From Dehalococcoidia bacterium (GTDB lineage: Bacteria; Chloroflexota; Dehalococcoidia; Bin125): a stretch of 64,000 nucleotides of DNA. The translations under genes were made by a program, and so were the position numbers. Shown piece after piece: positions 1-64,000 of the stretch. The stretch spans positions 2,912,001-2,976,000 of the forward strand of contig OY820591.1 of assembly GCA_963555985.3 (NCBI GenBank), read 5' to 3'. Each line of letters opens with the position of its first letter. Positions within the stretch are counted from its first letter, which is position 1. The notes beneath the pieces were generated by a model, which saw nothing but the letters and a program-made list of their open reading frames with translations, did not search any database and was not told the origin of the DNA.

Positions 1-1
1 C

Positions 2-172
2 ACACCTAAGCCCGAGCACGCCTTCTTGGTCGGCGACCGCTACCTGATCTTCCAGCGCGGCCGCCTGATCGAAGACCGTCGCAAAGGCACGTTAACCCTG
101 CAAGAACTCGCCCACGGCATGGCCGGCGGCGGCGAGATCGACGAACTGGAGCATGTGATCGCCACCACCTAG
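2..172 (+). CDS. 3' end of a sugar ABC transporter ATP-binding protein (partial)
   Basis: Own translation: TPKPEHAFLVGDRYLIFQRGR...MAGGGEIDELEHVIATT*, resembling the C-terminus of sugar ABC ATPases. Confidence 0.7.
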   Translation, partial: TPKPEHAFLVGDRYLIFQRGRLIEDRRKGTLTLQELAHGMAGGGEIDELEHVIATT

Positions 173-253
173 CGCTGCCCGCTCGGTTGGCAGGCGGTAA
201 ACTATTGGACACGGATGCGACTGCCGGCGCAGCCGGCGGCGAGAGGAGCCCCG

Positions 254-1141
254 ATGGTCGTTGAGACCGCGACGCAGACAGTGAAGTCAGGCCTGGCCCA
301 GATGCTCAAGGGCGGCGTGATCATGGACGTGGTCACGCCCGAACACGCGCGGATCGCTCAGGAGGCCGGAGCCTGTTCGGTGATGGCGCTGGAGCGCGTT
401 CCCGCCGACATTCGCAAGACCGGCGGCGTCGCCCGCATGAGCGACCCTTCCTTGATTCGCGGCATCATCGACGCCGTTTCGATTCCGGTCATGGCCAAAG
501 TGCGAATCGGACACTTCGTCGAAGCCTCGATCCTCGAAGCGCTGGGTGTCGATTACATCGACGAGTCCGAAGTGCTCACGCCCGCCGACGAGCACTTCCA
601 CATCAACAAGCACGAGTTCGCCGTGCCCTTCGTCTGCGGTTGCCGCGATCTGGGCGAAGCCCTGCGCCGGATCGCCGAGGGCGCGGCCATGATCCGCACT
701 AAGGGCGAAGCCGGCACCGGCAACATCGTCGAAGCGGTGCGCCATATGCGCGCCGTCCAGGGCGAAATCCGCCGCTTGCAGGGCATGGGCGACGAAGAGC
801 TCGTCTCCTACGCCCGCGACATCGGCGCGCCCGTCGAGCTCGTGCGCCAGACCCGCGAAGCGGGACGCCTGCCCGTGGTCAACTTCGCCGCCGGCGGCGT
901 CGCCACGCCCGCCGACGCCGCCCTGATGATGCGCCTGGGCGCAGACGGCGTCTTCGTGGGCAGCGGCATCTTCAAGTCCCAGGAGCCGGCGCGCATGGCC
1001 GAAGCAATCGTCCGCGCCGTCACTCACTACGAAGACGACGACGTGCTGGCCGAAGTCTCAACCAACCTGCCCCAGGCGATGCCCGGACTCGAACTCGCGG
1101 AAATCCCCGAACCCGAGCTGCTCGCCAAGCGCGGCTGGTAA
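254..1141 (+). CDS. pdxS: Pyridoxal 5'-phosphate synthase lyase subunit
   Basis: [36 protein letters not shown]; GAGGAG RBS before ATG 254. Confidence 0.98.
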
Positions 1142-1166
1142 CGGCAGAGGAGACCACGCAACCACC

Positions 1167-1811
1167 TTGACCCGCTCGAGCCAGCCCGACAATCCCACAG
1201 TGGTGGGAGTACTCGCCCTCCAGGGCGACTTCGCCGAGCACGCGGCCAGTCTGCGCCGGATCGGCGCGACTCCGCTTGAAGTCCGCACCCGCGCACAACT
1301 CGAACAGGTCGACGGCCTGATCATCCCCGGCGGCGAGAGCACGACCATCTCGCGCTTGATGATCCAGTACGACCTGCGCGAGCCGATCATCTGTCTGGGA
1401 CGAGACGGCTTCCCGATCTGGGGCACCTGCGCCGGCGCGATCCTGCTGGCCACCGAAATCGAGACGCTCGATCGCCCCGCCCTGCATCTGCTCCCGATGA
1501 CGATCGAGCGCAACGCTTACGGCCGCCAGATCGACTCGTTCGAAGCAGATCTGCCCAGCGCCGCTCTCGGCGGCCCGCCTCTGCACGCAATCTTCATTCG
1601 CGCCCCCCGCATCCGCGCGGTAGACCCGGACGTGGATGTGCTCCTCAGCCTCGAAGATGAGCCGGTCGCCGTACAGTACGGATCCCTGATGGCGAGCACC
1701 TTCCACCCCGAACTGACCAACGACGGCCGCCTGCACGCGCGCTTCGCCGCACTCTGCGCGGAACAGCGCGATCGACGATGGAATCGAGAGCAATGGCTGA
1801 ACCGCTGTTGA
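1167..1811 (+). CDS. pdxT: PLP synthase glutaminase subunit
   Basis: GVLALQG, PGGESTT, GTCAG, FHPEL; follows pdxS. Confidence 0.97.
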   Translation: MTRSSQPDNPTVVGVLALQGDFAEHAASLRRIGATPLEVRTRAQLEQVDGLIIPGGESTTISRLMIQYDLREPIICLGRDGFPIWGTCAGAILLATEIETLDRPALHLLPMTIERNAYGRQIDSFEADLPSAALGGPPLHAIFIRAPRIRAVDPDVDVLLSLEDEPVAVQYGSLMASTFHPELTNDGRLHARFAALCAEQRDRRWNREQWLNRC

Positions 1812-3445
1812 CCACCCTCCCCCAGGCGCAGCAGGCGGACGACCTCACCGCCCTGCTCGCCACCCTGCCCGCCGACATCTGCGCCGCAATCGACGCGCAC
1901 GGCGACCGCAACGGCCTGCTCGAAGTCGTGCTCGACCTCGGACGCGCGCCCCAGGCCCGCTTCCTCGACGGTGAGTTCGACCTCAGCGAGCGCGAAGTCA
2001 CCGCCGCCGACCTTCAGGCCGTGGTCGCTCAACTCGGCGAATTCGGAGCCGACAACCGCGCCGGCATCCCCCGCACCCTGCATCGGATCGCCTGCATCCG
2101 CAACCGCCAGCAGCTGATCGTGGGACTCACCATGCGCGTCGGACGCGCCGTCTCCGGCTCGGTCGCCGTGATCCAGGATTACGTCGACGCGGGCGCTTCG
2201 ATCCTGCTGCTCGGACGCCCGGGCGTGGGCAAGACCACGCTCTTGCGCGAGGTCGCCCGCGTGCTCGCCGAGCAGGGCAAGCGTGTGATCATCGTCGATA
2301 CCTCCAACGAGATCGGCGGCGACGGCGACATTCCCCACGCCGGCATCGGCCGCGCCCGCCGAATGCAGGTCCAGCGCCCCGAATTGCAGCACGCCGTGAT
2401 GGTCGAAGCGGTCGAAAATCACATGCCCGAAGTGATCGTGATCGATGAGATCGGGACCGAACTCGAAGCCCAGGCCGCCCGCACCATCGCCGAGCGCGGC
2501 GTCCAACTGGTCGCCACCGCGCACGGCAACACGCTCGCCAACCTGATGCTCAACCCGACCCTCGTCGATCTGATCGGCGGCATCCAGACCGTCACCCTCT
2601 CCGACGAAGAGGCGCGGCGGCGCGGTACGCGCAAATCGGTGCTGGAGCGCAAAGCGCCGCCGACCTTTGAGGCGCTGGTCGAGATTCAGTCGTTCAACCG
2701 CGTCGCGCTGCACTCCCACCTCGACGCAACCGTGGACGCCTTGCTGCGCGGCGAAACGGTGGAGGCGGAGATCCGCGAACTCGACGACGAGGGCGGCGTG
2801 CATATCCGCGCGGGCACCTCGGTCGCAGGCGGCGTGGAGAGCGCATCCAACGAGTTCTTCGCCCGCGCCTTCGCCGACAACCACGCCGGCGGCGGCAACG
2901 GCGCTCCCGCATACGCCTCATCCGCGACTCCCCTGCGCCGCCGCTCCGGCCGCGCCCAGCGCCCTCCCCTGGGCGCGGCGGCGCAACCGCACCAGAAGCT
3001 CTATCCGATCGGCGTCTCCCTCTCACGCCTGCGCGAAGCGGTGCGCGAAAGCGGCGCCAACGTCTCGATCGCCGAGCGGGTCGAAGAGGCCGACGTAGTA
3101 ATGACCCTGCGCTCGGCCTTCCGCCGCCGCCCGCCCGAACTGCGCCTGGCCGAATCGCGCCGCCTGCCCGTCGTCGTGCTCAAGCACAACACGGTCTTGC
3201 AGATGGAGCAAAGCCTGCGCGCGCTCTCACGCGGCGCCTCCCCCGACGACGCCGTCTCCGCCGCTCTCTCCGAAGCCGAAGACGCCATCTCCGCGATCCA
3301 CTCCGGCCAGCAGTCCTCCGTCGATCTCACCCCTCAAAACCCCTACATCCGCAAGCTCCAACACCAACTCGCCAGCGATCAAGCCCTCACCTCCACCAGC
3401 AAAGGCCGAGAACCAAACCGCCGCGTCCGCATCCACGCCAACTAA
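1793..3445 (+). CDS. Ycf45/SpoIIIAA-like AAA ATPase with C-terminal R3H domain
   Basis: Walker A GRPGVGKTT, IVIDEIG, C-terminal RKLQH...GREPNRRV; alternative start 1778. Confidence 0.9.
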   Translation: MAEPLLTTLPQAQQADDLTALLATLPADICAAIDAHGDRNGLLEVVLDLGRAPQARFLDGEFDLSEREVTAADLQAVVAQLGEFGADNRAGIPRTLHRIACIRNRQQLIVGLTMRVGRAVSGSVAVIQDYVDAGASILLLGRPGVGKTTLLREVARVLAEQGKRVIIVDTSNEIGGDGDIPHAGIGRARRMQVQRPELQHAVMVEAVENHMPEVIVIDEIGTELEAQAARTIAERGVQLVATAHGNTLANLMLNPTLVDLIGGIQTVTLSDEEARRRGTRKSVLERKAPPTFEALVEIQSFNRVALHSHLDATVDALLRGETVEAEIRELDDEGGVHIRAGTSVAGGVESASNEFFARAFADNHAGGGNGAPAYASSATPLRRRSGRAQRPPLGAAAQPHQKLYPIGVSLSRLREAVRESGANVSIAERVEEADVVMTLRSAFRRRPPELRLAESRRLPVVVLKHNTVLQMEQSLRALSRGASPDDAVSAALSEAEDAISAIHSGQQSSVDLTPQNPYIRKLQHQLASDQALTSTSKGREPNRRVRIHAN

Positions 3446-3514
3446 CCCCGTCGACCTCCACTCCCCCCCCACCCGCCTCCAGCTTCGTAGGCCGGATCGC
3501 TCTCCCCCCTTGAG

Positions 3515-3658
3515 GAGAGTTGCGCGTAAATCACATTCCCGTTGCTCTCGTCATTCCAGCGAACGCTGGAATCTCGCTCCGACCAGATAGTCCACAATTC
3601 CGGACGAGATTCCAGGTCAAGCCTGGAATGACGGAATCCGGGATTACGCGCAGGTCTC
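3515..3658. mobile_element. 144-bp MITE with imperfect TIRs and a 6-bp target duplication (CTTGAG), carrying two GTCATTCC/GGAATGAC palindromes
   Basis: Left end GAGAGTTGCGCGTAAATC, right end (rc) GAGACCTGCGCGTAATC; CTTGAG at 3509-3514 and 3659-3664; 122 bp near-identical at 55803-55924. Confidence 0.85.
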
Positions 3659-3659
3659 C

Positions 3660-3835
3660 TTGAGGGGGAGATGCCCCAACGGGGCAGAGGGGGTGAAAAC
3701 GCTCCAATCCTCTCTCCCTTCGCAGAGACCGCCGCAAAAGTCCCCTCCCCCCGCACCACGGGGGATGTCACAAAGCCAAGTTCCCCTCTCCCCCCCTTGC
3801 GGGGGGAGATGTCACGTAGTGACAGAGGGGGGGTC
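3660..3835. repeat. REP-like palindromes (CCCCTCTG..CATCTCCCCC..GGGGAGA family)
   Basis: ggggagatgccccaacggggcagaggggg and ctccccccttgcggggggagatgtcacgtagtgacagaggggg; related copies near 15321, 18856, 19061, 55771. Confidence 0.8.
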
Positions 3836-3922
3836 CTCTGCCCTTGAGCAGCTGAGATCGCGCGGTAACGGAGAGCCCCCCAAAACCCAACTGTGACCCC
3901 CGCAACACTCCGTCCCGCCACA

Positions 3923-3943
3923 GAACGCCCGTCCGTATATGAT
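3923..3943 (+). promoter_or_regulatory. Putative SOS-box-like operator next to a -10 box
   Basis: GAAC-gccc-GTCC-gta-TATGAT; same geometry at 18586-18566 and 56112-56092 on the minus strand. Confidence 0.5.
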
Positions 3944-4040
3944 CAACCGCACCAAACTCCCCGTCCGCCGCCAACGGAACCCGCCATGACCGCCAACACA
4001 CATCTGGACTACCCAAGACAAACCGCGATTCACACTCACG

Positions 4041-4100
4041 TTTCCGAGACAAATCGAGACAGATCTGGACGAATCTGGACAAATCTGGACAAATCCGGAC
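4041..4100 (+). repeat. Six degenerate 10-bp tandem units (aaatctggac)
   Basis: tttccgagac aaatcgagac agatctggac gaatctggac aaatctggac aaatccggac. Confidence 0.85.
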
Positions 4101-4185
4101 TACCCCCGAGTGAATTCCCCCCATTTCACCGCTTATTCCGCTTCTGCGCCCCAAATTTCTTTACTGAACCTTCCAGGCAGGCGGG

Positions 4186-4845
4186 ATGTCTCCCATGACG
4201 CACTCCCCGCCCAACTCCGGCAGTACCTGCTTCATCACCATCGAAGGCGGCGAGGGCGCCGGCAAGACCACGCTGGCCCAGGCGCTGGCGGAGCGGCTGC
4301 GCGCGCAGGGCCGCTCCGTGCGCCTGACCCGCGAACCCGGCGGCTCTGCGCTCGGCCAGGCGCTGCGCACGCTGGTGCTCGACCCCCAACTGCAACTCAC
4401 CGATTGGAGCGAGACCTGCCTCTTCCTCGCCGATCGCGGCGCAAATGTCGAGGGTGTCATTCGTCCCGCTCTGGCGGCCGGTGAGATCGTGTTCTGCGAC
4501 CGCTATCTCGATTCGACTCTGGCCTACCAGGGCTACGGACGCGGCCTGGATCTCGGTCTGCTCCGTCGCCTCAACGAAGCGGTGACCGGCGGACTCTTAC
4601 CCGAGCTCACCCTGCTGCTCGATCTCCCGCCCGAACTGGGCTTGGCCCGCACCCGCGCCCGATCCGATCCGGGCGACCGCATCGGCGACGCCGCGTTCGC
4701 CTTCCACCAGCGCGTCAATGCCGGCTTTCGCGCGCTGGCGGAGGCGGAACCGTCGCGCATCCGAGTGATCGACGCGACTCAATCAGCTCAAGATGTGCTC
4801 CGCGATGCATGGCTTCTGGTAGAGCGATGCACGGCGCGCGCCTAA
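4186..4845 (+). CDS. tmk: Thymidylate kinase
   Basis: FITIEGGEGAGKTT, TREPGG, CDRYLDSTLAYQG. Confidence 0.97.
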   Translation: MSPMTHSPPNSGSTCFITIEGGEGAGKTTLAQALAERLRAQGRSVRLTREPGGSALGQALRTLVLDPQLQLTDWSETCLFLADRGANVEGVIRPALAAGEIVFCDRYLDSTLAYQGYGRGLDLGLLRRLNEAVTGGLLPELTLLLDLPPELGLARTRARSDPGDRIGDAAFAFHQRVNAGFRALAEAEPSRIRVIDATQSAQDVLRDAWLLVERCTARA

Positions 4846-4857
4846 ACTGAAATTGCG

Positions 4858-5762
4858 ATGACAACACCTCCCGAAGCGACCCCCGGCGAGCGCGTGACCG
4901 TGCGCGTGCCCGCCTCTACCGCCAATCTGGGCACGGGTTTCGACGCCGCCGGCGTCGCGCTCCAGCGCTACGCCACGATCACCGTCTCGATCGACAGCGG
5001 CGACGAGGGCGATCGCTCGCCCATGAGCCGCCACGTGCGCAAGGCCGTGCGCGCCGTCTACCGCCATTTGGGCGGCGATCGGCCCGATCAGGACCAGATC
5101 GAAGTCGTGGTCGACACGAATATCCCGCTCGGCCGCGGCCTCGGCGCGAGCGCCGCCTCGCGCGGGGCCGGAATAGTCGCCGCCAACGCGCTGCTGGGCA
5201 GCCCGCTTGACGATCAGGAGCTACTCGAACTGGGCGCATCCCTGGAGGGCCACGCCGACAACATCGCGCCCGCCCTCTTTGGCGGCTGTCAGATCGTGGC
5301 GATGGACGGATCGCGCGTGACGAGAGTCGCCCTGCCGGTCGCGGACGGTCTGCGTTTCGTCGGTTTTACGCCCAGTTTCAACATGTCCACCAAGAAGGGC
5401 CGCGCATTGCTGCCCGAAAGCCTGTCGCGCGCCGACGCCGTCCACAACAGCTGCCGCTCGGCGCTCTTGACCGCCGCGCTCGCCACCGGTTCCTGGGACG
5501 CCTTGGCGGAGGCCGTGGACGACCGCTTGCATCAGCGTCCGCGCAGCGCGCTCTTCCCCACGATGTTCGAGTTCTTCGACGCCGCCGTCGCCGGCGGCGC
5601 CTGGGCCGCCTATCTCTCCGGCGGCGGCTCCACCCTGATGGCCTTGGCCGGCGAAGAAGCCGCGCCGAGCGTGCTCACCGCCTTCGAGCAAGCAGCTGCC
5701 GCCCGCAGCATCGGCGGGCAGGGCTTCATCACCGCAATGGACACCAGCGGGGCGACCATTCT

Positions 5763-5766
<4 letters not shown>
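4858..5766 (+). CDS. thrB: Homoserine kinase
   Basis: VPASTANLGTGFD, GHMP motif PLGRGLGAS, EGHADN. Confidence 0.96.
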
Positions 5767-6986
<1,220 letters not shown>

Positions 6987-7098
6987 CAGAACCTCTCCAC
7001 TGACGAATTTCACCTCGGATTGAAGCAGGCCGCAGCGGCAACAGCGACAGTAGGCGAGGGCGTCGCGCCCCCTCCCTACCATGCGCTGAGGGCTGCCC

Positions 7099-10000
7099 AT
7101 GTTCGCGCACCTGCACACCCACACCGAGTACTCCGAACTCGACGGTCTCTCCAAGATCGCCGCCCTGACCGCCCGCGCCAAGCGCTTGGGCCAGGACTCG
7201 CTCGCGATCACCGATCACGGCAATCTCTACGGGGCGATTGAGTTCTACCGCGCGGCCAGGTCCGAGGGTCTGCGTCCGGTCTTGGGCATGGAGGCTTACG
7301 TCGCGCCCGGCGACCGGCGCGACCGCGAGGCCGGACGCGAGGCCGCAACCAACGCCTACCACCTGGTGCTGCTGGCCGAGAACAACACTGGCTGGCGCAA
7401 CCTGATTCAGCTCTCAACGCGCGCCCATCTGGAGGGCTTCTACTACCGCCCGCGCGTCGACCGCGAACTGCTGGCCGAGTACAGCGAGGGCGTGATCGTG
7501 CTCTCCGGCTGTCCCTCAAGCGAACTCCAGCGGGCGCTGCAAGACGACGATCTGGAACAGGCGCACCGGATCGCGGCCTGGTACCGCGAGACCTTCGGCG
7601 ACCGCTACTACCTCGAGATCCAGCGTCACGACAAGCTGCCCCAGTTCGAGCCGGCCCTGAAGCACACCGTGCAGATGTCGCACGATCTCGGCGTTCCGCT
7701 GGTGGCGACTCAGGACGCGCACTACTGCGAGCCCGGCGACCACGACGCGCACGATCTCCTGCTCTGCATCGGCACCAACGCGCAACGCGCGGACGAGAAG
7801 CGCTTCCGCTTCGACGGCGAGGACTTCTACCTCACCGACGAGGACTACATGACGCGCCAGTTCGCCGATCTGCCCGAAGCGGTGAGCAACACCCAACTCG
7901 TCGCCGAACGCTGCCAGGTCGAGCTCGATTTCGACCGTCTACGCCTGCCCCAGCCCGACATCCCCGAGGGCATGACCGCATTGGAGCATCTCACCGATCT
8001 CGCCTGGCGCGGGCTGGAGCAGCGCTACCGCGCCCCCACGCCCGTACATGAAGACCGCTTGCGCTACGAGCTGCATGTGATCGAGCAGACTGGCTTCGCC
8101 GAGTACTTCTTGATCGTGATGGACTTCTCCCACTTCGCCCGCGAGCGGGAGATCGCGAAAGCAGTGCGCGGCAGCGCCGCCGCGAGCCTGGTGCTCTACT
8201 GCCTCGGCATCACCGATATCGACCCGATCGAGCACTCGCTCGTCTTCGAGCGCTTTCTCAATCTCGAGCGCCGCGAGATGCCCGATATCGACATGGACTT
8301 CGCCGACAACCGGCGCGACGAAGTGATCCGCTATGTCGCCGAGAAGTACGGACGTGACCGCGTAGCCCAGATCATCACCTTCGGCACCTTGGGCGCGAAG
8401 GCGGCGATCCGCGATTCGGCGCGCGCGCTGGGGATTCCCTTGAGCGAGACCAACCGCGTGGCGCAGATGGTGCCGAACCAACTGAATATCTCGGTGGCGG
8501 ACGCGATCGCGCAGTCGTCCGAGCTGCGAGGCGCGCGGGATGCGGATCCGCTGATCGCGGAGTTGCTGTCCTACGCGCAGCGGCTGAACGGGGTAGTGCG
8601 CAACACGAGCACACACGCGGCGGGCGTGGTGATCTCACAGGAACCGCTGGCCGAGAACGTGCCTCTGCGCCGCCCCGTGAGCGAAAGCGAGGGCGACGGC
8701 TGGATTCCGATGACCCAGTGGGGCATGGACGAGGTCGCGGCCGTCGGTCTCCTGAAGATGGACTTTCTCGGTCTAACCAATCTCACGATTCTCGAGGAAG
8801 CAGTCGAGCTCGTGCGCGAACATGAGGGGATCGAGATCGATTATCTCGCGCTGGCCGACGGCGATCCTGCGACCTGCGAGATGCTCGCACGAGGCGATAC
8901 GTTCGGCGTCTTTCAGCTTGAATCGGGTGGAATGCGGCGCGTGGTGGTTGATCTCCAACCGACCTCGATCCGCGACCTCGCCGCGCTGCTCGCGCTCTAC
9001 CGTCCCGGCCCGATGGAGCACATCCCGCGCTTCATCGAAAGCCGCCACGGACGCGCCCGCGTGACCTATCCCCACCGTGATCTGGGCGAGATTCTCGACG
9101 ACACCTATGGGGTCATCGTTTACCAGGACCAGGTGCTGCACATCGCCCGCAAGTTCGCCGGCTACACGCTGGGTCAGGCCGATGTGATGCGCAAGGCGAT
9201 GGGCAAGAAGATCGCCTCGGTGATGCAGGCCGAACGCGGCAACTTCGTCAATGGCGCGGTCGCACAGGGCTATTCCCAGCGCGACGCGGATACGATCTTC
9301 GAGTTGATCGAGCCGTTCGCCGGTTACGCCTTCAATAAGGCGCACGCGGTCTCCTACGCCGCGATCGCCTATCAGACCGCTTGGTTCAAGGCGAATCACT
9401 CGGCTCCCTACATGGCGGCTGTACTGCGCGCCGCTTCGGGCAACAGCGACCGCGTGCGAGCAGCCGCGGCTGAGTGCGGACGGCTCGATATTCCCCTGCT
9501 GCCGCCCGACATCAACCGCTCGCAAAAGACCTTTGCGCTCGAGCGCATGGCCGACGGTCGCAGCGCGATCCGGTTTGGTCTGGGCACGATCAAGAACGTT
9601 GGCATGGGTGCGGTGGAGCCGCTGATCGAAGAGCGAGAGGCGAACGGGCCGTTGCAGGGATTTGCCGACCTCTGCGACCGGATCGACGCCAAATCGCTCA
9701 ACCGGCGCGCGCTCGAATCGTTGGCCAAGGCGGGCGCGTTCGACAGCATCGCGCCGCGCGGGCCGATGGTCGCGGCAGCCGAAGACATTCTGAAGCGAGC
9801 GCGCCGGGCGCAGGAACTGCGCGACAGCGGGCAGATGTCGATGTTCGACATCTTCGGGCAGGAAGTAGACACGCCCACGCCGGAAGTGGCGCTCTCCGAG
9901 GAGATCGACGCGACGCCGCAGGAGCAGCTGCACTGGGAGCGGGAGCTACTGGGGACATACGTCTCGCAGCATCCCCTGCAAGCCGCCGAACGCGCCTTAC

Positions 10001-10743
10001 AGGGACGTCTCGATGCGCAACTCGTCGAGCTGACCGAGGACATGGCGGGACGCACGGTGACGGTGGCGGGATTGGTCAACAGCGTGCGGATGCTGACGAC
10101 CCGCAAGGGCGACACATTCTGCGCCGTGACGCTCGAAGATTTGTCCGGCTCGGCTGAATTGACGGTCTGGCCCGAGCAATACCGCGCGACCAAAGAGATT
10201 TGGGAACAGAACAAGATCGTGGTGGCGACGGTCTCGATCCGAAGCCGGAATGATCGCCTGACGATCGCCGTCGATCGGGCGGACGCTTGGAACGAGGATG
10301 CCGGTCCGGCGGCGATCGAAGCGCCGCCCGAATTGCCGGCGCTGCCTGCTCCGCCGGCGGCGTTGCCCGCCCCCGCGCCGATTCCGCCGCCCCCACCTCC
10401 GCCAGCAGCGTCAGCGCCGCCGCCGTCGGCGGCGAGCGGCGGCACGACTGGGCCGGCGCTCTGGATCACGATTCAAGAGTCGGACGATGCGGAGACCGAC
10501 CGCGGGCTGATGGAGCGGCTGGAGCACTTGTTGCGCGGAGTGCCGGGCGAGCACGCCGTCTTCCTCCGCATTCAGACGAGCGGCGGCGAAGAGGTCGTTC
10601 TGGCCTGTTCCGATGCCTGGCGCGTCAATGCCTCGTTCGCCACGGTCAGTGTGGTCAATGCGCTGCTGAGCGATCGGGGCAGCGCTGAGCTCGGCTCAGC
10701 TGTGCTGACAGCTCCCAGCGCGGGGGCGGCGGCCGGCGGCTGA
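7099..10743 (+). CDS. dnaE: DNA polymerase III alpha subunit
   Basis: PHP HLHTHTEYS, PDIDMDF, LLKMDFLGL, YAFNKAH, OB fold. Confidence 0.98.
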   Translation: MFAHLHTHTEYSELDGLSKIAALTARAKRLGQDSLAITDHGNLYGAIEFYRAARSEGLRPVLGMEAYVAPGDRRDREAGREAATNAYHLVLLAENNTGWRNLIQLSTRAHLEGFYYRPRVDRELLAEYSEGVIVLSGCPSSELQRALQDDDLEQAHRIAAWYRETFGDRYYLEIQRHDKLPQFEPALKHTVQMSHDLGVPLVATQDAHYCEPGDHDAHDLLLCIGTNAQRADEKRFRFDGEDFYLTDEDYMTRQFADLPEAVSNTQLVAERCQVELDFDRLRLPQPDIPEGMTALEHLTDLAWRGLEQRYRAPTPVHEDRLRYELHVIEQTGFAEYFLIVMDFSHFAREREIAKAVRGSAAASLVLYCLGITDIDPIEHSLVFERFLNLERREMPDIDMDFADNRRDEVIRYVAEKYGRDRVAQIITFGTLGAKAAIRDSARALGIPLSETNRVAQMVPNQLNISVADAIAQSSELRGARDADPLIAELLSYAQRLNGVVRNTSTHAAGVVISQEPLAENVPLRRPVSESEGDGWIPMTQWGMDEVAAVGLLKMDFLGLTNLTILEEAVELVREHEGIEIDYLALADGDPATCEMLARGDTFGVFQLESGGMRRVVVDLQPTSIRDLAALLALYRPGPMEHIPRFIESRHGRARVTYPHRDLGEILDDTYGVIVYQDQVLHIARKFAGYTLGQADVMRKAMGKKIASVMQAERGNFVNGAVAQGYSQRDADTIFELIEPFAGYAFNKAHAVSYAAIAYQTAWFKANHSAPYMAAVLRAASGNSDRVRAAAAECGRLDIPLLPPDINRSQKTFALERMADGRSAIRFGLGTIKNVGMGAVEPLIEEREANGPLQGFADLCDRIDAKSLNRRALESLAKAGAFDSIAPRGPMVAAAEDILKRARRAQELRDSGQMSMFDIFGQEVDTPTPEVALSEEIDATPQEQLHWERELLGTYVSQHPLQAAERALQGRLDAQLVELTEDMAGRTVTVAGLVNSVRMLTTRKGDTFCAVTLEDLSGSAELTVWPEQYRATKEIWEQNKIVVATVSIRSRNDRLTIAVDRADAWNEDAGPAAIEAPPELPALPAPPAALPAPAPIPPPPPPPAASAPPPSAASGGTTGPALWITIQESDDAETDRGLMERLEHLLRGVPGEHAVFLRIQTSGGEEVVLACSDAWRVNASFATVSVVNALLSDRGSAELGSAVLTAPSAGAAAGG

Positions 10744-10788
10744 GGCGTGATCGAATTCGCGTCCGCCTTATGGCGAGTAGGTGCCTGA

Positions 10789-11004
10789 TTGCATGTTCGG
10801 CATGGTGGTTCTATATTCAATTCATGCCGAACGCAAGTCCGTCTCTCGCATTGCCTCGCCGCCGGCTCAGCTGCCGCTCTGCGGTATCTCCGAGTCGCGT
10901 TCGCCGATATGGTGACGACATAGCAAGCAGTTATCGGCGTCATGCACCGCTCCTCCTGTGGGTTGCAGGGAGCGCGTGCATGAGCGATAGCCAAGACGGC
11001 GGCG
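10789..11004. ncRNA. Candidate structured RNA or leader between dnaE and rplI
   Basis: Four inverted-repeat stems (see findings); no recognised RNA family signature. Confidence 0.35.
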
Positions 11005-11049
11005 GTCGCGCATCTTGTGGATCGCTGTCCGCTCAGCGAGGTGATGGCG

Positions 11050-11613
11050 ATGAAAGTCGTGTTCTTCGAAGAGGTCGAGGGCACTGCGCATGTCGGCGAG
11101 ATCAAGGATGTCAAGAACGGCTTTGCGCGCAACTACCTGTTGCCGCGCGGATTGGCCGGGCCGACGACCAAGAACAATCTCGCCCGCGCCGAGCGCTTGG
11201 CCAAGGCCGACGCGATCCGGCAGCAGCGGCTCGACGGCGTTGCCGGCCCGGTGGCGGCGGCGATTACCGGAGCGGAGCTCACCTTCCAGGCTCGCGTGGG
11301 CGAGCAGGGGCGGCTGTTCGGTTCGATTACGGCGCGGGACATCGCCCAGCGGCTCACCGAGCACGCACAGGAGGGCGCGCCCGGCGCCGAGATCGACCAC
11401 CGACAGGTGCAGTTGCCGCAGTCGCTGCGCACGCTGGGCACAGAGGATGTGCGTATCCGCCTGACGCGCAACATCTTCGCCGAAGTGCGCGTCGTGGTCG
11501 AAGCCGATCCCGACAGCTTCGACCTGAGTTTCGAGGAGATCGCCGCTGAAGCTGACGCCGAAGAGGCCGAGGCGGAAGCGGAGGCTGTCGAAGCGGGAGC
11601 GGCGCAGGAGTAA
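11050..11613 (+). CDS. rplI: 50S ribosomal protein L9 with acidic tail
   Basis: VKNGFARNYLLPRGLA, GRLFGSIT. Confidence 0.97.
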   Translation: MKVVFFEEVEGTAHVGEIKDVKNGFARNYLLPRGLAGPTTKNNLARAERLAKADAIRQQRLDGVAGPVAAAITGAELTFQARVGEQGRLFGSITARDIAQRLTEHAQEGAPGAEIDHRQVQLPQSLRTLGTEDVRIRLTRNIFAEVRVVVEADPDSFDLSFEEIAAEADAEEAEAEAEAVEAGAAQE

Positions 11614-11652
11614 CGCAGGGGCAGCCCGCTGCCCCCGCGAAAGGGGGCAGTC

Positions 11653-13143
11653 GTGGTGACCATTGATCCCGTCCAGAACGGGAGCTTCTCCGGTCCGAAC
11701 GGATTCTCAGGCGGCGGCCAACGCAGCGTTCCCCAGGATCACGCGGCCGAGCAGTCGGTGTTGGGAGCGATTCTGGCTGAGCCGGGCGTGCTCGAGCGCG
11801 TCGGCGCACTGCTGCAACCAACCGACTTCTTCGATCCGCGTCATCGTCAGATGTACCAGGCCGCGCTCGAGCTCTGGGATCGCGGCGAGATCGTCGATCC
11901 GATCACGATGGCGGCCGAGTTGGCTCGGACCGATCGCCTCGATGATGTCGGGGGCTCGCCCTACATCACTCATCTCGTGACCGAATTGCCGGCGACCGTG
12001 GGCGCGGAGTACTACGCCAAACTCGTGCAGCGAGCGGCGACCTACCGCGACATGATTCGCGCCGGCGGCGAGATCAGCGAGCTCGGCTATCGCGCCGACG
12101 CCAATATCGACGCTTCGCTCACGGAGGCGTTGGAGAAGCTCTATTCCGTGCGCGGCGTCGAACAGCGCCGCGACTTTCGCCTGCTGCAAGATCTGCTCGA
12201 AGATGTGCTGACCGGCGGCGAAGAGCTTAACGGCGCCGTCAGTGAACCGGTGCGCAGCGGCTTCGGCGATCTCGATCGGCTGCTCAATCAGGGGATGCAC
12301 TCGTCCGACCTGGTGGTGCTGGCGGCGCGGCCGTCGGTGGGGAAATCGGCGCTCGCGCTGACGATCGCCCGCAATGCAGCCTTGGGACAAAACGTGCCCG
12401 TCGCGATCTACAGCCTGGAAATGTCCGCCGAGCAGGTGGCGGCAAGGTTGGTCTCGGCGGAGTCAGGGGTTGAGAACGCTCGCCTGCGGATTGGTCAGCA
12501 CACCGACGAGCAAGAGGCGCGGATCAGCCGCGCGATCGGCCAGCTGAGCCGGGCGAACATCTACATCGACGACACCGCCGGCCAGACGCTAGCCGAGATT
12601 CGCGCGAAGTCGCGAAATCTGCATTCGCGGCTACTCGAGCAAAGCGGTCGCTACGCGGACGAAGGAGCACCGCGGCGGGGCCTCGGCCTGATCATCGTCG
12701 ACCACATCCAGCTCGTACATGCCTGGAGCCGGATGCCGGTGGACACCAACCGGGTCGCCGAGATCAGCATGATCTCGCGCACGCTCAAGGAGCTCGCGCG
12801 CGAACTGCAAGTGCCGGTGCTGGCGATCTCGCAGCTCTCACGCGCAGTCGAGCGCCGTCATCCGCCGATCCCGCAGCTCTCCGACCTGCGTGAGAGCGGT
12901 TCGATCGAGCAGGATGCGGACGTGGTCGTGTTCATCTACCGCGAAGACATGTACGACCGCGACGAGTATCAGGACGATCTGGTCGCCGACGCGAGCCGCG
13001 GCGGTCGCAACGAGATCGCGCAACTGCTGGTGGCGAAGCATCGTCACGGCGCGGTGGGCCGGGTGGATGTGCGGTTCGTGCCTCAAATCGCGCGGTTTGA
13101 AGACTTCTATCAGCAGCCCGAACCGGGCGTCGACGAACTGTGA
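11653..13143 (+). CDS. dnaB: Replicative DNA helicase
   Basis: LAARPSVGKS, SQLSR, LSDLRESGSIEQDAD, KHRHG. Confidence 0.98.
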   Translation: MVTIDPVQNGSFSGPNGFSGGGQRSVPQDHAAEQSVLGAILAEPGVLERVGALLQPTDFFDPRHRQMYQAALELWDRGEIVDPITMAAELARTDRLDDVGGSPYITHLVTELPATVGAEYYAKLVQRAATYRDMIRAGGEISELGYRADANIDASLTEALEKLYSVRGVEQRRDFRLLQDLLEDVLTGGEELNGAVSEPVRSGFGDLDRLLNQGMHSSDLVVLAARPSVGKSALALTIARNAALGQNVPVAIYSLEMSAEQVAARLVSAESGVENARLRIGQHTDEQEARISRAIGQLSRANIYIDDTAGQTLAEIRAKSRNLHSRLLEQSGRYADEGAPRRGLGLIIVDHIQLVHAWSRMPVDTNRVAEISMISRTLKELARELQVPVLAISQLSRAVERRHPPIPQLSDLRESGSIEQDADVVVFIYREDMYDRDEYQDDLVADASRGGRNEIAQLLVAKHRHGAVGRVDVRFVPQIARFEDFYQQPEPGVDEL

Positions 13144-13901
13144 GCGGAACTGTGAGCCGGGAACTAAATCACGGGCACGGTTCGGCGGCAGACCGCTTTG
13201 AAGGGTTTGCGCCGGGCGAGCGGGTGACGCCGATTCCGCAGTCGTTCTGGCTTGAGCTGTTGCCTCGCATGAACGATCCGGCCGAACTTGCGGTGACGCT
13301 CTACGCGCTCGACGGGCTCTCGCGGGTGCGCCGGTTTCCCCGCCGCCTAGCGTTGGCCGAACTGCGCAACGCGCGCCCTCTGATCGAGGCACTCGACTCG
13401 CTCTGTCCCGAGCGCGAGTTGGAGCAGGCCTTCAACGACGGCCTGAGCGCCGCGGTTGAGCGGGGCTCGCTGCTCTGTGAGCGCATTCAGTCCAACGCCC
13501 ACAGCCCGCAGGTGGGCTGGAGCGACTGGATCGCTCTGAACGACGTAGATGGTCGGCGGGCGATGGCGTTCGCGCCGTCGCTGCCGGCGGCTGCCGCGTC
13601 TCTGCAGCCGGCGCAGCCGCGCGGAGGCGGGATCGTGCAGCTTTGGCAGGACGCCTTCGGCACCGGCTTGACGCCGCTGCTGCGCGACGAGTTGCTGGAG
13701 GCGGAAGCTCGTTATCCCTACGACTGGCTGCGCGACGCCTTCACCGAAGCGGCGGCGCAGCATGTGCGTTCCTGGCGCTATGTGCAGCGCATTCTCGAAC
13801 GCTGGCAAGAGGAGGGCCGCGATGAAACGACTCGGACCGCTGGTGGAGGATCTGGGTCCCGAATGGACGAATCGCGCTACCGACACCTCATCCGAGAGTG
13901 A
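13140..13901 (+). CDS. DnaD-domain primosomal protein
   Basis: C-terminal WLRDAFTEAA..RSWRYVQRILERW DnaD-type motif; sits between helicase and loader. Confidence 0.85.
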   Translation: MSGTVSRELNHGHGSAADRFEGFAPGERVTPIPQSFWLELLPRMNDPAELAVTLYALDGLSRVRRFPRRLALAELRNARPLIEALDSLCPERELEQAFNDGLSAAVERGSLLCERIQSNAHSPQVGWSDWIALNDVDGRRAMAFAPSLPAAAASLQPAQPRGGGIVQLWQDAFGTGLTPLLRDELLEAEARYPYDWLRDAFTEAAAQHVRSWRYVQRILERWQEEGRDETTRTAGGGSGSRMDESRYRHLIRE

Positions 13902-15309
13902 CGCCGAGAGCGATTCGGCAGGCGAGCGGCGTCAACCCGCCTGGACTCCCGACGGTCTGCCCGCCTGCGAGCTCTGCGGCGGCGCGGGCTTCGTGCGCCT
14001 CTCGCGGCCGCTTGGACATCCCGACTTCGGTCGGGCTGAGCCGTGCCACTGCATCCGCGAAGCGGAGGGGGCGAGACTGTCCGAGCGTCTGCAACGGCTC
14101 AGTAATCTCGGTCCGTTGGAGGGCCTGCGTCTGCCGCCCGAAATGTTGCTGCGCAACCCGATTGTCGAGGCCTGCGCCTTTGCCGACGCGCCGGACACCG
14201 ATCAGGACGGCGACGAACTCGTTTCAGGTGAAACAGGTTCGCCGGTCTGGATGGCGATCCTGGGCGAGCCCGGCTCGGGGCGGACGCGGCTCGCCGCCGA
14301 ACTGGCGAACCGCCGGATCGCCGAGCAGCGGCCGGCACTCTACTTCGTCGCCGCCGACCTGCTTGACCGTCTGCGTGCGGCGATGGGGTCGGCAAGCGGT
14401 CACGAGCTCTCGTATGCGTTGCTCTTCGAGCATGTGCGCGATGCGCCGTTCCTGATCCTCGATGACCTCGATTGCGTTAGTCCGACGGATTGGGCGCGGG
14501 AGAAGCTGTTTCAGCTGCTCAATCACCGCCGCAACCGTCGTCTGCGCACGGTGCTGATTGCGGCGGAGACGACCGGGCAGCCGGTGATGCAGGCGTTGGG
14601 CTTGCAAGCGTTCTTTCGCGGCGGGCGCGATCTGCTGCGGATTGAGCTGGCGGCCACGGGGATCGATGACGGCGCTTATACCGAGTTCGGTGGGATTAGC
14701 CGCGAAGTGCTCGATCGGTTCACGTTCGACGGATTCCGCAGCGAGGGCGCGGCTGCGCCGGGCGAGGAGAGCAACCTCTCGCTGATCAAGAGTGTGGTGA
14801 TGGAGTGGGCCGCCTCGCCGCGTGGCTGGCTCACGCTCTGCGGCAACGCCGGGACGGGCAAGACGCATCTAGCGGCTGCGGCTGCGAATGTGCGGCTGAT
14901 GGCGGGCGATCGGGTCTGTTTCGCAGTCGTGCCTGATCTGCTCGATGCGCTGCGGGCGTCCTACCGCGAGGATGCGGACGCGGCCTTCGACGCGGTATTC
15001 GCTTCGCTCAAGCAGGCCGATCTGCTGGTGTTGGACGATCTAGGCGCGCAGGCGGCGACCGAATGGGCGCGGGAGAAGCTCTACCAGCTCTGCGCGACTC
15101 GCCATCTGCGCGGCGCACCGACGCTGGTGACGACCAATCTGATGCCGGACGACCTTGACCCGCGCTTGGCTTCGCGTCTGCTCGATCATCAAATTTCGAC
15201 GGTGTATCGGGTCAAAGCGCCGGATTATCGGACGGGTGGGGTGGCGGAAGCGGTTCAGAGCGGGGCGTCCGGCGGGCGTCGGCGGTCTGCCCGCCGGGGG
15301 CGTCGCTGA
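13822..15309 (+). CDS. DnaC/IstB-like helicase loader with Zn finger and two tandem AAA+ domains
   Basis: CELC..CHC; Walker A GEPGSGRT and GNAGTGKT; two LDDL and WAREKL(F/Y)QL motifs; GGAGGG RBS before 13822. Confidence 0.88.
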   Translation: MKRLGPLVEDLGPEWTNRATDTSSESDAESDSAGERRQPAWTPDGLPACELCGGAGFVRLSRPLGHPDFGRAEPCHCIREAEGARLSERLQRLSNLGPLEGLRLPPEMLLRNPIVEACAFADAPDTDQDGDELVSGETGSPVWMAILGEPGSGRTRLAAELANRRIAEQRPALYFVAADLLDRLRAAMGSASGHELSYALLFEHVRDAPFLILDDLDCVSPTDWAREKLFQLLNHRRNRRLRTVLIAAETTGQPVMQALGLQAFFRGGRDLLRIELAATGIDDGAYTEFGGISREVLDRFTFDGFRSEGAAAPGEESNLSLIKSVVMEWAASPRGWLTLCGNAGTGKTHLAAAAANVRLMAGDRVCFAVVPDLLDALRASYREDADAAFDAVFASLKQADLLVLDDLGAQAATEWAREKLYQLCATRHLRGAPTLVTTNLMPDDLDPRLASRLLDHQISTVYRVKAPDYRTGGVAEAVQSGASGGRRRSARRGRR

Positions 15310-15317
15310 GGGGCCGG

Positions 15318-15368
15318 ACCCCCCTCTGTCACTTCGTGACATCTCCCCCCGCAATGCGGGGGGAGAGA
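15318..15368. repeat. REP-like double hairpin between convergent genes, possible terminator
   Basis: tgtcac-ttc-gtgaca and tctccccccgc-aat-gcggggggaga. Confidence 0.75.
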
Positions 15369-15375
15369 TGAGTGG

Positions 15376-16080
15376 TCATCCCGACGGCGGCTCGATCTCC
15401 GCAGCTGGGGTGAGGGAGCCTTCGATCCATTCTTCGCCGTCGGCCCAGACTTCTTTTTTCCAGATGGGGACGATGGCTTTGAGGCGGTCGATGCCGTAGT
15501 GACAGGCGTCGATGCCCTCGGCTCGGTGGGCGGAGGAAACGGCGACGGCGACGCTGGCTTCTCCGATTTGGAGGCGGCCGATGCGGTGGTGCATGGCGAT
15601 TTCGAGCACGTCCCAGCGGTCGCGGATTTCGTCGGCAATCTGGCGCATGACGCGGACGGCCATAGCGGGGTAGGCGTCGTATTCGAGGTAATCGACCTCG
15701 CGGCCGAGGTTGTTGTCGCGGACGACGCCGAGGAAGAGGGAGACGGCGCCCGCTTCCGGTCTGAGGACGAGATTGTGGAGGGCGGTAGGGTCGAGCACGT
15801 CGCGAGTGATTTGGAAGTAGGGCTCGTCGGCGCTGCCGCCGCTGACGGGGGGGATTAAGGCGACTTCGTCGTTGGCGCAGACGGGGTGGTCGGCGTGAAC
15901 GTATTCGGCGTTGACGGCGAACATGATCGAGTCTCGCATTCCATCGAGTTGGGGGAAGCGGGCGATGACGGCGTCGGCGACGGCGGCGGCGGTGAGCGGG
16001 TCGGGCAGGCCGTCGAGTTCGAGCCGGCGTGCGCCGCAGGTTTCGGCGAGCGAGGCGAAGAGTTGTACGGTGAGCCGCAT
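15376..16080 (-). CDS. moaE: Molybdopterin synthase MoaD-MoaE fusion
   Basis: MRLTVQLFA...ALIPPVSGG (MoaD) followed by HRIGRL..HR..PIWKKE (MoaE); this is the real part of the 875-aa ORF. Confidence 0.95.
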   Translation of the reverse strand: MRLTVQLFASLAETCGARRLELDGLPDPLTAAAVADAVIARFPQLDGMRDSIMFAVNAEYVHADHPVCANDEVALIPPVSGGSADEPYFQITRDVLDPTALHNLVLRPEAGAVSLFLGVVRDNNLGREVDYLEYDAYPAMAVRVMRQIADEIRDRWDVLEIAMHHRIGRLQIGEASVAVAVSSAHRAEGIDACHYGIDRLKAIVPIWKKEVWADGEEWIEGSLTPAAEIEPPSG

Positions 16081-16789
16081 GTCCTCAGTGTATCCGTCGA
16101 TCTTGCGAGCAGCAGGGCAGGCGCTGGATTGGGCGCTGCCGCCGCGCTGCGCCTGTTGCGGAGCGGCGGGCGGGCTGTTGTGCGGCGCTTGCAGCGATGA
16201 TTTGCCGCGCGCCGAGGGGCCGCGCTGCCGCCGCTGTTGGCTGCCCTCGACGACGGAGATTTGCTCACGTTGTTCGCCGCGTCCGGTGTTGCTGCGGGAG
16301 GTGCGATCGGCGTTCGTGTATGAGGGGCCGGCGCGGGCGATGGTGATTGGTCTGAAGCACGGGGGAGTGAGGGCGCTGGCGGAGACGCTGCTTGAGGTTG
16401 CGGGCGAGGTGACGCCGGCGGGGGATATTGACATGCTCTGTCCGATTCCGATGCCGTTTTTGCGGCGTCGGCAACGCGGGGGCAACCAGGCGGAATATCT
16501 GGCGCGGGCGGTCGCCAAGCGAACTGGACTAGCGCTCGAGCCAACGCTGCTGAGGCGTCGGGGTTGGCGAGCGCCGCGACAGGCGCAGGCGAAGTCGTAC
16601 TCGGAGCGGCGGGCGCTGGTTCGGGGCGCGTTTCGCGCTGATCCTGAACTCGTGGAGGGTCGGACGGTTCTGCTGATTGACGATGTGACGACTTCGCTGG
16701 CGACGTTGGAGGAGGCGGCGCGGACGCTGCGATTAGCGGGAGCGCGCGAGGTGGACGCCTGGACGGCGGCGCGGACGGAACTGCCATGA
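16079..16789 (+). CDS. ComF-family protein (double Zn ribbon plus PRTase)
   Basis: CACC/CGAC/CRRC/CSRC, RGGNQAE, LLIDDVTTSLATL; start uncertain. Confidence 0.9.
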   Translation: MSSVYPSILRAAGQALDWALPPRCACCGAAGGLLCGACSDDLPRAEGPRCRRCWLPSTTEICSRCSPRPVLLREVRSAFVYEGPARAMVIGLKHGGVRALAETLLEVAGEVTPAGDIDMLCPIPMPFLRRRQRGGNQAEYLARAVAKRTGLALEPTLLRRRGWRAPRQAQAKSYSERRALVRGAFRADPELVEGRTVLLIDDVTTSLATLEEAARTLRLAGAREVDAWTAARTELP

Positions 16790-18081
16790 GCCGTCCAGCG
16801 CCGCGTGAGTCGCAGTTCTGGCTTTGCTATCGACCCTGGGGGGAGGGAGAGGCTGCGCCGGCGCAAGTGCGGATGGTGGATCAGGCGCGGGCGGCGACTG
16901 TGCGCGATACCGCTGTCCGGGCGCGGCAGGCGGGGTTTGAGCGGGTGCGCCTGTTTACGACGGTTCCCGCTCAGTTCGCGGATCTGACGGATGTCGAACG
17001 CGAGCAGACGCTTCCGAGTGAGACGGTCGGCGAGGTCGTTGCGAGGGCTGCTGCGGAGCTGCGTGAGGCCGTATCGGTCTGTTACGCGGGTTCGGGGATG
17101 CCGGCGATGCCGGTAGCGGAATGGGAAGCGGTGCGCTGGTGGTGGCGGGGGGGCTGGTCGGTGGCGAACAATGTGTATGCGTGCGATTGGGTGGCGGCTT
17201 GGGACGGGCGCGACTTTGTTGCGGTGGGAGAGGAAGACTCGGACAACACGTTTGCGCGTTTGTTGAACAGGCAGATGGGGCAGCAGGCGGAATCGGAACG
17301 GGCGCAGGCGGACGAAGCGGATCGGGTGCGCGGGGTGGAGCGGACGATTTGGTCGCGGCTTGATCTCGATACGCCGGCGGATCTGGCGATGCTGTCGCTG
17401 GGGCTTGAGACGGGGACGGTCAGCGTTGGCCCTGGTTTGAGCCGGCCGGAGATTGTTGGTCCGGGCTGGCGTCGTCCCGAGGGTCTGCGGCCCGAGTTGC
17501 GGCGTCCGGTGCGGCGTCCGTTGGAGATTGGCGCGGAGTTGGGGCAGGTGTTGAGCGACTGGCGCGAGCCGTTGCAGGTAGCGGCGGAACGGTTGCAGGC
17601 GGTGCTGGAGACGATCACGGATCGGCGTCGGCAACTGTCGGTGATCGGTCGGACCAGCGGGGAACAGATCCGGATTCTGGATCGCGACAGCGCTTGCCGG
17701 ATTGGGGCGCTGAAGGAGTGGGGTCTGGGTTCGCGGGAGAGCGGACGGGGCGAGCCGCGCGCGTTGATTGGACTGTTGTTGGAGTCGCTGGGGGCGGAAC
17801 GGGTGGTGGCCGAGTTGACGCGGGCGGGGGCGGCGGCGGTTTGGGATACGCGGCCGGTGATTCGGCGTGAGTGGCGGGTTTCGCGGGCGGATCGGTTTGC
17901 GGCCGATCTGGGTTGGTCGGGGCGGATTCGGGACTCGCGGGTGCGGGAGTTGGCTGAGGCGGTTGAGGCGGTTGAGGATGCGCGGGTTGCGTTGGGCGGG
18001 CACTGTTTGGTGAATGCGGGTTTGGAGTTGGGGTTGCAGACGGCATGGGAGCGGTGGGAGCAGGGTGGCGCTGGAGATTGA
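16786..18081 (+). CDS. Hypothetical protein, possibly CofC/NTP-transferase-like
   Basis: LDLDTPADL resembles the DxDTPxDL motif; overlaps the comF stop (ATGA). Confidence 0.6.
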   Translation: MSRPAPRESQFWLCYRPWGEGEAAPAQVRMVDQARAATVRDTAVRARQAGFERVRLFTTVPAQFADLTDVEREQTLPSETVGEVVARAAAELREAVSVCYAGSGMPAMPVAEWEAVRWWWRGGWSVANNVYACDWVAAWDGRDFVAVGEEDSDNTFARLLNRQMGQQAESERAQADEADRVRGVERTIWSRLDLDTPADLAMLSLGLETGTVSVGPGLSRPEIVGPGWRRPEGLRPELRRPVRRPLEIGAELGQVLSDWREPLQVAAERLQAVLETITDRRRQLSVIGRTSGEQIRILDRDSACRIGALKEWGLGSRESGRGEPRALIGLLLESLGAERVVAELTRAGAAAVWDTRPVIRREWRVSRADRFAADLGWSGRIRDSRVRELAEAVEAVEDARVALGGHCLVNAGLELGLQTAWERWEQGGAGD

Positions 18082-18170
18082 GGCACGGTAGGGACTGGGC
18101 GGTCGCGGTTCGCGGCCTCGCGGGGGCTGTGAGAAAAAAACGAGGAGGGTCGCCGCTTGCGGTCGGGGGA

Positions 18171-18527
18171 TTACTGCGGCTCTTCCTCTTCCTCGAGGCT
18201 GTCGTCGTCGTCCGGCAGGGGCACGTCTTCGCCGCGCATGAGGGCGACGGCGATGGCGTGCGGGTGCAGGTGGAGCTCCTTCTTCTGCTCAGGGGTGAGC
18301 GGAGCTTCGGGCAAGCGGGGGGAGTGGTTGGGTCGGGGTTTGGGGTTTGGCTCGGGATGGGGTGGGATGTCGAGGGCGTGGTGGATCTCTCGAGTCTTGG
18401 AGTTGGACGGGGAGAGTTCGCGGATGAGGAGGGCGAGCGCTTTGATGCGGACGTGGCCGGCTTCGTTGGAGTGGGCGAGTTGGCCGACGCCGGTCATGGA
18501 GGATTGGTAGGTGTAGTCGAAGGGCAT
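18171..18527 (-). CDS. Small orphan protein with Pro-rich centre and acidic tail
   Basis: AAAGGA RBS, upstream TTGTAA-18-TAAGCT promoter, downstream T-tract. Confidence 0.55.
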   Translation of the reverse strand: MPFDYTYQSSMTGVGQLAHSNEAGHVRIKALALLIRELSPSNSKTREIHHALDIPPHPEPNPKPRPNHSPRLPEAPLTPEQKKELHLHPHAIAVALMRGEDVPLPDDDDSLEEEEEPQ

Positions 18528-18565
18528 GGCGGGGTGTTCCTTTCTTGGGGAATGCAGGACTCTTG

Positions 18566-18595
18566 AGCTTATCTGGATGGATGTTCGGGTTACAA
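18566..18595 (-). promoter_or_regulatory. Sigma70-like promoter with a degenerate SOS-box-like motif in the spacer
   Basis: Minus strand TTGTAA-ccc-GAACatccATCC-aga-TAAGCT. Confidence 0.5.
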
Positions 18596-18642
18596 GTTGG
18601 TTGGGCGTGTTGTGGTTGTCGGTTTGGGGGTTGGGTGCTGGT

Positions 18643-19102
18643 CACGGCGAGATACCCGCGACGGAGCGCGGGTATGACGGAAGTGGGCGCGGGGACAGGC
18701 TCTCAAGGGGGAGAGGTTTCTTGGGGGAGATTGGGGAAGTGGGTTTGGGGGTTTGGTAGTGCTCACGGCGAGATACCCGCGGCGGAGCGCGGGTATGACG
18801 GAAGTGGGGGCGGGGAGGGAGGTGCGGGGCGTCTATGCTGGGTGTGGCGTTTCGCCCCCTCTGCCCCTCTGGGGCATCTCCCTCCCCGCCTGCGCGGGGA
18901 CAGGCTCTCAAGGGGGAGAGGTTTCTTGGGGGAGATTGGGGAAGTGGGTTTGGGGGTTTGGTAGTGCTCACAGCGAGATACCCGCGGCGGGGCGCGGGTA
19001 TGACGGAAGTGGGGGCGGGGAGGGAGGTGTGGGGCGTATGTGCTGGATGTGGCGTTTCACCCCCTCTGTCACTTCGTGACATCTCCCCCCTGAGGGGGAG
19101 AT
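18643..19102. repeat. Tandem partial triplication of a REP-containing unit
   Basis: cacrgcgagatacccgcg..cgcgggtatgacggaagtggg at 18643, 18764 and 18969 (periods 121 and 205 bp). Confidence 0.9.
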
Positions 19103-19286
19103 TTTTGGGAGAGGATGGAGGAGTGGGGGTTTGGGAGTTTGTTGCGGGGGTTGCGTTGGTTTTGGGTGGGGTGGGCGTAGACTGGGGGTTGCCTTCTGTT
19201 CGCGCGCTGCTTGGGCGGCAGCGGCTTCGTTGCCTGGTTTTGCGGCTGGGTTGGGCGAAGTCTCCGGGTGCGAAGGGTTCGTTCGT

Positions 19287-20549
19287 ATGTCTTTGACGCT
19301 GGCCGGCGGTGCGCTGGCCGAGGCTGATTCCGCGATTGCCGGGTGGATTGAGCGTGAGGCCGTGCGTCAGCGCGACGGTTTGGAGCTGATCGCGTCGGAG
19401 AATTATCCGTCGGAGCCGGTGCTGGCGGCGATGGGTTCGATTCTGACGAACAAGTACGCGGAGGGGTATCCGGGCAAGCGCTACTACGGCGGGTGCGAGT
19501 TTGTGGACGAGGTGGAGACGCTGGCGATTGATCGGGCGAAGGCGTTGTTCGGGGCCGATCACGCGAATGTGCAGTCGCATTCGGGTTCGCAGGCGAACCT
19601 TGCGGCGTATTACGCGCTGCTGGAGCCGGGCGACACGGCGATGGGGTTGGAGTTGAATCACGGAGGGCACCTCTCGCATGGCCTGACGGTGAACATTTCG
19701 GGGCGGTGGTTTGAGTTTGTCGCGTATGGGGTGGATGCGGAGACGGAGCGGATCGACTACGACCAGATGGCGGCGGTGGCGCGTGAGCATCGGCCGAAGG
19801 TGATCGTGGTGGGGGCGACGGCGTATCCGCGCTTCTACGATTTCGCGCTGGCGGCCGAGATTGCGGAGTCGGTCGAGGCGACCTTGATGGTGGATATGGC
19901 GCATTTCGCGGGCTTGGTGGCGGGCGGGGTACATCCGTCGCCGGTGCCTCATGCGGCGGTGGTGACGACGACGACGCACAAGACGCTGCGCGGACCGCGC
20001 TCGGCGTTGATTTTGACGAAGCGGAGGATGCGGCGGCGGATTGATCGGGCGGTGTTTCCGGGCACGTCGGGCGGGCCGCACATGCACACGATTGCGGCGA
20101 AGGCGGTGGCTCTGCGGGAGGCGGCGACGCCGGAGTTTGCGGAGTATGCGGCGCAGATCGTGGCCAACGCCAAGGCGCTGGCGGAAGGGTTGCAGGCGGA
20201 AGGGTTCCGGCTGGTCTCGGGCGGGACGGATAATCACTTGATGCTGGTGGATGTGGGGGTGAAGGGTTTGACGGGGATCGCAGCGGAGCAGGCGTTGGAT
20301 CAGGCCGGGATCACGGTGAACAAGAACACGATTCCGTATGACAGTCAGAGTCCGACGGTGACCAGCGGGGTGCGGATCGGGACGCCGGCGCTGACGACGC
20401 GGGGGATGCGCGAGGGTGAGATGCGAGAGGTGGCGCGGCTGATCGGTCGGGCGTTGGAGCGGATCGACGATGCAGCCGCGCAGGAGCGGGTGCGGTCGGA
20501 AGTACGCGAGTTGGCGTCGGGTTTCCCGATTCCGGGGATTGCGACGTAG
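19287..20549 (+). CDS. glyA: Serine hydroxymethyltransferase
   Basis: [35 protein letters not shown]. Confidence 0.98.
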
Positions 20550-20595
20550 AGCGAGAGAGATTCGCCGGCGACGGCGGGAGTATGAGGAGCGAGCG

Positions 20596-20889
20596 ATGGC
20601 CCAGGCATACGAGATGATGGTGGTGCTGCACCCGGAAGTGAGCGGTGAGGGCGTGGAGGCGCGGATGGCGCAGTTGCGCGGTTTGCTCACCGAACACGGG
20701 AACAATGTGAGCGACGTGATCGATTGGGGCCGGCGGCGTCTGGCGTATCCGATTCGGCAGTCGTTTGAGGGTCACTACCTGATCGCGCACTATGAGGCGG
20801 GCGCGGCGGCGCGGCGGTCGGAGTTGGAGCAGGCGCTGTTGATCGACGAGCAGGTGCTGCGGCATCTGATTGTGCGTCGAGATCGGTAG
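20596..20889 (+). CDS. rpsF: 30S ribosomal protein S6
   Basis: YEMMVVLHP, WGRRRLAYPI, VLRHLIV. Confidence 0.96.
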   Translation: MAQAYEMMVVLHPEVSGEGVEARMAQLRGLLTEHGNNVSDVIDWGRRRLAYPIRQSFEGHYLIAHYEAGAAARRSELEQALLIDEQVLRHLIVRRDR

Positions 20890-20929
20890 GCTTGGCCGTA
20901 AGAGGGGATCGCGCACGAGCCACTGTCCG

Positions 20930-21068
20930 GTCATTCCCAGAAAGCAAGGACGCAAATGGCGCAGCCGGTCGGTATGGATTCCCGCCTTCGCGGGAATGAC
21001 GCAAATGGGGATTTTGCACAGGCCTCCCTGCGCGGGAATGACGGAGATGGGAGTTTGGCAACGGTCTC
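20930..21068. repeat. Nested REP palindromes and MITE ends
   Basis: 20974-21043 matches 56411-56480 (70 bp, 4 mismatches). Confidence 0.85.
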
Positions 21069-21095
21069 CGAGGGCGTTTGGAAGGACGGCGGGCA

Positions 21096-21527
21096 ATGGC
21101 GAGCCTGAACAAAGTCATGATCATCGGCAATCTTGGGGGCGATCCTGAGATGCGCTTCACAGCGAGCGGTCAGGCTGTGGCGAATTTCAATGTGGCCTGC
21201 AATCGCCGCTATACGACTCGTGACGGCGACCAGCGCGATGAAACCGAGTGGGTGCGGGTCGTCTGCTGGGCGCGACTGGCAGAGATTGCCGGCCAGTACT
21301 TGAGCAAGGGCCGCCAAGTCTATGTTGAGGGGCGATTGCAGACACGCCAGTGGGAAGATCGGGACGGGAACACCCGCTATACGACTGAAGTGGTCGCGCG
21401 TGAGATGCAGATGCTGGGCAGTCGCGGCGGCGGGGGCGGGGACTTTGGGGGCGACGATTTCGGGGGCGGACAACAATACGGCGGTGGCGGCGGCTATCAG
21501 GACGCCGGCGATTTGCCGTTTGAGTAG
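21096..21527 (+). CDS. ssb: Single-stranded DNA-binding protein
   Basis: [22 protein letters not shown]-terminal DLPF. Confidence 0.98.
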
Positions 21528-21580
21528 AGACAGCCAGCAGCGAGCAAGAGGCCGCGCGAAGCGGCCGGGAGAGTGATGCG

Positions 21581-22138
21581 ATGACGACTCCAGAAGAAGT
21601 GACTGAGGCCCCTGCCGCGCCTGTGGAGGAGGCGCCAACCGCGCCTGCTCCAGAACCGGCTGCGCCGGAACCGACGCCGGTGACGCCGTTGCGGGTGACG
21701 CCGGCGCCGACCAGCGGTGAGCGGGTGCCGCAGATGATCGAGCGGACGCGGCGGCGGGGGCGTCGCCGCCGGGCGCCGGTGTTTACGCCGCAGGAAGTGA
21801 AGAGCATCGACTACAAGGATGTGGACAAGCTGAAGAAGCTGCTCTCGGATCGTGGTCGGATCGAGCCGCGCCGGAAGACGGGTCTGACGGCGAAGGATCA
21901 GCGCAAGCTGGCGCGGGAGATCAAGCGTGCGCGTCATGTGGCGCTGCTGCCGTACACGGCGGAGCACATGCGCCAGACTTCGCGGTTCCGGATGGTGTCG
22001 CGGATGGCTCAGCGGGCGCTGCGGCGGGATTATGAGCCGGTCGCGCCTGCGCCAGAGCCGGTCGCGCCGGAGGCTGATCCTGCGCCGGTGGCGGGCGAGG
22101 CGGCGCCTGTGTCCGCTGCGCCGGAAGCGGCGGAATAA
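21581..22138 (+). CDS. rpsR: 30S ribosomal protein S18 with Pro/Ala/Glu-rich extensions
   Basis: [11 protein letters not shown]...[19 protein letters not shown]. Confidence 0.95.
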
Positions 22139-23440
22139 ATGGGTGAGGCGACGGGCTCGTCATTGGGGGTCGGCCTGCTTGGGCTGGGCGTGGTCGGGCG
22201 GGCGGTGTATGACGCGCTGGAGCGGAGCGCGGCGGCGTATCGAGCGCGGGCCGGGCGTGGTTTGGAGGTTCGCGCGGCGGCGGTGCGCGATGTCGCTCGG
22301 CGGGGCGATCTTGCGGCTGCGGGATTGTCGCTCTCGGACGATCCGATTGCCGTCGTGAGGCGGGATGATGTTGATCTGGTGGTGGAATTGATGGGCGGGG
22401 AGTCGCCGGCGGCGGAGTGTATTGAGGCGGCGCTGTCGGCGGGGAAGTCGGTGGTGACCGCCAATAAGGAAGTGATGGCGAAACACGGGCCGGCGCTGTT
22501 GGCGCTGGCCGAGCAGCAGGGGGCTGCGCTGCGCTATGAGGCGAGCGTGGGCGGGGGGATTCCGATCATCGGGGTGCTTCAGAGCGAGTTGCAGGCGAAT
22601 CAGATTGAGTCGGTGCGGGCGATTATCAACGGGACGACGAACTACATGATCACGGAGATGTCGAGCGGGGGCATTTCCTACGAGGATGCGCTTGCCGAGG
22701 CGCAGCGGCTGGGGTATGCGGAGGCGGATCCGACAAATGACGTGGACGGGATCGATGCGGCGTACAAGCTGGCGATTCTGGCTTCGCTGGCGTTTCGGGT
22801 TCGGGTGGCTCCTGAGGATGTGCACTGCGAGGGGATTCGGGCGTTGACGGGGCGGGACTTTGAGCACGCGCAGGCGCTTGGCTATGTGATTCGGATGCTG
22901 GCGACGGCTCGGCGGACGGCGCGGGGGCTTGATTTGCGCGTGCATCCGACGCTGATTCCGGAGGAGGATGCGATGGCGCGAGTGGACGGGGTGCTGAACG
23001 CGGTGGCGGTGACGGGCGATCTGTTGGGTTCGGTGGTGCTGGAAGGTCCCGGGGCGGGTGCCGGGGCGACGGCGAGCGCGGTGGTGGCGGACATTCTGGA
23101 GGCGGCGCGGTCAGGCGGTCAGGCGGCTGAATCGGCGCCGTTGGAGGCCGCGCCTCGTTTGGCTCCGCTGGAGGAGCTCTGTCTGCGGACGTATCTGCGG
23201 CTGGAAGTGCCGGATCGGGCGGGGGTGTTGGCGGAGCTTGGGCGTGCGTTTGCGGCGGAAGGGGTGAGTATTGCGTCGGTGCTGCAAACGCCGCATCCGG
23301 AGCGTGAGCAGTCGGCGGATCTGATCATCACGACCCATGCGAGCGAAGACGGGGCGATGGATCGGGTGTTGGCGGCGCTTGAGCAGTCGGAATCGGTGTT
23401 GGAGATCGGTGTGCGTCTGCGGATCGAGGATGCGGCATGA
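22139..23440 (+). CDS. hom: Homoserine dehydrogenase with ACT domain
   Basis: GLGVVG, VVTANK, YEASVGGGIP, GPGAG. Confidence 0.97.
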   Translation: MGEATGSSLGVGLLGLGVVGRAVYDALERSAAAYRARAGRGLEVRAAAVRDVARRGDLAAAGLSLSDDPIAVVRRDDVDLVVELMGGESPAAECIEAALSAGKSVVTANKEVMAKHGPALLALAEQQGAALRYEASVGGGIPIIGVLQSELQANQIESVRAIINGTTNYMITEMSSGGISYEDALAEAQRLGYAEADPTNDVDGIDAAYKLAILASLAFRVRVAPEDVHCEGIRALTGRDFEHAQALGYVIRMLATARRTARGLDLRVHPTLIPEEDAMARVDGVLNAVAVTGDLLGSVVLEGPGAGAGATASAVVADILEAARSGGQAAESAPLEAAPRLAPLEELCLRTYLRLEVPDRAGVLAELGRAFAAEGVSIASVLQTPHPEREQSADLIITTHASEDGAMDRVLAALEQSESVLEIGVRLRIEDAA

Positions 23441-24447
23441 GTTCGTTCCGCAATTCGGAGACCGCCGACGCGCGCTTGATGCGGCTTGAGGAGCAGTTGG
23501 CCGGGCTGCGTGATCGGATCGGCGAGCTGGTACAGCACGAGATTCGCGACGAACGCGAGATTGCGGCGCTGGATGAGCGTATCCGCGAGATTGAAGGGAA
23601 CGCGGTCAGGCTGTCGTCTCAGGTGAACTCGCTCTCGCGGGTGATGGAGGAGATTCAGACGCTGCGCGAGCGTTTGGGGCGGTTCCAGAACGCGCTTGGG
23701 GAGGGTCAGGAGCAGGTCGATGTCGGGATTCGGCGGCTGCGCCAGGAGATGGAGGCGGAGCGGGATCAACTGGGCGACGCGGATCGGCGGCTGCAATCGC
23801 TTGAGGGCGGAACCAGCGAGTTGCGGGATCGCTTGGCGACTTTTGACGATGCGCAGCGGCGCACCAATACCGAGTCGGCTGAGCTTGCGCATCGTTTGAG
23901 TCAGATCGAAAGCACGCTGGAGGCGCTAGGCGCGCGGATTTCGGCGAACGCGGACGGTATCCGTCGGGCGTTCGCGGAGAATCGGACGCTTGAATCGCGG
24001 ATCGAGGGTTTGGAGCGGCAGTCGCGGGAGTTGACCGAGCGGCTTGAGCTCTCGAATCAGAGTGTGCGGCGGGTGACGGAGAGTTCGGAGCGCTGGGATG
24101 ATCTGGCGACGAATGTGGAGGCGATGCGCTCGCGGGTTGACGACGCTCTGCGTGTGCTGGACGAGGCGAAGAGTGTGGCGGCGAGCGTTCGGCGAGGGTA
24201 TGAGGCGTTGGAGGAACGGATCGGCAATATCGAGCGTTCGGCGGAACAGCTCAGGGCGCGGGACTCGCGGCGGGAGCGTGCGGTGGCGGAGCTCGATGAC
24301 AAGATTTCGAGTCTGACCGAACTGGCGGCTGAGGATCAGGATCGTTTCATCAACTTGCAGGAGCAGATCCGGCGGCGGCAGATTGACGATCTGGAGCAGG
24401 AGATTCGGACGCTGAAGGCGTACATGCGGGTGCGCTCCGATGCCTGA
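23437..24447 (+). CDS. Long coiled-coil hypothetical protein
   Basis: Continuous E/R/L/A heptad-like sequence with no proline; overlaps hom and thrC. Confidence 0.8.
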
Positions 24448-25540
24448 ACTGATTACCGCCGCCGATCCGCCCATGAGCCGGGGCGTGTTGGAGCGTTACG
24501 CGGAGTGGTTGCCGCTGACGCCGGCTACGCCGCGGATCACGCTGGGGGAGGGAGATACGCCGCTGGTGCGGGCGAAGAGTCTGGAAGCGCGTACGGGGGC
24601 GGCTGAGGCGTGGCTCAAGCTTGAGCTGTGCAATCCGACGGGATCGTTCAAGGATCGGGGGATGGTGGTAGCGGTGGCGAAGGCGCTGGAGGAGGGGGCG
24701 ACGGCGGTGCTCTGCGCTTCGACCGGGAATACGAGCGCTTCGGCGGCGGCTTATGCGGCTCGCTGCGGGTTGCAGGCGTTCGTGCTGGTGCCAGGCGGCA
24801 AGATCGCGCAGGGCAAACTGGCGCAGGCGGTGGCGTATGGAGCTCGGGTGCTTGCGATCGACGGCAATTTCGACGATGCGCTGCGGCTTGCGCAGGCGCT
24901 GACCGAGCGGCTGCCGATTGCGCTGGTCAATTCGGTGAACCCGTACCGGATCGCGGGTCAGAAGACGGCGGCGATGGAGATCGCCGACGCGCTCGGCGAT
25001 GCTCCCGATTTGCATTGCATTCCAGTGGGCAACGCCGGCAACATCACCGCGTATTGGGCCGGGTACAGCGACTATTTCCATGCGGAACGAGTAGAGCGGC
25101 GGCCGCGAATGCTTGGCGTGCAGGCTTCGGGGGCGGCTCCGCTGGTGACGGGGATGCCGGTTGCTGAACCGGAGACGATTGCGACGGCGATCCGGATCGG
25201 TAATCCAGCTTCCTGGGCTGGGGCTGTGGCTGCGCGCGACGAGTCGGATGGGGCGATCATTGCGGTGGACGACGAGGAGATTCTTGACGCCTATCGGCTG
25301 CTTGCGGCGGAAGAGGGTGTCTTCTGCGAGCCTGCGTCGGCGGCGTCGGTCGCTGGCTTGCTGGCCCAAGCCAGCGCCAATCACAGCGAATCGCTGGATG
25401 GCAAGCGGGTGGTTTGCACGATCACGGGACACGGACTCAAGGATCCGGAGCGAGCCGTGAGCGCGTTTGAGGCGGACCTGATTGAGTTGGACGCCGGCTA
25501 CGCCGAAGTCGCACGAGCGGTTGAGGAGCGGCTCCGATGA
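24440..25540 (+). CDS. thrC: Threonine synthase
   Basis: [35 protein letters not shown]. Confidence 0.97.
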
Positions 25541-26112
25541 GCGACCTGATCGACCTGACCCGAGCCGAAGCGGCGGTGCGTGAGCTCTTGCTCGCGTTGG
25601 GCGAAGATCCCGAGCGCGAGGGCTTGCGCGAGACACCGCGGCGAGTGGCCGCCGCCTTCGCCGAGACCTTGGGCGGACGCGAGGTCGATCTCCCGAATCT
25701 GTTGCAGGTCGGCTTCGACGAAGGCCACGACGAGATGGTGATCCTGCGCGATATTCCCTTCTTCTCCACCTGTGAACACCACCTGATGCCGTTTCACGGG
25801 ATCGCGCACGTAGCCTATGTACCGCGGGGCCGCGTGGTTGGTCTGTCCAAATTAGCGCGGCTGGTCGACGCGGTGGCGCGGCGACCGCAGCTCCAGGAAC
25901 GGCTGACGGCGCAGATCGCAGACATCATGATGTCAACGCTGGAGCCTGACGGCGCGGCAGTGGCAGTGGAAGCGGAACACCTCTGTATGCAGATGCGAGG
26001 GATCAGGAAGCCCGGTTCGCGGATGTTGACTTCAGCGATGCGGGGGACGTTCCGCACGCAGGAGGCGACGCGGGCGGAGTTTCTCTCGCTGGTGGGGACG
26101 CAACGGCTGTGA
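25537..26112 (+). CDS. folE: GTP cyclohydrolase I
   Basis: [22 protein letters not shown]. Confidence 0.97.
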
Positions 26113-27131
26113 CGTTGACGGTCGTGCAAGGCGGCTACGCAGAGTTGCGCGAGCGCTGGTCGCGGCTGGCGCGGAGCCAGCGCGCGTCCGGTGCGCCGTT
26201 CACCGCGCCTGAATTCGGGGAGGTCTGGTGGAGCGTCTTCGGTCCCACTCACTGCGGTGAGCTCGAATTGTTGGGTCTGGAAGACGGCAGGGGCGAGTTG
26301 GCGGGGATGATTCCGCTGTTGCGATGCAGCGAGGATGCGCCGGAGGGGGCTGTGTTCGGATTTGCGGGCGATCACGAAATCTCCGACTATCTCGGGCTCT
26401 CCGCAGCCGACGGGCGTGAGCGCGAGGTAGTGGCTGCGCTATTCGAGCATTTTGATCAGCGCGGCGCCGTCAGCGCCGACCTACGCGGTCTCGCGCCGGG
26501 TTCGCCCTGGCCCGAGCTGATCGCAGCCGAGGGTGCGGCTCGCGGTTGGACGGTCGAGTTGAGCGACGAAGCTGTTTGTCCGGTCGTCGATATCAGCGGT
26601 GGTTGGGAGGCCTACCTGGGGCGGTTGCGTTCGCGCGACCGGCGTGAGGTGCGGCGCAAGCTACGCGGACTGCGGCAGTTGCGGGGCGCGGTTTCCTTCG
26701 CAGCATTTGACGAACCCGCCGAGATCACGGAGCGATTGCCGCTGTTCATGGCGATGATGGCCGAGTCTCGGGGGGACAAGGCGGCGTTCCTGACTGAGCA
26801 GATGCAGGCGTTCTTCGGCGATCTGACCGAATCGCTGGCGGCGGCCGGCTGGGCCCGGATGTACCTGATGTCGATCTCGGGCGACCCTGCGGCGATGGTG
26901 TTGTGTTTTGTCGTCGGCGACGAGCTGTTGTTGTACAACAGCGGATATGATCCACGCTTCCGCGAGCTGTCGGCGGGGCTGGCGTCGAAGGTGCTCTGCA
27001 TCCGCGATGCGGTCGAACGCGGACTGACGCGCGTCAATTTCCTGCGCGGCGACGAGCCGTACAAGTTTGAGTTGGGCGGTGAGCCGGCGATCGTGCGCCG
27101 GGCCCAACTGCGCCGGAGGGAGGCATCGTGA
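26109..27131 (+). CDS. CelD/BcsL-like (Acetyltransf_6) GNAT protein
   Basis: DYLGL, WEAYL..L....[22 protein letters not shown]. Confidence 0.85.
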
Positions 27132-28420
27132 AGCGTCGCCTGGCGGTGATTTCGACGCATAGCTCTCCGCTCGCCCGGGTCGGCACGACCAAAGCCGGCG
27201 GGATGAACGTGTACATCGACGAACTTTCACGCGAGCTCACGAGGCTGGGCTGGGACGTGGACATCTACACGCGCTGGGATCGGCCCGACTTGCCCGAGGT
27301 GATCGAAATTCAACCGGGCATGACGGTGTTTCACGTGAAACAGGGACCGCCCGAGCCGCTCTCGCCGATGGCGACGGCGGACTACATCGAGGAATTCACC
27401 GTCGGCGCTCGTGATCTCGCTGAATGCCACGAGCGGCGATACGACCTGGTGCATTCGCACTATTGGATCTCGGGTCTGAGCGGAGCTGCGCTCGCGCAAG
27501 GCTGGAACGCGCCGCACGCGACGATGTTCCACACTCTGGGCGCGATGAAGAATCACTACGGTCAGACGGAGCCCGAGCCGGCGGTGCGGATCGAGGGCGA
27601 GCGGCGGGTAGCAGCCTGCGCCGATGCGATTATCTGCGCGACCACGCATGAAGAGCGGTTTTTGATCGAGCATTACGGGGCGGACCCGACCCGTTTGCGT
27701 GTGGTTCCCTGTGGGATTGATCTGGGCCTCTTTGGGCCGGGGAACCGTTCCTCTGCGGAGGCAGTTCTGCGCGAGCAAGCGCCGGAATTGGGCGTTGATG
27801 ACGGCCCGGGCATTCTCTTCGTGGGTCGATTGGAACCGCTCAAGGGCGCCGACCTGCTTGTGCGGGCGCTGCCTTTGATCGACCACGAGCTCAAGCCGTC
27901 GCTCTGGATCGTCGGCGGGGACGAACGCGATCGGGGTGAGCGCGAACGGCTGCGGAGTCTGGCGCGAGCGCAGGGGGTGGATTCGCAGGTGCGATTCCTG
28001 AATGCCGCGCCGCGCTCGCTGCTGCCCGATCTCTATCGAGCAGCAGCCGTCTGTGCGATGCCGTCGTACTACGAGAGCTTTGGTCTGGTAGCGGTGGAGG
28101 CGATGGCAGTGGGTACGCCGGTGGTAGCGACGCGGGTGGGCGGACTTGCGAGTACGGTCAGCGACGGTCGGACGGGGCTACTGGTGGATGCGCGCCGGCC
28201 GGAGTCGTTTGCGGCTGCGCTCGAAGGCTTGCTGGCGGATCCCGATCTGCGCGAGCGGATGGGGACGACGGCGGCGGTGGCGATGAATCGTTTCGCCTGG
28301 CCGCGGGTGGCGGAGGGTATTCTCCGCACCTACGACGAATTGCTGCGGGCTGGAAGCTCGCGGCGGTCGCCGTGCGCAGAGGCGGAGGATGCGCTGCTTG
28401 CGGGCGCGGTTGGCCGCTGA
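27128..28420 (+). CDS. MshA-like GT4 glycosyltransferase
   Basis: HSSPL, AGGMNVY, HSHYW, HTLG, PSYYESFGLVAVEA. Confidence 0.88.
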   Translation: MKRRLAVISTHSSPLARVGTTKAGGMNVYIDELSRELTRLGWDVDIYTRWDRPDLPEVIEIQPGMTVFHVKQGPPEPLSPMATADYIEEFTVGARDLAECHERRYDLVHSHYWISGLSGAALAQGWNAPHATMFHTLGAMKNHYGQTEPEPAVRIEGERRVAACADAIICATTHEERFLIEHYGADPTRLRVVPCGIDLGLFGPGNRSSAEAVLREQAPELGVDDGPGILFVGRLEPLKGADLLVRALPLIDHELKPSLWIVGGDERDRGERERLRSLARAQGVDSQVRFLNAAPRSLLPDLYRAAAVCAMPSYYESFGLVAVEAMAVGTPVVATRVGGLASTVSDGRTGLLVDARRPESFAAALEGLLADPDLRERMGTTAAVAMNRFAWPRVAEGILRTYDELLRAGSSRRSPCAEAEDALLAGAVGR

Positions 28421-28458
28421 CGGCCGGCGGCGTTCGATTCAGGGTGAGAGGACGAGCG

Positions 28459-29247
28459 ATGGCCGAATCCGAGGCGGCGGAGGCTCGTCGGGCGCTGGTG
28501 GTGATGGCTCATCCCGACGACATCGAGTTCACCTGCGGCGGTACGGTCGCTCAGCTTGCCGATGACGGTTGGGAGGTCACGTTCTGCCTAGTCACGAGCG
28601 GGGATAAGGGCACCAAGGATCCAGCGTTGGGTCCTGCCGATCTTGGGGCGGTGCGGGAGGCCGAGCAGGAAGCGGCGGCGGCTGAACTGGGTGTGCAGCG
28701 CTGTATTTTTCTGCGCGTGCCGGACGGAGCGGTTGAGGACAGTCCCGAATTTCGGAGCACGCTCGTGCGGGTGCTGCGTGAGGTGCGGCCTGAGATTCTG
28801 ATCACGTGGGACGGATATCGGGGTTTCAATCACCGCGATCATCGGACGGTGGGGATCGCCTCGCTCGATGCCGCCTTCCCGCTGGCGCGGAACGCCAACA
28901 GCTATGCCGAACACGTTGCGCAGGGGCTAGAGCCGCATCGGGTGAATACGGTCTTGCTGGCGGGGAGCCGTGAGCCGAACTTCTACGTTGACGTGCGAGA
29001 TCAGCTCGAGCGCCGGATCGATGCGCTGCTGCATCATGCGTCGCAGGTACAGGCGGCGAATCGTGAGGAAATGGCGAAACGGATGCGTCAGCGTCAGCAG
29101 CAGGCGGCGCGGGAGGGGCGTGTACCGTGGGCGGAGGGGTTCCGACGGATGCTGTTCGGGGAGGCCCGAGCTCCGCGTCGGTCGGTAGCGCTGGTAGAGG
29201 AGCGCAAGGCTGCTGAAAAGGCGGCGGCCGCGGCAGAGGAGGGCTGA
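28459..29247 (+). CDS. PIG-L/LmbE (MshB/Mca-like) deacetylase
   Basis: AHPDD, TSGDKG, HRDH, HASQ. Confidence 0.9.
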   Translation: MAESEAAEARRALVVMAHPDDIEFTCGGTVAQLADDGWEVTFCLVTSGDKGTKDPALGPADLGAVREAEQEAAAAELGVQRCIFLRVPDGAVEDSPEFRSTLVRVLREVRPEILITWDGYRGFNHRDHRTVGIASLDAAFPLARNANSYAEHVAQGLEPHRVNTVLLAGSREPNFYVDVRDQLERRIDALLHHASQVQAANREEMAKRMRQRQQQAAREGRVPWAEGFRRMLFGEARAPRRSVALVEERKAAEKAAAAAEEG

Positions 29248-29248
29248 G

Positions 29249-30175
29249 GTGGAGGACGGGGCGCTGTTCCTGCTCTGGGCGAGCTTTGCGGCGGCGATCT
29301 GCGCGGCGGTGGTGTACATCCTCTATGCGGCGCAGCCTCGGCTGACGCGGGCGTTTGCGTTCAATCGCGCGGCTGCCACCGATCCGGCGACCGTTTCGGG
29401 CGTTGCGCTCAGTGTGTCTCCGCTGCGATCGCCGACGCTGGGCGGGATGGCGACGCTGAGCGTTTGGACAGCGGCGACATTGGGGATCGTTGGCTTGGTC
29501 TTGCGGAGTGTCGCTCTGCAACACGCGCCGTACAGCAATCTGTTCGAGTTCTCGATGGCGTTCGGGATCGCGATTGTGCTGCTCTACGCGATCTTTGAGA
29601 TGCGGTTTGGGACGCGGTTGGCGGGGACGTTCGTGCTGCCGGTCGCTTGCGGCTTGTACGGGAGCGCGCTGGCGTTTCCCAGCGAGGGACAGGATGTGTT
29701 GGTGCCGGCGTTGCAGAGTCCGACGCTGCTGACGATTCATGTGGCGCTGATGATTCTCTCCTATGCGGTGCTGGCGGTCGCGTTTGGGGCGTCGGTGATG
29801 CATTTGGCTCAGGGTTGGCCCGATCGAGTGGCGAAGGCGGGTGGGCGGTTCGAGTTTCTGCCCTCGGCGGAGCGGTGCGACCAACTGACTTACCGCGCCG
29901 TCCTGATTGGGTTTCCGCTGCTGGCTGGGGGGGTTGCGCTGGGGGCGTTCTGGGCGAATGACGCCTGGGGGCGGTATTGGGGTTGGGATCCGAAGGAGAC
30001 GGCGGCGCTGGTGACGTGGCTGATTTTCGCTGTGTACATCCATGGTCGAGGGCTGCGGCAATTGCGGGGGGCGCGCAAGGCGTGGATCGTGGTGGCGGGC
30101 TTTGCGGCGGTGCTGTTTACCTATTTGGGTGTGAATCTCTGGATCAGCGGCTTGCACTCCTACGCAGGGGTCTGA
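29249..30175 (+). CDS. ccsA: System II cytochrome c synthase, CcsA/ResC type
   Basis: WWD motif WANDAWGRYWGWDPKET, PALQS, GLHSY, multiple TM helices. Confidence 0.93.
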   Translation: MEDGALFLLWASFAAAICAAVVYILYAAQPRLTRAFAFNRAAATDPATVSGVALSVSPLRSPTLGGMATLSVWTAATLGIVGLVLRSVALQHAPYSNLFEFSMAFGIAIVLLYAIFEMRFGTRLAGTFVLPVACGLYGSALAFPSEGQDVLVPALQSPTLLTIHVALMILSYAVLAVAFGASVMHLAQGWPDRVAKAGGRFEFLPSAERCDQLTYRAVLIGFPLLAGGVALGAFWANDAWGRYWGWDPKETAALVTWLIFAVYIHGRGLRQLRGARKAWIVVAGFAAVLFTYLGVNLWISGLHSYAGV

Positions 30176-30245
30176 ACGGGCTGATCTGATAGGTGGGCGA
30201 CAGAGCGCCTGCATGGATTCTCCGTCCGAAGATCGCCCGTTTGAC

Positions 30246-30275
30246 TTGCCAATGCGTGAGCGGGTGGGATACGAT
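30246..30275 (+). promoter_or_regulatory. Putative sigma70 promoter of the str operon
   Basis: TTGCCA-18 nt-TACGAT about 190 nt upstream of rpsL. Confidence 0.6.
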
Positions 30276-30465
30276 AGCTCCCTGTACGCGCTGGATTCGG
30301 TGAGCGTTGACCGCCGCCGTTTCGGGACGCGAGGGGTCGAAGCCGACGGCAGGCTGATGACCACCGGCAGACTCGCGCAGGCGACTTGTTTGCCTGTTGC
30401 GGACGGTCGGCGAGGATCAGCCAACGGCTTTGACCCCGTTGTTGTGGCAGTAAGGGAGCCGCATC

Positions 30466-30903
30466 ATGCCGACGATCAACCAGCTCGCCCGCAAGGGCCG
30501 CAAGAAGTCGCGCAAGAAGGCGAAGGCTCCGGCGCTGCGTTTCCGCTACAACGCGCTGACCAATCGCACGACCCAGGACACCGGCTCTCCGCAGAAGCGG
30601 GGCGTCTGCACGGCGGTGCGAACCGTCACCCCGAAGAAGCCGAACTCGGCGCTGCGCAAGGTTTGCCGCGTGCGGCTGACCAACGGGATCGAAGTGACGG
30701 CCTACATCCCCGGTGAGGGGCACACGTTGCAGGAGCACTCGATCGTGCTCGTGCGGGGCGGTCGGGTGCGCGACTTGCCCGGTGTGCGTTATCAGGTCGT
30801 ACGCGGCGCGCTGGATGCGCTCGGCGTAGCGGAGCGCCGTCGCGGACGTTCCAAGTACGGCACCCGCAAGACAGCTGGACTGCAAACTGCGGCCACCCAC
30901 TAA
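30466..30903 (+). CDS. rpsL: 30S ribosomal protein S12
   Basis: [24 protein letters not shown]. Confidence 0.99.
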
Positions 30904-30963
30904 CGGGTGGCCGTCCTACTGTTCCGCGCCTGATCGGTTCGGAACGAGAGACGGATACAAAGC

Positions 30964-31434
30964 GTGCCTCGCCGACGCCGCCCCGACCGCCATGTGATCC
31001 GGCCGGACGCCCGCTACGGGTCGACGTCCGTGCAGATGGTGATCAACCGCCTGATGCAGAACGGCAAGAAGGGCGTCGCGGAGAAGATCATGTACGGCGC
31101 GATGGACGTGATCGAAGAGCGAGTCCGCCAGGATCCGCTTGATGTGTTCAACGTGGCGCTGGAGAACATCACGCCTGAGATGGAAGTGCGCCCGCGCCGC
31201 GTGGGTGGCGCGACCTATCAGGTGCCCGTGGAGATTCGGCACGATCGGCGGGTGTCGCTTGGCATTCGCTGGCTCGTTCGTTCCACCCAGGCTCGGAGCG
31301 GACGACCGGCCTACCTGTCTTTGGCCGATGAGCTGCTGGACGCCTACAACAACACCGGAGCCGCCGTGCGGCGCAAAGAAGAAACGCACCGCATGGCCGA
31401 GGCCAACCGCGCGTTTGCACACTATCGCTGGTAG
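30964..31434 (+). CDS. rpsG: 30S ribosomal protein S7
   Basis: [26 protein letters not shown]. Confidence 0.99.
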
Positions 31435-31534
31435 GCCGCCGCCCGAAAACGACGCACGATCCCCACACCGACGCCCGCGCACCGCTCACTGCGCTGTCGC
31501 GCGCTGCGTAGCGAGTCGCACACAGGAATCCCTT

Positions 31535-33580
31535 ATGCCCGCCGACCCGCCCATCTCGTCACTTCGCAATATCGGCGTGATCGCGCATATCGACGCGGGC
31601 AAGACGACCGTGACCGAGCGCATCCTCTATTTCACCGGTCGCACCTACAAGATCGGCGAGGTGCATGACGGCACCGCGGTGATGGACTTCATGGATCAGG
31701 AGCGCGAGCGCGGGATCACGATCATGGCCGCCGCCACCTCCTGCGACTGGAACGAGCACCGGATCAACATCATCGACACGCCCGGCCACGTTGATTTCAC
31801 AGTTGAGGTGGAGCGCTCGCTGCGCGTGCTGGACGGGGGCGTGGTCGTCTTTGATGCGGTGGCTGGAGTTGAGCCGCAGTCGGAGACGGTCTGGCGTCAG
31901 GCCGATCGCTATGAGGTGCCGCGGATCTGCTTCGTCAACAAGATGGATCGGATCGGGGCAGACTACTGGCGGACGATGGAGATGATTCGGGATCGACTCG
32001 ACTCGATGCCGGTGCCGGTGCAGATCCCGATCGGGGCGGAAGACCGTTTCGTGGGCGTGATCGACCTGATCCGGCTGCGCGCCTGGTTCTTCAGCAAGGA
32101 TCGCGACGCGCCGCCGGTGGAGGGCGAGATTCCGGAGCAGTACCGGACCGACGCCGAGCTCTGGCGCGAGACGATGATCGAGCGGATCGCCGAGCACGAC
32201 GAGCAGGTGATGATCTCCTACATCGAGGGTCACGAACTCTCTGAGGACGAGATTCGCAAGGCGGTCCGGCGGGGGACGATCACGAATCAGTTCACGCCGG
32301 TGCTCTGTGGCAGTGCGCTCAAGAACGTCGGCGTCCAGCGTCTGCTCGACGCGATCGTCGACTACCTGCCGGCACCGGATGAGGTGCCGCCGGTTCGGGG
32401 CGTTGGCCACAACGGCGCTGAGACTCGCCAAGCCGACCCGAAGGAACCGTTGACCGCGCTCGCCTTCAAGATCGTGACCGACCCCTATGTCGGCCGGATC
32501 GCCTATGTGCGCATCTACGCGGGCACGCTCGAAGCCGGGGACAGCGTCTACAACGCCTCGCGCCGGGAGAATGAGCGGGTGGGACGCCTGCTCCGCGTGC
32601 ACGCCGACTCGCGCGAAGATATTGATCGCGTCACTGCCGGCGATATCGCCGCCTTCGTTGGTCCCAAGCAGACCTTCACCGGCGACACGCTCTGCGATCG
32701 CCGGCGTCCGCTCTTGTTGGACGAAATCAACTTCCCCGAGCCGGTGGTCTCGATCGCGATCGAGGCGAAGAGCACCGACGATCAGGATCGTCTGGGCGTC
32801 TCGCTGCGCAAACTCGCCGAGGAAGACCCGACCTTCAAAGTCGAATACAACGACGAGACCGCCCAGACGGTGATCTCAGGCATGGGGGAGTTGCATCTTG
32901 AGGTAATCGCCGATCGTCTGCGGCGCGAGTTCAAGGTGATGTGCAATGTGGGCCGGCCGCAGGTGTCCTACCGCGAGACGATTCGCCGTTCGAGCCAGGC
33001 CGAGGGACGCTTCGTGCGCCAGACCGGCGGCCGTGGTCAGTACGGTCACGTCGTGCTGCGCGTAGAGCCGAACGTGCCGGGAACGGGCTTCGAGTTCAGC
33101 GACGAGACCGTCGGCGGTGTGGTGCCGCAGCAGTACGTCGGCTCGGTGCGCAAGGGTATTGAGGATGCGATGCGGTCGGGTGTGGTCGGCGGGTTCCCAG
33201 TGGTTGATGTCAAGGCTGCCCTGATCGACGGCAGCTATCACCAGGTCGACTCCAGCGAGATGGCGTTCGCCACCGCCGCCTCGATCGGCTTCCGCGAGGC
33301 GCTGCGTAAGGCGGCGCCGGTGCAGCTGGAGCCGATGATGCGAGTCGAGTTGACTACGCCGCACGACTTTTTCGGCGATGTGCTGGGCGATCTCTCCAGC
33401 CGTCGCGGGCAGATCACCGGTTCCGAGCAGCGGGGCGCGATTCATGTGATCTCGGCGCTGATGCCGCTGGCGCAGCTCTTCGGCTACACCACGGCGCTGC
33501 GTTCGATGACGCAGGGTCGGGCGACGGCCAGCATTGAATTCGACCACTACGCGGAGATGCCGCAGGGCGTCCTCGCCTAA
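31535..33580 (+). CDS. fusA: Elongation factor G
   Basis: [31 protein letters not shown]. Confidence 0.99.
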
Positions 33581-33619
33581 GCAGCAGACAGCCAAGCTAG
33601 GAAAGACGGAGGGTTACTC

Positions 33620-34822
33620 ATGGCGCGGAAGGTCTACGAACGCACGAAGCCGCACGTGAACGTGGGCACGATCGGCCACGTCGATCACGGCAAGACCACC
33701 CTGACCGCGGCGATCACGAAGGTCTTGGCGATGTCCAACGAGAACGTGGACTTCTCTTCGTTCGACTCGATCGACAACGCGCCCGAAGAGCGCGCGCGCG
33801 GGATCACGATCGCGATCGCCCACGTCGAGTACGAGACCGAAGAGCGCCACTACGCCCACATCGACGCGCCCGGCCACGCCGACTACATCAAGAACATGAT
33901 TACCGGGGCGGCCCAGATGGACGGCGCGATCCTGGTCGTGGCCGCGCCGGACGGACCGATGCCGCAGACCCGCGAACACATCCTCTTGGCCCGCCAGGTG
34001 GGGGTGCCGCGGATGGTGGTCTACCTGAACAAGGTGGACATGATGGACGACGAGGAACTGCTCGAACTGGTCGAACTGGAAGTGCGCGAACTGCTCTCGG
34101 ACCAGGGTTTCGACGGGGACGACTGTCCGGTCATTCGCGGTTCCGCCCTGCACGCCTTGGAGTCGGACTCGGTGGACCCCTCCTCGGAGGAGTACGAGAG
34201 CATCCTGGAGTTGATGGGGGCGGTGGACGAGTACGTGCCCACCCCGGCGCGGCCGACCGAGCAGCCCTTCCTGATGCCGGTCGAGGACGTCTTCGGGATC
34301 AAGGGCCGGGGCACGGTGGCGACCGGGCGGATTGAGCGCGGGGTGGTGATTTCGGGGGAGGAGATCGAGATCGTGGGTCTGAAGGACACCCGCTCGACCG
34401 TGGTCACGGGGGTGGAGATGTTCAAGAAGACCTTGCCCACGGGCGAAGCGGGGGACAACGTGGGTTGTCTGCTGCGCGGGATCGACCGCGAGGAGATCGC
34501 GCGCGGGCAGGTCTTGGCCGCGCCCGGGAGCATTACCCCGCACACGGCCTTTGAGGCCGAGGTCTACATCCTCTCGAAGGACGAGGGCGGGCGGCACACG
34601 CCCTTCTTCCACGGCTACCGGCCCCAGTTCTACATCCGCACCACGGACGTGACCGGGGAGATCGGCCTGCCCGAGGGGATCGAGATGGCGATGCCCGGCG
34701 ACAACGTGCAGATGCAGGTGCGGCTGATTGCGCCGATTGCGATGGAGGAAGGCTTGCGCTTTGCGATCCGCGAGGGCGGGCGCACGGTCGGGGCCGGCGC
34801 CGTCACCCGCATCCTGGAATAG
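33620..34822 (+). CDS. tuf: Elongation factor Tu
   Basis: [27 protein letters not shown]. Confidence 0.99.
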
Positions 34823-34858
34823 GCGCGCGAATCCTCAGAGCGGCAGAGAGACGACGCT

Positions 34859-35179
34859 ATGACAACGCAGAAGCTGTTTCAGCGGGTTCGGATCCGCCTC
34901 AAGGCGTACGATCACCGCTTAGTCGACGAGAGCACTCGGCAAATTCTCGACACAGCTGAACGCACTGGGGCTGGCGTAGTGGGACCGATCCCGCTGCCGA
35001 CCGAGATTCGCAAGTACACCGTCATTCGCTCGCCTTTCGTCCATAAGGATGGGCGCGAGCAGTTTGAGATTCGCACTCACAAGCGGCTCATCGACATCAT
35101 TGAGCCGACCGGGCGCACATTGGAGGCTCTTCAGCGCTTGCAGCTCTCCAGTGGAGTCGATGTGGAGATCAAGTTGTAG
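34859..35179 (+). CDS. rpsJ: 30S ribosomal protein S10
   Basis: [25 protein letters not shown]. Confidence 0.99.
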
Positions 35180-35181
35180 TC

Positions 35182-35835
35182 ATGCCAATACCCGGACTCT
35201 TGGGCAAGAAGTTGGGCATGGTGCAAGTGATCGGCGCCGACGGCGCGGTCGTGGGTTGCACCGTGCTTGAGGTGGGTCCCTGCCCGGTGACGCAGATCAT
35301 GACTCCCACCCGCGATGGTTTCAGCGGCGTGCAGGTCGGCTTCGGCGCGGTACCCGAATGGCGCGTGAATAAGGCCGAGCGCGGGCACACCGGCTCGAAC
35401 GGGGCGCTGCGCCATCTCAGCGTCTTCCGCGTGGAGGAATCGGAGCTCGGCGAGCTCGAGGTGGGCGCGGTCGTCAATGCCGGCGAAGTCTTCAGCACCG
35501 GCGACCGCGTTGATATCCAAGGCATCTCCAAAGGCAAGGGCTTTGCCGGGGTGGTCAAGCGTCACGGTTTTCGGGGCGGGCCGCGCACGCACGGTCAGAG
35601 CGACCGTCACCGCGCTCCCGGTTCGGTCGGTGCAGGCACAACTCCTGGGCGGGTGCTCAAGGGCACGCGCATGGCCGGACGCATGGGCGGCAAAGCGACG
35701 ACTTCGATGAATCTCGAAGTGGTCGAAGTGAACACCGACCGGCATCTGGTCTACGTCAAAGGCTCGGTGCCGGGCGCGAGCGACGGTCTGGTGCGGATTC
35801 GCCAGACGAAGCGGCGAGGCGGGAAGAAACGATGA
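35182..35835 (+). CDS. rplC: 50S ribosomal protein L3
   Basis: GKKLGM, SKGKGFAG, HRAPGS. Confidence 0.98.
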   Translation: MPIPGLLGKKLGMVQVIGADGAVVGCTVLEVGPCPVTQIMTPTRDGFSGVQVGFGAVPEWRVNKAERGHTGSNGALRHLSVFRVEESELGELEVGAVVNAGEVFSTGDRVDIQGISKGKGFAGVVKRHGFRGGPRTHGQSDRHRAPGSVGAGTTPGRVLKGTRMAGRMGGKATTSMNLEVVEVNTDRHLVYVKGSVPGASDGLVRIRQTKRRGGKKR

Positions 35836-36494
35836 AACTACCCGTGATCGACGCACAGGGCCAGCCAGCCGGCGAGATCGAGGCCGACGACTCGGTCTTC
35901 GGGATCGAACCGAACCTCAATGTCGTCTTTCAGGCTGTGACAGCGCAGCAGGCCAACGCCCGTCAGGGCACGCACAACACGCTCAATCGCTCCGATTTGC
36001 GCCAGGCCAATACCAAGACGCGGCGCCAGAAGGGCAGCGGCAACGCGCGTCTCGGCGGTCCCTCGTCGCCCACCCGGATCGGCGGTGCGGTCGCGCATGG
36101 GCCGCATCCGCGTTCCTACCGGCAGCGGTTGCCGAAGAAGATGCGACGGCTGGCGATTCGCTCGCTGCTCTCGCAGCGCGCATCCGAGGGCGGCGTGCTC
36201 GTGACTGCTTCCGATGTCGCCTGGGAGGACAAGACCGCTGCGATGGCGAAGCTCTGCGACGCGCTCGGAGTTGAGCGCAAGGCGCTGCTCATCTCCGACG
36301 GCGTGGATGCGGCGCTGGTGCGCGGTACGCGCAATTTGCCCAATGTCCAGGCGATGCCCGCGCAGACTTTGAGCAGCTACCTGATCATCACGCATGATCA
36401 ACTGATCATGACCGAGGCCGCCGTTCGCCGCTGCGAAGCGCTCTGGGCGCTGCCGGCGGCCGACGGCGACAACGGTTCAGGGGCGGAGGACTGA
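35832..36494 (+). CDS. rplD: 50S ribosomal protein L4
   Basis: RQGTH, RQKGSGNAR, LPKKMRRLA. Confidence 0.98.
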   Translation: MKLPVIDAQGQPAGEIEADDSVFGIEPNLNVVFQAVTAQQANARQGTHNTLNRSDLRQANTKTRRQKGSGNARLGGPSSPTRIGGAVAHGPHPRSYRQRLPKKMRRLAIRSLLSQRASEGGVLVTASDVAWEDKTAAMAKLCDALGVERKALLISDGVDAALVRGTRNLPNVQAMPAQTLSSYLIITHDQLIMTEAAVRRCEALWALPAADGDNGSGAED

Positions 36495-36495
36495 G

Positions 36496-36795
36496 ATGCC
36501 CAAGGAAATCCACCCCTACGCCGTTCTGCGCGAGCCGATCATCACCGAGAAGAGCACCGAGCTTGCCGAAGAAGGCAAGTACGTGTTCGAGGTCGATCCA
36601 CGCGCGAACAAGCTGCAAATCCGCGAGGCGGTCGAGATCGCCTTCGGCGTGCGTGTGCGCAAGGTCAATGTGATCTCGGTGCGCGGCGCGACGCGGCGGA
36701 TCGGGCGCGGACGCCCGGGGCGTGAGCGCGACTGGAAGAAGGCGATCGTGACTCTGCACGAGGGTTACGAAATTCGCCTGTTCGAGGGGGTCTGA
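36496..36795 (+). CDS. rplW: 50S ribosomal protein L23
   Basis: [15 protein letters not shown]. Confidence 0.98.
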
Positions 36796-36796
36796 G

Positions 36797-37633
36797 ATGC
36801 CATTGAAGAAGTTCAAGCCCACCTCGCCCGGACGCCGCAACGCCTCCGGTCACACGTTTGAGGAAATCACCAAGAAGAAGCCCGAGAAGAGCCTGCTCGC
36901 GCCGCTGAAGAAGAAGGCGGGCCGCAACGCCAAGGGCCGGATCACGGTGCGACATCGGGGCGGCGGGCACAAGCGCCGCTATCGGATCATCGACTGGAAA
37001 CGCCGCGACCGGATCGGAATCGAAGGCCGCGTCGCGGCGATTGAGTACGACCCCAACCGCACCGCGCGGATCGCGCTGATTTTCTACAGCGACGGCGAGA
37101 AGCGCTACATCCTCGCGCCGGCCGGACTCCAGGTCGACGCGCTGGTGATGTCGGGGCCGGATGCGCCGATTCGGGTGGGCAATGCGCTGCCGATGTCGGC
37201 GATTCCCAACGGTACGCAGGTGCACAACGTCGAACTGACCGAGGGCCGGGGGGCGCAGATGGTGCGTTCGGCTGGAGCCTCGGCTCAGATCATGGCGAAA
37301 GAGGGCAACTACGCGCTGCTGCGCCTGCCCTCGGGCGAGATGCGGCGCGTGCGCTCGGCCTGCTACGCGACGATTGGTCAGGTCGGCAATGTCGAGCACT
37401 CCAACATCAAGCTGGGCAAGGCGGGCCGCAATCGCCATCGCAGGCGGCGCCCGCAGGTGCGCGGCTCGGTCATGAACCCGGTCGATCACCCGCACGGCGG
37501 GGGTGAGGGCAAGGCTCCGATTGGGATGCCCGGCCCGAAGTCGCCCTGGGGCTGGTACACGCTGGGCCGACGCACCCGAGGCAAGAAGAACTCCGACAAG
37601 TACATCGTCCGCCGGCGCGGACGCCGGCGCTAG
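36797..37633 (+). CDS. rplB: 50S ribosomal protein L2
   Basis: [19 protein letters not shown]. Confidence 0.99.
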
Positions 37634-37681
37634 GCGGTTCCGCCAGGCCGCGCGGCACGATAGAGGGAGGGCGCGCGAAAC

Positions 37682-37966
37682 ATGTCGCGATCGACGAAGA
37701 AAGGTCCCTACGTGGATCACAAGCTGCTGCGTAAGGTGCAGCGCGTGCGCGCCGCCGGTACGCGAACGGCGATCACGACCTGGGCTCGGGCCAGCACGAT
37801 CGTGCCCGAGATGGTCGGCCTGACCATCGCCGTGCACGACGGCCGCCGCCACGTGCCCGTCTTCATCACCGAGAACATGGTCGGCCACAAGCTCGGAGAG
37901 TTCGCGCCTACGCGAACCTTCCGCGGGCATGTCGGCCGCTCCGATCGTGGGACACGGGTGCGCTGA
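37682..37966 (+). CDS. rpsS: 30S ribosomal protein S19
   Basis: [13 protein letters not shown]. Confidence 0.99.
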
Positions 37967-37967
37967 G

Positions 37968-38306
37968 ATGCAAGTACAAGCAACGGCCAAGTACGTCCGC
38001 ACCTCGCCGCGCAAGGTGCGACTGGTGATGCAGGGTCTGCGCGGACTGCCGGTAGAAGAGGCGCGCCTGCAACTGCGCTTCACGCCCAAGCCGATCGCGC
38101 GCGAAGTGGCTAAGGTGCTCGATTCCGCTGTGGCCAACGCCGAGAACAACTACGCGCTCGACCCGAGCGAGCTGAAAGTGCATGCGGTCTACGCCGGCGA
38201 CGGCCGCACGCTGCGCCGCTTCCGCGCGAAGGCGCGCGGTCGCGTGGGGCGCATTCTCAAGCGCACCGCCCACATCACCGTCGTCGTCTCAGACGGGCAG
38301 GAATAG
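37968..38306 (+). CDS. rplV: 50S ribosomal protein L22
   Basis: [25 protein letters not shown]. Confidence 0.98.
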
Positions 38307-38308
38307 CG

Positions 38309-39091
38309 ATGGGCCAGAAAGTTCACCCGACCAGCTTCCGGATCGGCACGATCTACGACTGGCGCAGCCAGTGGTACTCGGACAAGGGCTACGCCGATCT
38401 GCTCGCCGAGGACCGCAAGATTCGCGATTTCATCAATGACGGGATGAGCGAAGCCTCGATCTCGCGGATCGAGATCGAGCGCAACGCCAACCAGATCAGC
38501 GTCCAACTGCACACCGCCAAGCCGGGTATCGTGATTGGCCGCAACGGGCAGAACGTCGACAAACTCCGCAATGACCTTGAGGCATTGATCGCCAAGCCGA
38601 TTCGGCTGCGGGTGGAGGTCACCGAGATCCGTGTGCCCGAACTCGACGCGCAGTTGGTCGCGCGCAACGTGGCGGAGCAGCTGGAGCGCCGGATCGCCTT
38701 CCGGCGCGCGATCAAGCAGGCTGTCCAGCGCACGATGCAGCGCGGTGCCGAGGGCGCCAAGATCATCATCTCCGGTCGTCTCGGCGGGGCCGAGATGTCG
38801 CGCCGGGCGCAGGAGATGGCCGGGCGAGTGCCGCTGCACACGCTGCGCGCCGACATCGATTACGGCTTCGCCGAAGCGATGACGGTGTTCGGACAGATCG
38901 GCGTCAAAGTCTGGATCTACAAGGGTGAAATACTGCCCTCGGCCGGCGACGATGACACGAGCGGCGGACCCGCTCAGGCGATCGCGCCGCCGCCGCGCGG
39001 CGGCGGACGCGGCGACCGTCCCGAGGGCGGTGGACGCCGCGGTCGGCGTGGTCGCGGCGGCGGCGGACGCAATTCCGAAGGAGGGCGCTGA
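38309..39091 (+). CDS. rpsC: 30S ribosomal protein S3
   Basis: [26 protein letters not shown]; Arg/Gly tail. Confidence 0.99.
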
Positions 39092-39510
39092 TGCTGCAAC
39101 CACGACGAGTCAAGTGGCGCAAGCATCACCGCGGGCGCAGGCGCGGGATGGCGCATTCCGGCAGCAGCGTCGCCTTCGGCGAGATCGGTCTGCAATCGCT
39201 TGACGCCGCCTGGATCGACGGCCGCCAGATCGAAGCCGCCCGCCGCGCCATCACGCACTACGTGCGCCGTGGCGGGAAGGTCTGGATTCGCGTCTTCCCG
39301 GACAAGTCGGTGACACAGAAACCGGCGGAGACCCGCATGGGCAAGGGCAAGGGCGCGCCGGAGAAGTGGGTCGCGGTGGTCAAGCCGGGGCGCGTGCTCT
39401 TCGAGATCGCCGGTGTGCCCGAGGCCGACGCACGCGAGGCGTTGCGCCGCGCCAGTCACAAGCTGCCCGTGCGCACTCGCATCGTCGTGCGCGAGGCGGA
39501 GGTGGTCTGA
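39091..39510 (+). CDS. rplP: 50S ribosomal protein L16
   Basis: [14 protein letters not shown]. Confidence 0.99.
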
Positions 39511-39512
39511 CC

Positions 39513-39803
39513 ATGCCCAATCCACTCGCCGACGAAGCCCGCGCCATGACCGACGAGCAACTGGGCGAAGCGATCAACGAGGCCTACCGCGAGGTCTTCA
39601 ACCTCCAGTTCCAGCGCGGTACCCGCCAGTTGCAGAATCCGATGGCGATGCGCCAGGCGCGCCGCCAGGTCGCGCGGCTGCGCACGATTCTGCGGGAGCG
39701 ACAGCGCGGGCTCTCGTTCGCGCCCGAGCCGATCGCTGAGCCGGAACCCGAGCCCGCCGAGGTCGACTCAGCTGCCGACGGCGACGAGAGCGAGGACAGC
39801 TAA
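39513..39803 (+). CDS. rpmC: 50S ribosomal protein L29 with acidic tail
   Basis: FNLQFQ, RRQVARLRTILRE; operon position. Confidence 0.95.
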   Translation: MPNPLADEARAMTDEQLGEAINEAYREVFNLQFQRGTRQLQNPMAMRQARRQVARLRTILRERQRGLSFAPEPIAEPEPEPAEVDSAADGDESEDS

Positions 39804-39805
39804 CG

Positions 39806-40135
39806 ATGGCCCGCAAACGACGAGTCGGGGTCGCGGTTGCCGATGCGCGCCACAAGACAGTCTCCGTGCGCGTGGAGCGCACGGTCCAACACCCGCTCTA
39901 CAAAAAGGTGATGCGCCGGCGCAAGCGCTACTTGGCGCATGACGAAGGCAACGACTGCAAGATCGGCGACTCGGTGCTGATCGAAGAATGCCGCCCGATC
40001 TCCAAGCGCAAGACGTGGCGCGTGATCGAGGTGCTGGAGCGCCGCGAAGTCGCGGAAATCCAGCCCGGGGAGATCGCCGCGCCCTCGCTGAACGCCGAGG
40101 CGAACGATGCGGCCGAGGGTGAGGCGTCGGCGTGA
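39806..40135 (+). CDS. rpsQ: 30S ribosomal protein S17
   Basis: [19 protein letters not shown]. Confidence 0.98.
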
Positions 40136-40503
40136 TCCAGCAGGAATCGTCGCTGCGAGTGGCGGACAACTCCGGCGCCCGCACGATCAAGTGCATTCGC
40201 GTGCTGGGCGGCACCAAACGCCGCTACGCGGGCGTCGGCGACACAATCGTCGCTACGGTGAAACAGGCCGATCCCAACCGCGAGATCCGTTCCGGGCAGG
40301 TCGTGCGCGCGGTGATCGTGCGCGTCGCCAAGCAGTACCGCCGCGTGGACGGCTCCTACATCCGCTTCGACGACAACGCCGCCGTGATTCTCGCGGGCGA
40401 CGGCCAGAATCCGACCGGTACCCGCATCTTCGGCCCGGTCGCCCGCGAACTGCGCGAGAAGGACTTCATGCGGATCGTCTCGCTCGCTCCGGAGGTGGTC
40501 TGA
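40132..40503 (+). CDS. rplN: 50S ribosomal protein L14
   Basis: [22 protein letters not shown]. Confidence 0.99.
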
Positions 40504-40817
40504 TGCGTCGAATCCAACGCGATGATCTGGTTCAGGTGCGCAGCGGCAAAGATCGCGGCCGGCGCGGACAGGTGCGGCAGGTGCTGCCCAAGCAGGATCG
40601 CGTGATCGTGACTGGGCTCAACATGGTCAAGCGCCACCTGCGCGCGACCCAGATCGGCCAGCCGGCGGGCATCATCGAGCGCGAAGCGCCGCTGCACATG
40701 AGCAACGTTGCCGTGGTCTGCCCCGAATGCGACCAGGCTGCGCGGGTCGGCTTTCGGGTGCGCCCCGACGGGGTCAAGATCCGGGTCTGCAAGCGCTGCA
40801 ATGCGGATATCGATTAG
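40503..40817 (+). CDS. rplX: 50S ribosomal protein L24
   Basis: GKDRG, EAPLHMSNV, CPEC..CKRC. Confidence 0.98.
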   Translation: MRRIQRDDLVQVRSGKDRGRRGQVRQVLPKQDRVIVTGLNMVKRHLRATQIGQPAGIIEREAPLHMSNVAVVCPECDQAARVGFRVRPDGVKIRVCKRCNADID

Positions 40818-40829
40818 GAGAGGCGGACG

Positions 40830-41393
40830 ATGACGACCGCGACCGCTGTCCCGCGCCTGAAGCAGCGCTATCTCGAAGAAATCGCGCCGCGAATGCGGGA
40901 GGAGTTCAACTACGACAACGCGATGCAGGTACCGCGCATCGTCAAAGTCGTGGTCAACGCCGGGGTTGGAGAGGCGCTCTCGAATAACCGCGCGCTCGAC
41001 GCCGTTGCCGCCGATCTGACCACGATCACCGGTCAGAAACCCGTGATCACGAAAGCGACCAAGTCGATCGCCAACTTCAAGCTGCGCGAGGGTAACTCGG
41101 TCGGGATCATGTGCACGATTCGCGGCGCGCGGATGTGGGAGTTCCTCGATCGCACGATCAACGCGGCGCTGCCGCGGATCCGCGACTTCCAGGGCGTCTC
41201 GCGCACCGCCTTCGACGGTCGCGGGAACTACAGCCTCGGCATCCGCGAACAGATCGTGTTCCCGGAGATCGACTACGGCAATGTCGATCAGGTGCGGGGA
41301 CTGCAAGTGAACATCGTGACAACGGCGCGAACCGACGCCGAGGGCCGACGGCTCTTGGAGCTGCTCGGGATCCCGTTCGAGCGCACGCTCTAA
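40830..41393 (+). CDS. rplE: 50S ribosomal protein L5
   Basis: [21 protein letters not shown]. Confidence 0.99.
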
Positions 41394-41437
41394 CGACGGC
41401 AGGGAGGACGAGACGAGATGACGCAGGGGGAGATCAG

Positions 41438-41842
41438 ATGCCAGTAACCGATCCGATCGCCGACATGCTCACGCGGATTCGCAACGCGATCCAGGCGGGG
41501 CATCCGCGCGTGGAAATTCCGGCCTCCAAGCTCAAGATCGCGATCGCCGAAGTCTTGGCCGAAGAGGGCTTTATCAAGTCGTTCCAGGTCCGCGACCGCA
41601 CCGGACGCGCGGGCTCGGACATTGATGTCGAGCTGCTCTACAACGAAGAGGGAACGCCGGTCGTGAGCGGACTCAAGCGCGTCTCGCGCCCCGGTCTGCG
41701 CGTCTACGTGCAGAAGCGCGAGATCCCCCGTCCCTACGGCGGGCTGGGCGTCGCCATTCTGACTACGCCGCGCGGGGTGATGACCGGCGCGCGCGCGCGC
41801 CGCGAAAACGTGGGGGGAGAAGTCCTGTGCTTCGTCTGGTAG
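41438..41842 (+). CDS. rpsH: 30S ribosomal protein S8
   Basis: [27 protein letters not shown]. Confidence 0.99.
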
Positions 41843-41903
41843 TCGTCCTCGCCGTCGGCATCGTGATTGCGATGGTGATTGCGCAACGCAGAGGAGCCGC
41901 ACG

Positions 41904-42440
41904 ATGAGTCGTGTCGGTCGCAAGCCCATCCCCGTCCCCAACGGCGTCAATGTCGAGATCACGCCGGGCAATGTCCGCGTCAGCGGACCGCGCGGCGAGC
42001 TCAGCCAGCATGTCCACCGTGACCTACACATCGTCCGCGACGGCGACGAAGTGATCGTCACCCGGCCCTCCGACCGCCGCGAACACCGCGCCCAACACGG
42101 ACTCGTCCGCGCTCTCATCCAGAACATGGTCACGGGCGTTTCGGAAGGCTTCCAGAAGACGCTGGAGATTCAGGGCACCGGCTACCGCGCCGAGATGGAC
42201 GGCTCCACGCTCGTCCTGCGCGTGGGTTATTCGCATCTCGTACGCAAAGACCCGCCCACAGGCATCGACTTCGAGGTCCAAGGTCAGCTCGTCCACGTGC
42301 GCGGTAACGACAAGCAAGCCGTCGGCCAGCAGGCCGCCGAAATTCGCGCGGTGCGTCCGCCCGAGCCGTACAAGGGCAAGGGCATTCGCTATCAGGGCGA
42401 ATGGGTGCGGCGCAAGCAGGGCAAGGGCGCGATCGGATAA
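41904..42440 (+). CDS. rplF: 50S ribosomal protein L6
   Basis: MSRVGRKPI, RPPEPYKGKGIRY. Confidence 0.99.
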   Translation: MSRVGRKPIPVPNGVNVEITPGNVRVSGPRGELSQHVHRDLHIVRDGDEVIVTRPSDRREHRAQHGLVRALIQNMVTGVSEGFQKTLEIQGTGYRAEMDGSTLVLRVGYSHLVRKDPPTGIDFEVQGQLVHVRGNDKQAVGQQAAEIRAVRPPEPYKGKGIRYQGEWVRRKQGKGAIG

Positions 42441-42498
42441 TTCCGGCGGCGCGGGCGCTGCCCAGCCGTCTGTCGAACGAGGAGAGTGAGGAGAGGCG

Positions 42499-42882
42499 AT
42501 GACCATCCGCCGCAAGCGGCGCACCACCCGCGCCGCGCGCCAGCGACGCCACCTGCGCGTGCGCAAGCGCGTGCACGGTACCGCCCGTCGCCCGCGCCTC
42601 TGCGTCTTCCGCTCGGCCAAGCACATCTACGGCCAGATCATTGACGACGACACCGGCGTGACGCTCGCCGCCGCCTCCGACCTGGGCGCGAGCGGCGCAC
42701 AGCCAGGCGAAGAAGACGGCAGCGACAAGACAGCCCGCGCCGGCGCCGTGGGACGACAACTCGCCGAAGCGGCGCAGTCGGTCGGCATCACCGCCGTCGT
42801 CTTCGACCGCGGCGGCTACAAATATCACGGACGGGTGCGGGCGCTGGCCGAGGCCGCGCGCGCAGCCGGTCTGGCGTTCTGA
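42499..42882 (+). CDS. rplR: 50S ribosomal protein L18
   Basis: [21 protein letters not shown]. Confidence 0.99.
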
Positions 42883-42894
42883 GGAGGCCGAGCG

Positions 42895-43473
42895 ATGGTC
42901 ACACAACGCGAATCACGCGGACGCGGACGCCGCGACGGCCCGCAAGACGACATGATCGAAAAGGTCGTTTCAGTCTCGCGCGTGGCCAAGGTGGTCAAGG
43001 GCGGACGCCGTTTCTCCTTCACCGCCGTGGTCGTGGTCGGCGACGGCGCGGGACGAGTCGGCATCGGCATCGGCCGCGCCAATGAGGTCCCCGACGCGAT
43101 TCGCAAGGGCGCCACGATCGCCCGCCGCGAGATGATCGAGGTGCCGATCCGCAACGGCACGATCCCGCACCCGATCACAGCCCGCTTTTGCGCTTCGCAG
43201 GTGCTGCTCAAGCCGGCTGCGCCCGGTACCGGCGTGATCGCCGGCGGCGGCGTCCGCGCCGTGCTTGAGGCGGTCGGTCTGCGCAACGTGCTGACCAAGT
43301 CGCTCGGCTCGAACAACGTCGTCAACGTGGTTCAGGCCACGCGCCGGGCGCTGCTGGAGCTGCGCGATCCGGTCGAGGCCCGGCGCGAGCGGCTGCGCCT
43401 CGCCGGACGGCTGCCGGCCGAACCCGCGCCCGAGCCTGCGGCCGAACCCGTCGCCGCCGGCGCGACCGAGTAA
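42895..43473 (+). CDS. rpsE: 30S ribosomal protein S5
   Basis: [18 protein letters not shown]. Confidence 0.99.
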
Positions 43474-43489
43474 CGAGTGAGGCAGCGCT

Positions 43490-43678
43490 ATGGCGATGCT
43501 CAAAGTCACCTACGTCAAATCCGCCATCGGCTATCGCAGCGACCAGGGACACACCATCCGTTCCCTAGGCCTGCGCAAGCTGGGACAGAGCACGATCAAA
43601 CCGGATACGCCTGATATTCGTGGTATGATCCATAAGGTGTCCCATCTGGTCACGGTGGTTGAAGTCGAGGACGCATGA
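43490..43678 (+). CDS. rpmD: 50S ribosomal protein L30
   Basis: [20 protein letters not shown]. Confidence 0.97.
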
Positions 43679-44169
43679 TGGTCTTGCGGTTGAACGATCT
43701 GCGCCCCGCGCCGGGTTCACGGCGCAAGCGCAAGCGCGTGGGACGCGGCAACGCCTCCGGCAAGGGCACCTACTCCGGGCGCGGGCTCAAGGGCCAGCGC
43801 TCCCGCGCCGGACGCGATTACAACTCGGTCTTCGAGGGCGGCGCGATGTCGATGATGCGCACCTTGCCGCGGCGCAAGGGCTTCAAGGCTCCCTTCCGAG
43901 TCGAGACTCAGCCGATCAACGTCGTCGACCTGGGCCGCCGCTTCGCCGAGGGCGCGCAGATTGATGCCGAGGCGCTGGTCGCCGCCGGACTCCTACGCCG
44001 CGCCGGCGACCGTTTCAAGATTCTCGCCGGCGGCGAGATTGAGCACGCTGTCCACCTGCGCGTGGAGCGGATCTCGGCCGCCGCGCAAGCCAAGATCACC
44101 GCCGCCGGCGGCAGCGTCGAGGTGTTGAATGCAGAGAGCGCAGACAGCGGCGGGACCGACTCGGCCTAA
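43675..44169 (+). CDS. rplO: 50S ribosomal protein L15
   Basis: RVGRG.ASGKG, FEGG, AAGG. Confidence 0.98.
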
Positions 44170-45877
44170 GCTGCTGCAGGCGCTGGTCGATGCCTGGCGC
44201 CAGCCCGATGTCCGGCAAAAGCTCGCCTTCACGCTGGCCATGCTGGTCGTGTTTCGGCTCGTCGCCCACGTGCCGATCCCCGATATCAACAAGACCCAGC
44301 TCGAAAACGCGCTCGACAACAACCCCGTCCTCGGTTTCCTGAACCTCTTCTCCGGCGGCGGCCTCGACAACCTCTCGATCGTCGCTCTGGGCGTCTACCC
44401 CTACATCACGGCCTCGATCGTGATGAACCTGCTCCAGCCGATGGTCCCCCGACTCCAAGCGCTCGCCCAAGAGGGGGAATCGGGCCGCAACAAGATTCAG
44501 CTCTACACCTACTGGCTCGCGATTCCGATGGCGCTCGTGCAGGGCTACGGGCAGTTGCTTTTGCTCGAAAACGCGCGCGCGATCACCGGCATCGGTTTCG
44601 GCGCCGAAGAATGGCTGCCCACCATCTCCGCGCTCCTGACCATGACCGCCGGCACGATGTTCCTGATCTGGCTGGGCGAATTGATCACCGAGAAGGGCGT
44701 CGGCAACGGCATCTCGCTGATCATCTTCGCCGGCATCTTGGCCAGCTTCCCCACGCTCTTCAACTCGGTCGGCAACTCCGACATCGGCTGGTCCGGCATC
44801 GCCGTCGTGATCGCGATCGCCATCGCGCTGGTCGCCCTGATTGTCTTCTTCCAGGAGGCCCAGCGGCGCATCCCCGTCCAATACGCCAGATCGGTCTTCA
44901 GAGGCGGGCGGATGTACCGCCAGAGCGGACAGAGTTATATCCCCTTACGAGTCAACTCCGCCGGCATGATCCCGCTGATCTTCGCCTTCTCGATCATCAT
45001 CTTCCCCTCCGTCCTGGCCGGTTGGATCACCGGCGCAGCCGGTGAAGAGAGCCAGACCCAGGTCGCGGTCGAAACGCCATTCGTGCGCGAAGACAGCGAT
45101 CAGACTCTGATCACGCTCTTCCCGGACCTTGACGATGAAGGCCGTTTCTGGGTCAACGACGCCGAGATCAGCTGGAATGCCAGCGAAGACACCTTCGACG
45201 ACCTGCTCGACCGAATCAATCAGGACAGCGACGCCAACGTCCTCACCCAGATTGAGACGACCAACGATCCGCTCAGCGGCGAAACCCTCTACGCCTGGCG
45301 GATCGACGCCAACGAGATCTCCGAAGACCCGATTACCCTCGCTGACATTGAGGGCAACTTCATCGCGGTCTCCGAGATCAAGACCCACGAGGACGCCTTC
45401 GATAATCCGCTCACGCCCGATATCGCCGAAGGCCAGACCTTAGGCGAACGCCCCGGCTGGATCATCCGCGCCGCCGATTGGGTCCAGCTCAATCTTTCGC
45501 CCGGACGTCCGGCGTACTGGGGGCTGTCCTTCATTCTCGTGGTCGGGTTCACCTTCTTCTACACCTTCGTCACCTTCCAGCAGCAGAACCTGGCCGAGAA
45601 CCTGCAAAAGCAGGGCGGCTTCATCCCCGGCATCAGACCTGGGCGACCCACGCAGGACTACATCAACCGCGTGCTCGCCCGAATCACTTGGGCCGGAGCG
45701 CTCTTCCTCGGTTTCGTCGCGGTCGTGCCCTTCTTAGCCACTGAATTCATCCCTGACAGCACCGCGCTCACGATCTCCAGCACTGGTCTGCTGATCGTGG
45801 TCGGCGTCGCGCTCGACACGATGCGCCAGATCGAAGCGCAGCTGCTGATGCGCAACTACGAAGGGTTTATCCGCTAA
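44129..45877 (+). CDS. secY: Preprotein translocase SecY with a large loop insertion
   Basis: [44 protein letters not shown]; 582 aa. Confidence 0.98.
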
Positions 45878-45879
45878 CG

Positions 45880-46527
45880 ATGTACGTCATCCTGCTCGGC
45901 CCGCCCGGCGCGGGCAAAGGCACTCAAGCCGTCCAAACCGCCCAGCGCACCGGCCTGCTCCATCTCTCCACCGGAGACATGTTCCGCGAGCACCTGCGCG
46001 GCGGCACCGAACTCGGACAACTCGCCAAGGGCTACATGGACCGCGGCGAACTGGTGCCGGACGAAGTCACCATCTCGATGCTGCTCGAACGCATCGGCCG
46101 CGACGACGCCAAGGCCGGCTGTCTCTTCGACGGCTTCCCGCGAACTGTCGAGCAGGCGGCTGCGCTCGATCAGGCGCTCAACGAGCAGGACGACGGAATC
46201 ACCGTCACTGTCTTGATCGACGTCTCCAACGAGGAGATCACGCGCCGTCTCGGAGGCCGCGTCAGCTGCGCCAGCTGCGGCTCCGTCTTCCACCAGCTCT
46301 TCAATCCCCCCAACGCCGACGATCCCTGCTGCGGCAATGTCAACATGATCCAGCGCGACGACGACAAGCCCGAAGCGATCGCGAATCGGCTCCAGGTCTA
46401 CGCGGATCAGACCGAACCGCTGGTTGCCTACTATGAGCAGCAGGACAAGTTGACCCGCGTAAACGGCGAACAGTCGCCCGATGCAGTCGGCGTCGAACTC
46501 TTGGCGGCCCTGGAAGCGGCGAACTAA
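45880..46527 (+). CDS. adk: Adenylate kinase
   Basis: GPPGAGKGTQ, STGDMFR, DGFPRT. Confidence 0.98.
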   Translation: MYVILLGPPGAGKGTQAVQTAQRTGLLHLSTGDMFREHLRGGTELGQLAKGYMDRGELVPDEVTISMLLERIGRDDAKAGCLFDGFPRTVEQAAALDQALNEQDDGITVTVLIDVSNEEITRRLGGRVSCASCGSVFHQLFNPPNADDPCCGNVNMIQRDDDKPEAIANRLQVYADQTEPLVAYYEQQDKLTRVNGEQSPDAVGVELLAALEAAN

Positions 46528-46529
46528 CG

Positions 46530-47306
46530 ATGGTCAGTGGAGCGCGTCCCCGTCAGGTCGAACTGAAAACGCCCGCTCAGATCGCGGAAATGCGCGCGCC
46601 CGGCCGCATGGTCGGCGAAACCCTCGCCGAACTCCGCGAACTGGTCAAGCCCGGGCGCAAACTCTCCGAACTTGACCAGTATGTACTCGAGAAGTTCGAG
46701 CGCCTCGGCGTCATTCCCACCTTCCTCGGCTATCAGGGGTTCCCTCACACCATCTGCGCCTCGGTCAACGACGAGATCGTGCACGGCTTCGCCACCGAGC
46801 GCCGCCTGGAAGAGGGCGACATCCTCTCGATCGATCTCGGCGCCACGATCAACGGCTGGGTCGGCGATTCCGCCATCACCGTTGGCGTGGGTACGATCAG
46901 TGCGGAGGCGCAGCGCCTGCTCGATGTGACCTCAGAGTCGCTGAGTGCGGGCATTGACGCCGCCCGCATCGGCGTGCGTAAAGGCGATATCGGCGCAGCC
47001 ATTCAGGAAGTGCTAGAATCAGCGGGCTACGGCGTAGTGCGCGGCTACGTCGGTCACGGCGTGGGGCGGCAAATGCACGAGCCGCCGAACATGCCCAACT
47101 ACGGCCGGCGCGGCAGCGGTATGACCATGCGGCGCGGGATGGTCGTCGCCCTGGAGCCGATGGCCACCATCGGCAATCCGACGACCAAGGTGTTGGACGA
47201 CGGCTGGACGGTCTGCACCGCAGACGGCAGCCTCTCCGCCCACTTTGAACACACCATTGCCCTGCGCGAAGGCGAGCCGGCGGAGATTCTCACGTTGGCC
47301 CGGTGA
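46530..47306 (+). CDS. map: Methionine aminopeptidase type I
   Basis: SVNDEIVHG, GHGVG..MHE, EPM, SAHFEHT. Confidence 0.98.
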   Translation: MVSGARPRQVELKTPAQIAEMRAPGRMVGETLAELRELVKPGRKLSELDQYVLEKFERLGVIPTFLGYQGFPHTICASVNDEIVHGFATERRLEEGDILSIDLGATINGWVGDSAITVGVGTISAEAQRLLDVTSESLSAGIDAARIGVRKGDIGAAIQEVLESAGYGVVRGYVGHGVGRQMHEPPNMPNYGRRGSGMTMRRGMVVALEPMATIGNPTTKVLDDGWTVCTADGSLSAHFEHTIALREGEPAEILTLAR

Positions 47307-47369
47307 GACAAGCGAAACGAACGGCAGCCGCGCTCATGCACGAGCGCGGGCGCGAACGGTAACGGAGGC

Positions 47370-47654
47370 TTGGTGGCGCGAAATCGAGGCGGCGGCGGAC
47401 GCCGGGGGCAGCGTGCTTCATCGCCCGCCCCTCCGCCCAAACAGGACAAAATCGAAGTTGAGGGCGTCGTCCGCGAACTGCTCCCCAACGCGACCTTCCG
47501 GGTCGAACTGCCCAACGGGCACGAAGTGCTCGCGCACTTGGCCGGCAAGATGCGTCAGCATCACATCCGCGTCCTGCGCGGCGATCGTGTATTGGTGGAA
47601 CTCTCCGAGTATGACCTCACACGCGGTCGCGTGGTATACCGATTCAAGAACTAG
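47370..47654 (+). CDS. infA: Translation initiation factor IF-1 with N-terminal extension
   Basis: [21 protein letters not shown]; GGAGG before TTG/GTG. Confidence 0.96.
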
Positions 47655-47723
47655 TCGAAACGAACACACGCCGGTTTCGAGCGAACGGGCGGACAACGCT
47701 GGAGCAGACGGCAGGAGCAGAGC

Positions 47724-48104
47724 ATGGCTCGTATCTCCGGGGTTGATGTCCCCGACGACAAGAAAGCGCCCTACGCGCTGCGCTATATCTTCGGCATCGG
47801 CGCGACCCGCGCCAAAGAAATCGTCGATAAAGCGCAAATCGACCCCGAACGCCGAATCCGCGAATTGACCGACGGCGAACTCGCCCGCATCCGCGAAATC
47901 GTCGACCGCGATTACCTGGTCGAAGGCGACCTCCGCCGCGTCGTGCGCTCCAACGTCCAGCGGCTGATCGACATCAACTGTTACCGCGGCCAGCGCCACC
48001 GCCGCAACCTGCCGATGCGCGGCCAGCGCACCCGCACCAATGCGCGCACCCGGCGCGGAGCGAAGAAGACGGTCGCCGGCCGCCGCCGAGCCGTCAAGCG
48101 CTAA
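47724..48104 (+). CDS. rpsM: 30S ribosomal protein S13
   Basis: [19 protein letters not shown]. Confidence 0.99.
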
Positions 48105-48196
48105 CGGACGCACAGAGACGCAACACACGACAACACCGGCGGTCCGCATCGGCAAGCTGCGGCCGCCTGCCCACGAGTGAGACGAAGGAGACGCAG

Positions 48197-48595
48197 ATGG
48201 TCAGTCAGCGGCGAGAGCGGCGCGGACGACGGCGCGAACGCAAGAACATCCCCCACGGACGCGCCTACATCCAGTCCACTTTCAACAACACCATCATCAC
48301 CATGACCGACCTCAACGGGAACCCCGTTGCCTGGAGCAGCGCCGGCAGCACCGCCGGCGTCCGCGGTTCTCGCAAAGGCACGCCCTTCGCTGCCCAAATC
48401 GCCGCCGAAGAAGCCGCCAAGAAAGCCGCTGTGCATGGCATGAAAGAGATCGACGTCTACGTCAAGGGTCCGGGCTCAGGGCGCGAGTCCGCCGTGCGCG
48501 CGCTCCAGGCCGCCGGACTCACCCTGCTCTCGATCCGCGACGTGACTCCGATCCCGCACAACGGCTGCCGCCCCCGCAAACGCCGCCGCGTCTAG
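48197..48595 (+). CDS. rpsK: 30S ribosomal protein S11
   Basis: [19 protein letters not shown]. Confidence 0.99.
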
Positions 48596-48600
48596 CCGCA

Positions 48601-48680
48601 CGCCACCGAAACGCTGCGCACACTGCCGCACACCATCGAACACACTCGAACACCTCCGAACACACCTGAACGCCAGAACA
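48601..48680 (+). repeat. Degenerate 10-bp tandem repeats (cacactcgaa)
   Basis: caccatcgaa cacactcgaa cacctccgaa cacacctgaa plus degenerate upstream units. Confidence 0.8.
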
Positions 48681-48695
48681 CAGAGAGACCCGCCC

Positions 48696-49322
48696 ATGGC
48701 TCGATACACCGGACCGGTCTGCCGCATCTGCCGCCGCAGCGGCGAGAAGCTGATGCTCAAGGGCGAGCGTTGCAGCACGCCCAAGTGCGCCATTGAGCGC
48801 CGCAACCAGCCCCCTGGACAGCGCTCTCCCCGCCGTCGCAAAGTCTCCGACTACGGCGTCCAGGTCAAGGAAAAGCAGAAGGTGCGCAAGACCTACGGCG
48901 TGCTCGAGCGCCAGTTCCGGCGCATGTTCAGCGAAGCTTCGCGCCGCCCCGGCGCGACCGGCGACAACCTCCTGCAAATGCTCGAACTCCGCTTCGACAA
49001 TGTCGTCTACCGCCTCGGCATCGCCGAGTCCCGCGCTCAGGCCCGCCAGCTCGTCCGCCACGGCCATATCACCCTCAACGGTCACAAGGCCGACATTCCC
49101 TCAATCGAGACTCGAGTCGGCGACCAGATCGGCTGGACCGAGCGCGGCCGCAAGAGCAAGTTCTACGAACTCTCCCGCACCTGGCAGGGCAGCCGCGAAG
49201 TGCCCGGCTGGCTCCGGATCGACCCGATCCAGCTCGAGGGCGAACTGACCGCCCTGCCCGCCCGCGAAGACATCGACATGCGTGTCGACGAGAACGCCAT
49301 CGTTGAGTACTACTCCCGCTAG
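48696..49322 (+). CDS. rpsD: 30S ribosomal protein S4
   Basis: MARYTGPVCRICRR, ARQLVRHGH, VEYYSR. Confidence 0.99.
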   Translation: MARYTGPVCRICRRSGEKLMLKGERCSTPKCAIERRNQPPGQRSPRRRKVSDYGVQVKEKQKVRKTYGVLERQFRRMFSEASRRPGATGDNLLQMLELRFDNVVYRLGIAESRAQARQLVRHGHITLNGHKADIPSIETRVGDQIGWTERGRKSKFYELSRTWQGSREVPGWLRIDPIQLEGELTALPAREDIDMRVDENAIVEYYSR

Positions 49323-49371
49323 CACCCTTCCCCGCCCGCGCACCCGTTCCCCTCTGGAGGCCGCGACCATC

Positions 49372-50550
49372 GTGATCCTGCCGACCGATCAGCCACACTT
49401 CCAGCTCGAAGACGAGCGCCAAGACTACGCCCGTATTCTGGTGGGGCCGCTCCCGCGCGGCTTCGCTCACACCCTGGGCAACTCCTTGCGCCGCGTGCTC
49501 CTGGGCCGCATTCGCGGCGCCGCTATCACCTGGGTCCGGATCGACCAGGTGCAGCACGAGTTCTCTACCGTCCCCGCGATGAAGGAAGACACCACCGAGT
49601 TCCTGCTCAACCTGCGCGAGGTGCGCCTTCGCGCCCTCGCCGATCAGCCCGCCGAACTGCAACTCAACGTCAGCGGCCCCGCTCAGATCACCGCCGCCGA
49701 CATCGCCGCCCCGGGCGATTACGAGATCGTCAACCCCGAGCTCTACCTCGCCACACTCGACAGTGGCGATGCCCAGCTCAACGTCGTGATGAAGGCCGAA
49801 ACCGGCTACGGCTTCCAGCCTTCCGAAGAGGTGCACAGCGCCGACGAACCGATCGGCCTGATCCCGCTCGATGCCGTCTTCACCCCGATTCGCAAGGCGA
49901 GCTACCGCGTGCAGCAGGCCAGCGGCGGTCAGGCCTCCAGCGCGGAAGAGTTGCTGCTCGAAGTCTGGACGAACGGCGCGATCTCCGGCAAGGACGCCAT
50001 CCAGAACGCCGCCGTCGCGCTCCAGGACGAACTCAAGCTGTTCACCACCATGGGCCAACCGCCCGTGCCGCGCGCGCTCGCTCCGCACGCCCGCGTCGGA
50101 CTCAGCGTCGAGCAGTACAACCTCCCGATCGAAGAGCTCAAGCTCTCCGTCCGCGCCCACAACTGCCTCAAGCGCAGCGGCCTGATGGTCGTGGGACAGA
50201 TTCTCGAAAAGTCCGACGACGAGTTGCTCACGCTGCGTAACTTCGGCGAGAAGTCGTACATCGAGCTGATCGAGAAGCTCCACGACATGAATCTGCTCGA
50301 CGAGGATGACCCGCGCGTGCGCCGCGCCCGCGAAGGCGTCTTCGCGCCCGTGGACGAAGCCCCGCTGACCACGCTGCCGCCGCTGGAGGAGACTGCTGAG
50401 ACGGCAACCCTGCCCGACGAACCGAGCATCGCCGTCGGCGCGCCGGAACCGAGCGACTCCGACGACGAGGAAGTCGACGAGACCACTTCCGCTCTCGGCG
50501 CGGCGCTGCTGGAGGCGCTGCGTCAGGCCGGCGAAGGCGCCGAAGAGTAA
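49372..50550 (+). CDS. rpoA: RNA polymerase alpha subunit with acidic C-terminal extension
   Basis: GFAHTLGNSLRR, LSVRAHNCLKR, RNFGEKS; GGAGG plus GTG at 49372. Confidence 0.98.
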   Translation: MILPTDQPHFQLEDERQDYARILVGPLPRGFAHTLGNSLRRVLLGRIRGAAITWVRIDQVQHEFSTVPAMKEDTTEFLLNLREVRLRALADQPAELQLNVSGPAQITAADIAAPGDYEIVNPELYLATLDSGDAQLNVVMKAETGYGFQPSEEVHSADEPIGLIPLDAVFTPIRKASYRVQQASGGQASSAEELLLEVWTNGAISGKDAIQNAAVALQDELKLFTTMGQPPVPRALAPHARVGLSVEQYNLPIEELKLSVRAHNCLKRSGLMVVGQILEKSDDELLTLRNFGEKSYIELIEKLHDMNLLDEDDPRVRRAREGVFAPVDEAPLTTLPPLEETAETATLPDEPSIAVGAPEPSDSDDEEVDETTSALGAALLEALRQAGEGAEE

Positions 50551-50598
50551 GCACGACCATCCGGCCGCGATCGGCGGCCCGCTGAGGAGACCTGGACG

Positions 50599-51012
50599 AT
50601 GCGCCACCGTAAGCATGGACGAGCGCTCAGCCGCAGCCGCTCGCACCGAAACGCGCTCGTGCGCAACCAGGTCACCGACCTCTTGCGCCACGAAGCGATC
50701 GTCACCACCGAAGCCAAGGCCAAGGCCATTCGTCCCGTCGCGGAACGGATGATCACGCTCGGCAAGCGCGGCACCCTCCACGCCCGCCGCCAGGCCAGCG
50801 CCGTCCTCACCGACCGCAAAGTCCTGCGCCGGCTCTTCGATGAGGTCGCGCCCCGCTTCGAGGAGCGCAACGGCGGCTACACCCGGATCGTCAAGCTCGG
50901 CCCCCGCCGCGGCGACGGCGCTGCGATGGCCCACATCGAACTCGTCGAGCGCGCCGCTCCTACCGTCGCCGAGGCTGAAGCCGAAGCCCAGGCCGAAACC
51001 GACGACGAATAG
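50599..51012 (+). CDS. rplQ: 50S ribosomal protein L17
   Basis: MRHRK, TTEAKAK, GGYTRI, RRGDGA. Confidence 0.99.
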
Positions 51013-51029
51013 CACAGCGCCGCTCCACC

Positions 51030-51857
51030 ATGCCCGATGCGCTCGCTCAGCCCCAACGCTGGGCGCTTCTGCTCCAATACGACGGTTCGGAGTTCGCAGG
51101 ATCGCAATGGCAACCGCAACTGCCCACCGTCCAGGGCGCGCTCGAACAGGCTCTGGCCTCGCTGACCGATCCGGGCGGGACAGCGCCGCGAACCCGCGCC
51201 GCGCTGGCCGGACGCACCGACGCGGGCGTCCACGCCACAGGTCAGGTCGCCGCCTTCAGCAGCGCCTCCGACCTCACCGCCCGCCGCTGGATTCGCGGCC
51301 TCAATCACTTCTTGCCCGATGCCGTTGCGGTACAGGCCATGCAACCCGTCGCGCCCAGCTTCGACCCGCGCCGCGACGCCATCGCGCGCGTCTATCGCTA
51401 CCGCTTGCGTATCGCCGCGCAGCGGCAGCCGCTCTGGGCGCGGCGCGCCTGGATCGTGCCTCCGCCTTTCGACCCGGCGGCGGCGCGCGCCGCACTCGCC
51501 GAGCTGGTGGGTCAGTGCGACTTCGCCGCGTTCTCTCCGCCCACGAGCGAGCGCTCGACCGTGCGCACGCTCCACTCCGCCGAGCTGACCGGCGGCGGCG
51601 TGAACTGGGAGTTCCGCTTTCGCGCCGATGCGTTTCTCCAGCACCAGGTGCGGCGCATGGCGGGAGCGGTCGTGGAGGTCGCCCGCGGGCGGGTGACGCT
51701 CGATACATTTCGCCGCAATCTGCGCAGCGCAGCGCCGGGCGGATTGGGGCCAACCGCGCCCGCCAACGCTTTGACGTTGGCCAGGGTTGAGTACGATAAG
51801 TCTGTCCTCTCCGATTGGGAGTTAACCGATGTCGACGACTGTTCTGAGTTCGAATGA
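51030..51857 (+). CDS. truA: tRNA pseudouridine(38-40) synthase
   Basis: YDGS, GRTDAGVHA, FLQHQVR. Confidence 0.97.
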   Translation: MPDALAQPQRWALLLQYDGSEFAGSQWQPQLPTVQGALEQALASLTDPGGTAPRTRAALAGRTDAGVHATGQVAAFSSASDLTARRWIRGLNHFLPDAVAVQAMQPVAPSFDPRRDAIARVYRYRLRIAAQRQPLWARRAWIVPPPFDPAAARAALAELVGQCDFAAFSPPTSERSTVRTLHSAELTGGGVNWEFRFRADAFLQHQVRRMAGAVVEVARGRVTLDTFRRNLRSAAPGGLGPTAPANALTLARVEYDKSVLSDWELTDVDDCSEFE

Positions 51858-52254
51858 CGTGGAGCGCGCCTGGCACGTGATCGACGCCACGGATCGCCCG
51901 TTGGGGCGCGTGGCCACCGAGATCGCGGTGCTGCTGCGCGGCAAGCACAAGCCCTCGTTCCATCCTTCGCAGGATGTGGGCGACTACGTGATTGTGATCA
52001 ACGCCGCGCGCGTTGCGGTGACCGGGCGCAAGCTGGAGCAGAAGAAGTACTATCGCCACTCGGGTTACTTGGGCAGCTTGAAAGAGCAGACGCTCAAGGA
52101 CCTGCTGGCGAAGCATCCGGAGCGCGTGATCGAGCGCGCTGTGCGCGGGATGCTGCCGAAGACGCGGCTGGGGCGGACGCAGTACCGCCACCTCCGCGTC
52201 TACGCCGGACCGGACCACCCCCACCAGGGCCAAATCGCCGAGAGCGGAGCCTGA
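51829..52254 (+). CDS. rplM: 50S ribosomal protein L13
   Basis: LRGKHKP, GDYVIVINA, GMLPK. Confidence 0.99.
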   Translation: MSTTVLSSNDVERAWHVIDATDRPLGRVATEIAVLLRGKHKPSFHPSQDVGDYVIVINAARVAVTGRKLEQKKYYRHSGYLGSLKEQTLKDLLAKHPERVIERAVRGMLPKTRLGRTQYRHLRVYAGPDHPHQGQIAESGA

Positions 52255-52258
52255 GCCG

Positions 52259-52663
52259 ATGACTACCAGCAGCGCGAACCACTATCACTACGGTCTCGGC
52301 CGCCGCAAGACCTCGATCGCCCGCGTCCGGCTCTATCCGGGCGACGGCTCGATTGTGGTCAACGGCAAGCCCGCCGAGCAGCTTTTCGCCCGCGAGGAGC
52401 AGCGGCGGCTGATCAAGGAGCCGCTCTTCGTCTGCGAGGCCGAGCACAGCTACCGGGCCGAGGTGAAGTGCTCCGGCGGGGGCATGACCGGCTGGGCCGG
52501 CGCGATCCGTCTGGGCATCGCCCGCGCCCTGCTCGCCTCGGACGAGTCCCTGCGCGGCACCCTGCGCCAGGAGGGGATGCTGACCCGCGATCCGCGCGCC
52601 AAGGAGCGCAAGAAGCCCGGGCTCAAGCGGGCGCGCAAGGCTCCGCAGTACACCAAGCGCTAG
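52259..52663 (+). CDS. rpsI: 30S ribosomal protein S9
   Basis: GRRKTS, ERKKPGL, QYTKR. Confidence 0.99.
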   Translation: MTTSSANHYHYGLGRRKTSIARVRLYPGDGSIVVNGKPAEQLFAREEQRRLIKEPLFVCEAEHSYRAEVKCSGGGMTGWAGAIRLGIARALLASDESLRGTLRQEGMLTRDPRAKERKKPGLKRARKAPQYTKR

Positions 52664-52947
52664 GGCTTGTTCAGATCGCTCTGAGCTGAAGGCACCGAGG
52701 CAGGGTGGAAGCGCCAACCCCCGGCATTGCCGATCCCACTTCGTCATACCCGCGCTTGCCGCGGGTATCTCGCTGTGAGCGGCATGGAGGCCGTGCGTGG
52801 GTTGAGCGATTGAGCGCGGGCGGGTTTCCTCAGAATGAAGTGTTGGTGCAGCAGTCGGCGTCATTCCCGCGACGGAGCGCGGGAATGACGAGTCAGAGCG
52901 GGAATGACGAGCGAGTGTTGATCTGGCGAGGTCAATGTGAACAGGCA

Positions 52948-52948
<1 letters not shown>
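52663..52948. mobile_element. 286-bp MITE with 14-bp imperfect TIRs and a TA duplication in CTAG, carrying internal REP palindromes
   Basis: GGGCTTGTTCAGAT ... ATGTGAACAGGCAC (11/14 complementary); TA at 52661-2 and 52949-50. Confidence 0.8.
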
Positions 52949-55466
<2,518 letters not shown>

Positions 55467-55769
55467 TCATGCTGTCGCGTCCTCCGGCAGCGGCTCGCGG
55501 TGATCACTGTACCGCCCAGCGGCGAATGCGCCGGATTCGGGAGTTGGGGTGATCGTTTTGGTCGGCTCGCTGCCGCTTCTGCTCATGTTTGCGTCCGGGG
55601 TGTTCAGTGGATAGCGAGAATTTTTTTTCGCGCCGAAGAAATGTGTAGAGATTGAGAATGTGTAGGTTTTTCTGGGAGATTGTGAGATTGGGGTTGGATA
55701 GAAGTGGATGATTTTGGAAGGTTTTGGATAGTTTGGATAGTGGAAGTTGCAGGGTGATTCGGGTGGTCG

Positions 55770-56520
55770 CCTCCCTCTGCCTTCGGCATCTCCCCCCGCA
55801 AAGAGAGTTGCGCGTAAATCACATTCCCGTTGCTCTCGTCATTCCAGCGAACGCTGGAATCTCGCTCCGACCAGAGAGCCCGCAATTCCGGACGAGATTC
55901 CAGGTCAAGCCTGGAATGACGGAAATGGGGATTTTGCGGACGGGGTGTCCGATTGTGTCCGATTGTGTTCGGGTGTGTTCGATTTCGTTCGGGAGCGTTC
56001 GGGTTCGTTCCGGTGTGTGTTGGGCGGTTCGGGCGGGTTGCGGCGGTCATGGCGGGTTCTGTTGGTTGTGGGCGCGGGTTGGCTGGGGTCCATCATATCC
56101 GTACTGGAGTTCTGTGGCGGGGTTGAGTTTGGAAGAGTGTTGCGGGGATGACAGTTGGGGTGGGGCGGGTGGACCCCCTCTGTCCCCTGTTCAGGCCAGG
56201 GGCGGGCTGCTGCGCGACGCCTCTCCCAAGGGAGCCCTGTGCATACATCAAAGACCGTCATACCCGCGCTTGTCGCGGGTATTTCGCCGTGATTGCACCG
56301 TCGTCGCGCACACGGCGAGATTGCCGCGGCGGAGCGCGGCAATGACGGAGCACATCGACGTTCGCAAAGCTCTCCTTGGGCGGGAATCCAGAGGCCACTC
56401 GGTACGATGCATGGATTCCCGCCTGCGCGGGAATGACGGAAATGGGGATTTTGCAGAGGCCTGCCTGCGCGGGAATGACGTATTTTGGGATTACGCGCGG
56501 ATCTTCTCAAGGGGGAGATC
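55770..56520. repeat. Repeat island: REP palindromes, MITE copy (55803-55924), decamer array (55941-56040), inverted cassette copy, nested MITE ends
   Basis: Direct matches to 3515-3636, about 3886-3994 (inverted) and 20974-21043; palindromes related to those at 18643 and 52742. Confidence 0.88.
56092..56112 (-). promoter_or_regulatory. Putative SOS-box-like operator next to a -10 box
   Basis: Minus strand GAAC-tcca-GTAC-gga-TATGAT. Confidence 0.5.
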
Positions 56521-56543
56521 GATCATGGTTGACGGCAGGTCAC

Positions 56544-57437
56544 TTAGGTGTAGACGATTTCGCGCTCGTCGCCGGGGCCTCGTTGGCGGGCGAGCCAGCG
56601 GCGGCTGGCGGTGAGCATGGGGCCGGCGTGTTTGGTGGCGGACGCTTCTACGATTGGGCCTACGTCTCGGTAGCCGAGCCTTTGGTAGGCGCGTACGGCC
56701 GGCTCGTTGTTCGGATCGACTGAGAGCACCACGTCGTCGACCTGCTCCAGCAGGGCGGCGGTGACTGCGCTGGTGACCAGGGTGGCGTGTCCTCTGCCGC
56801 GATAGCGCGGGTGGGTGAAGACGTTGCCCAAGATGGCGATTCCGTGTTTGCGGCCGATTGCGTGGGTGCCTGCGATGGCGACCAGGCGCTCGTCGTCGGT
56901 GACGCCCCAGTAGCAGCCGTCTTCGATGTGTTCGCGGCGGTAATAGGTGGGCGAGCCTTCGGAGTTGTAGAGCCGGTTGACGATCTGCACGTGCGCGCCC
57001 AGCAGCGGCGTGGCCTCGCCTCGGGCGGGGCGGAAGGTCTCGGCGGTCACCAGCATCCGCATCATGCGTCTGGGATTTTTGAGCGAATGCACCGCTTCCA
57101 GCGCGGGCAGGTGCTGGGGCTCGCCGATGGCGAAGGTGCGACCGTAGCCGGGGTGCAGCTTCAAGATCGCGGCGATTGCCTCAGCGGGACCGGTGAGCGT
57201 AGTGGCATTGCCCAGGCCGCCGCGCGAATGACAGACGATCGCAGCGCCTTGGGCGGTCTCGGCGGAGTACCATTCCGACTCTTCCCAGGCTCCATCGTCC
57301 AACTGGGCGAGCGCGTAGGCTCCGACCCAGCGGTGGGACTGCAACTGGGCCGCGAGTCCTTCGCGGTCATAGCGCTGGACGATCTCCAGGCGCTCACGAG
57401 TGGCCAGGAACCTCGACGGGCGCAGCGAGAGGGTCAT
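56544..57437 (-). CDS. GNAT (FR47-like) acetyltransferase
   Basis: GNVFTHPRYRGRGHA, NEPAVRAYQRLGY. Confidence 0.9.
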   Translation of the reverse strand: MTLSLRPSRFLATRERLEIVQRYDREGLAAQLQSHRWVGAYALAQLDDGAWEESEWYSAETAQGAAIVCHSRGGLGNATTLTGPAEAIAAILKLHPGYGRTFAIGEPQHLPALEAVHSLKNPRRMMRMLVTAETFRPARGEATPLLGAHVQIVNRLYNSEGSPTYYRREHIEDGCYWGVTDDERLVAIAGTHAIGRKHGIAILGNVFTHPRYRGRGHATLVTSAVTAALLEQVDDVVLSVDPNNEPAVRAYQRLGYRDVGPIVEASATKHAGPMLTASRRWLARQRGPGDEREIVYT

Positions 57438-58354
57438 GTCTGCGCCTCCGCCAGCGTGACCTGAGCCAGACGCCGCTCAACGCCCTCGCAGGTCGCCTGC
57501 AAGACGCCCTCCACGCCGAAGCGCTCGACCGCGAACGAGGCGACGGCGCAACCCCAGCGGGCGGCGTTGACCAGTTCCCAGCCGCGCGCGATCGCGCTCA
57601 GCAGCGCGCCGATGAAGGTATCACCGGCGCCGGTCGGATCGATCACGCGAATCTCCGGCACCGCGCCCACGTGCGCCCGCTGTTCACCCTCGAATACCTC
57701 CACGCCTTGCGAGGCGCGTTTGAGCGCGAAGGCTCGTCCGCCCAGCGCGCGGATCTCGCGCCAGGCGGCTGTCGCCAGTTCGGGGTCGTCCAGATCGCCG
57801 CGCCAGCCGATCAGGTGGGCCGCTTCGAGGGTGTTGATTGAGACCAGGTCGGACTCTCGCAGCAGTTCGCGGAACTCGTCGGTGCGTTCGGCGACTTCAC
57901 GCTCGATCGTGTCGATGGCGACCAGGCGCTTGCCGCGCAGTTGCCGCAGTGCGCGCCGGTTTTGCTCGGGGTTGCCCGCTGTGAGCAGGACGATCGGCAC
58001 GTCTCGCATCGCTTCGTTGACCACGATCGGGTGAGAGTCGTAGACGCCGGCGCGGGTGTAGAGGGTCTCGCGCTGATCGCCTGAGTCGGTGTAGCGGCAA
58101 CCCCAGCGGAAGTTCTCGCCTTCGGTTCGGACTACTCCGTCCAGCGAGATTGCCCGCTCGCGCAACGGATCGAGCAGCTTGGGGTCGAAGTCGTCGCCGA
58201 TCACCGAGATCGGGGCGGCGTGGGCGAGCAGGGAGGCGGCGAGACAGGCATAGATGGCGGAGCCGCCGAGCTGCTGCTCGACGTCTCCGGCGGCGCTGTG
58301 GATTTCGTCCAAGGCGACGGCGCCGACGACGGCGATCTCGACGGCCCGGCTCAT
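57434..58354 (-). CDS. PfkB-family carbohydrate/nucleoside kinase
   Basis: LGGSA, DPTGAGDTF; start MSRAVE at 58354 overlaps the mtnP stop. Confidence 0.92.
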   Translation of the reverse strand: MSRAVEIAVVGAVALDEIHSAAGDVEQQLGGSAIYACLAASLLAHAAPISVIGDDFDPKLLDPLRERAISLDGVVRTEGENFRWGCRYTDSGDQRETLYTRAGVYDSHPIVVNEAMRDVPIVLLTAGNPEQNRRALRQLRGKRLVAIDTIEREVAERTDEFRELLRESDLVSINTLEAAHLIGWRGDLDDPELATAAWREIRALGGRAFALKRASQGVEVFEGEQRAHVGAVPEIRVIDPTGAGDTFIGALLSAIARGWELVNAARWGCAVASFAVERFGVEGVLQATCEGVERRLAQVTLAEAQT

Positions 58355-59232
58355 GGCAGCCGCTGCCCGAGCAGGAGCGCGTAGCGTTCGCGGATTTCGG
58401 CGGGGATGCGTTTGGGGTCGGTCATGATCGCGCCCTCCAGCGCGCCGGCGGCGGTGGATACCCAATCGGAAGGTAGATCGCGGGCGACGGCGGCGACAAT
58501 GCGCTGGGCGGAGGCGACGTTCTGGGCCACGATCGCGGCGACTGCGGCTGCGGTCACGTCCGCTTCCGACTCGTGCCAGACGTCGTAGTCGGTGGCGGTG
58601 GCGAGCATGGCGTAGGCGAGCTCGGCTTCGCGCGCGAGTTTTGCTTCGGGGATCGCGGTCATGCCGATGATCGAGGCACCCAAGGAGCGGTAGAGGTGCG
58701 ACTCGGCGCGCGTGCTGAAGAGCGGGCCCTCCATGGCGATGTAGGCGCCGCCTGCGTGTACCGGCTGGTCGATCTCGTTGGCGGCTGTGACCAGGCGCGC
58801 GCTGAGGTCGGCGCAGAATGGATCGGCGAAGCCCGCGTGCACGACAATGCCGTCGCCGAAGAAGGTGGTCGGTCGTCCGCCGCGGGTGCGGTCGATGATC
58901 TGATCGGGGACGACCATGTGTCCGGGCACGATCTCCTGTCGCAGCGAGCCTACGGCGGAGACTGCGAGGATGCCCTGTACGCCCAGCGCTTTGAGCGCCC
59001 AGATATTGGCCCGCACGGGGATCTCGTGCGGGAGCAGGCGGTGGCCGGCACCGTGCCGGGGTAGGAATGCTATTCGTTTTCCATGCAGCGTGCCGATGAT
59101 GAGTTCGTCGCTGGTGTCGCCGAACGGGGTCTCTGGGGACCAGCGTTCGACGTCCTCCAGGCCGGGCATCCGGTAGAAGCCGGAGCCGCCGATCACGGCG
59201 AGGAATGCGTTTGGGCGTTCGGCGTCGGTCAT
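58351..59232 (-). CDS. mtnP: S-methyl-5'-thioadenosine phosphorylase
   Basis: IGGSG, PRHG, EGPLFSTRAES, GMT..PEAKLARE, TDYD. Confidence 0.95.
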   Translation of the reverse strand: MTDAERPNAFLAVIGGSGFYRMPGLEDVERWSPETPFGDTSDELIIGTLHGKRIAFLPRHGAGHRLLPHEIPVRANIWALKALGVQGILAVSAVGSLRQEIVPGHMVVPDQIIDRTRGGRPTTFFGDGIVVHAGFADPFCADLSARLVTAANEIDQPVHAGGAYIAMEGPLFSTRAESHLYRSLGASIIGMTAIPEAKLAREAELAYAMLATATDYDVWHESEADVTAAAVAAIVAQNVASAQRIVAAVARDLPSDWVSTAAGALEGAIMTDPKRIPAEIRERYALLLGQRLP

Positions 59233-59243
59233 TGGCGTCCTCT

Positions 59244-59774
59244 TCAGTAGATCAAGAGCGATTCGAGCGGGTGCGGGGCGAGGCGCTGGCGGCCTTGCAG
59301 GTCGGCCAGTTCGATCAGCATGGCGATGATGTGGATCTCGGCTCCGCTCTGGGCGATCAGCTGCGCCGCCGCCTCGGCTGTGCCGCCGGTGGCGAGGAGA
59401 TCGTCGACCAGGGCGACACGGTCTCCGGGCTTGAGTGCGTCGGCGTGCATCTCGATTGTGGCTGAGCCGTATTCGAGCTCGTAGGAGCGGGCGATCGTGT
59501 CTGCGGGGAGCTTGCCGGCCTTGCGGATCGGGACGAAGGGGATTCGCAAGCGCTGGGCGGTGGGGGCACCCAGGATGAATCCGCGCGACTCGATTCCCAG
59601 CACTGCGTCCGCGCCCTCGCAGCGTTCGGCCAGCCAGTCCACTGCCAGCCCGAACCCGTTCGGATCGGCGAGCAGGGGGGTGATGTCGCGGAAGAGGATG
59701 CCCGGTTCGGGGAAGTCGGGTACCGCGCGGATGTACTGCGCGATCAGATCGCTCAGCGTGGGCGTGTCGGTCAC
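59244..59774 (-). CDS. apt: Adenine phosphoribosyltransferase
   Basis: PDFPEPGILFRDI, ESRGF, VDDLLATGGT; alternative start 59813. Confidence 0.97.
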   Translation of the reverse strand: MTDTPTLSDLIAQYIRAVPDFPEPGILFRDITPLLADPNGFGLAVDWLAERCEGADAVLGIESRGFILGAPTAQRLRIPFVPIRKAGKLPADTIARSYELEYGSATIEMHADALKPGDRVALVDDLLATGGTAEAAAQLIAQSGAEIHIIAMLIELADLQGRQRLAPHPLESLLIY

Positions 59775-59866
59775 GGGCGCTCCGCTTTCACTCTGGGCGG
59801 CAGACTTGCGCATCAGACTACCAATCCGCTTCGCTGGTACTCTGAGTTGAGGTTGGGAGGAGGACG

Positions 59867-60688
59867 GTGTTGGACGATCCGCTGCGCTGGTCGGGGGACG
59901 ATCAGGAACGCGCGCTTGCCGCGATTGCGCCCTGGTATGAGCTCGATTTCGGCGAGCTCGATGCGGACATCGTGCTCTATCGAGAGTTGACGCCGGTTAC
60001 GGCGCGCATTCTTGAACTTGGGGCCGGGACCGGTCGCGTCGCGGCCCAGATCGCCGATCGCGGCCGGCGCGTGACGGCGGTGGAGTCGTCGCCGGCGATG
60101 CTCCGGGCCGGTTGCGAGCGGATGACCCGCGCCGGCGTAGAGGTCGTGCAGACCGACATGCGCTGTCCGGCGCTTCCCGGAGACGAGCGGTATGACCTGG
60201 TGATCTTCGCGCTTTCGACTTTCCAACATCTGCTGCGGCGGGAGGATCAGCTGGCGGCGCTCCGCTCCGCCGGGGCGCGGCTCGCTGCGGACGGCATTCT
60301 CGCTCTCGATCTGACTGCGCCGCGACCGGACGACGTGGATCCGGCTCCGCAACCGCTGCGACTGGAATGGACTCGCCATGCACCTGACGGCACGATCGTG
60401 ACCAAGCTCGCTACGCAAGAGCTCGCGCTGGAGCGGACCTACGGCGACGCGGTTGACCGCGCCTCGCCGATCGCCTGGCTCACGTACCAGTACGACGCGA
60501 TCGCGCCGGACGGAGTCGTGCGCCGCTCGCTGGCCCGCTTCCCGCTGCGGGTCAGCCTCGGCGCGGGCGAAATCTACGGGTTGCTGCGCGAGGCGGGGCT
60601 TCAGCCGCACAGCTGGTTCGGCTCGTGGGAGCTTGATCCGGTGGGGGCGGGCGATCGTCTGATCGTTTTGGCGGGTCGCGCATCATGA
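59867..60688 (+). CDS. Class I SAM-dependent methyltransferase
   Basis: ILELGAGTGR motif I, TDMR, YDLV. Confidence 0.9.
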   Translation: MLDDPLRWSGDDQERALAAIAPWYELDFGELDADIVLYRELTPVTARILELGAGTGRVAAQIADRGRRVTAVESSPAMLRAGCERMTRAGVEVVQTDMRCPALPGDERYDLVIFALSTFQHLLRREDQLAALRSAGARLAADGILALDLTAPRPDDVDPAPQPLRLEWTRHAPDGTIVTKLATQELALERTYGDAVDRASPIAWLTYQYDAIAPDGVVRRSLARFPLRVSLGAGEIYGLLREAGLQPHSWFGSWELDPVGAGDRLIVLAGRAS

Positions 60689-62007
60689 GGGGCGTGACGC
60701 TCCGAACGACGGCGCTGGCGGCGCTCGTGATCGTCGCGGTCTTGGGCTTGCTCGCGGCTGCCTGCGGTTCCAATCCGAACGAGAACGTCCAGGCCAACGA
60801 GTATTTCCGCCCGGCCTCCGAGCAACAGGAGCAGGCCGCTGCGCAGGCGCAGCAGGGCGAGTCCGAGGCTCAGCAGGAGGAGGCTCAAACTCAGGCTCAG
60901 CAGCAAGCTCAGACTCAAGCGCAGGCGGCACAGGAGCAGGCGGAAGCAAGCGAGCAGACCGAGAGCCAGGCAGCAGCTGAAACCGAGGCGGAAGCGCAGA
61001 GCGAGCAAACGCAGGACGAGGAGCCCCAAGCCGACGCTCCCTCCGAACCGGGGATCGAAACCGCCGACGACATCATCCGCCGCTACACCAATCCCTCCTA
61101 CGGTTACTCGATCCAACTGGTTTGTCCGCCCTTCTGCGACGCCAGCTCGAACGGGATCGACCGCGTCACCTTCCTCTCCGAAACCGGACGCGCCCTGATT
61201 GGCATCAACGCCGTGCTCGATACCGACCAGGATCCCGAAGCGCTGCTCCGCGAGACGCTCAACCTGCCCGAGAACATCCAGATCCTCTCGCGCGAAGCGG
61301 CGATGATGATCACGGGCGAAGCGGCGGAGCGGATCGTCTGGGAAGAAGACCGCCGCGCGACCGGCGGCTTTCTCGTCCGCTGGCAGGCTTACGTGACCGT
61401 GGTCGACGGGATCGCGCTGATCGTTCGCGCGGGCGCGGTGGCCGATGATTACGAGTCGATGGAGCCCTCCTTCGAGCGCGCGCTCTCGACCTTCATCCTG
61501 CCGCTCGAAGTGGAGGCCAAACCCGGCGTCTACGACCGCTTCGGCTTTCTCGTGCGCTACAGCACCGACGATTTCGCTCAGGAATTCGGCCAACCCACGA
61601 TCAATCCACCCAACGAGGACGCCGGCATTTTCGTGCTCCAGACCGAAACGGCGCTCCGCGCCGTGCTGATCTGGCAAGCCCTGGGCCAAGCCTTCTACGA
61701 CGGCGACACCGCTCTGGAGCGCACGCTCAACGAATCCCTCGGCATGTCCGGGCTCTTCGATCTGAGAGACGGCGAGCTGATCGACGGTCAGCCCTCGCGC
61801 ACCGGCTTGATGCAGACGCAGATCGGCGAGGGCACCGTCCAGGTGCGCTCCTACGCCTGGTACTGCGTTGAGGGCGGGCGCGAGTTCGTCCTGCACGTGC
61901 TTGACCCCGAAGACCCCGAAGCGATCGCGCTACCGTTACTGGACAGTTTCCGCTGCAACGCCGAGGCAGCGGAGGACACCGAGGCGACCGACGCTGAGGG
62001 GGAGTAA
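60685..62007 (+). CDS. Lipoprotein with Q/E/A-rich linker and acidic, possibly PsbP-like domains
   Basis: Signal peptide ending LLAAAC; QAQ repeats; YTNPSYGYSI motif. Confidence 0.8.
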   Translation: MRGVTLRTTALAALVIVAVLGLLAAACGSNPNENVQANEYFRPASEQQEQAAAQAQQGESEAQQEEAQTQAQQQAQTQAQAAQEQAEASEQTESQAAAETEAEAQSEQTQDEEPQADAPSEPGIETADDIIRRYTNPSYGYSIQLVCPPFCDASSNGIDRVTFLSETGRALIGINAVLDTDQDPEALLRETLNLPENIQILSREAAMMITGEAAERIVWEEDRRATGGFLVRWQAYVTVVDGIALIVRAGAVADDYESMEPSFERALSTFILPLEVEAKPGVYDRFGFLVRYSTDDFAQEFGQPTINPPNEDAGIFVLQTETALRAVLIWQALGQAFYDGDTALERTLNESLGMSGLFDLRDGELIDGQPSRTGLMQTQIGEGTVQVRSYAWYCVEGGREFVLHVLDPEDPEAIALPLLDSFRCNAEAAEDTEATDAEGE

Positions 62008-62009
62008 GC

Positions 62010-63089
62010 ATGACGCTGCGCAGCGGAGGAACGGTCACCGTCGCTGTCGATGCGATGGGTGGAGACCACGCCCCGGCTGCGATCGTGCGCGGGGCGGTGC
62101 TGGCCGCACGCGATCCCAACGTGGACATCATCCTGGTCGGGCGCGGCAACGAGATTCGCAGTTTGCTCCCGGCCGCGCAACGCAACCTGCGCATCGCCGA
62201 GGCCTCCGAAGCGATCGCGATGGAGGCGCAACCGACCGAAGTCCGGCGCAGGCGCGACTCCTCGATCATGGTCGGGCTCGGCCTGATCGCCGAGGGCGAA
62301 GCGGACGCTTTTCTCTCTTTCGGCAACACCGGCGCGGTGATGGCGGGCGCGCTCTTCCGGCTCGGGCGTGTGCCCGGCGTCGCTCGGCCCGCGCTCGGCG
62401 CGCTCTTCCGCAACGGTCGCGGCACGACCTCGCTGCTGCTCGATGTGGGCGCGAACATCGAGAACCGCCCCCACTATCTCGCCCAGTTCGCGATCATGGG
62501 CCGCGCCTACGTGCAGCGCGTCCTCCGTCACCGCGACCCCAGCGTGGGTCTGCTCAACGTCGGCGAGGAGGACAGCAAAGGCAGCCAACTGCATCAGGAG
62601 GTCTACCGCCTGCTCGAGCGCCAGGAACCTAACTTCGTCGGCAACATCGAGGGCAACCGGCTGATCGCGGGCGACGCCGACGTGATCGTCTCCGACGGTT
62701 TCACCGGCAACGTGGTCGTCAAAGTCTCCGAGGGTCTGGCCGAACAGTTGATGGGCGAGATCAAGCGCAACATCCAGGCCAAGCTGATCCATATGGCGGG
62801 CGCCTGGCTGATGCGCGGCGTCTTTGAGGGTCTGCGCAAGAACTGGGACTACGCCAAGGTCGGTTCGGCACCACTCTTCGGCATTGACGGCGCTGTCCTG
62901 GTCGGACACGGCCGCGCCAACGCCGAGGCCGTCGCCAGCGGCATCCGCGCTGCCCAGGGCGTGGTCGAAGCGGGCGTGGTCGAAGCGATCCGGGAAGCGT
63001 TCGCCGGCGCCGCCCCGCCCGACGACAACGGCGACACCGCATCCGATCACGCCCAGAGCACGCCCGACCGCCGCCCCGAGCGAACCTGA
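62010..63089 (+). CDS. plsX: Phosphate acyltransferase
   Basis: AVDAMGGD, GNTGA, LDVGAN, DGFTGN, HG. Confidence 0.97.
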   Translation: MTLRSGGTVTVAVDAMGGDHAPAAIVRGAVLAARDPNVDIILVGRGNEIRSLLPAAQRNLRIAEASEAIAMEAQPTEVRRRRDSSIMVGLGLIAEGEADAFLSFGNTGAVMAGALFRLGRVPGVARPALGALFRNGRGTTSLLLDVGANIENRPHYLAQFAIMGRAYVQRVLRHRDPSVGLLNVGEEDSKGSQLHQEVYRLLERQEPNFVGNIEGNRLIAGDADVIVSDGFTGNVVVKVSEGLAEQLMGEIKRNIQAKLIHMAGAWLMRGVFEGLRKNWDYAKVGSAPLFGIDGAVLVGHGRANAEAVASGIRAAQGVVEAGVVEAIREAFAGAAPPDDNGDTASDHAQSTPDRRPERT

Positions 63090-63263
63090 CGGAGCCTGCT
63101 TGCCATCCGAACGCTCGCCTGCGTATCGGGCGTGACAATCTCCAACTCCCCGCTGCCATGCTGCGGCGCGCATCGGCTATCATGGGGGCAAGTACTCGCG
63201 CGTGCGCGCGAACCAAAGTTCTAGGACGCACGCATTAGCCCAGCATTCTCTAGGAGGAACAGC

Positions 63264-63590
63264 ATGGCCAAGCCCCAGGAAGTAACCGACGCCAGCTTCC
63301 AGAACGACGTACTCGAGAGCGACCTGCCCGTGCTGGTCGACTTCTGGGCTCCCTGGTGCGGACCCTGCCGCATGGTCGCCCCGGTCGTTGACGAACTCTC
63401 CGACGAGTACGACGGCAAAGTCGCCTTCTACAAGCTCAACACCGACGAGAACCCCGGCATCGCCACCACCTACGGGATTCGCAGCATCCCCACTCTGCTC
63501 GTCTTCAAGGAAGGCGATGTGGTTGGCCAGATCGTCGGTTTCCGGCCCAAGAAGGACCTCGCCAAGCGCCTCGACGAAGCGCTCGTCTAA
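63264..63590 (+). CDS. trxA: Thioredoxin
   Basis: WAPWCGPC, SIPTL; AGGAGG RBS. Confidence 0.98.
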   Translation: MAKPQEVTDASFQNDVLESDLPVLVDFWAPWCGPCRMVAPVVDELSDEYDGKVAFYKLNTDENPGIATTYGIRSIPTLLVFKEGDVVGQIVGFRPKKDLAKRLDEALV

Positions 63591-63616
63591 ACCACCACCC
63601 GCACACCTCCACTTGC

Positions 63617-63657
63617 CCTTATCCCCTCTCCCTGTGGGAGAGGGCTGGGGCGAGGGC
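63617..63657. repeat. REP-like palindrome between convergent genes
   Basis: ccctctccc-tgt-gggagaggg. Confidence 0.7.
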
Positions 63658-63667
63658 CGACCGCTTG

Positions 63668-64000
63668 CTAGGCAGGGGTCACTTCGAGTCTGCGACCGAC
63701 GGCCTGCAGGGCGGCATCGAGTTGATCGAGGCGTGAAGAGCGCTGGAGGTCGAGCAAGCGATCGACCTGGCGCAGACGGCAGCCGAGGCGGCGAGCTAAT
63801 TCGGCGCGGCCAACGCCTTGCTCCCTCATGCTCTGGTAGAGGATCGTCTTAATCGCGGTCAACGCCGGGAGTGTGGCACAAGTCCGGCCAGCCGAAGGTG
63901 CGGGAACGTCTTTGCGCTCCGAAATGCGGGCGGCGATCGCTTCCTCGAGCGCGTCAACGGCGCGAGCGAGGGCCTCGTCGCGGTCCTCGCCAAAAGTGAT
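63668..64000 (-). CDS. hicB: HicB-family antitoxin with C-terminal HTH (5' end outside window)
   Basis: Frame open to window edge: ITFGEDRDEALARAVDALEEAI..DVPAPS..AELARRLG..QVDRLLD. Confidence 0.85.
   Translation of the reverse strand: MTFGEDRDEALARAVDALEEAIAARISERKDVPAPSAGRTCATLPALTAIKTILYQSMREQGVGRAELARRLGCRLRQVDRLLDLQRSSRLDQLDAALQAVGRRLEVTPA

Follow-up and report, generated by a model that had tools for sequence, protein, structure and literature searches.

A genome-wide field of short, gene-direction-independent strand-skew patches with co-oriented hairpin repeats in a Dehalococcoidia bacterium

Introduction

Strand skew is a standard read-out of how bacterial chromosomes are copied and a standard check on their assembly. 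The window analyzed here, a 64,000-nt stretch of a Dehalococcoidia chromosome (GCA_963555985.3, contig OY820591.1, positions 2,912,001 to 2,976,000), raises the question of why one DNA strand is rich in G and T over a long run of genes, whatever their direction, and how the repeat islands within that run are related to the asymmetry. We find that strand asymmetry forms a field over the whole genome, common to the entire family, and that the 14.5-25.5 kb domain is its most extreme patch. Patches of 10-40 kb in which one strand is G-rich irrespective of gene direction, with hairpins aligned with the patch, are an unusual layout, and the skew is, to our knowledge, among the strongest known.

Results

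Skew profile of the window

The first-pass annotation of this DNA, made by eye from the sequence, described the + strand as G/T-rich from about 14.5 to 25 kb and extreme at 17-19.3 kb. The excess is real and stronger than first described, with GC skew of up to +0.40. In 1-kb windows over all sites, skew of the + strand rises from 0.12 at 14.5-15.5 kb to 0.38-0.40 at 17.0-19.5 kb, then stays at 0.20-0.31 up to 25.5 kb and at 0.11-0.23 up to 30.5 kb. T exceeds A over 14-20 kb (AT skew -0.10 to -0.30, all sites); at 19.5-22 kb the all-site T excess disappears, yet four-fold degenerate sites keep it. Successive 1.5-kb bins from 15 to 25.5 kb have four-fold GC skews of +0.52, +0.66, +0.43, +0.68, +0.45, +0.69 and +0.59, and at these sites the domain is plateau-like, with edges of at most 3 kb. 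Four-fold skew ranges from -0.56 to +0.69 across the window, which contains three further domains (Table 1).

The skew at 17-19.5 kb (+0.40) is the maximum of the 3.1-Mb contig, in which 6287 2-kb windows have a GC skew SD of 0.126 and a 99.9th percentile of 0.355; the block in the window (0.39) ranks first among 23 blocks above 0.3. In 5-kb windows the SD of four-fold skew is 0.305, compared with a sampling SD of about 0.04.

Table 1. Coordinates of skew domains, genes and repeats in the window (four-fold, GC skew at four-fold degenerate sites)
Feature	Coordinates	Strand	Remarks
C/A-rich (+ strand) domain around the 3.45-4.2 kb island	1..7500		four-fold -0.29 to -0.37
Decamer array GACAAATCTG	4048..4100	+	5.3 copies; C/A-rich form on + strand
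G/T-rich (+ strand) domain	13700..31000		core 15-25.5 kb, four-fold +0.43 to +0.69; weaker shoulder 25.5-31 kb, +0.17 to +0.41
moaD-moaE fusion (moaDE)	15376..16070	-	inside the + domain; Pfam ThiS + MoaE; four-fold -0.78 on coding strand = +0.78 on + strand
comF-like gene	16100..16789	+	double zinc ribbon + phosphoribosyltransferase; four-fold +0.64
Conserved 431-aa gene	16786..18081	+	no Pfam family; four-fold +0.68
ORF118	18171..18527	-	118-aa open frame, no family; four-fold +0.68 on + strand
Repeat island	18528..19286	+	205-nt unit x1.9 at 18687-19068; 3 hairpin copies (18668, 18789, 18994)
glyA (serine hydroxymethyltransferase)	19287..20549	+	four-fold +0.70
rpsF + ssb	20597..21527	+	both Pfam-matched; outside regional skew; four-fold +0.08 (rpsF), -0.13 (ssb)
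Two further co-oriented hairpin copies	20890..21077	+	20990 and 21032, between rpsF and ssb
C-rich (+ strand) domain	42000..51000		end of ribosomal-protein cluster, secY to rpoA; four-fold -0.28 to -0.56
Decamer array CGAACACACC	48630..48671	+	3.5 copies; upstream of rpsD; C/A-rich form on + strand
G/T-rich (+ strand) domain	52500..60000		minus-strand genes predominate; four-fold +0.30 to +0.36
Hairpin island, both orientations	52743..52908		2 minus, 2 plus copies
Decamer arrays GTGTCCGATT and others	55705..56058	+	upstream of a minus-strand gene; G/T-rich form on + strand
Hairpin island in + domain	56142..56479		4 plus, 1 minus copies

The proposal that the skew is blind to gene direction holds: on the + strand, the minus-strand moaDE and ORF118 equal their plus-strand neighbors at four-fold sites, and rpsR reaches +0.72. 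The moaD-moaE fusion has no match at the same position in eight relatives; the 431-aa gene has syntenic tblastn matches (33-38% identity) in five of them (G014, G007, G018, G011 and G002). Further along, the 53-56 kb region is G/T-rich on the + strand as described. The rpsM-rpoA genes, for which a C/A excess had been reported, are C-rich (four-fold skew -0.54 in rpsM, -0.56 in rpsK, -0.71 in rpsD and -0.30 in rpoA), and the intergenic stretch 48596-48695 has a GC skew of -0.43. The progressive C/A drift ascribed to the 3' end of the Ycf45-like gene is only modest, its thirds having four-fold skews of -0.48, -0.34 and -0.55 and all-site skews of -0.12, -0.08 and -0.26; the island at 3446-4185 has a GC skew of -0.23.

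The asymmetry is referred to the DNA strand across the genome

Throughout the genome (G000), four-fold skews of plus- and minus-strand genes in the same 10-kb windows are correlated (r = 0.73, 0.70-0.77), and genes of both strands correlate with non-coding DNA (r = 0.77-0.85). When codons are counted relative to the local G-rich strand, plus- and minus-strand genes have identical codon tables, and all eight four-fold families shift alike; four-fold sites, two-fold sites and non-coding DNA are all affected. At four-fold sites, the average coding strand carries a constant excess of C, an offset of about 0.12. Domain skew is unrelated to how much of the coding DNA lies on the + strand (393 windows, r = 0.04; r = -0.08 in a second test), and in G000 there is no gene excess on the G-rich strand.

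No replichore pattern is present: profiles at 40 kb and 100 kb alternate in sign, and cumulative four-fold skew has no V shape. The dnaA gene lies at 64 kb and the skew does not switch there; a weak replichore-like trend in gene orientation is unconnected with the skew. Autocorrelation of skew falls from 0.48 at 8 kb to about 0 at 40 kb, and at a distance of 1.8 kb the correlation is 0.83 within a gene vs 0.72 between genes. Among 18 steps of at least 0.6 between adjacent 4-kb windows, nine lead up and nine down, with similar sharpness.

Gene order is conserved where skew is not

Order and orientation of the window genes are the same in all eight relatives over the covered part of 0-40 kb, which is most or all of it in five and about 11-40 kb in the other three. 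Over 6-26 kb, short-read contigs from three runs (three samples of a single study) are identical to the window in pieces several kb long, which end only at repeats. Inversion or misassembly is thus contradicted for the window by conserved gene order and agreeing contigs.

GC skew at the syntenic locus is about -0.25 in G007, +0.17 in G018, -0.2 in G005 and 0 in G004. Orthologues of G000 and G007 show no correlation in four-fold skew (n = 292, r = 0.003), and those of G000 and G018 correlate at r = 0.29 (n = 226). In sampled relatives, plus- and minus-strand gene skews again agree (r 0.61-0.84). Among the 11 sampled relatives from the family, skew in 2-kb windows has an SD of 0.054-0.159, compared with 0.126 in G000 and 0.038 in the single class-level outgroup sampled. 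Three relatives assembled as single contigs are likewise patchy. In G005 the skew stays flat, at -0.2 to -0.3, through a block of at least 240 kb, and genes in the negative windows of this genome lie mostly on the G-rich strand (+ fraction 0.31 vs 0.49, not significant); G031 has a breakpoint inside the block. Amino-acid identity to eight relatives reveals no segment with a distinct nearest relative.

Base composition exceeds a deamination signature

The C>T and A>G signature of single-strand deamination, which had been offered as the cause, is borne out at two-fold sites, where on the G-rich strand C/(C+T) at NNY codons falls from about 0.87 to 0.66 and G/(G+A) at NNR codons rises from about 0.60 to 0.83, values that are equilibrium frequencies, not polarised substitutions. 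As the sole cause it fails, since the purine fraction at four-fold sites shifts from 0.27 to 0.745 while their GC content stays at 0.85-0.87; G goes from 0.18 to 0.69 and C from 0.68 to 0.18 across the skew range. Deamination transitions alone are insufficient because a swap of G for C at constant GC requires purine-pyrimidine exchange.

Hairpin repeats follow the local skew

The islands carry a hairpin, GCGGGWATGACGG, whose 11-mer core has 338 exact copies in comparison with about 4.5 expected by a hand estimate. The copies are short, numerous, intergenic palindromes whose stems vary with compensating changes, and in this they are REP-like; the conserved tail is GACGG, while REPs linked to RAYT carry a GTAG head. 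A Y1 (HUH) transposase (Y1_Tnp, PF01797) is absent from G000, which is 96% complete, and from 21 of 21 family genomes searched, and the search identified no nicking enzyme for the hairpins. The island preceding glyA (G 0.45, C 0.19, T 0.25, A 0.12; DNA folding z = -3.1) has the GACGG tail of all three hairpins on the + strand.

In G000, 167 of 205 islands are co-oriented with local skew, whereas 2000 circular shifts average 50% and never exceed 63.9%. Where four-fold skew is at least 0.3 in magnitude, 161 of 167 hairpin copies are concordant and density is 20-24 copies per 100 kb, vs 6-10 at lower skew. In magnitude, the four-fold skew flanking islands is 0.294, and at 1161 intergenic points elsewhere it is 0.207 (p = 2.5e-12); the island value depends weakly on dose, with 0.294, 0.307 and 0.327 for islands of at least one, two and three copies. 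Concordance recurs in G007 (72/85 copies) and G031 (24/26), and the strongest patches of all three genomes coincide with hairpin clusters. Skew is correlated with the position and orientation of the cassettes, as the annotation had supposed, by co-orientation and enrichment in three genomes. Seven of 85 domains with |D| of at least 0.3 have no hairpin copy within 4 kb.

Averaged over islands, the skew profile is symmetric about the hairpin and shows no step there (Wilcoxon p = 0.09-0.4), and it decays at the rate of the skew field's own autocorrelation, so the averaged peak does not show the islands to be the source. In orthologue comparisons, the skew of a genome goes with its own repeats (rho 0.44-0.57). 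With the other genome's repeats rho is -0.01 to 0.05 (G000 and G007 both ways, and G000 skew with G018 repeats), the exception being G018 skew with the repeats of G000 (rho 0.22, p 0.001). G018 skew is negatively related to its own repeats (rho -0.20). Between-genome differences in repeats and in skew are themselves correlated (rho 0.42).

A 13-mer pattern search found 746 hairpin copies in G007, 232 in G031, 144 in G018, 15 in G014, one in G002 and none in G011 or G005. Despite 0-1 copies, G011 and G002 are as patchy and G005 as strongly skewed (skew SDs of 0.155, 0.117 and 0.150 among the three), and no frequent hairpin family is present in 140 kb sampled from each of G011 and G002. The islands are not required, because these relatives, with at most one copy, show equally strong skew. 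In genus g8, the hairpin-rich G007 and G031 are patchy and the hairpin-poor G014 has long-range blocks; in G018 many of the copies form inverted pairs, and skew is weak. Of the original interpretation as a whole, the regional, DNA-strand-referenced skew and the co-orientation of islands survive; deamination as the only process and the necessity of islands do not.

Discussion

We tentatively favor a family-wide, regional mutational strand asymmetry in which the hairpins are strand-specific passengers. Within each patch, one strand would gain G (and T) and lose C (and A) at all weakly selected sites. Polarity would be set by chromosomal position and not by transcription, gene identity or a two-replichore layout, and it would turn over faster than gene order. 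The G/T-rich strand may be the one that is more often single-stranded or copied by lower-fidelity synthesis, and this could happen when DNA synthesis has a local bias in direction, as in replication restart or other synthesis that begins locally. REP-like hairpins would insert or survive only with the GACGG-tail strand on the exposed G-rich strand; they would thereby mark polarity and accumulate where it is strongest, without creating it. Against a replication-based reading stand, in G000, the lack of a gene excess on the G-rich strand, the equal numbers of up and down steps and the presence of dnaA. Against passengers stand the missing transposase (Y1_Tnp in 0 of 21 family genomes) and the contrast within g8 between patchy hairpin-rich genomes and the blocky, hairpin-poor G014.

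That contrast suits an alternative that we consider doubtful, in which a strand-specific event at an oriented hairpin (a nick, gap or priming) exposes one strand, or leads to its resynthesis, over several kb to either side and in time rewrites weakly selected sites. The co-orientation of islands far beyond the circular-shift maximum, the near-complete concordance of copies at strong skew, the raised hairpin density and flanking skew, the siting of the strongest patches on hairpin clusters, and the concordance in G007 and G031 all agree with such an event, as do orthologue skews that follow each genome's own repeats (apart from G018) and skew differences that track repeat differences; the weak skew of G018 would fit its many inverted pairs. 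The same event has difficulty with the strong skew of G011, G002 and G005 at 0-1 copies, the seven domains lacking a nearby copy, the weak dose dependence, the featureless averaged profile and the want of a nicking enzyme. It is unlikely that the oriented hairpins function as strand-specific sites of initiation or nicking that decide in which direction DNA is locally synthesised or gaps are repaired. If they did, a mobile repeat family would organise chromosomal strand asymmetry into patches of about 10 kb or, equivalently, the chromosome would be copied from many locally determined sites, with hairpins acting only on the exposed strand.

It is improbable that the patches were imported by replacement of segments of a few to tens of kb with homologous DNA from relatives of opposite polarity. 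Opposite skew at the same syntenic locus, the somewhat gene-by-gene correlation at 1.8 kb, the plateaus with short edges and the 18 large steps would be expected of such a mosaic; it shifts the question to the donors, which are themselves patchy, no segment has a distinct nearest relative, and the co-oriented hairpins go unexplained unless they were carried with the segment or inserted by strand afterwards. Still further from the data is the idea that inversions have broken up an ordinary replication skew, or that the assembly is chimeric, which we regard as very improbable even with the flat block of G005, the gene bias there and the breakpoint in G031 in its favor: a co-directional run of 52 kb has its genes in the same order and orientation as the relatives that cover it, yet passes through four-fold skews of -0.37, +0.69 and -0.56, contigs from three samples of one study agree, and three single-contig relatives are patchy too. 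Selection on codon usage, or an expression-linked, transcription-coupled bias, has an equally slight chance as the main cause. The C-rich offset of coding strands and the escape of the highly expressed rpsF and ssb from the regional skew point to it, but genes of both directions and non-coding DNA share the + strand skew, orthologue skews are uncorrelated between genera, and the sign changes within one co-directional gene run; it is contradicted as the main cause and survives as a small additive term.

The reading as a regional asymmetry with passenger hairpins, like any other, makes the patches a natural map of a strand-specific DNA transaction. A whole family breaks the rule on which skew is read, its short patches ignoring genes and replichores and flipping between genera inside conserved gene blocks, while a repeat family tracks them with about 96% fidelity where skew is strong. 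In this lineage, skew-based prediction of origins, codon-usage-based prediction of expression and skew-based detection of misassembly are misleading, and bias may enter phylogenies that rely on synonymous sites or on amino acids sensitive to skew.

As in the GC/TA skew of bacterial replichores, the asymmetry is referred to the DNA strand and independent of gene direction, its G+T-rich strand is apparent at synonymous sites and in non-coding DNA, and it is strong enough to shift codon choice. Unlike replichore skew, it has no two arms, no sign change tied to dnaA and no gene excess on the G-rich strand; it is correlated over about 10 kb and not over megabases, its sign differs between genera inside an unbroken syntenic block, and its amplitude is very large (four-fold GC skew -0.7 to +0.7). 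Vertebrate mitochondrial DNA has skew gradients from strand-displacement replication, with C>T and A>G changes attributed to time spent single-stranded. Very large four-fold skew and the C>T and A>G signature are common to both systems, as may be a hairpin active only when single-stranded; mitochondrial DNA, however, keeps its purine/pyrimidine balance, whereas here G is exchanged for C at constant GC, in many patches of both signs on a 3-Mb chromosome.

The irregular skew of some cyanobacteria is weak or noisy, in contrast to the strong, structured, short-range skew described here. Irregular GC-skew profiles of some cyanobacteria are reported to be linked to DnaA-independent replication (PMC7198777). 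Like theirs, our genome is a bacterial chromosome without the usual two-arm skew; dnaA is present in it. The insertion orientation of IS200/IS605 elements follows the lagging-strand template (PMC5027513), which gives strand-specific passengers a precedent; two other reports also deal with how single-strand transposons and REP elements are oriented with respect to that template (PMC3333891, PMC6006769). These elements share with the present repeats the orientation of short hairpins by chromosomal strand asymmetry; they differ in that none of the 21 family genomes searched yielded a Y1/RAYT transposase and in that the asymmetry followed here is local, not replichore-wide.

Mammalian N-domains, which reflect many origins, consist of sharp upward jumps in skew followed by slow declines. 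They share with the patches a scale of tens of kb and independence of gene direction. Their jumps and declines are not seen at the 4-kb scale here; a weak asymmetry appears only at 8-12 kb, where increments have a skewness of 0.25-0.35 and the confidence intervals do not include 0.

A gene-independent skew domain in the window

We calculated GC skew along the window (C1:2912001-2976000; GC content 65%) and identified its genes with Pfam. In 1-kb windows the skew of the + strand is 0.12 at 14.5 kb, reaches 0.38-0.40 between 17.0 and 19.5 kb, remains at or above 0.20 up to 25.5 kb and has died away by 31 kb. On either side it is negative, with -0.24 at 3-4 kb and -0.20 at 48.5-49.5 kb, and at 55-57 kb it is positive once more. 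Over the 3.1-Mb contig, 2-kb GC skew has a standard deviation of 0.126 (n=6287 windows), and the block in the window (0.39) tops all 23 blocks above 0.3. The first-pass annotation had described a strand-skew domain that ignores gene direction, and this description holds: at four-fold degenerate sites, with skew referred to the + strand, moaDE is as G-rich as its plus-strand neighbors (+0.64 to +0.70). Along 52 kb of co-directional genes in the window the four-fold skew runs -0.37, +0.69 and -0.56, and the minus-strand genes at 52.5-60 kb lie inside a + domain with values of +0.30 to +0.36, in line with the renewed G-rich stretch that had been noticed at 53-56 kb. The C-rich character ascribed to rpsM-rpoA is also present in all four genes; of the skew description, only the "progressive" drift of the Ycf45-like gene proved weak.

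Features of the window and their four-fold skew, referred to the + strand
Feature	Position	Strand	Four-fold skew	Remarks
Decamer array	4048-4100			upstream of a gene
IstB/DnaA-like double AAA protein gene	13762-15309	+		Pfam; conserved, 515 aa, two AAA modules (IstB- and DnaA-ATPase-like)
moaDE	~15376-16070	-	+0.78	Pfam
118-aa frame	18171-18527	-	+0.68	
comF		+	+0.64	Pfam
Conserved 431-aa gene		+	+0.68	
glyA		+	+0.70	Pfam
rpsF	20597-21527 (with ssb)	+	+0.08	Pfam
ssb	20597-21527 (with rpsF)	+	-0.13	Pfam
rpsR		+	+0.72	Pfam
Three genes after rpsR			+0.53 to +0.74	
rpsM			-0.54	
rpsK			-0.56	
rpsD			-0.71	
rpoA			-0.30	
Decamer array	48630-48671			upstream of a gene
Decamer array	55705-56058			upstream of a gene

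The rpsF and ssb genes depart from the regional four-fold skew of about +0.7, to which the adjoining rpsR conforms; selection on codon choice may be the cause of their escape. The double AAA gene is located directly upstream of the skew maximum and is syntenic in 8 of 8 relatives. An 875-aa frame at 15376-18003, obtained by ORF-based calling, was overturned by Pfam and synteny as a shadow frame. Rfam returned no matches within the window. For all three decamer arrays, the coding strand of the gene that lies downstream bears the C/A-rich form, and therefore array orientation may follow the gene and not the skew.

Skew follows position in the source genome

Every genome-wide four-fold statistic is based on a home-made sliding frame assignment, checked on the window, which covers 461,231 four-fold sites. 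In the source genome (G000) the skews of + and - genes in the same window are correlated (r = 0.70-0.77), as is the skew of non-coding DNA with that of either set of genes (r = 0.77-0.85). The codon tables of + and - genes coincide when referred to the local G-rich strand, and all eight four-fold codon families are shifted by a similar amount; a constant term of about 0.12 tilts coding strands toward C. Domain skew is unrelated to the gene-carrying strand (r = 0.04, 393 windows). The autocorrelation of skew drops from 0.48 at 8 kb through 0.17 at 20 kb to near zero at 40 kb. For segments 1.8 kb apart, r is 0.83 when both belong to one gene and 0.72 when they belong to different genes. The skew field is mostly positional and its gene-level part is small.

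No two-arm (replichore) pattern of skew was found on contig C1 of this genome, where dnaA is located at 64 kb. In a many-origin shape test, up steps and down steps were equal in number, with a weak asymmetry solely at 8-12 kb. Gene orientation on C1 trends weakly in a replichore-like manner, with a + strand share of about 56% at 0-1.3 Mb and about 45% at 1.3-2.8 Mb, and the skew does not track this trend. Three small contigs of the assembly (C2, C9 and C10, 14-55 kb) have uniform skews of +0.19, -0.16 and -0.15, and assembly contamination is rated 7.5%.

A family trait on a conserved gene order

We compared the whole contig of G000 with samples of 100-520 kb from each of 12 relatives. The standard deviation of 2-kb skew in these samples is 0.159 in G007, 0.155 in G011, 0.150 in G005, 0.142 in G031, 0.117 in G002, 0.104 in G014, 0.086 in both G018 and G004, 0.079 in G008, 0.054 in G003 and 0.038 in the class-level outgroup G024. 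In patchy genomes most of the variance is reached by 16 kb (a share of 0.87 in G011, 0.85 in G002, 0.78 in G000, 0.69 in G031 and 0.62 in G007), versus 0.21 in G005, 0.18 in G014 and 0.32 in G008, where skew is long-range; in G005 the skew stays flat, at -0.2 to -0.3, over a block of 240 kb or more. Regional skew is common to + and - genes in all sampled relatives (r = 0.61-0.84). The skew observation is confirmed, and extends to a trait of the whole family. Four-fold skew of orthologues is uncorrelated between G000 and G007 (r = 0.003, n = 292) and correlates with r = 0.29 between G000 and G018 (n = 226).

The matched genes of the window have the same order and orientation in 8 of 8 family relatives over the part that each covers, which is 0-40 kb or most of it in five and about 11-40 kb in the other three. 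GC skew in this syntenic block is about -0.25 in G007, -0.1 in G014, +0.17 in G018, +0.15 in G011, -0.2 in G005 and about 0 in G004. Contigs of three runs (three samples, one study) have no differences from the window at 6-26 kb in multi-kb pieces; they break at repeats only, and none bridges the island at 18107-19061. Inversion or misassembly, which the first-pass annotation had raised against its own reading, therefore does not account for the skew. Neither moaDE nor the 118-aa frame has a match at its position in any of the eight syntenic relatives; from the sequence comparison both look like G000-specific insertions, located at the skew maximum.

Summed contig depth is 4,000-13,300 at 20675-21341, against about 10-30 close by, in a hairpin repeat common to very many contigs in those samples; coverage spikes at repeats were not counted as a property of G000. 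In the G014 block, at about 8.2-17.0 kb, the stretch separating the AAA gene from comF is about 9 kb longer than in G000. G031 has the glyA block in two parts, one at about 822-832 kb and the other, on the opposite strand, at 878-887 kb. A G007 stretch of about 1 kb (L096:1574-2593) has dozens of copies across G031 at 64-78% identity, and is therefore a multi-copy gene or element.

Base changes underlying the skew

Between domains the G fraction at four-fold sites moves from 0.18 to 0.69 and the C fraction from 0.68 to 0.18; purines at these sites increase from 0.27 to 0.745 while GC4 is steady at 0.85-0.87. At two-fold sites, which isolate transitions, the G-rich strand loses C relative to T (C/(C+T) about 0.87 down to 0.66) and gains G relative to A (G/(G+A) about 0.60 up to 0.83), all of these figures being equilibrium frequencies and not polarised substitutions. 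The nearest comparisons are too diverged for polarising (about 80% identity for G007 and G014, 74-88% for G007 and G031). The C>T and A>G deamination signature that had been proposed is thus present at two-fold sites; on its own it cannot yield the purine-pyrimidine shift at constant GC4.

MutS and UDG both occur throughout the family and offer no explanation of the skew. G011 has a MutS2-type match only, with no MutS1-type match. In G002 (C3:2058409-2059053) and G013 (C26:32771-33388) one open frame contains two separate pieces that match the MutS ATPase domain, which may reflect an insertion.

Hairpin islands are oriented with the skew

The intergenic islands carry short hairpins that are REP-like and have the layout gag-ATWCCNG-loop-CNGGWAT-gacgg, with variable stems and poorly conserved flanks. 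Their orientation was called from the flank triplets GAC and GTC, which have equal G and C counts, and the call therefore has no composition bias. The 11-mer hairpin core has 338 exact copies in G000. Of 205 islands, 167 are oriented in agreement with the four-fold skew on their flanks (circular-shift control: mean 50%, maximum 63.9% in 2000 trials), and where absolute four-fold skew is at least 0.3, 161 of 167 hairpin copies are concordant. Hairpin density is 20-24 per 100 kb at such skew versus 6-10 at lower skew, and flanking absolute skew is 0.294 at islands versus 0.207 at 1161 other intergenic points. The association is present in all four gene contexts, and the proposed tie of cassette position and orientation to skew is borne out. 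Strong skew patches that are short-range, independent of genes and linked to the orientation of a repeat have no description in the literature we searched, which took in neither subscription journals nor supplements.

Among relatives, hairpin orientation agrees with skew for 72 of 85 G007 copies, 24 of 26 G031 copies and 6 of 17 G018 copies. In the window's syntenic block G000 has five copies, all +, in a + domain, and G007 has 11, all -, in a - domain; those at about 5.2 and 13.7 kb coincide with the two local skew minima of the G007 block. Orthologue skew correlates with the repeats of its own genome (rho 0.44-0.57) and not with those of the other (0.02 and 0.05 for G000 and G007; -0.01 for G000 skew with G018 repeats). 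G018 is an exception, its skew having rho of -0.20 with its own repeats and 0.22 with those of G000 (p 0.001; P-values across neighboring genes or related genomes overstate independence). On G018 contig C1 many of the hairpin copies listed are inverted pairs about 138 nt apart, resembling the two ends of a small MITE; G000 and G007 have single or tandem copies. K-mer scans of relatives for other oriented motifs returned just G-rich coding words or small-sample matches, attributable to composition and multiple testing.

Source or marker

Codon selection is an extremely improbable cause of the domains, since + genes, - genes and non-coding DNA carry one regional skew and orthologue skew is uncorrelated between G000 and G007. 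We give hardly any credence to ordinary replichore skew that has been scrambled, or to an assembly chimera: gene order and orientation are unbroken in eight relatives while the sign of the skew differs among them, and the contigs from three runs agree with the window. A recombination mosaic we consider quite improbable, and a share of the probability goes to no named reading.

The reading that we tentatively prefer is a positional mutational strand asymmetry, with hairpins as strand-specific markers. Single-strand transposons are known to adopt the orientation of the lagging-strand template (PMC5027513), which is a precedent for hairpins as passengers. The model of the first-pass annotation, in which the islands are the source of local skew through exposure of one strand or strand-biased resynthesis, draws on the concordance of hairpins with skew, their enrichment at strong skew and the shared peaks. 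It also draws on a contrast within one genus, where hairpin-rich G007 (746 copies) and G031 (232) are patchy versus long-range blocks in G014 (15), and on G018, with its many inverted pairs and weak skew. We nevertheless regard it as rather unlikely. Patchy skew in G011 and G002 and strong skew in G005 go with 0, 1 and 0 copies, respectively, in a 13-mer search, and G011 and G002 (140 kb each) are without a frequent hairpin family. Dose dependence on copy number is weak, and Y1 transposase is absent from 21 of 21 family genomes searched. Averaged at hairpins, the skew profile stays at 0.25-0.27 between -3 and +5 kb, forming a symmetric plateau, and falls to about 0.1 by 10 kb with no step, a decay like the autocorrelation of the skew field itself.
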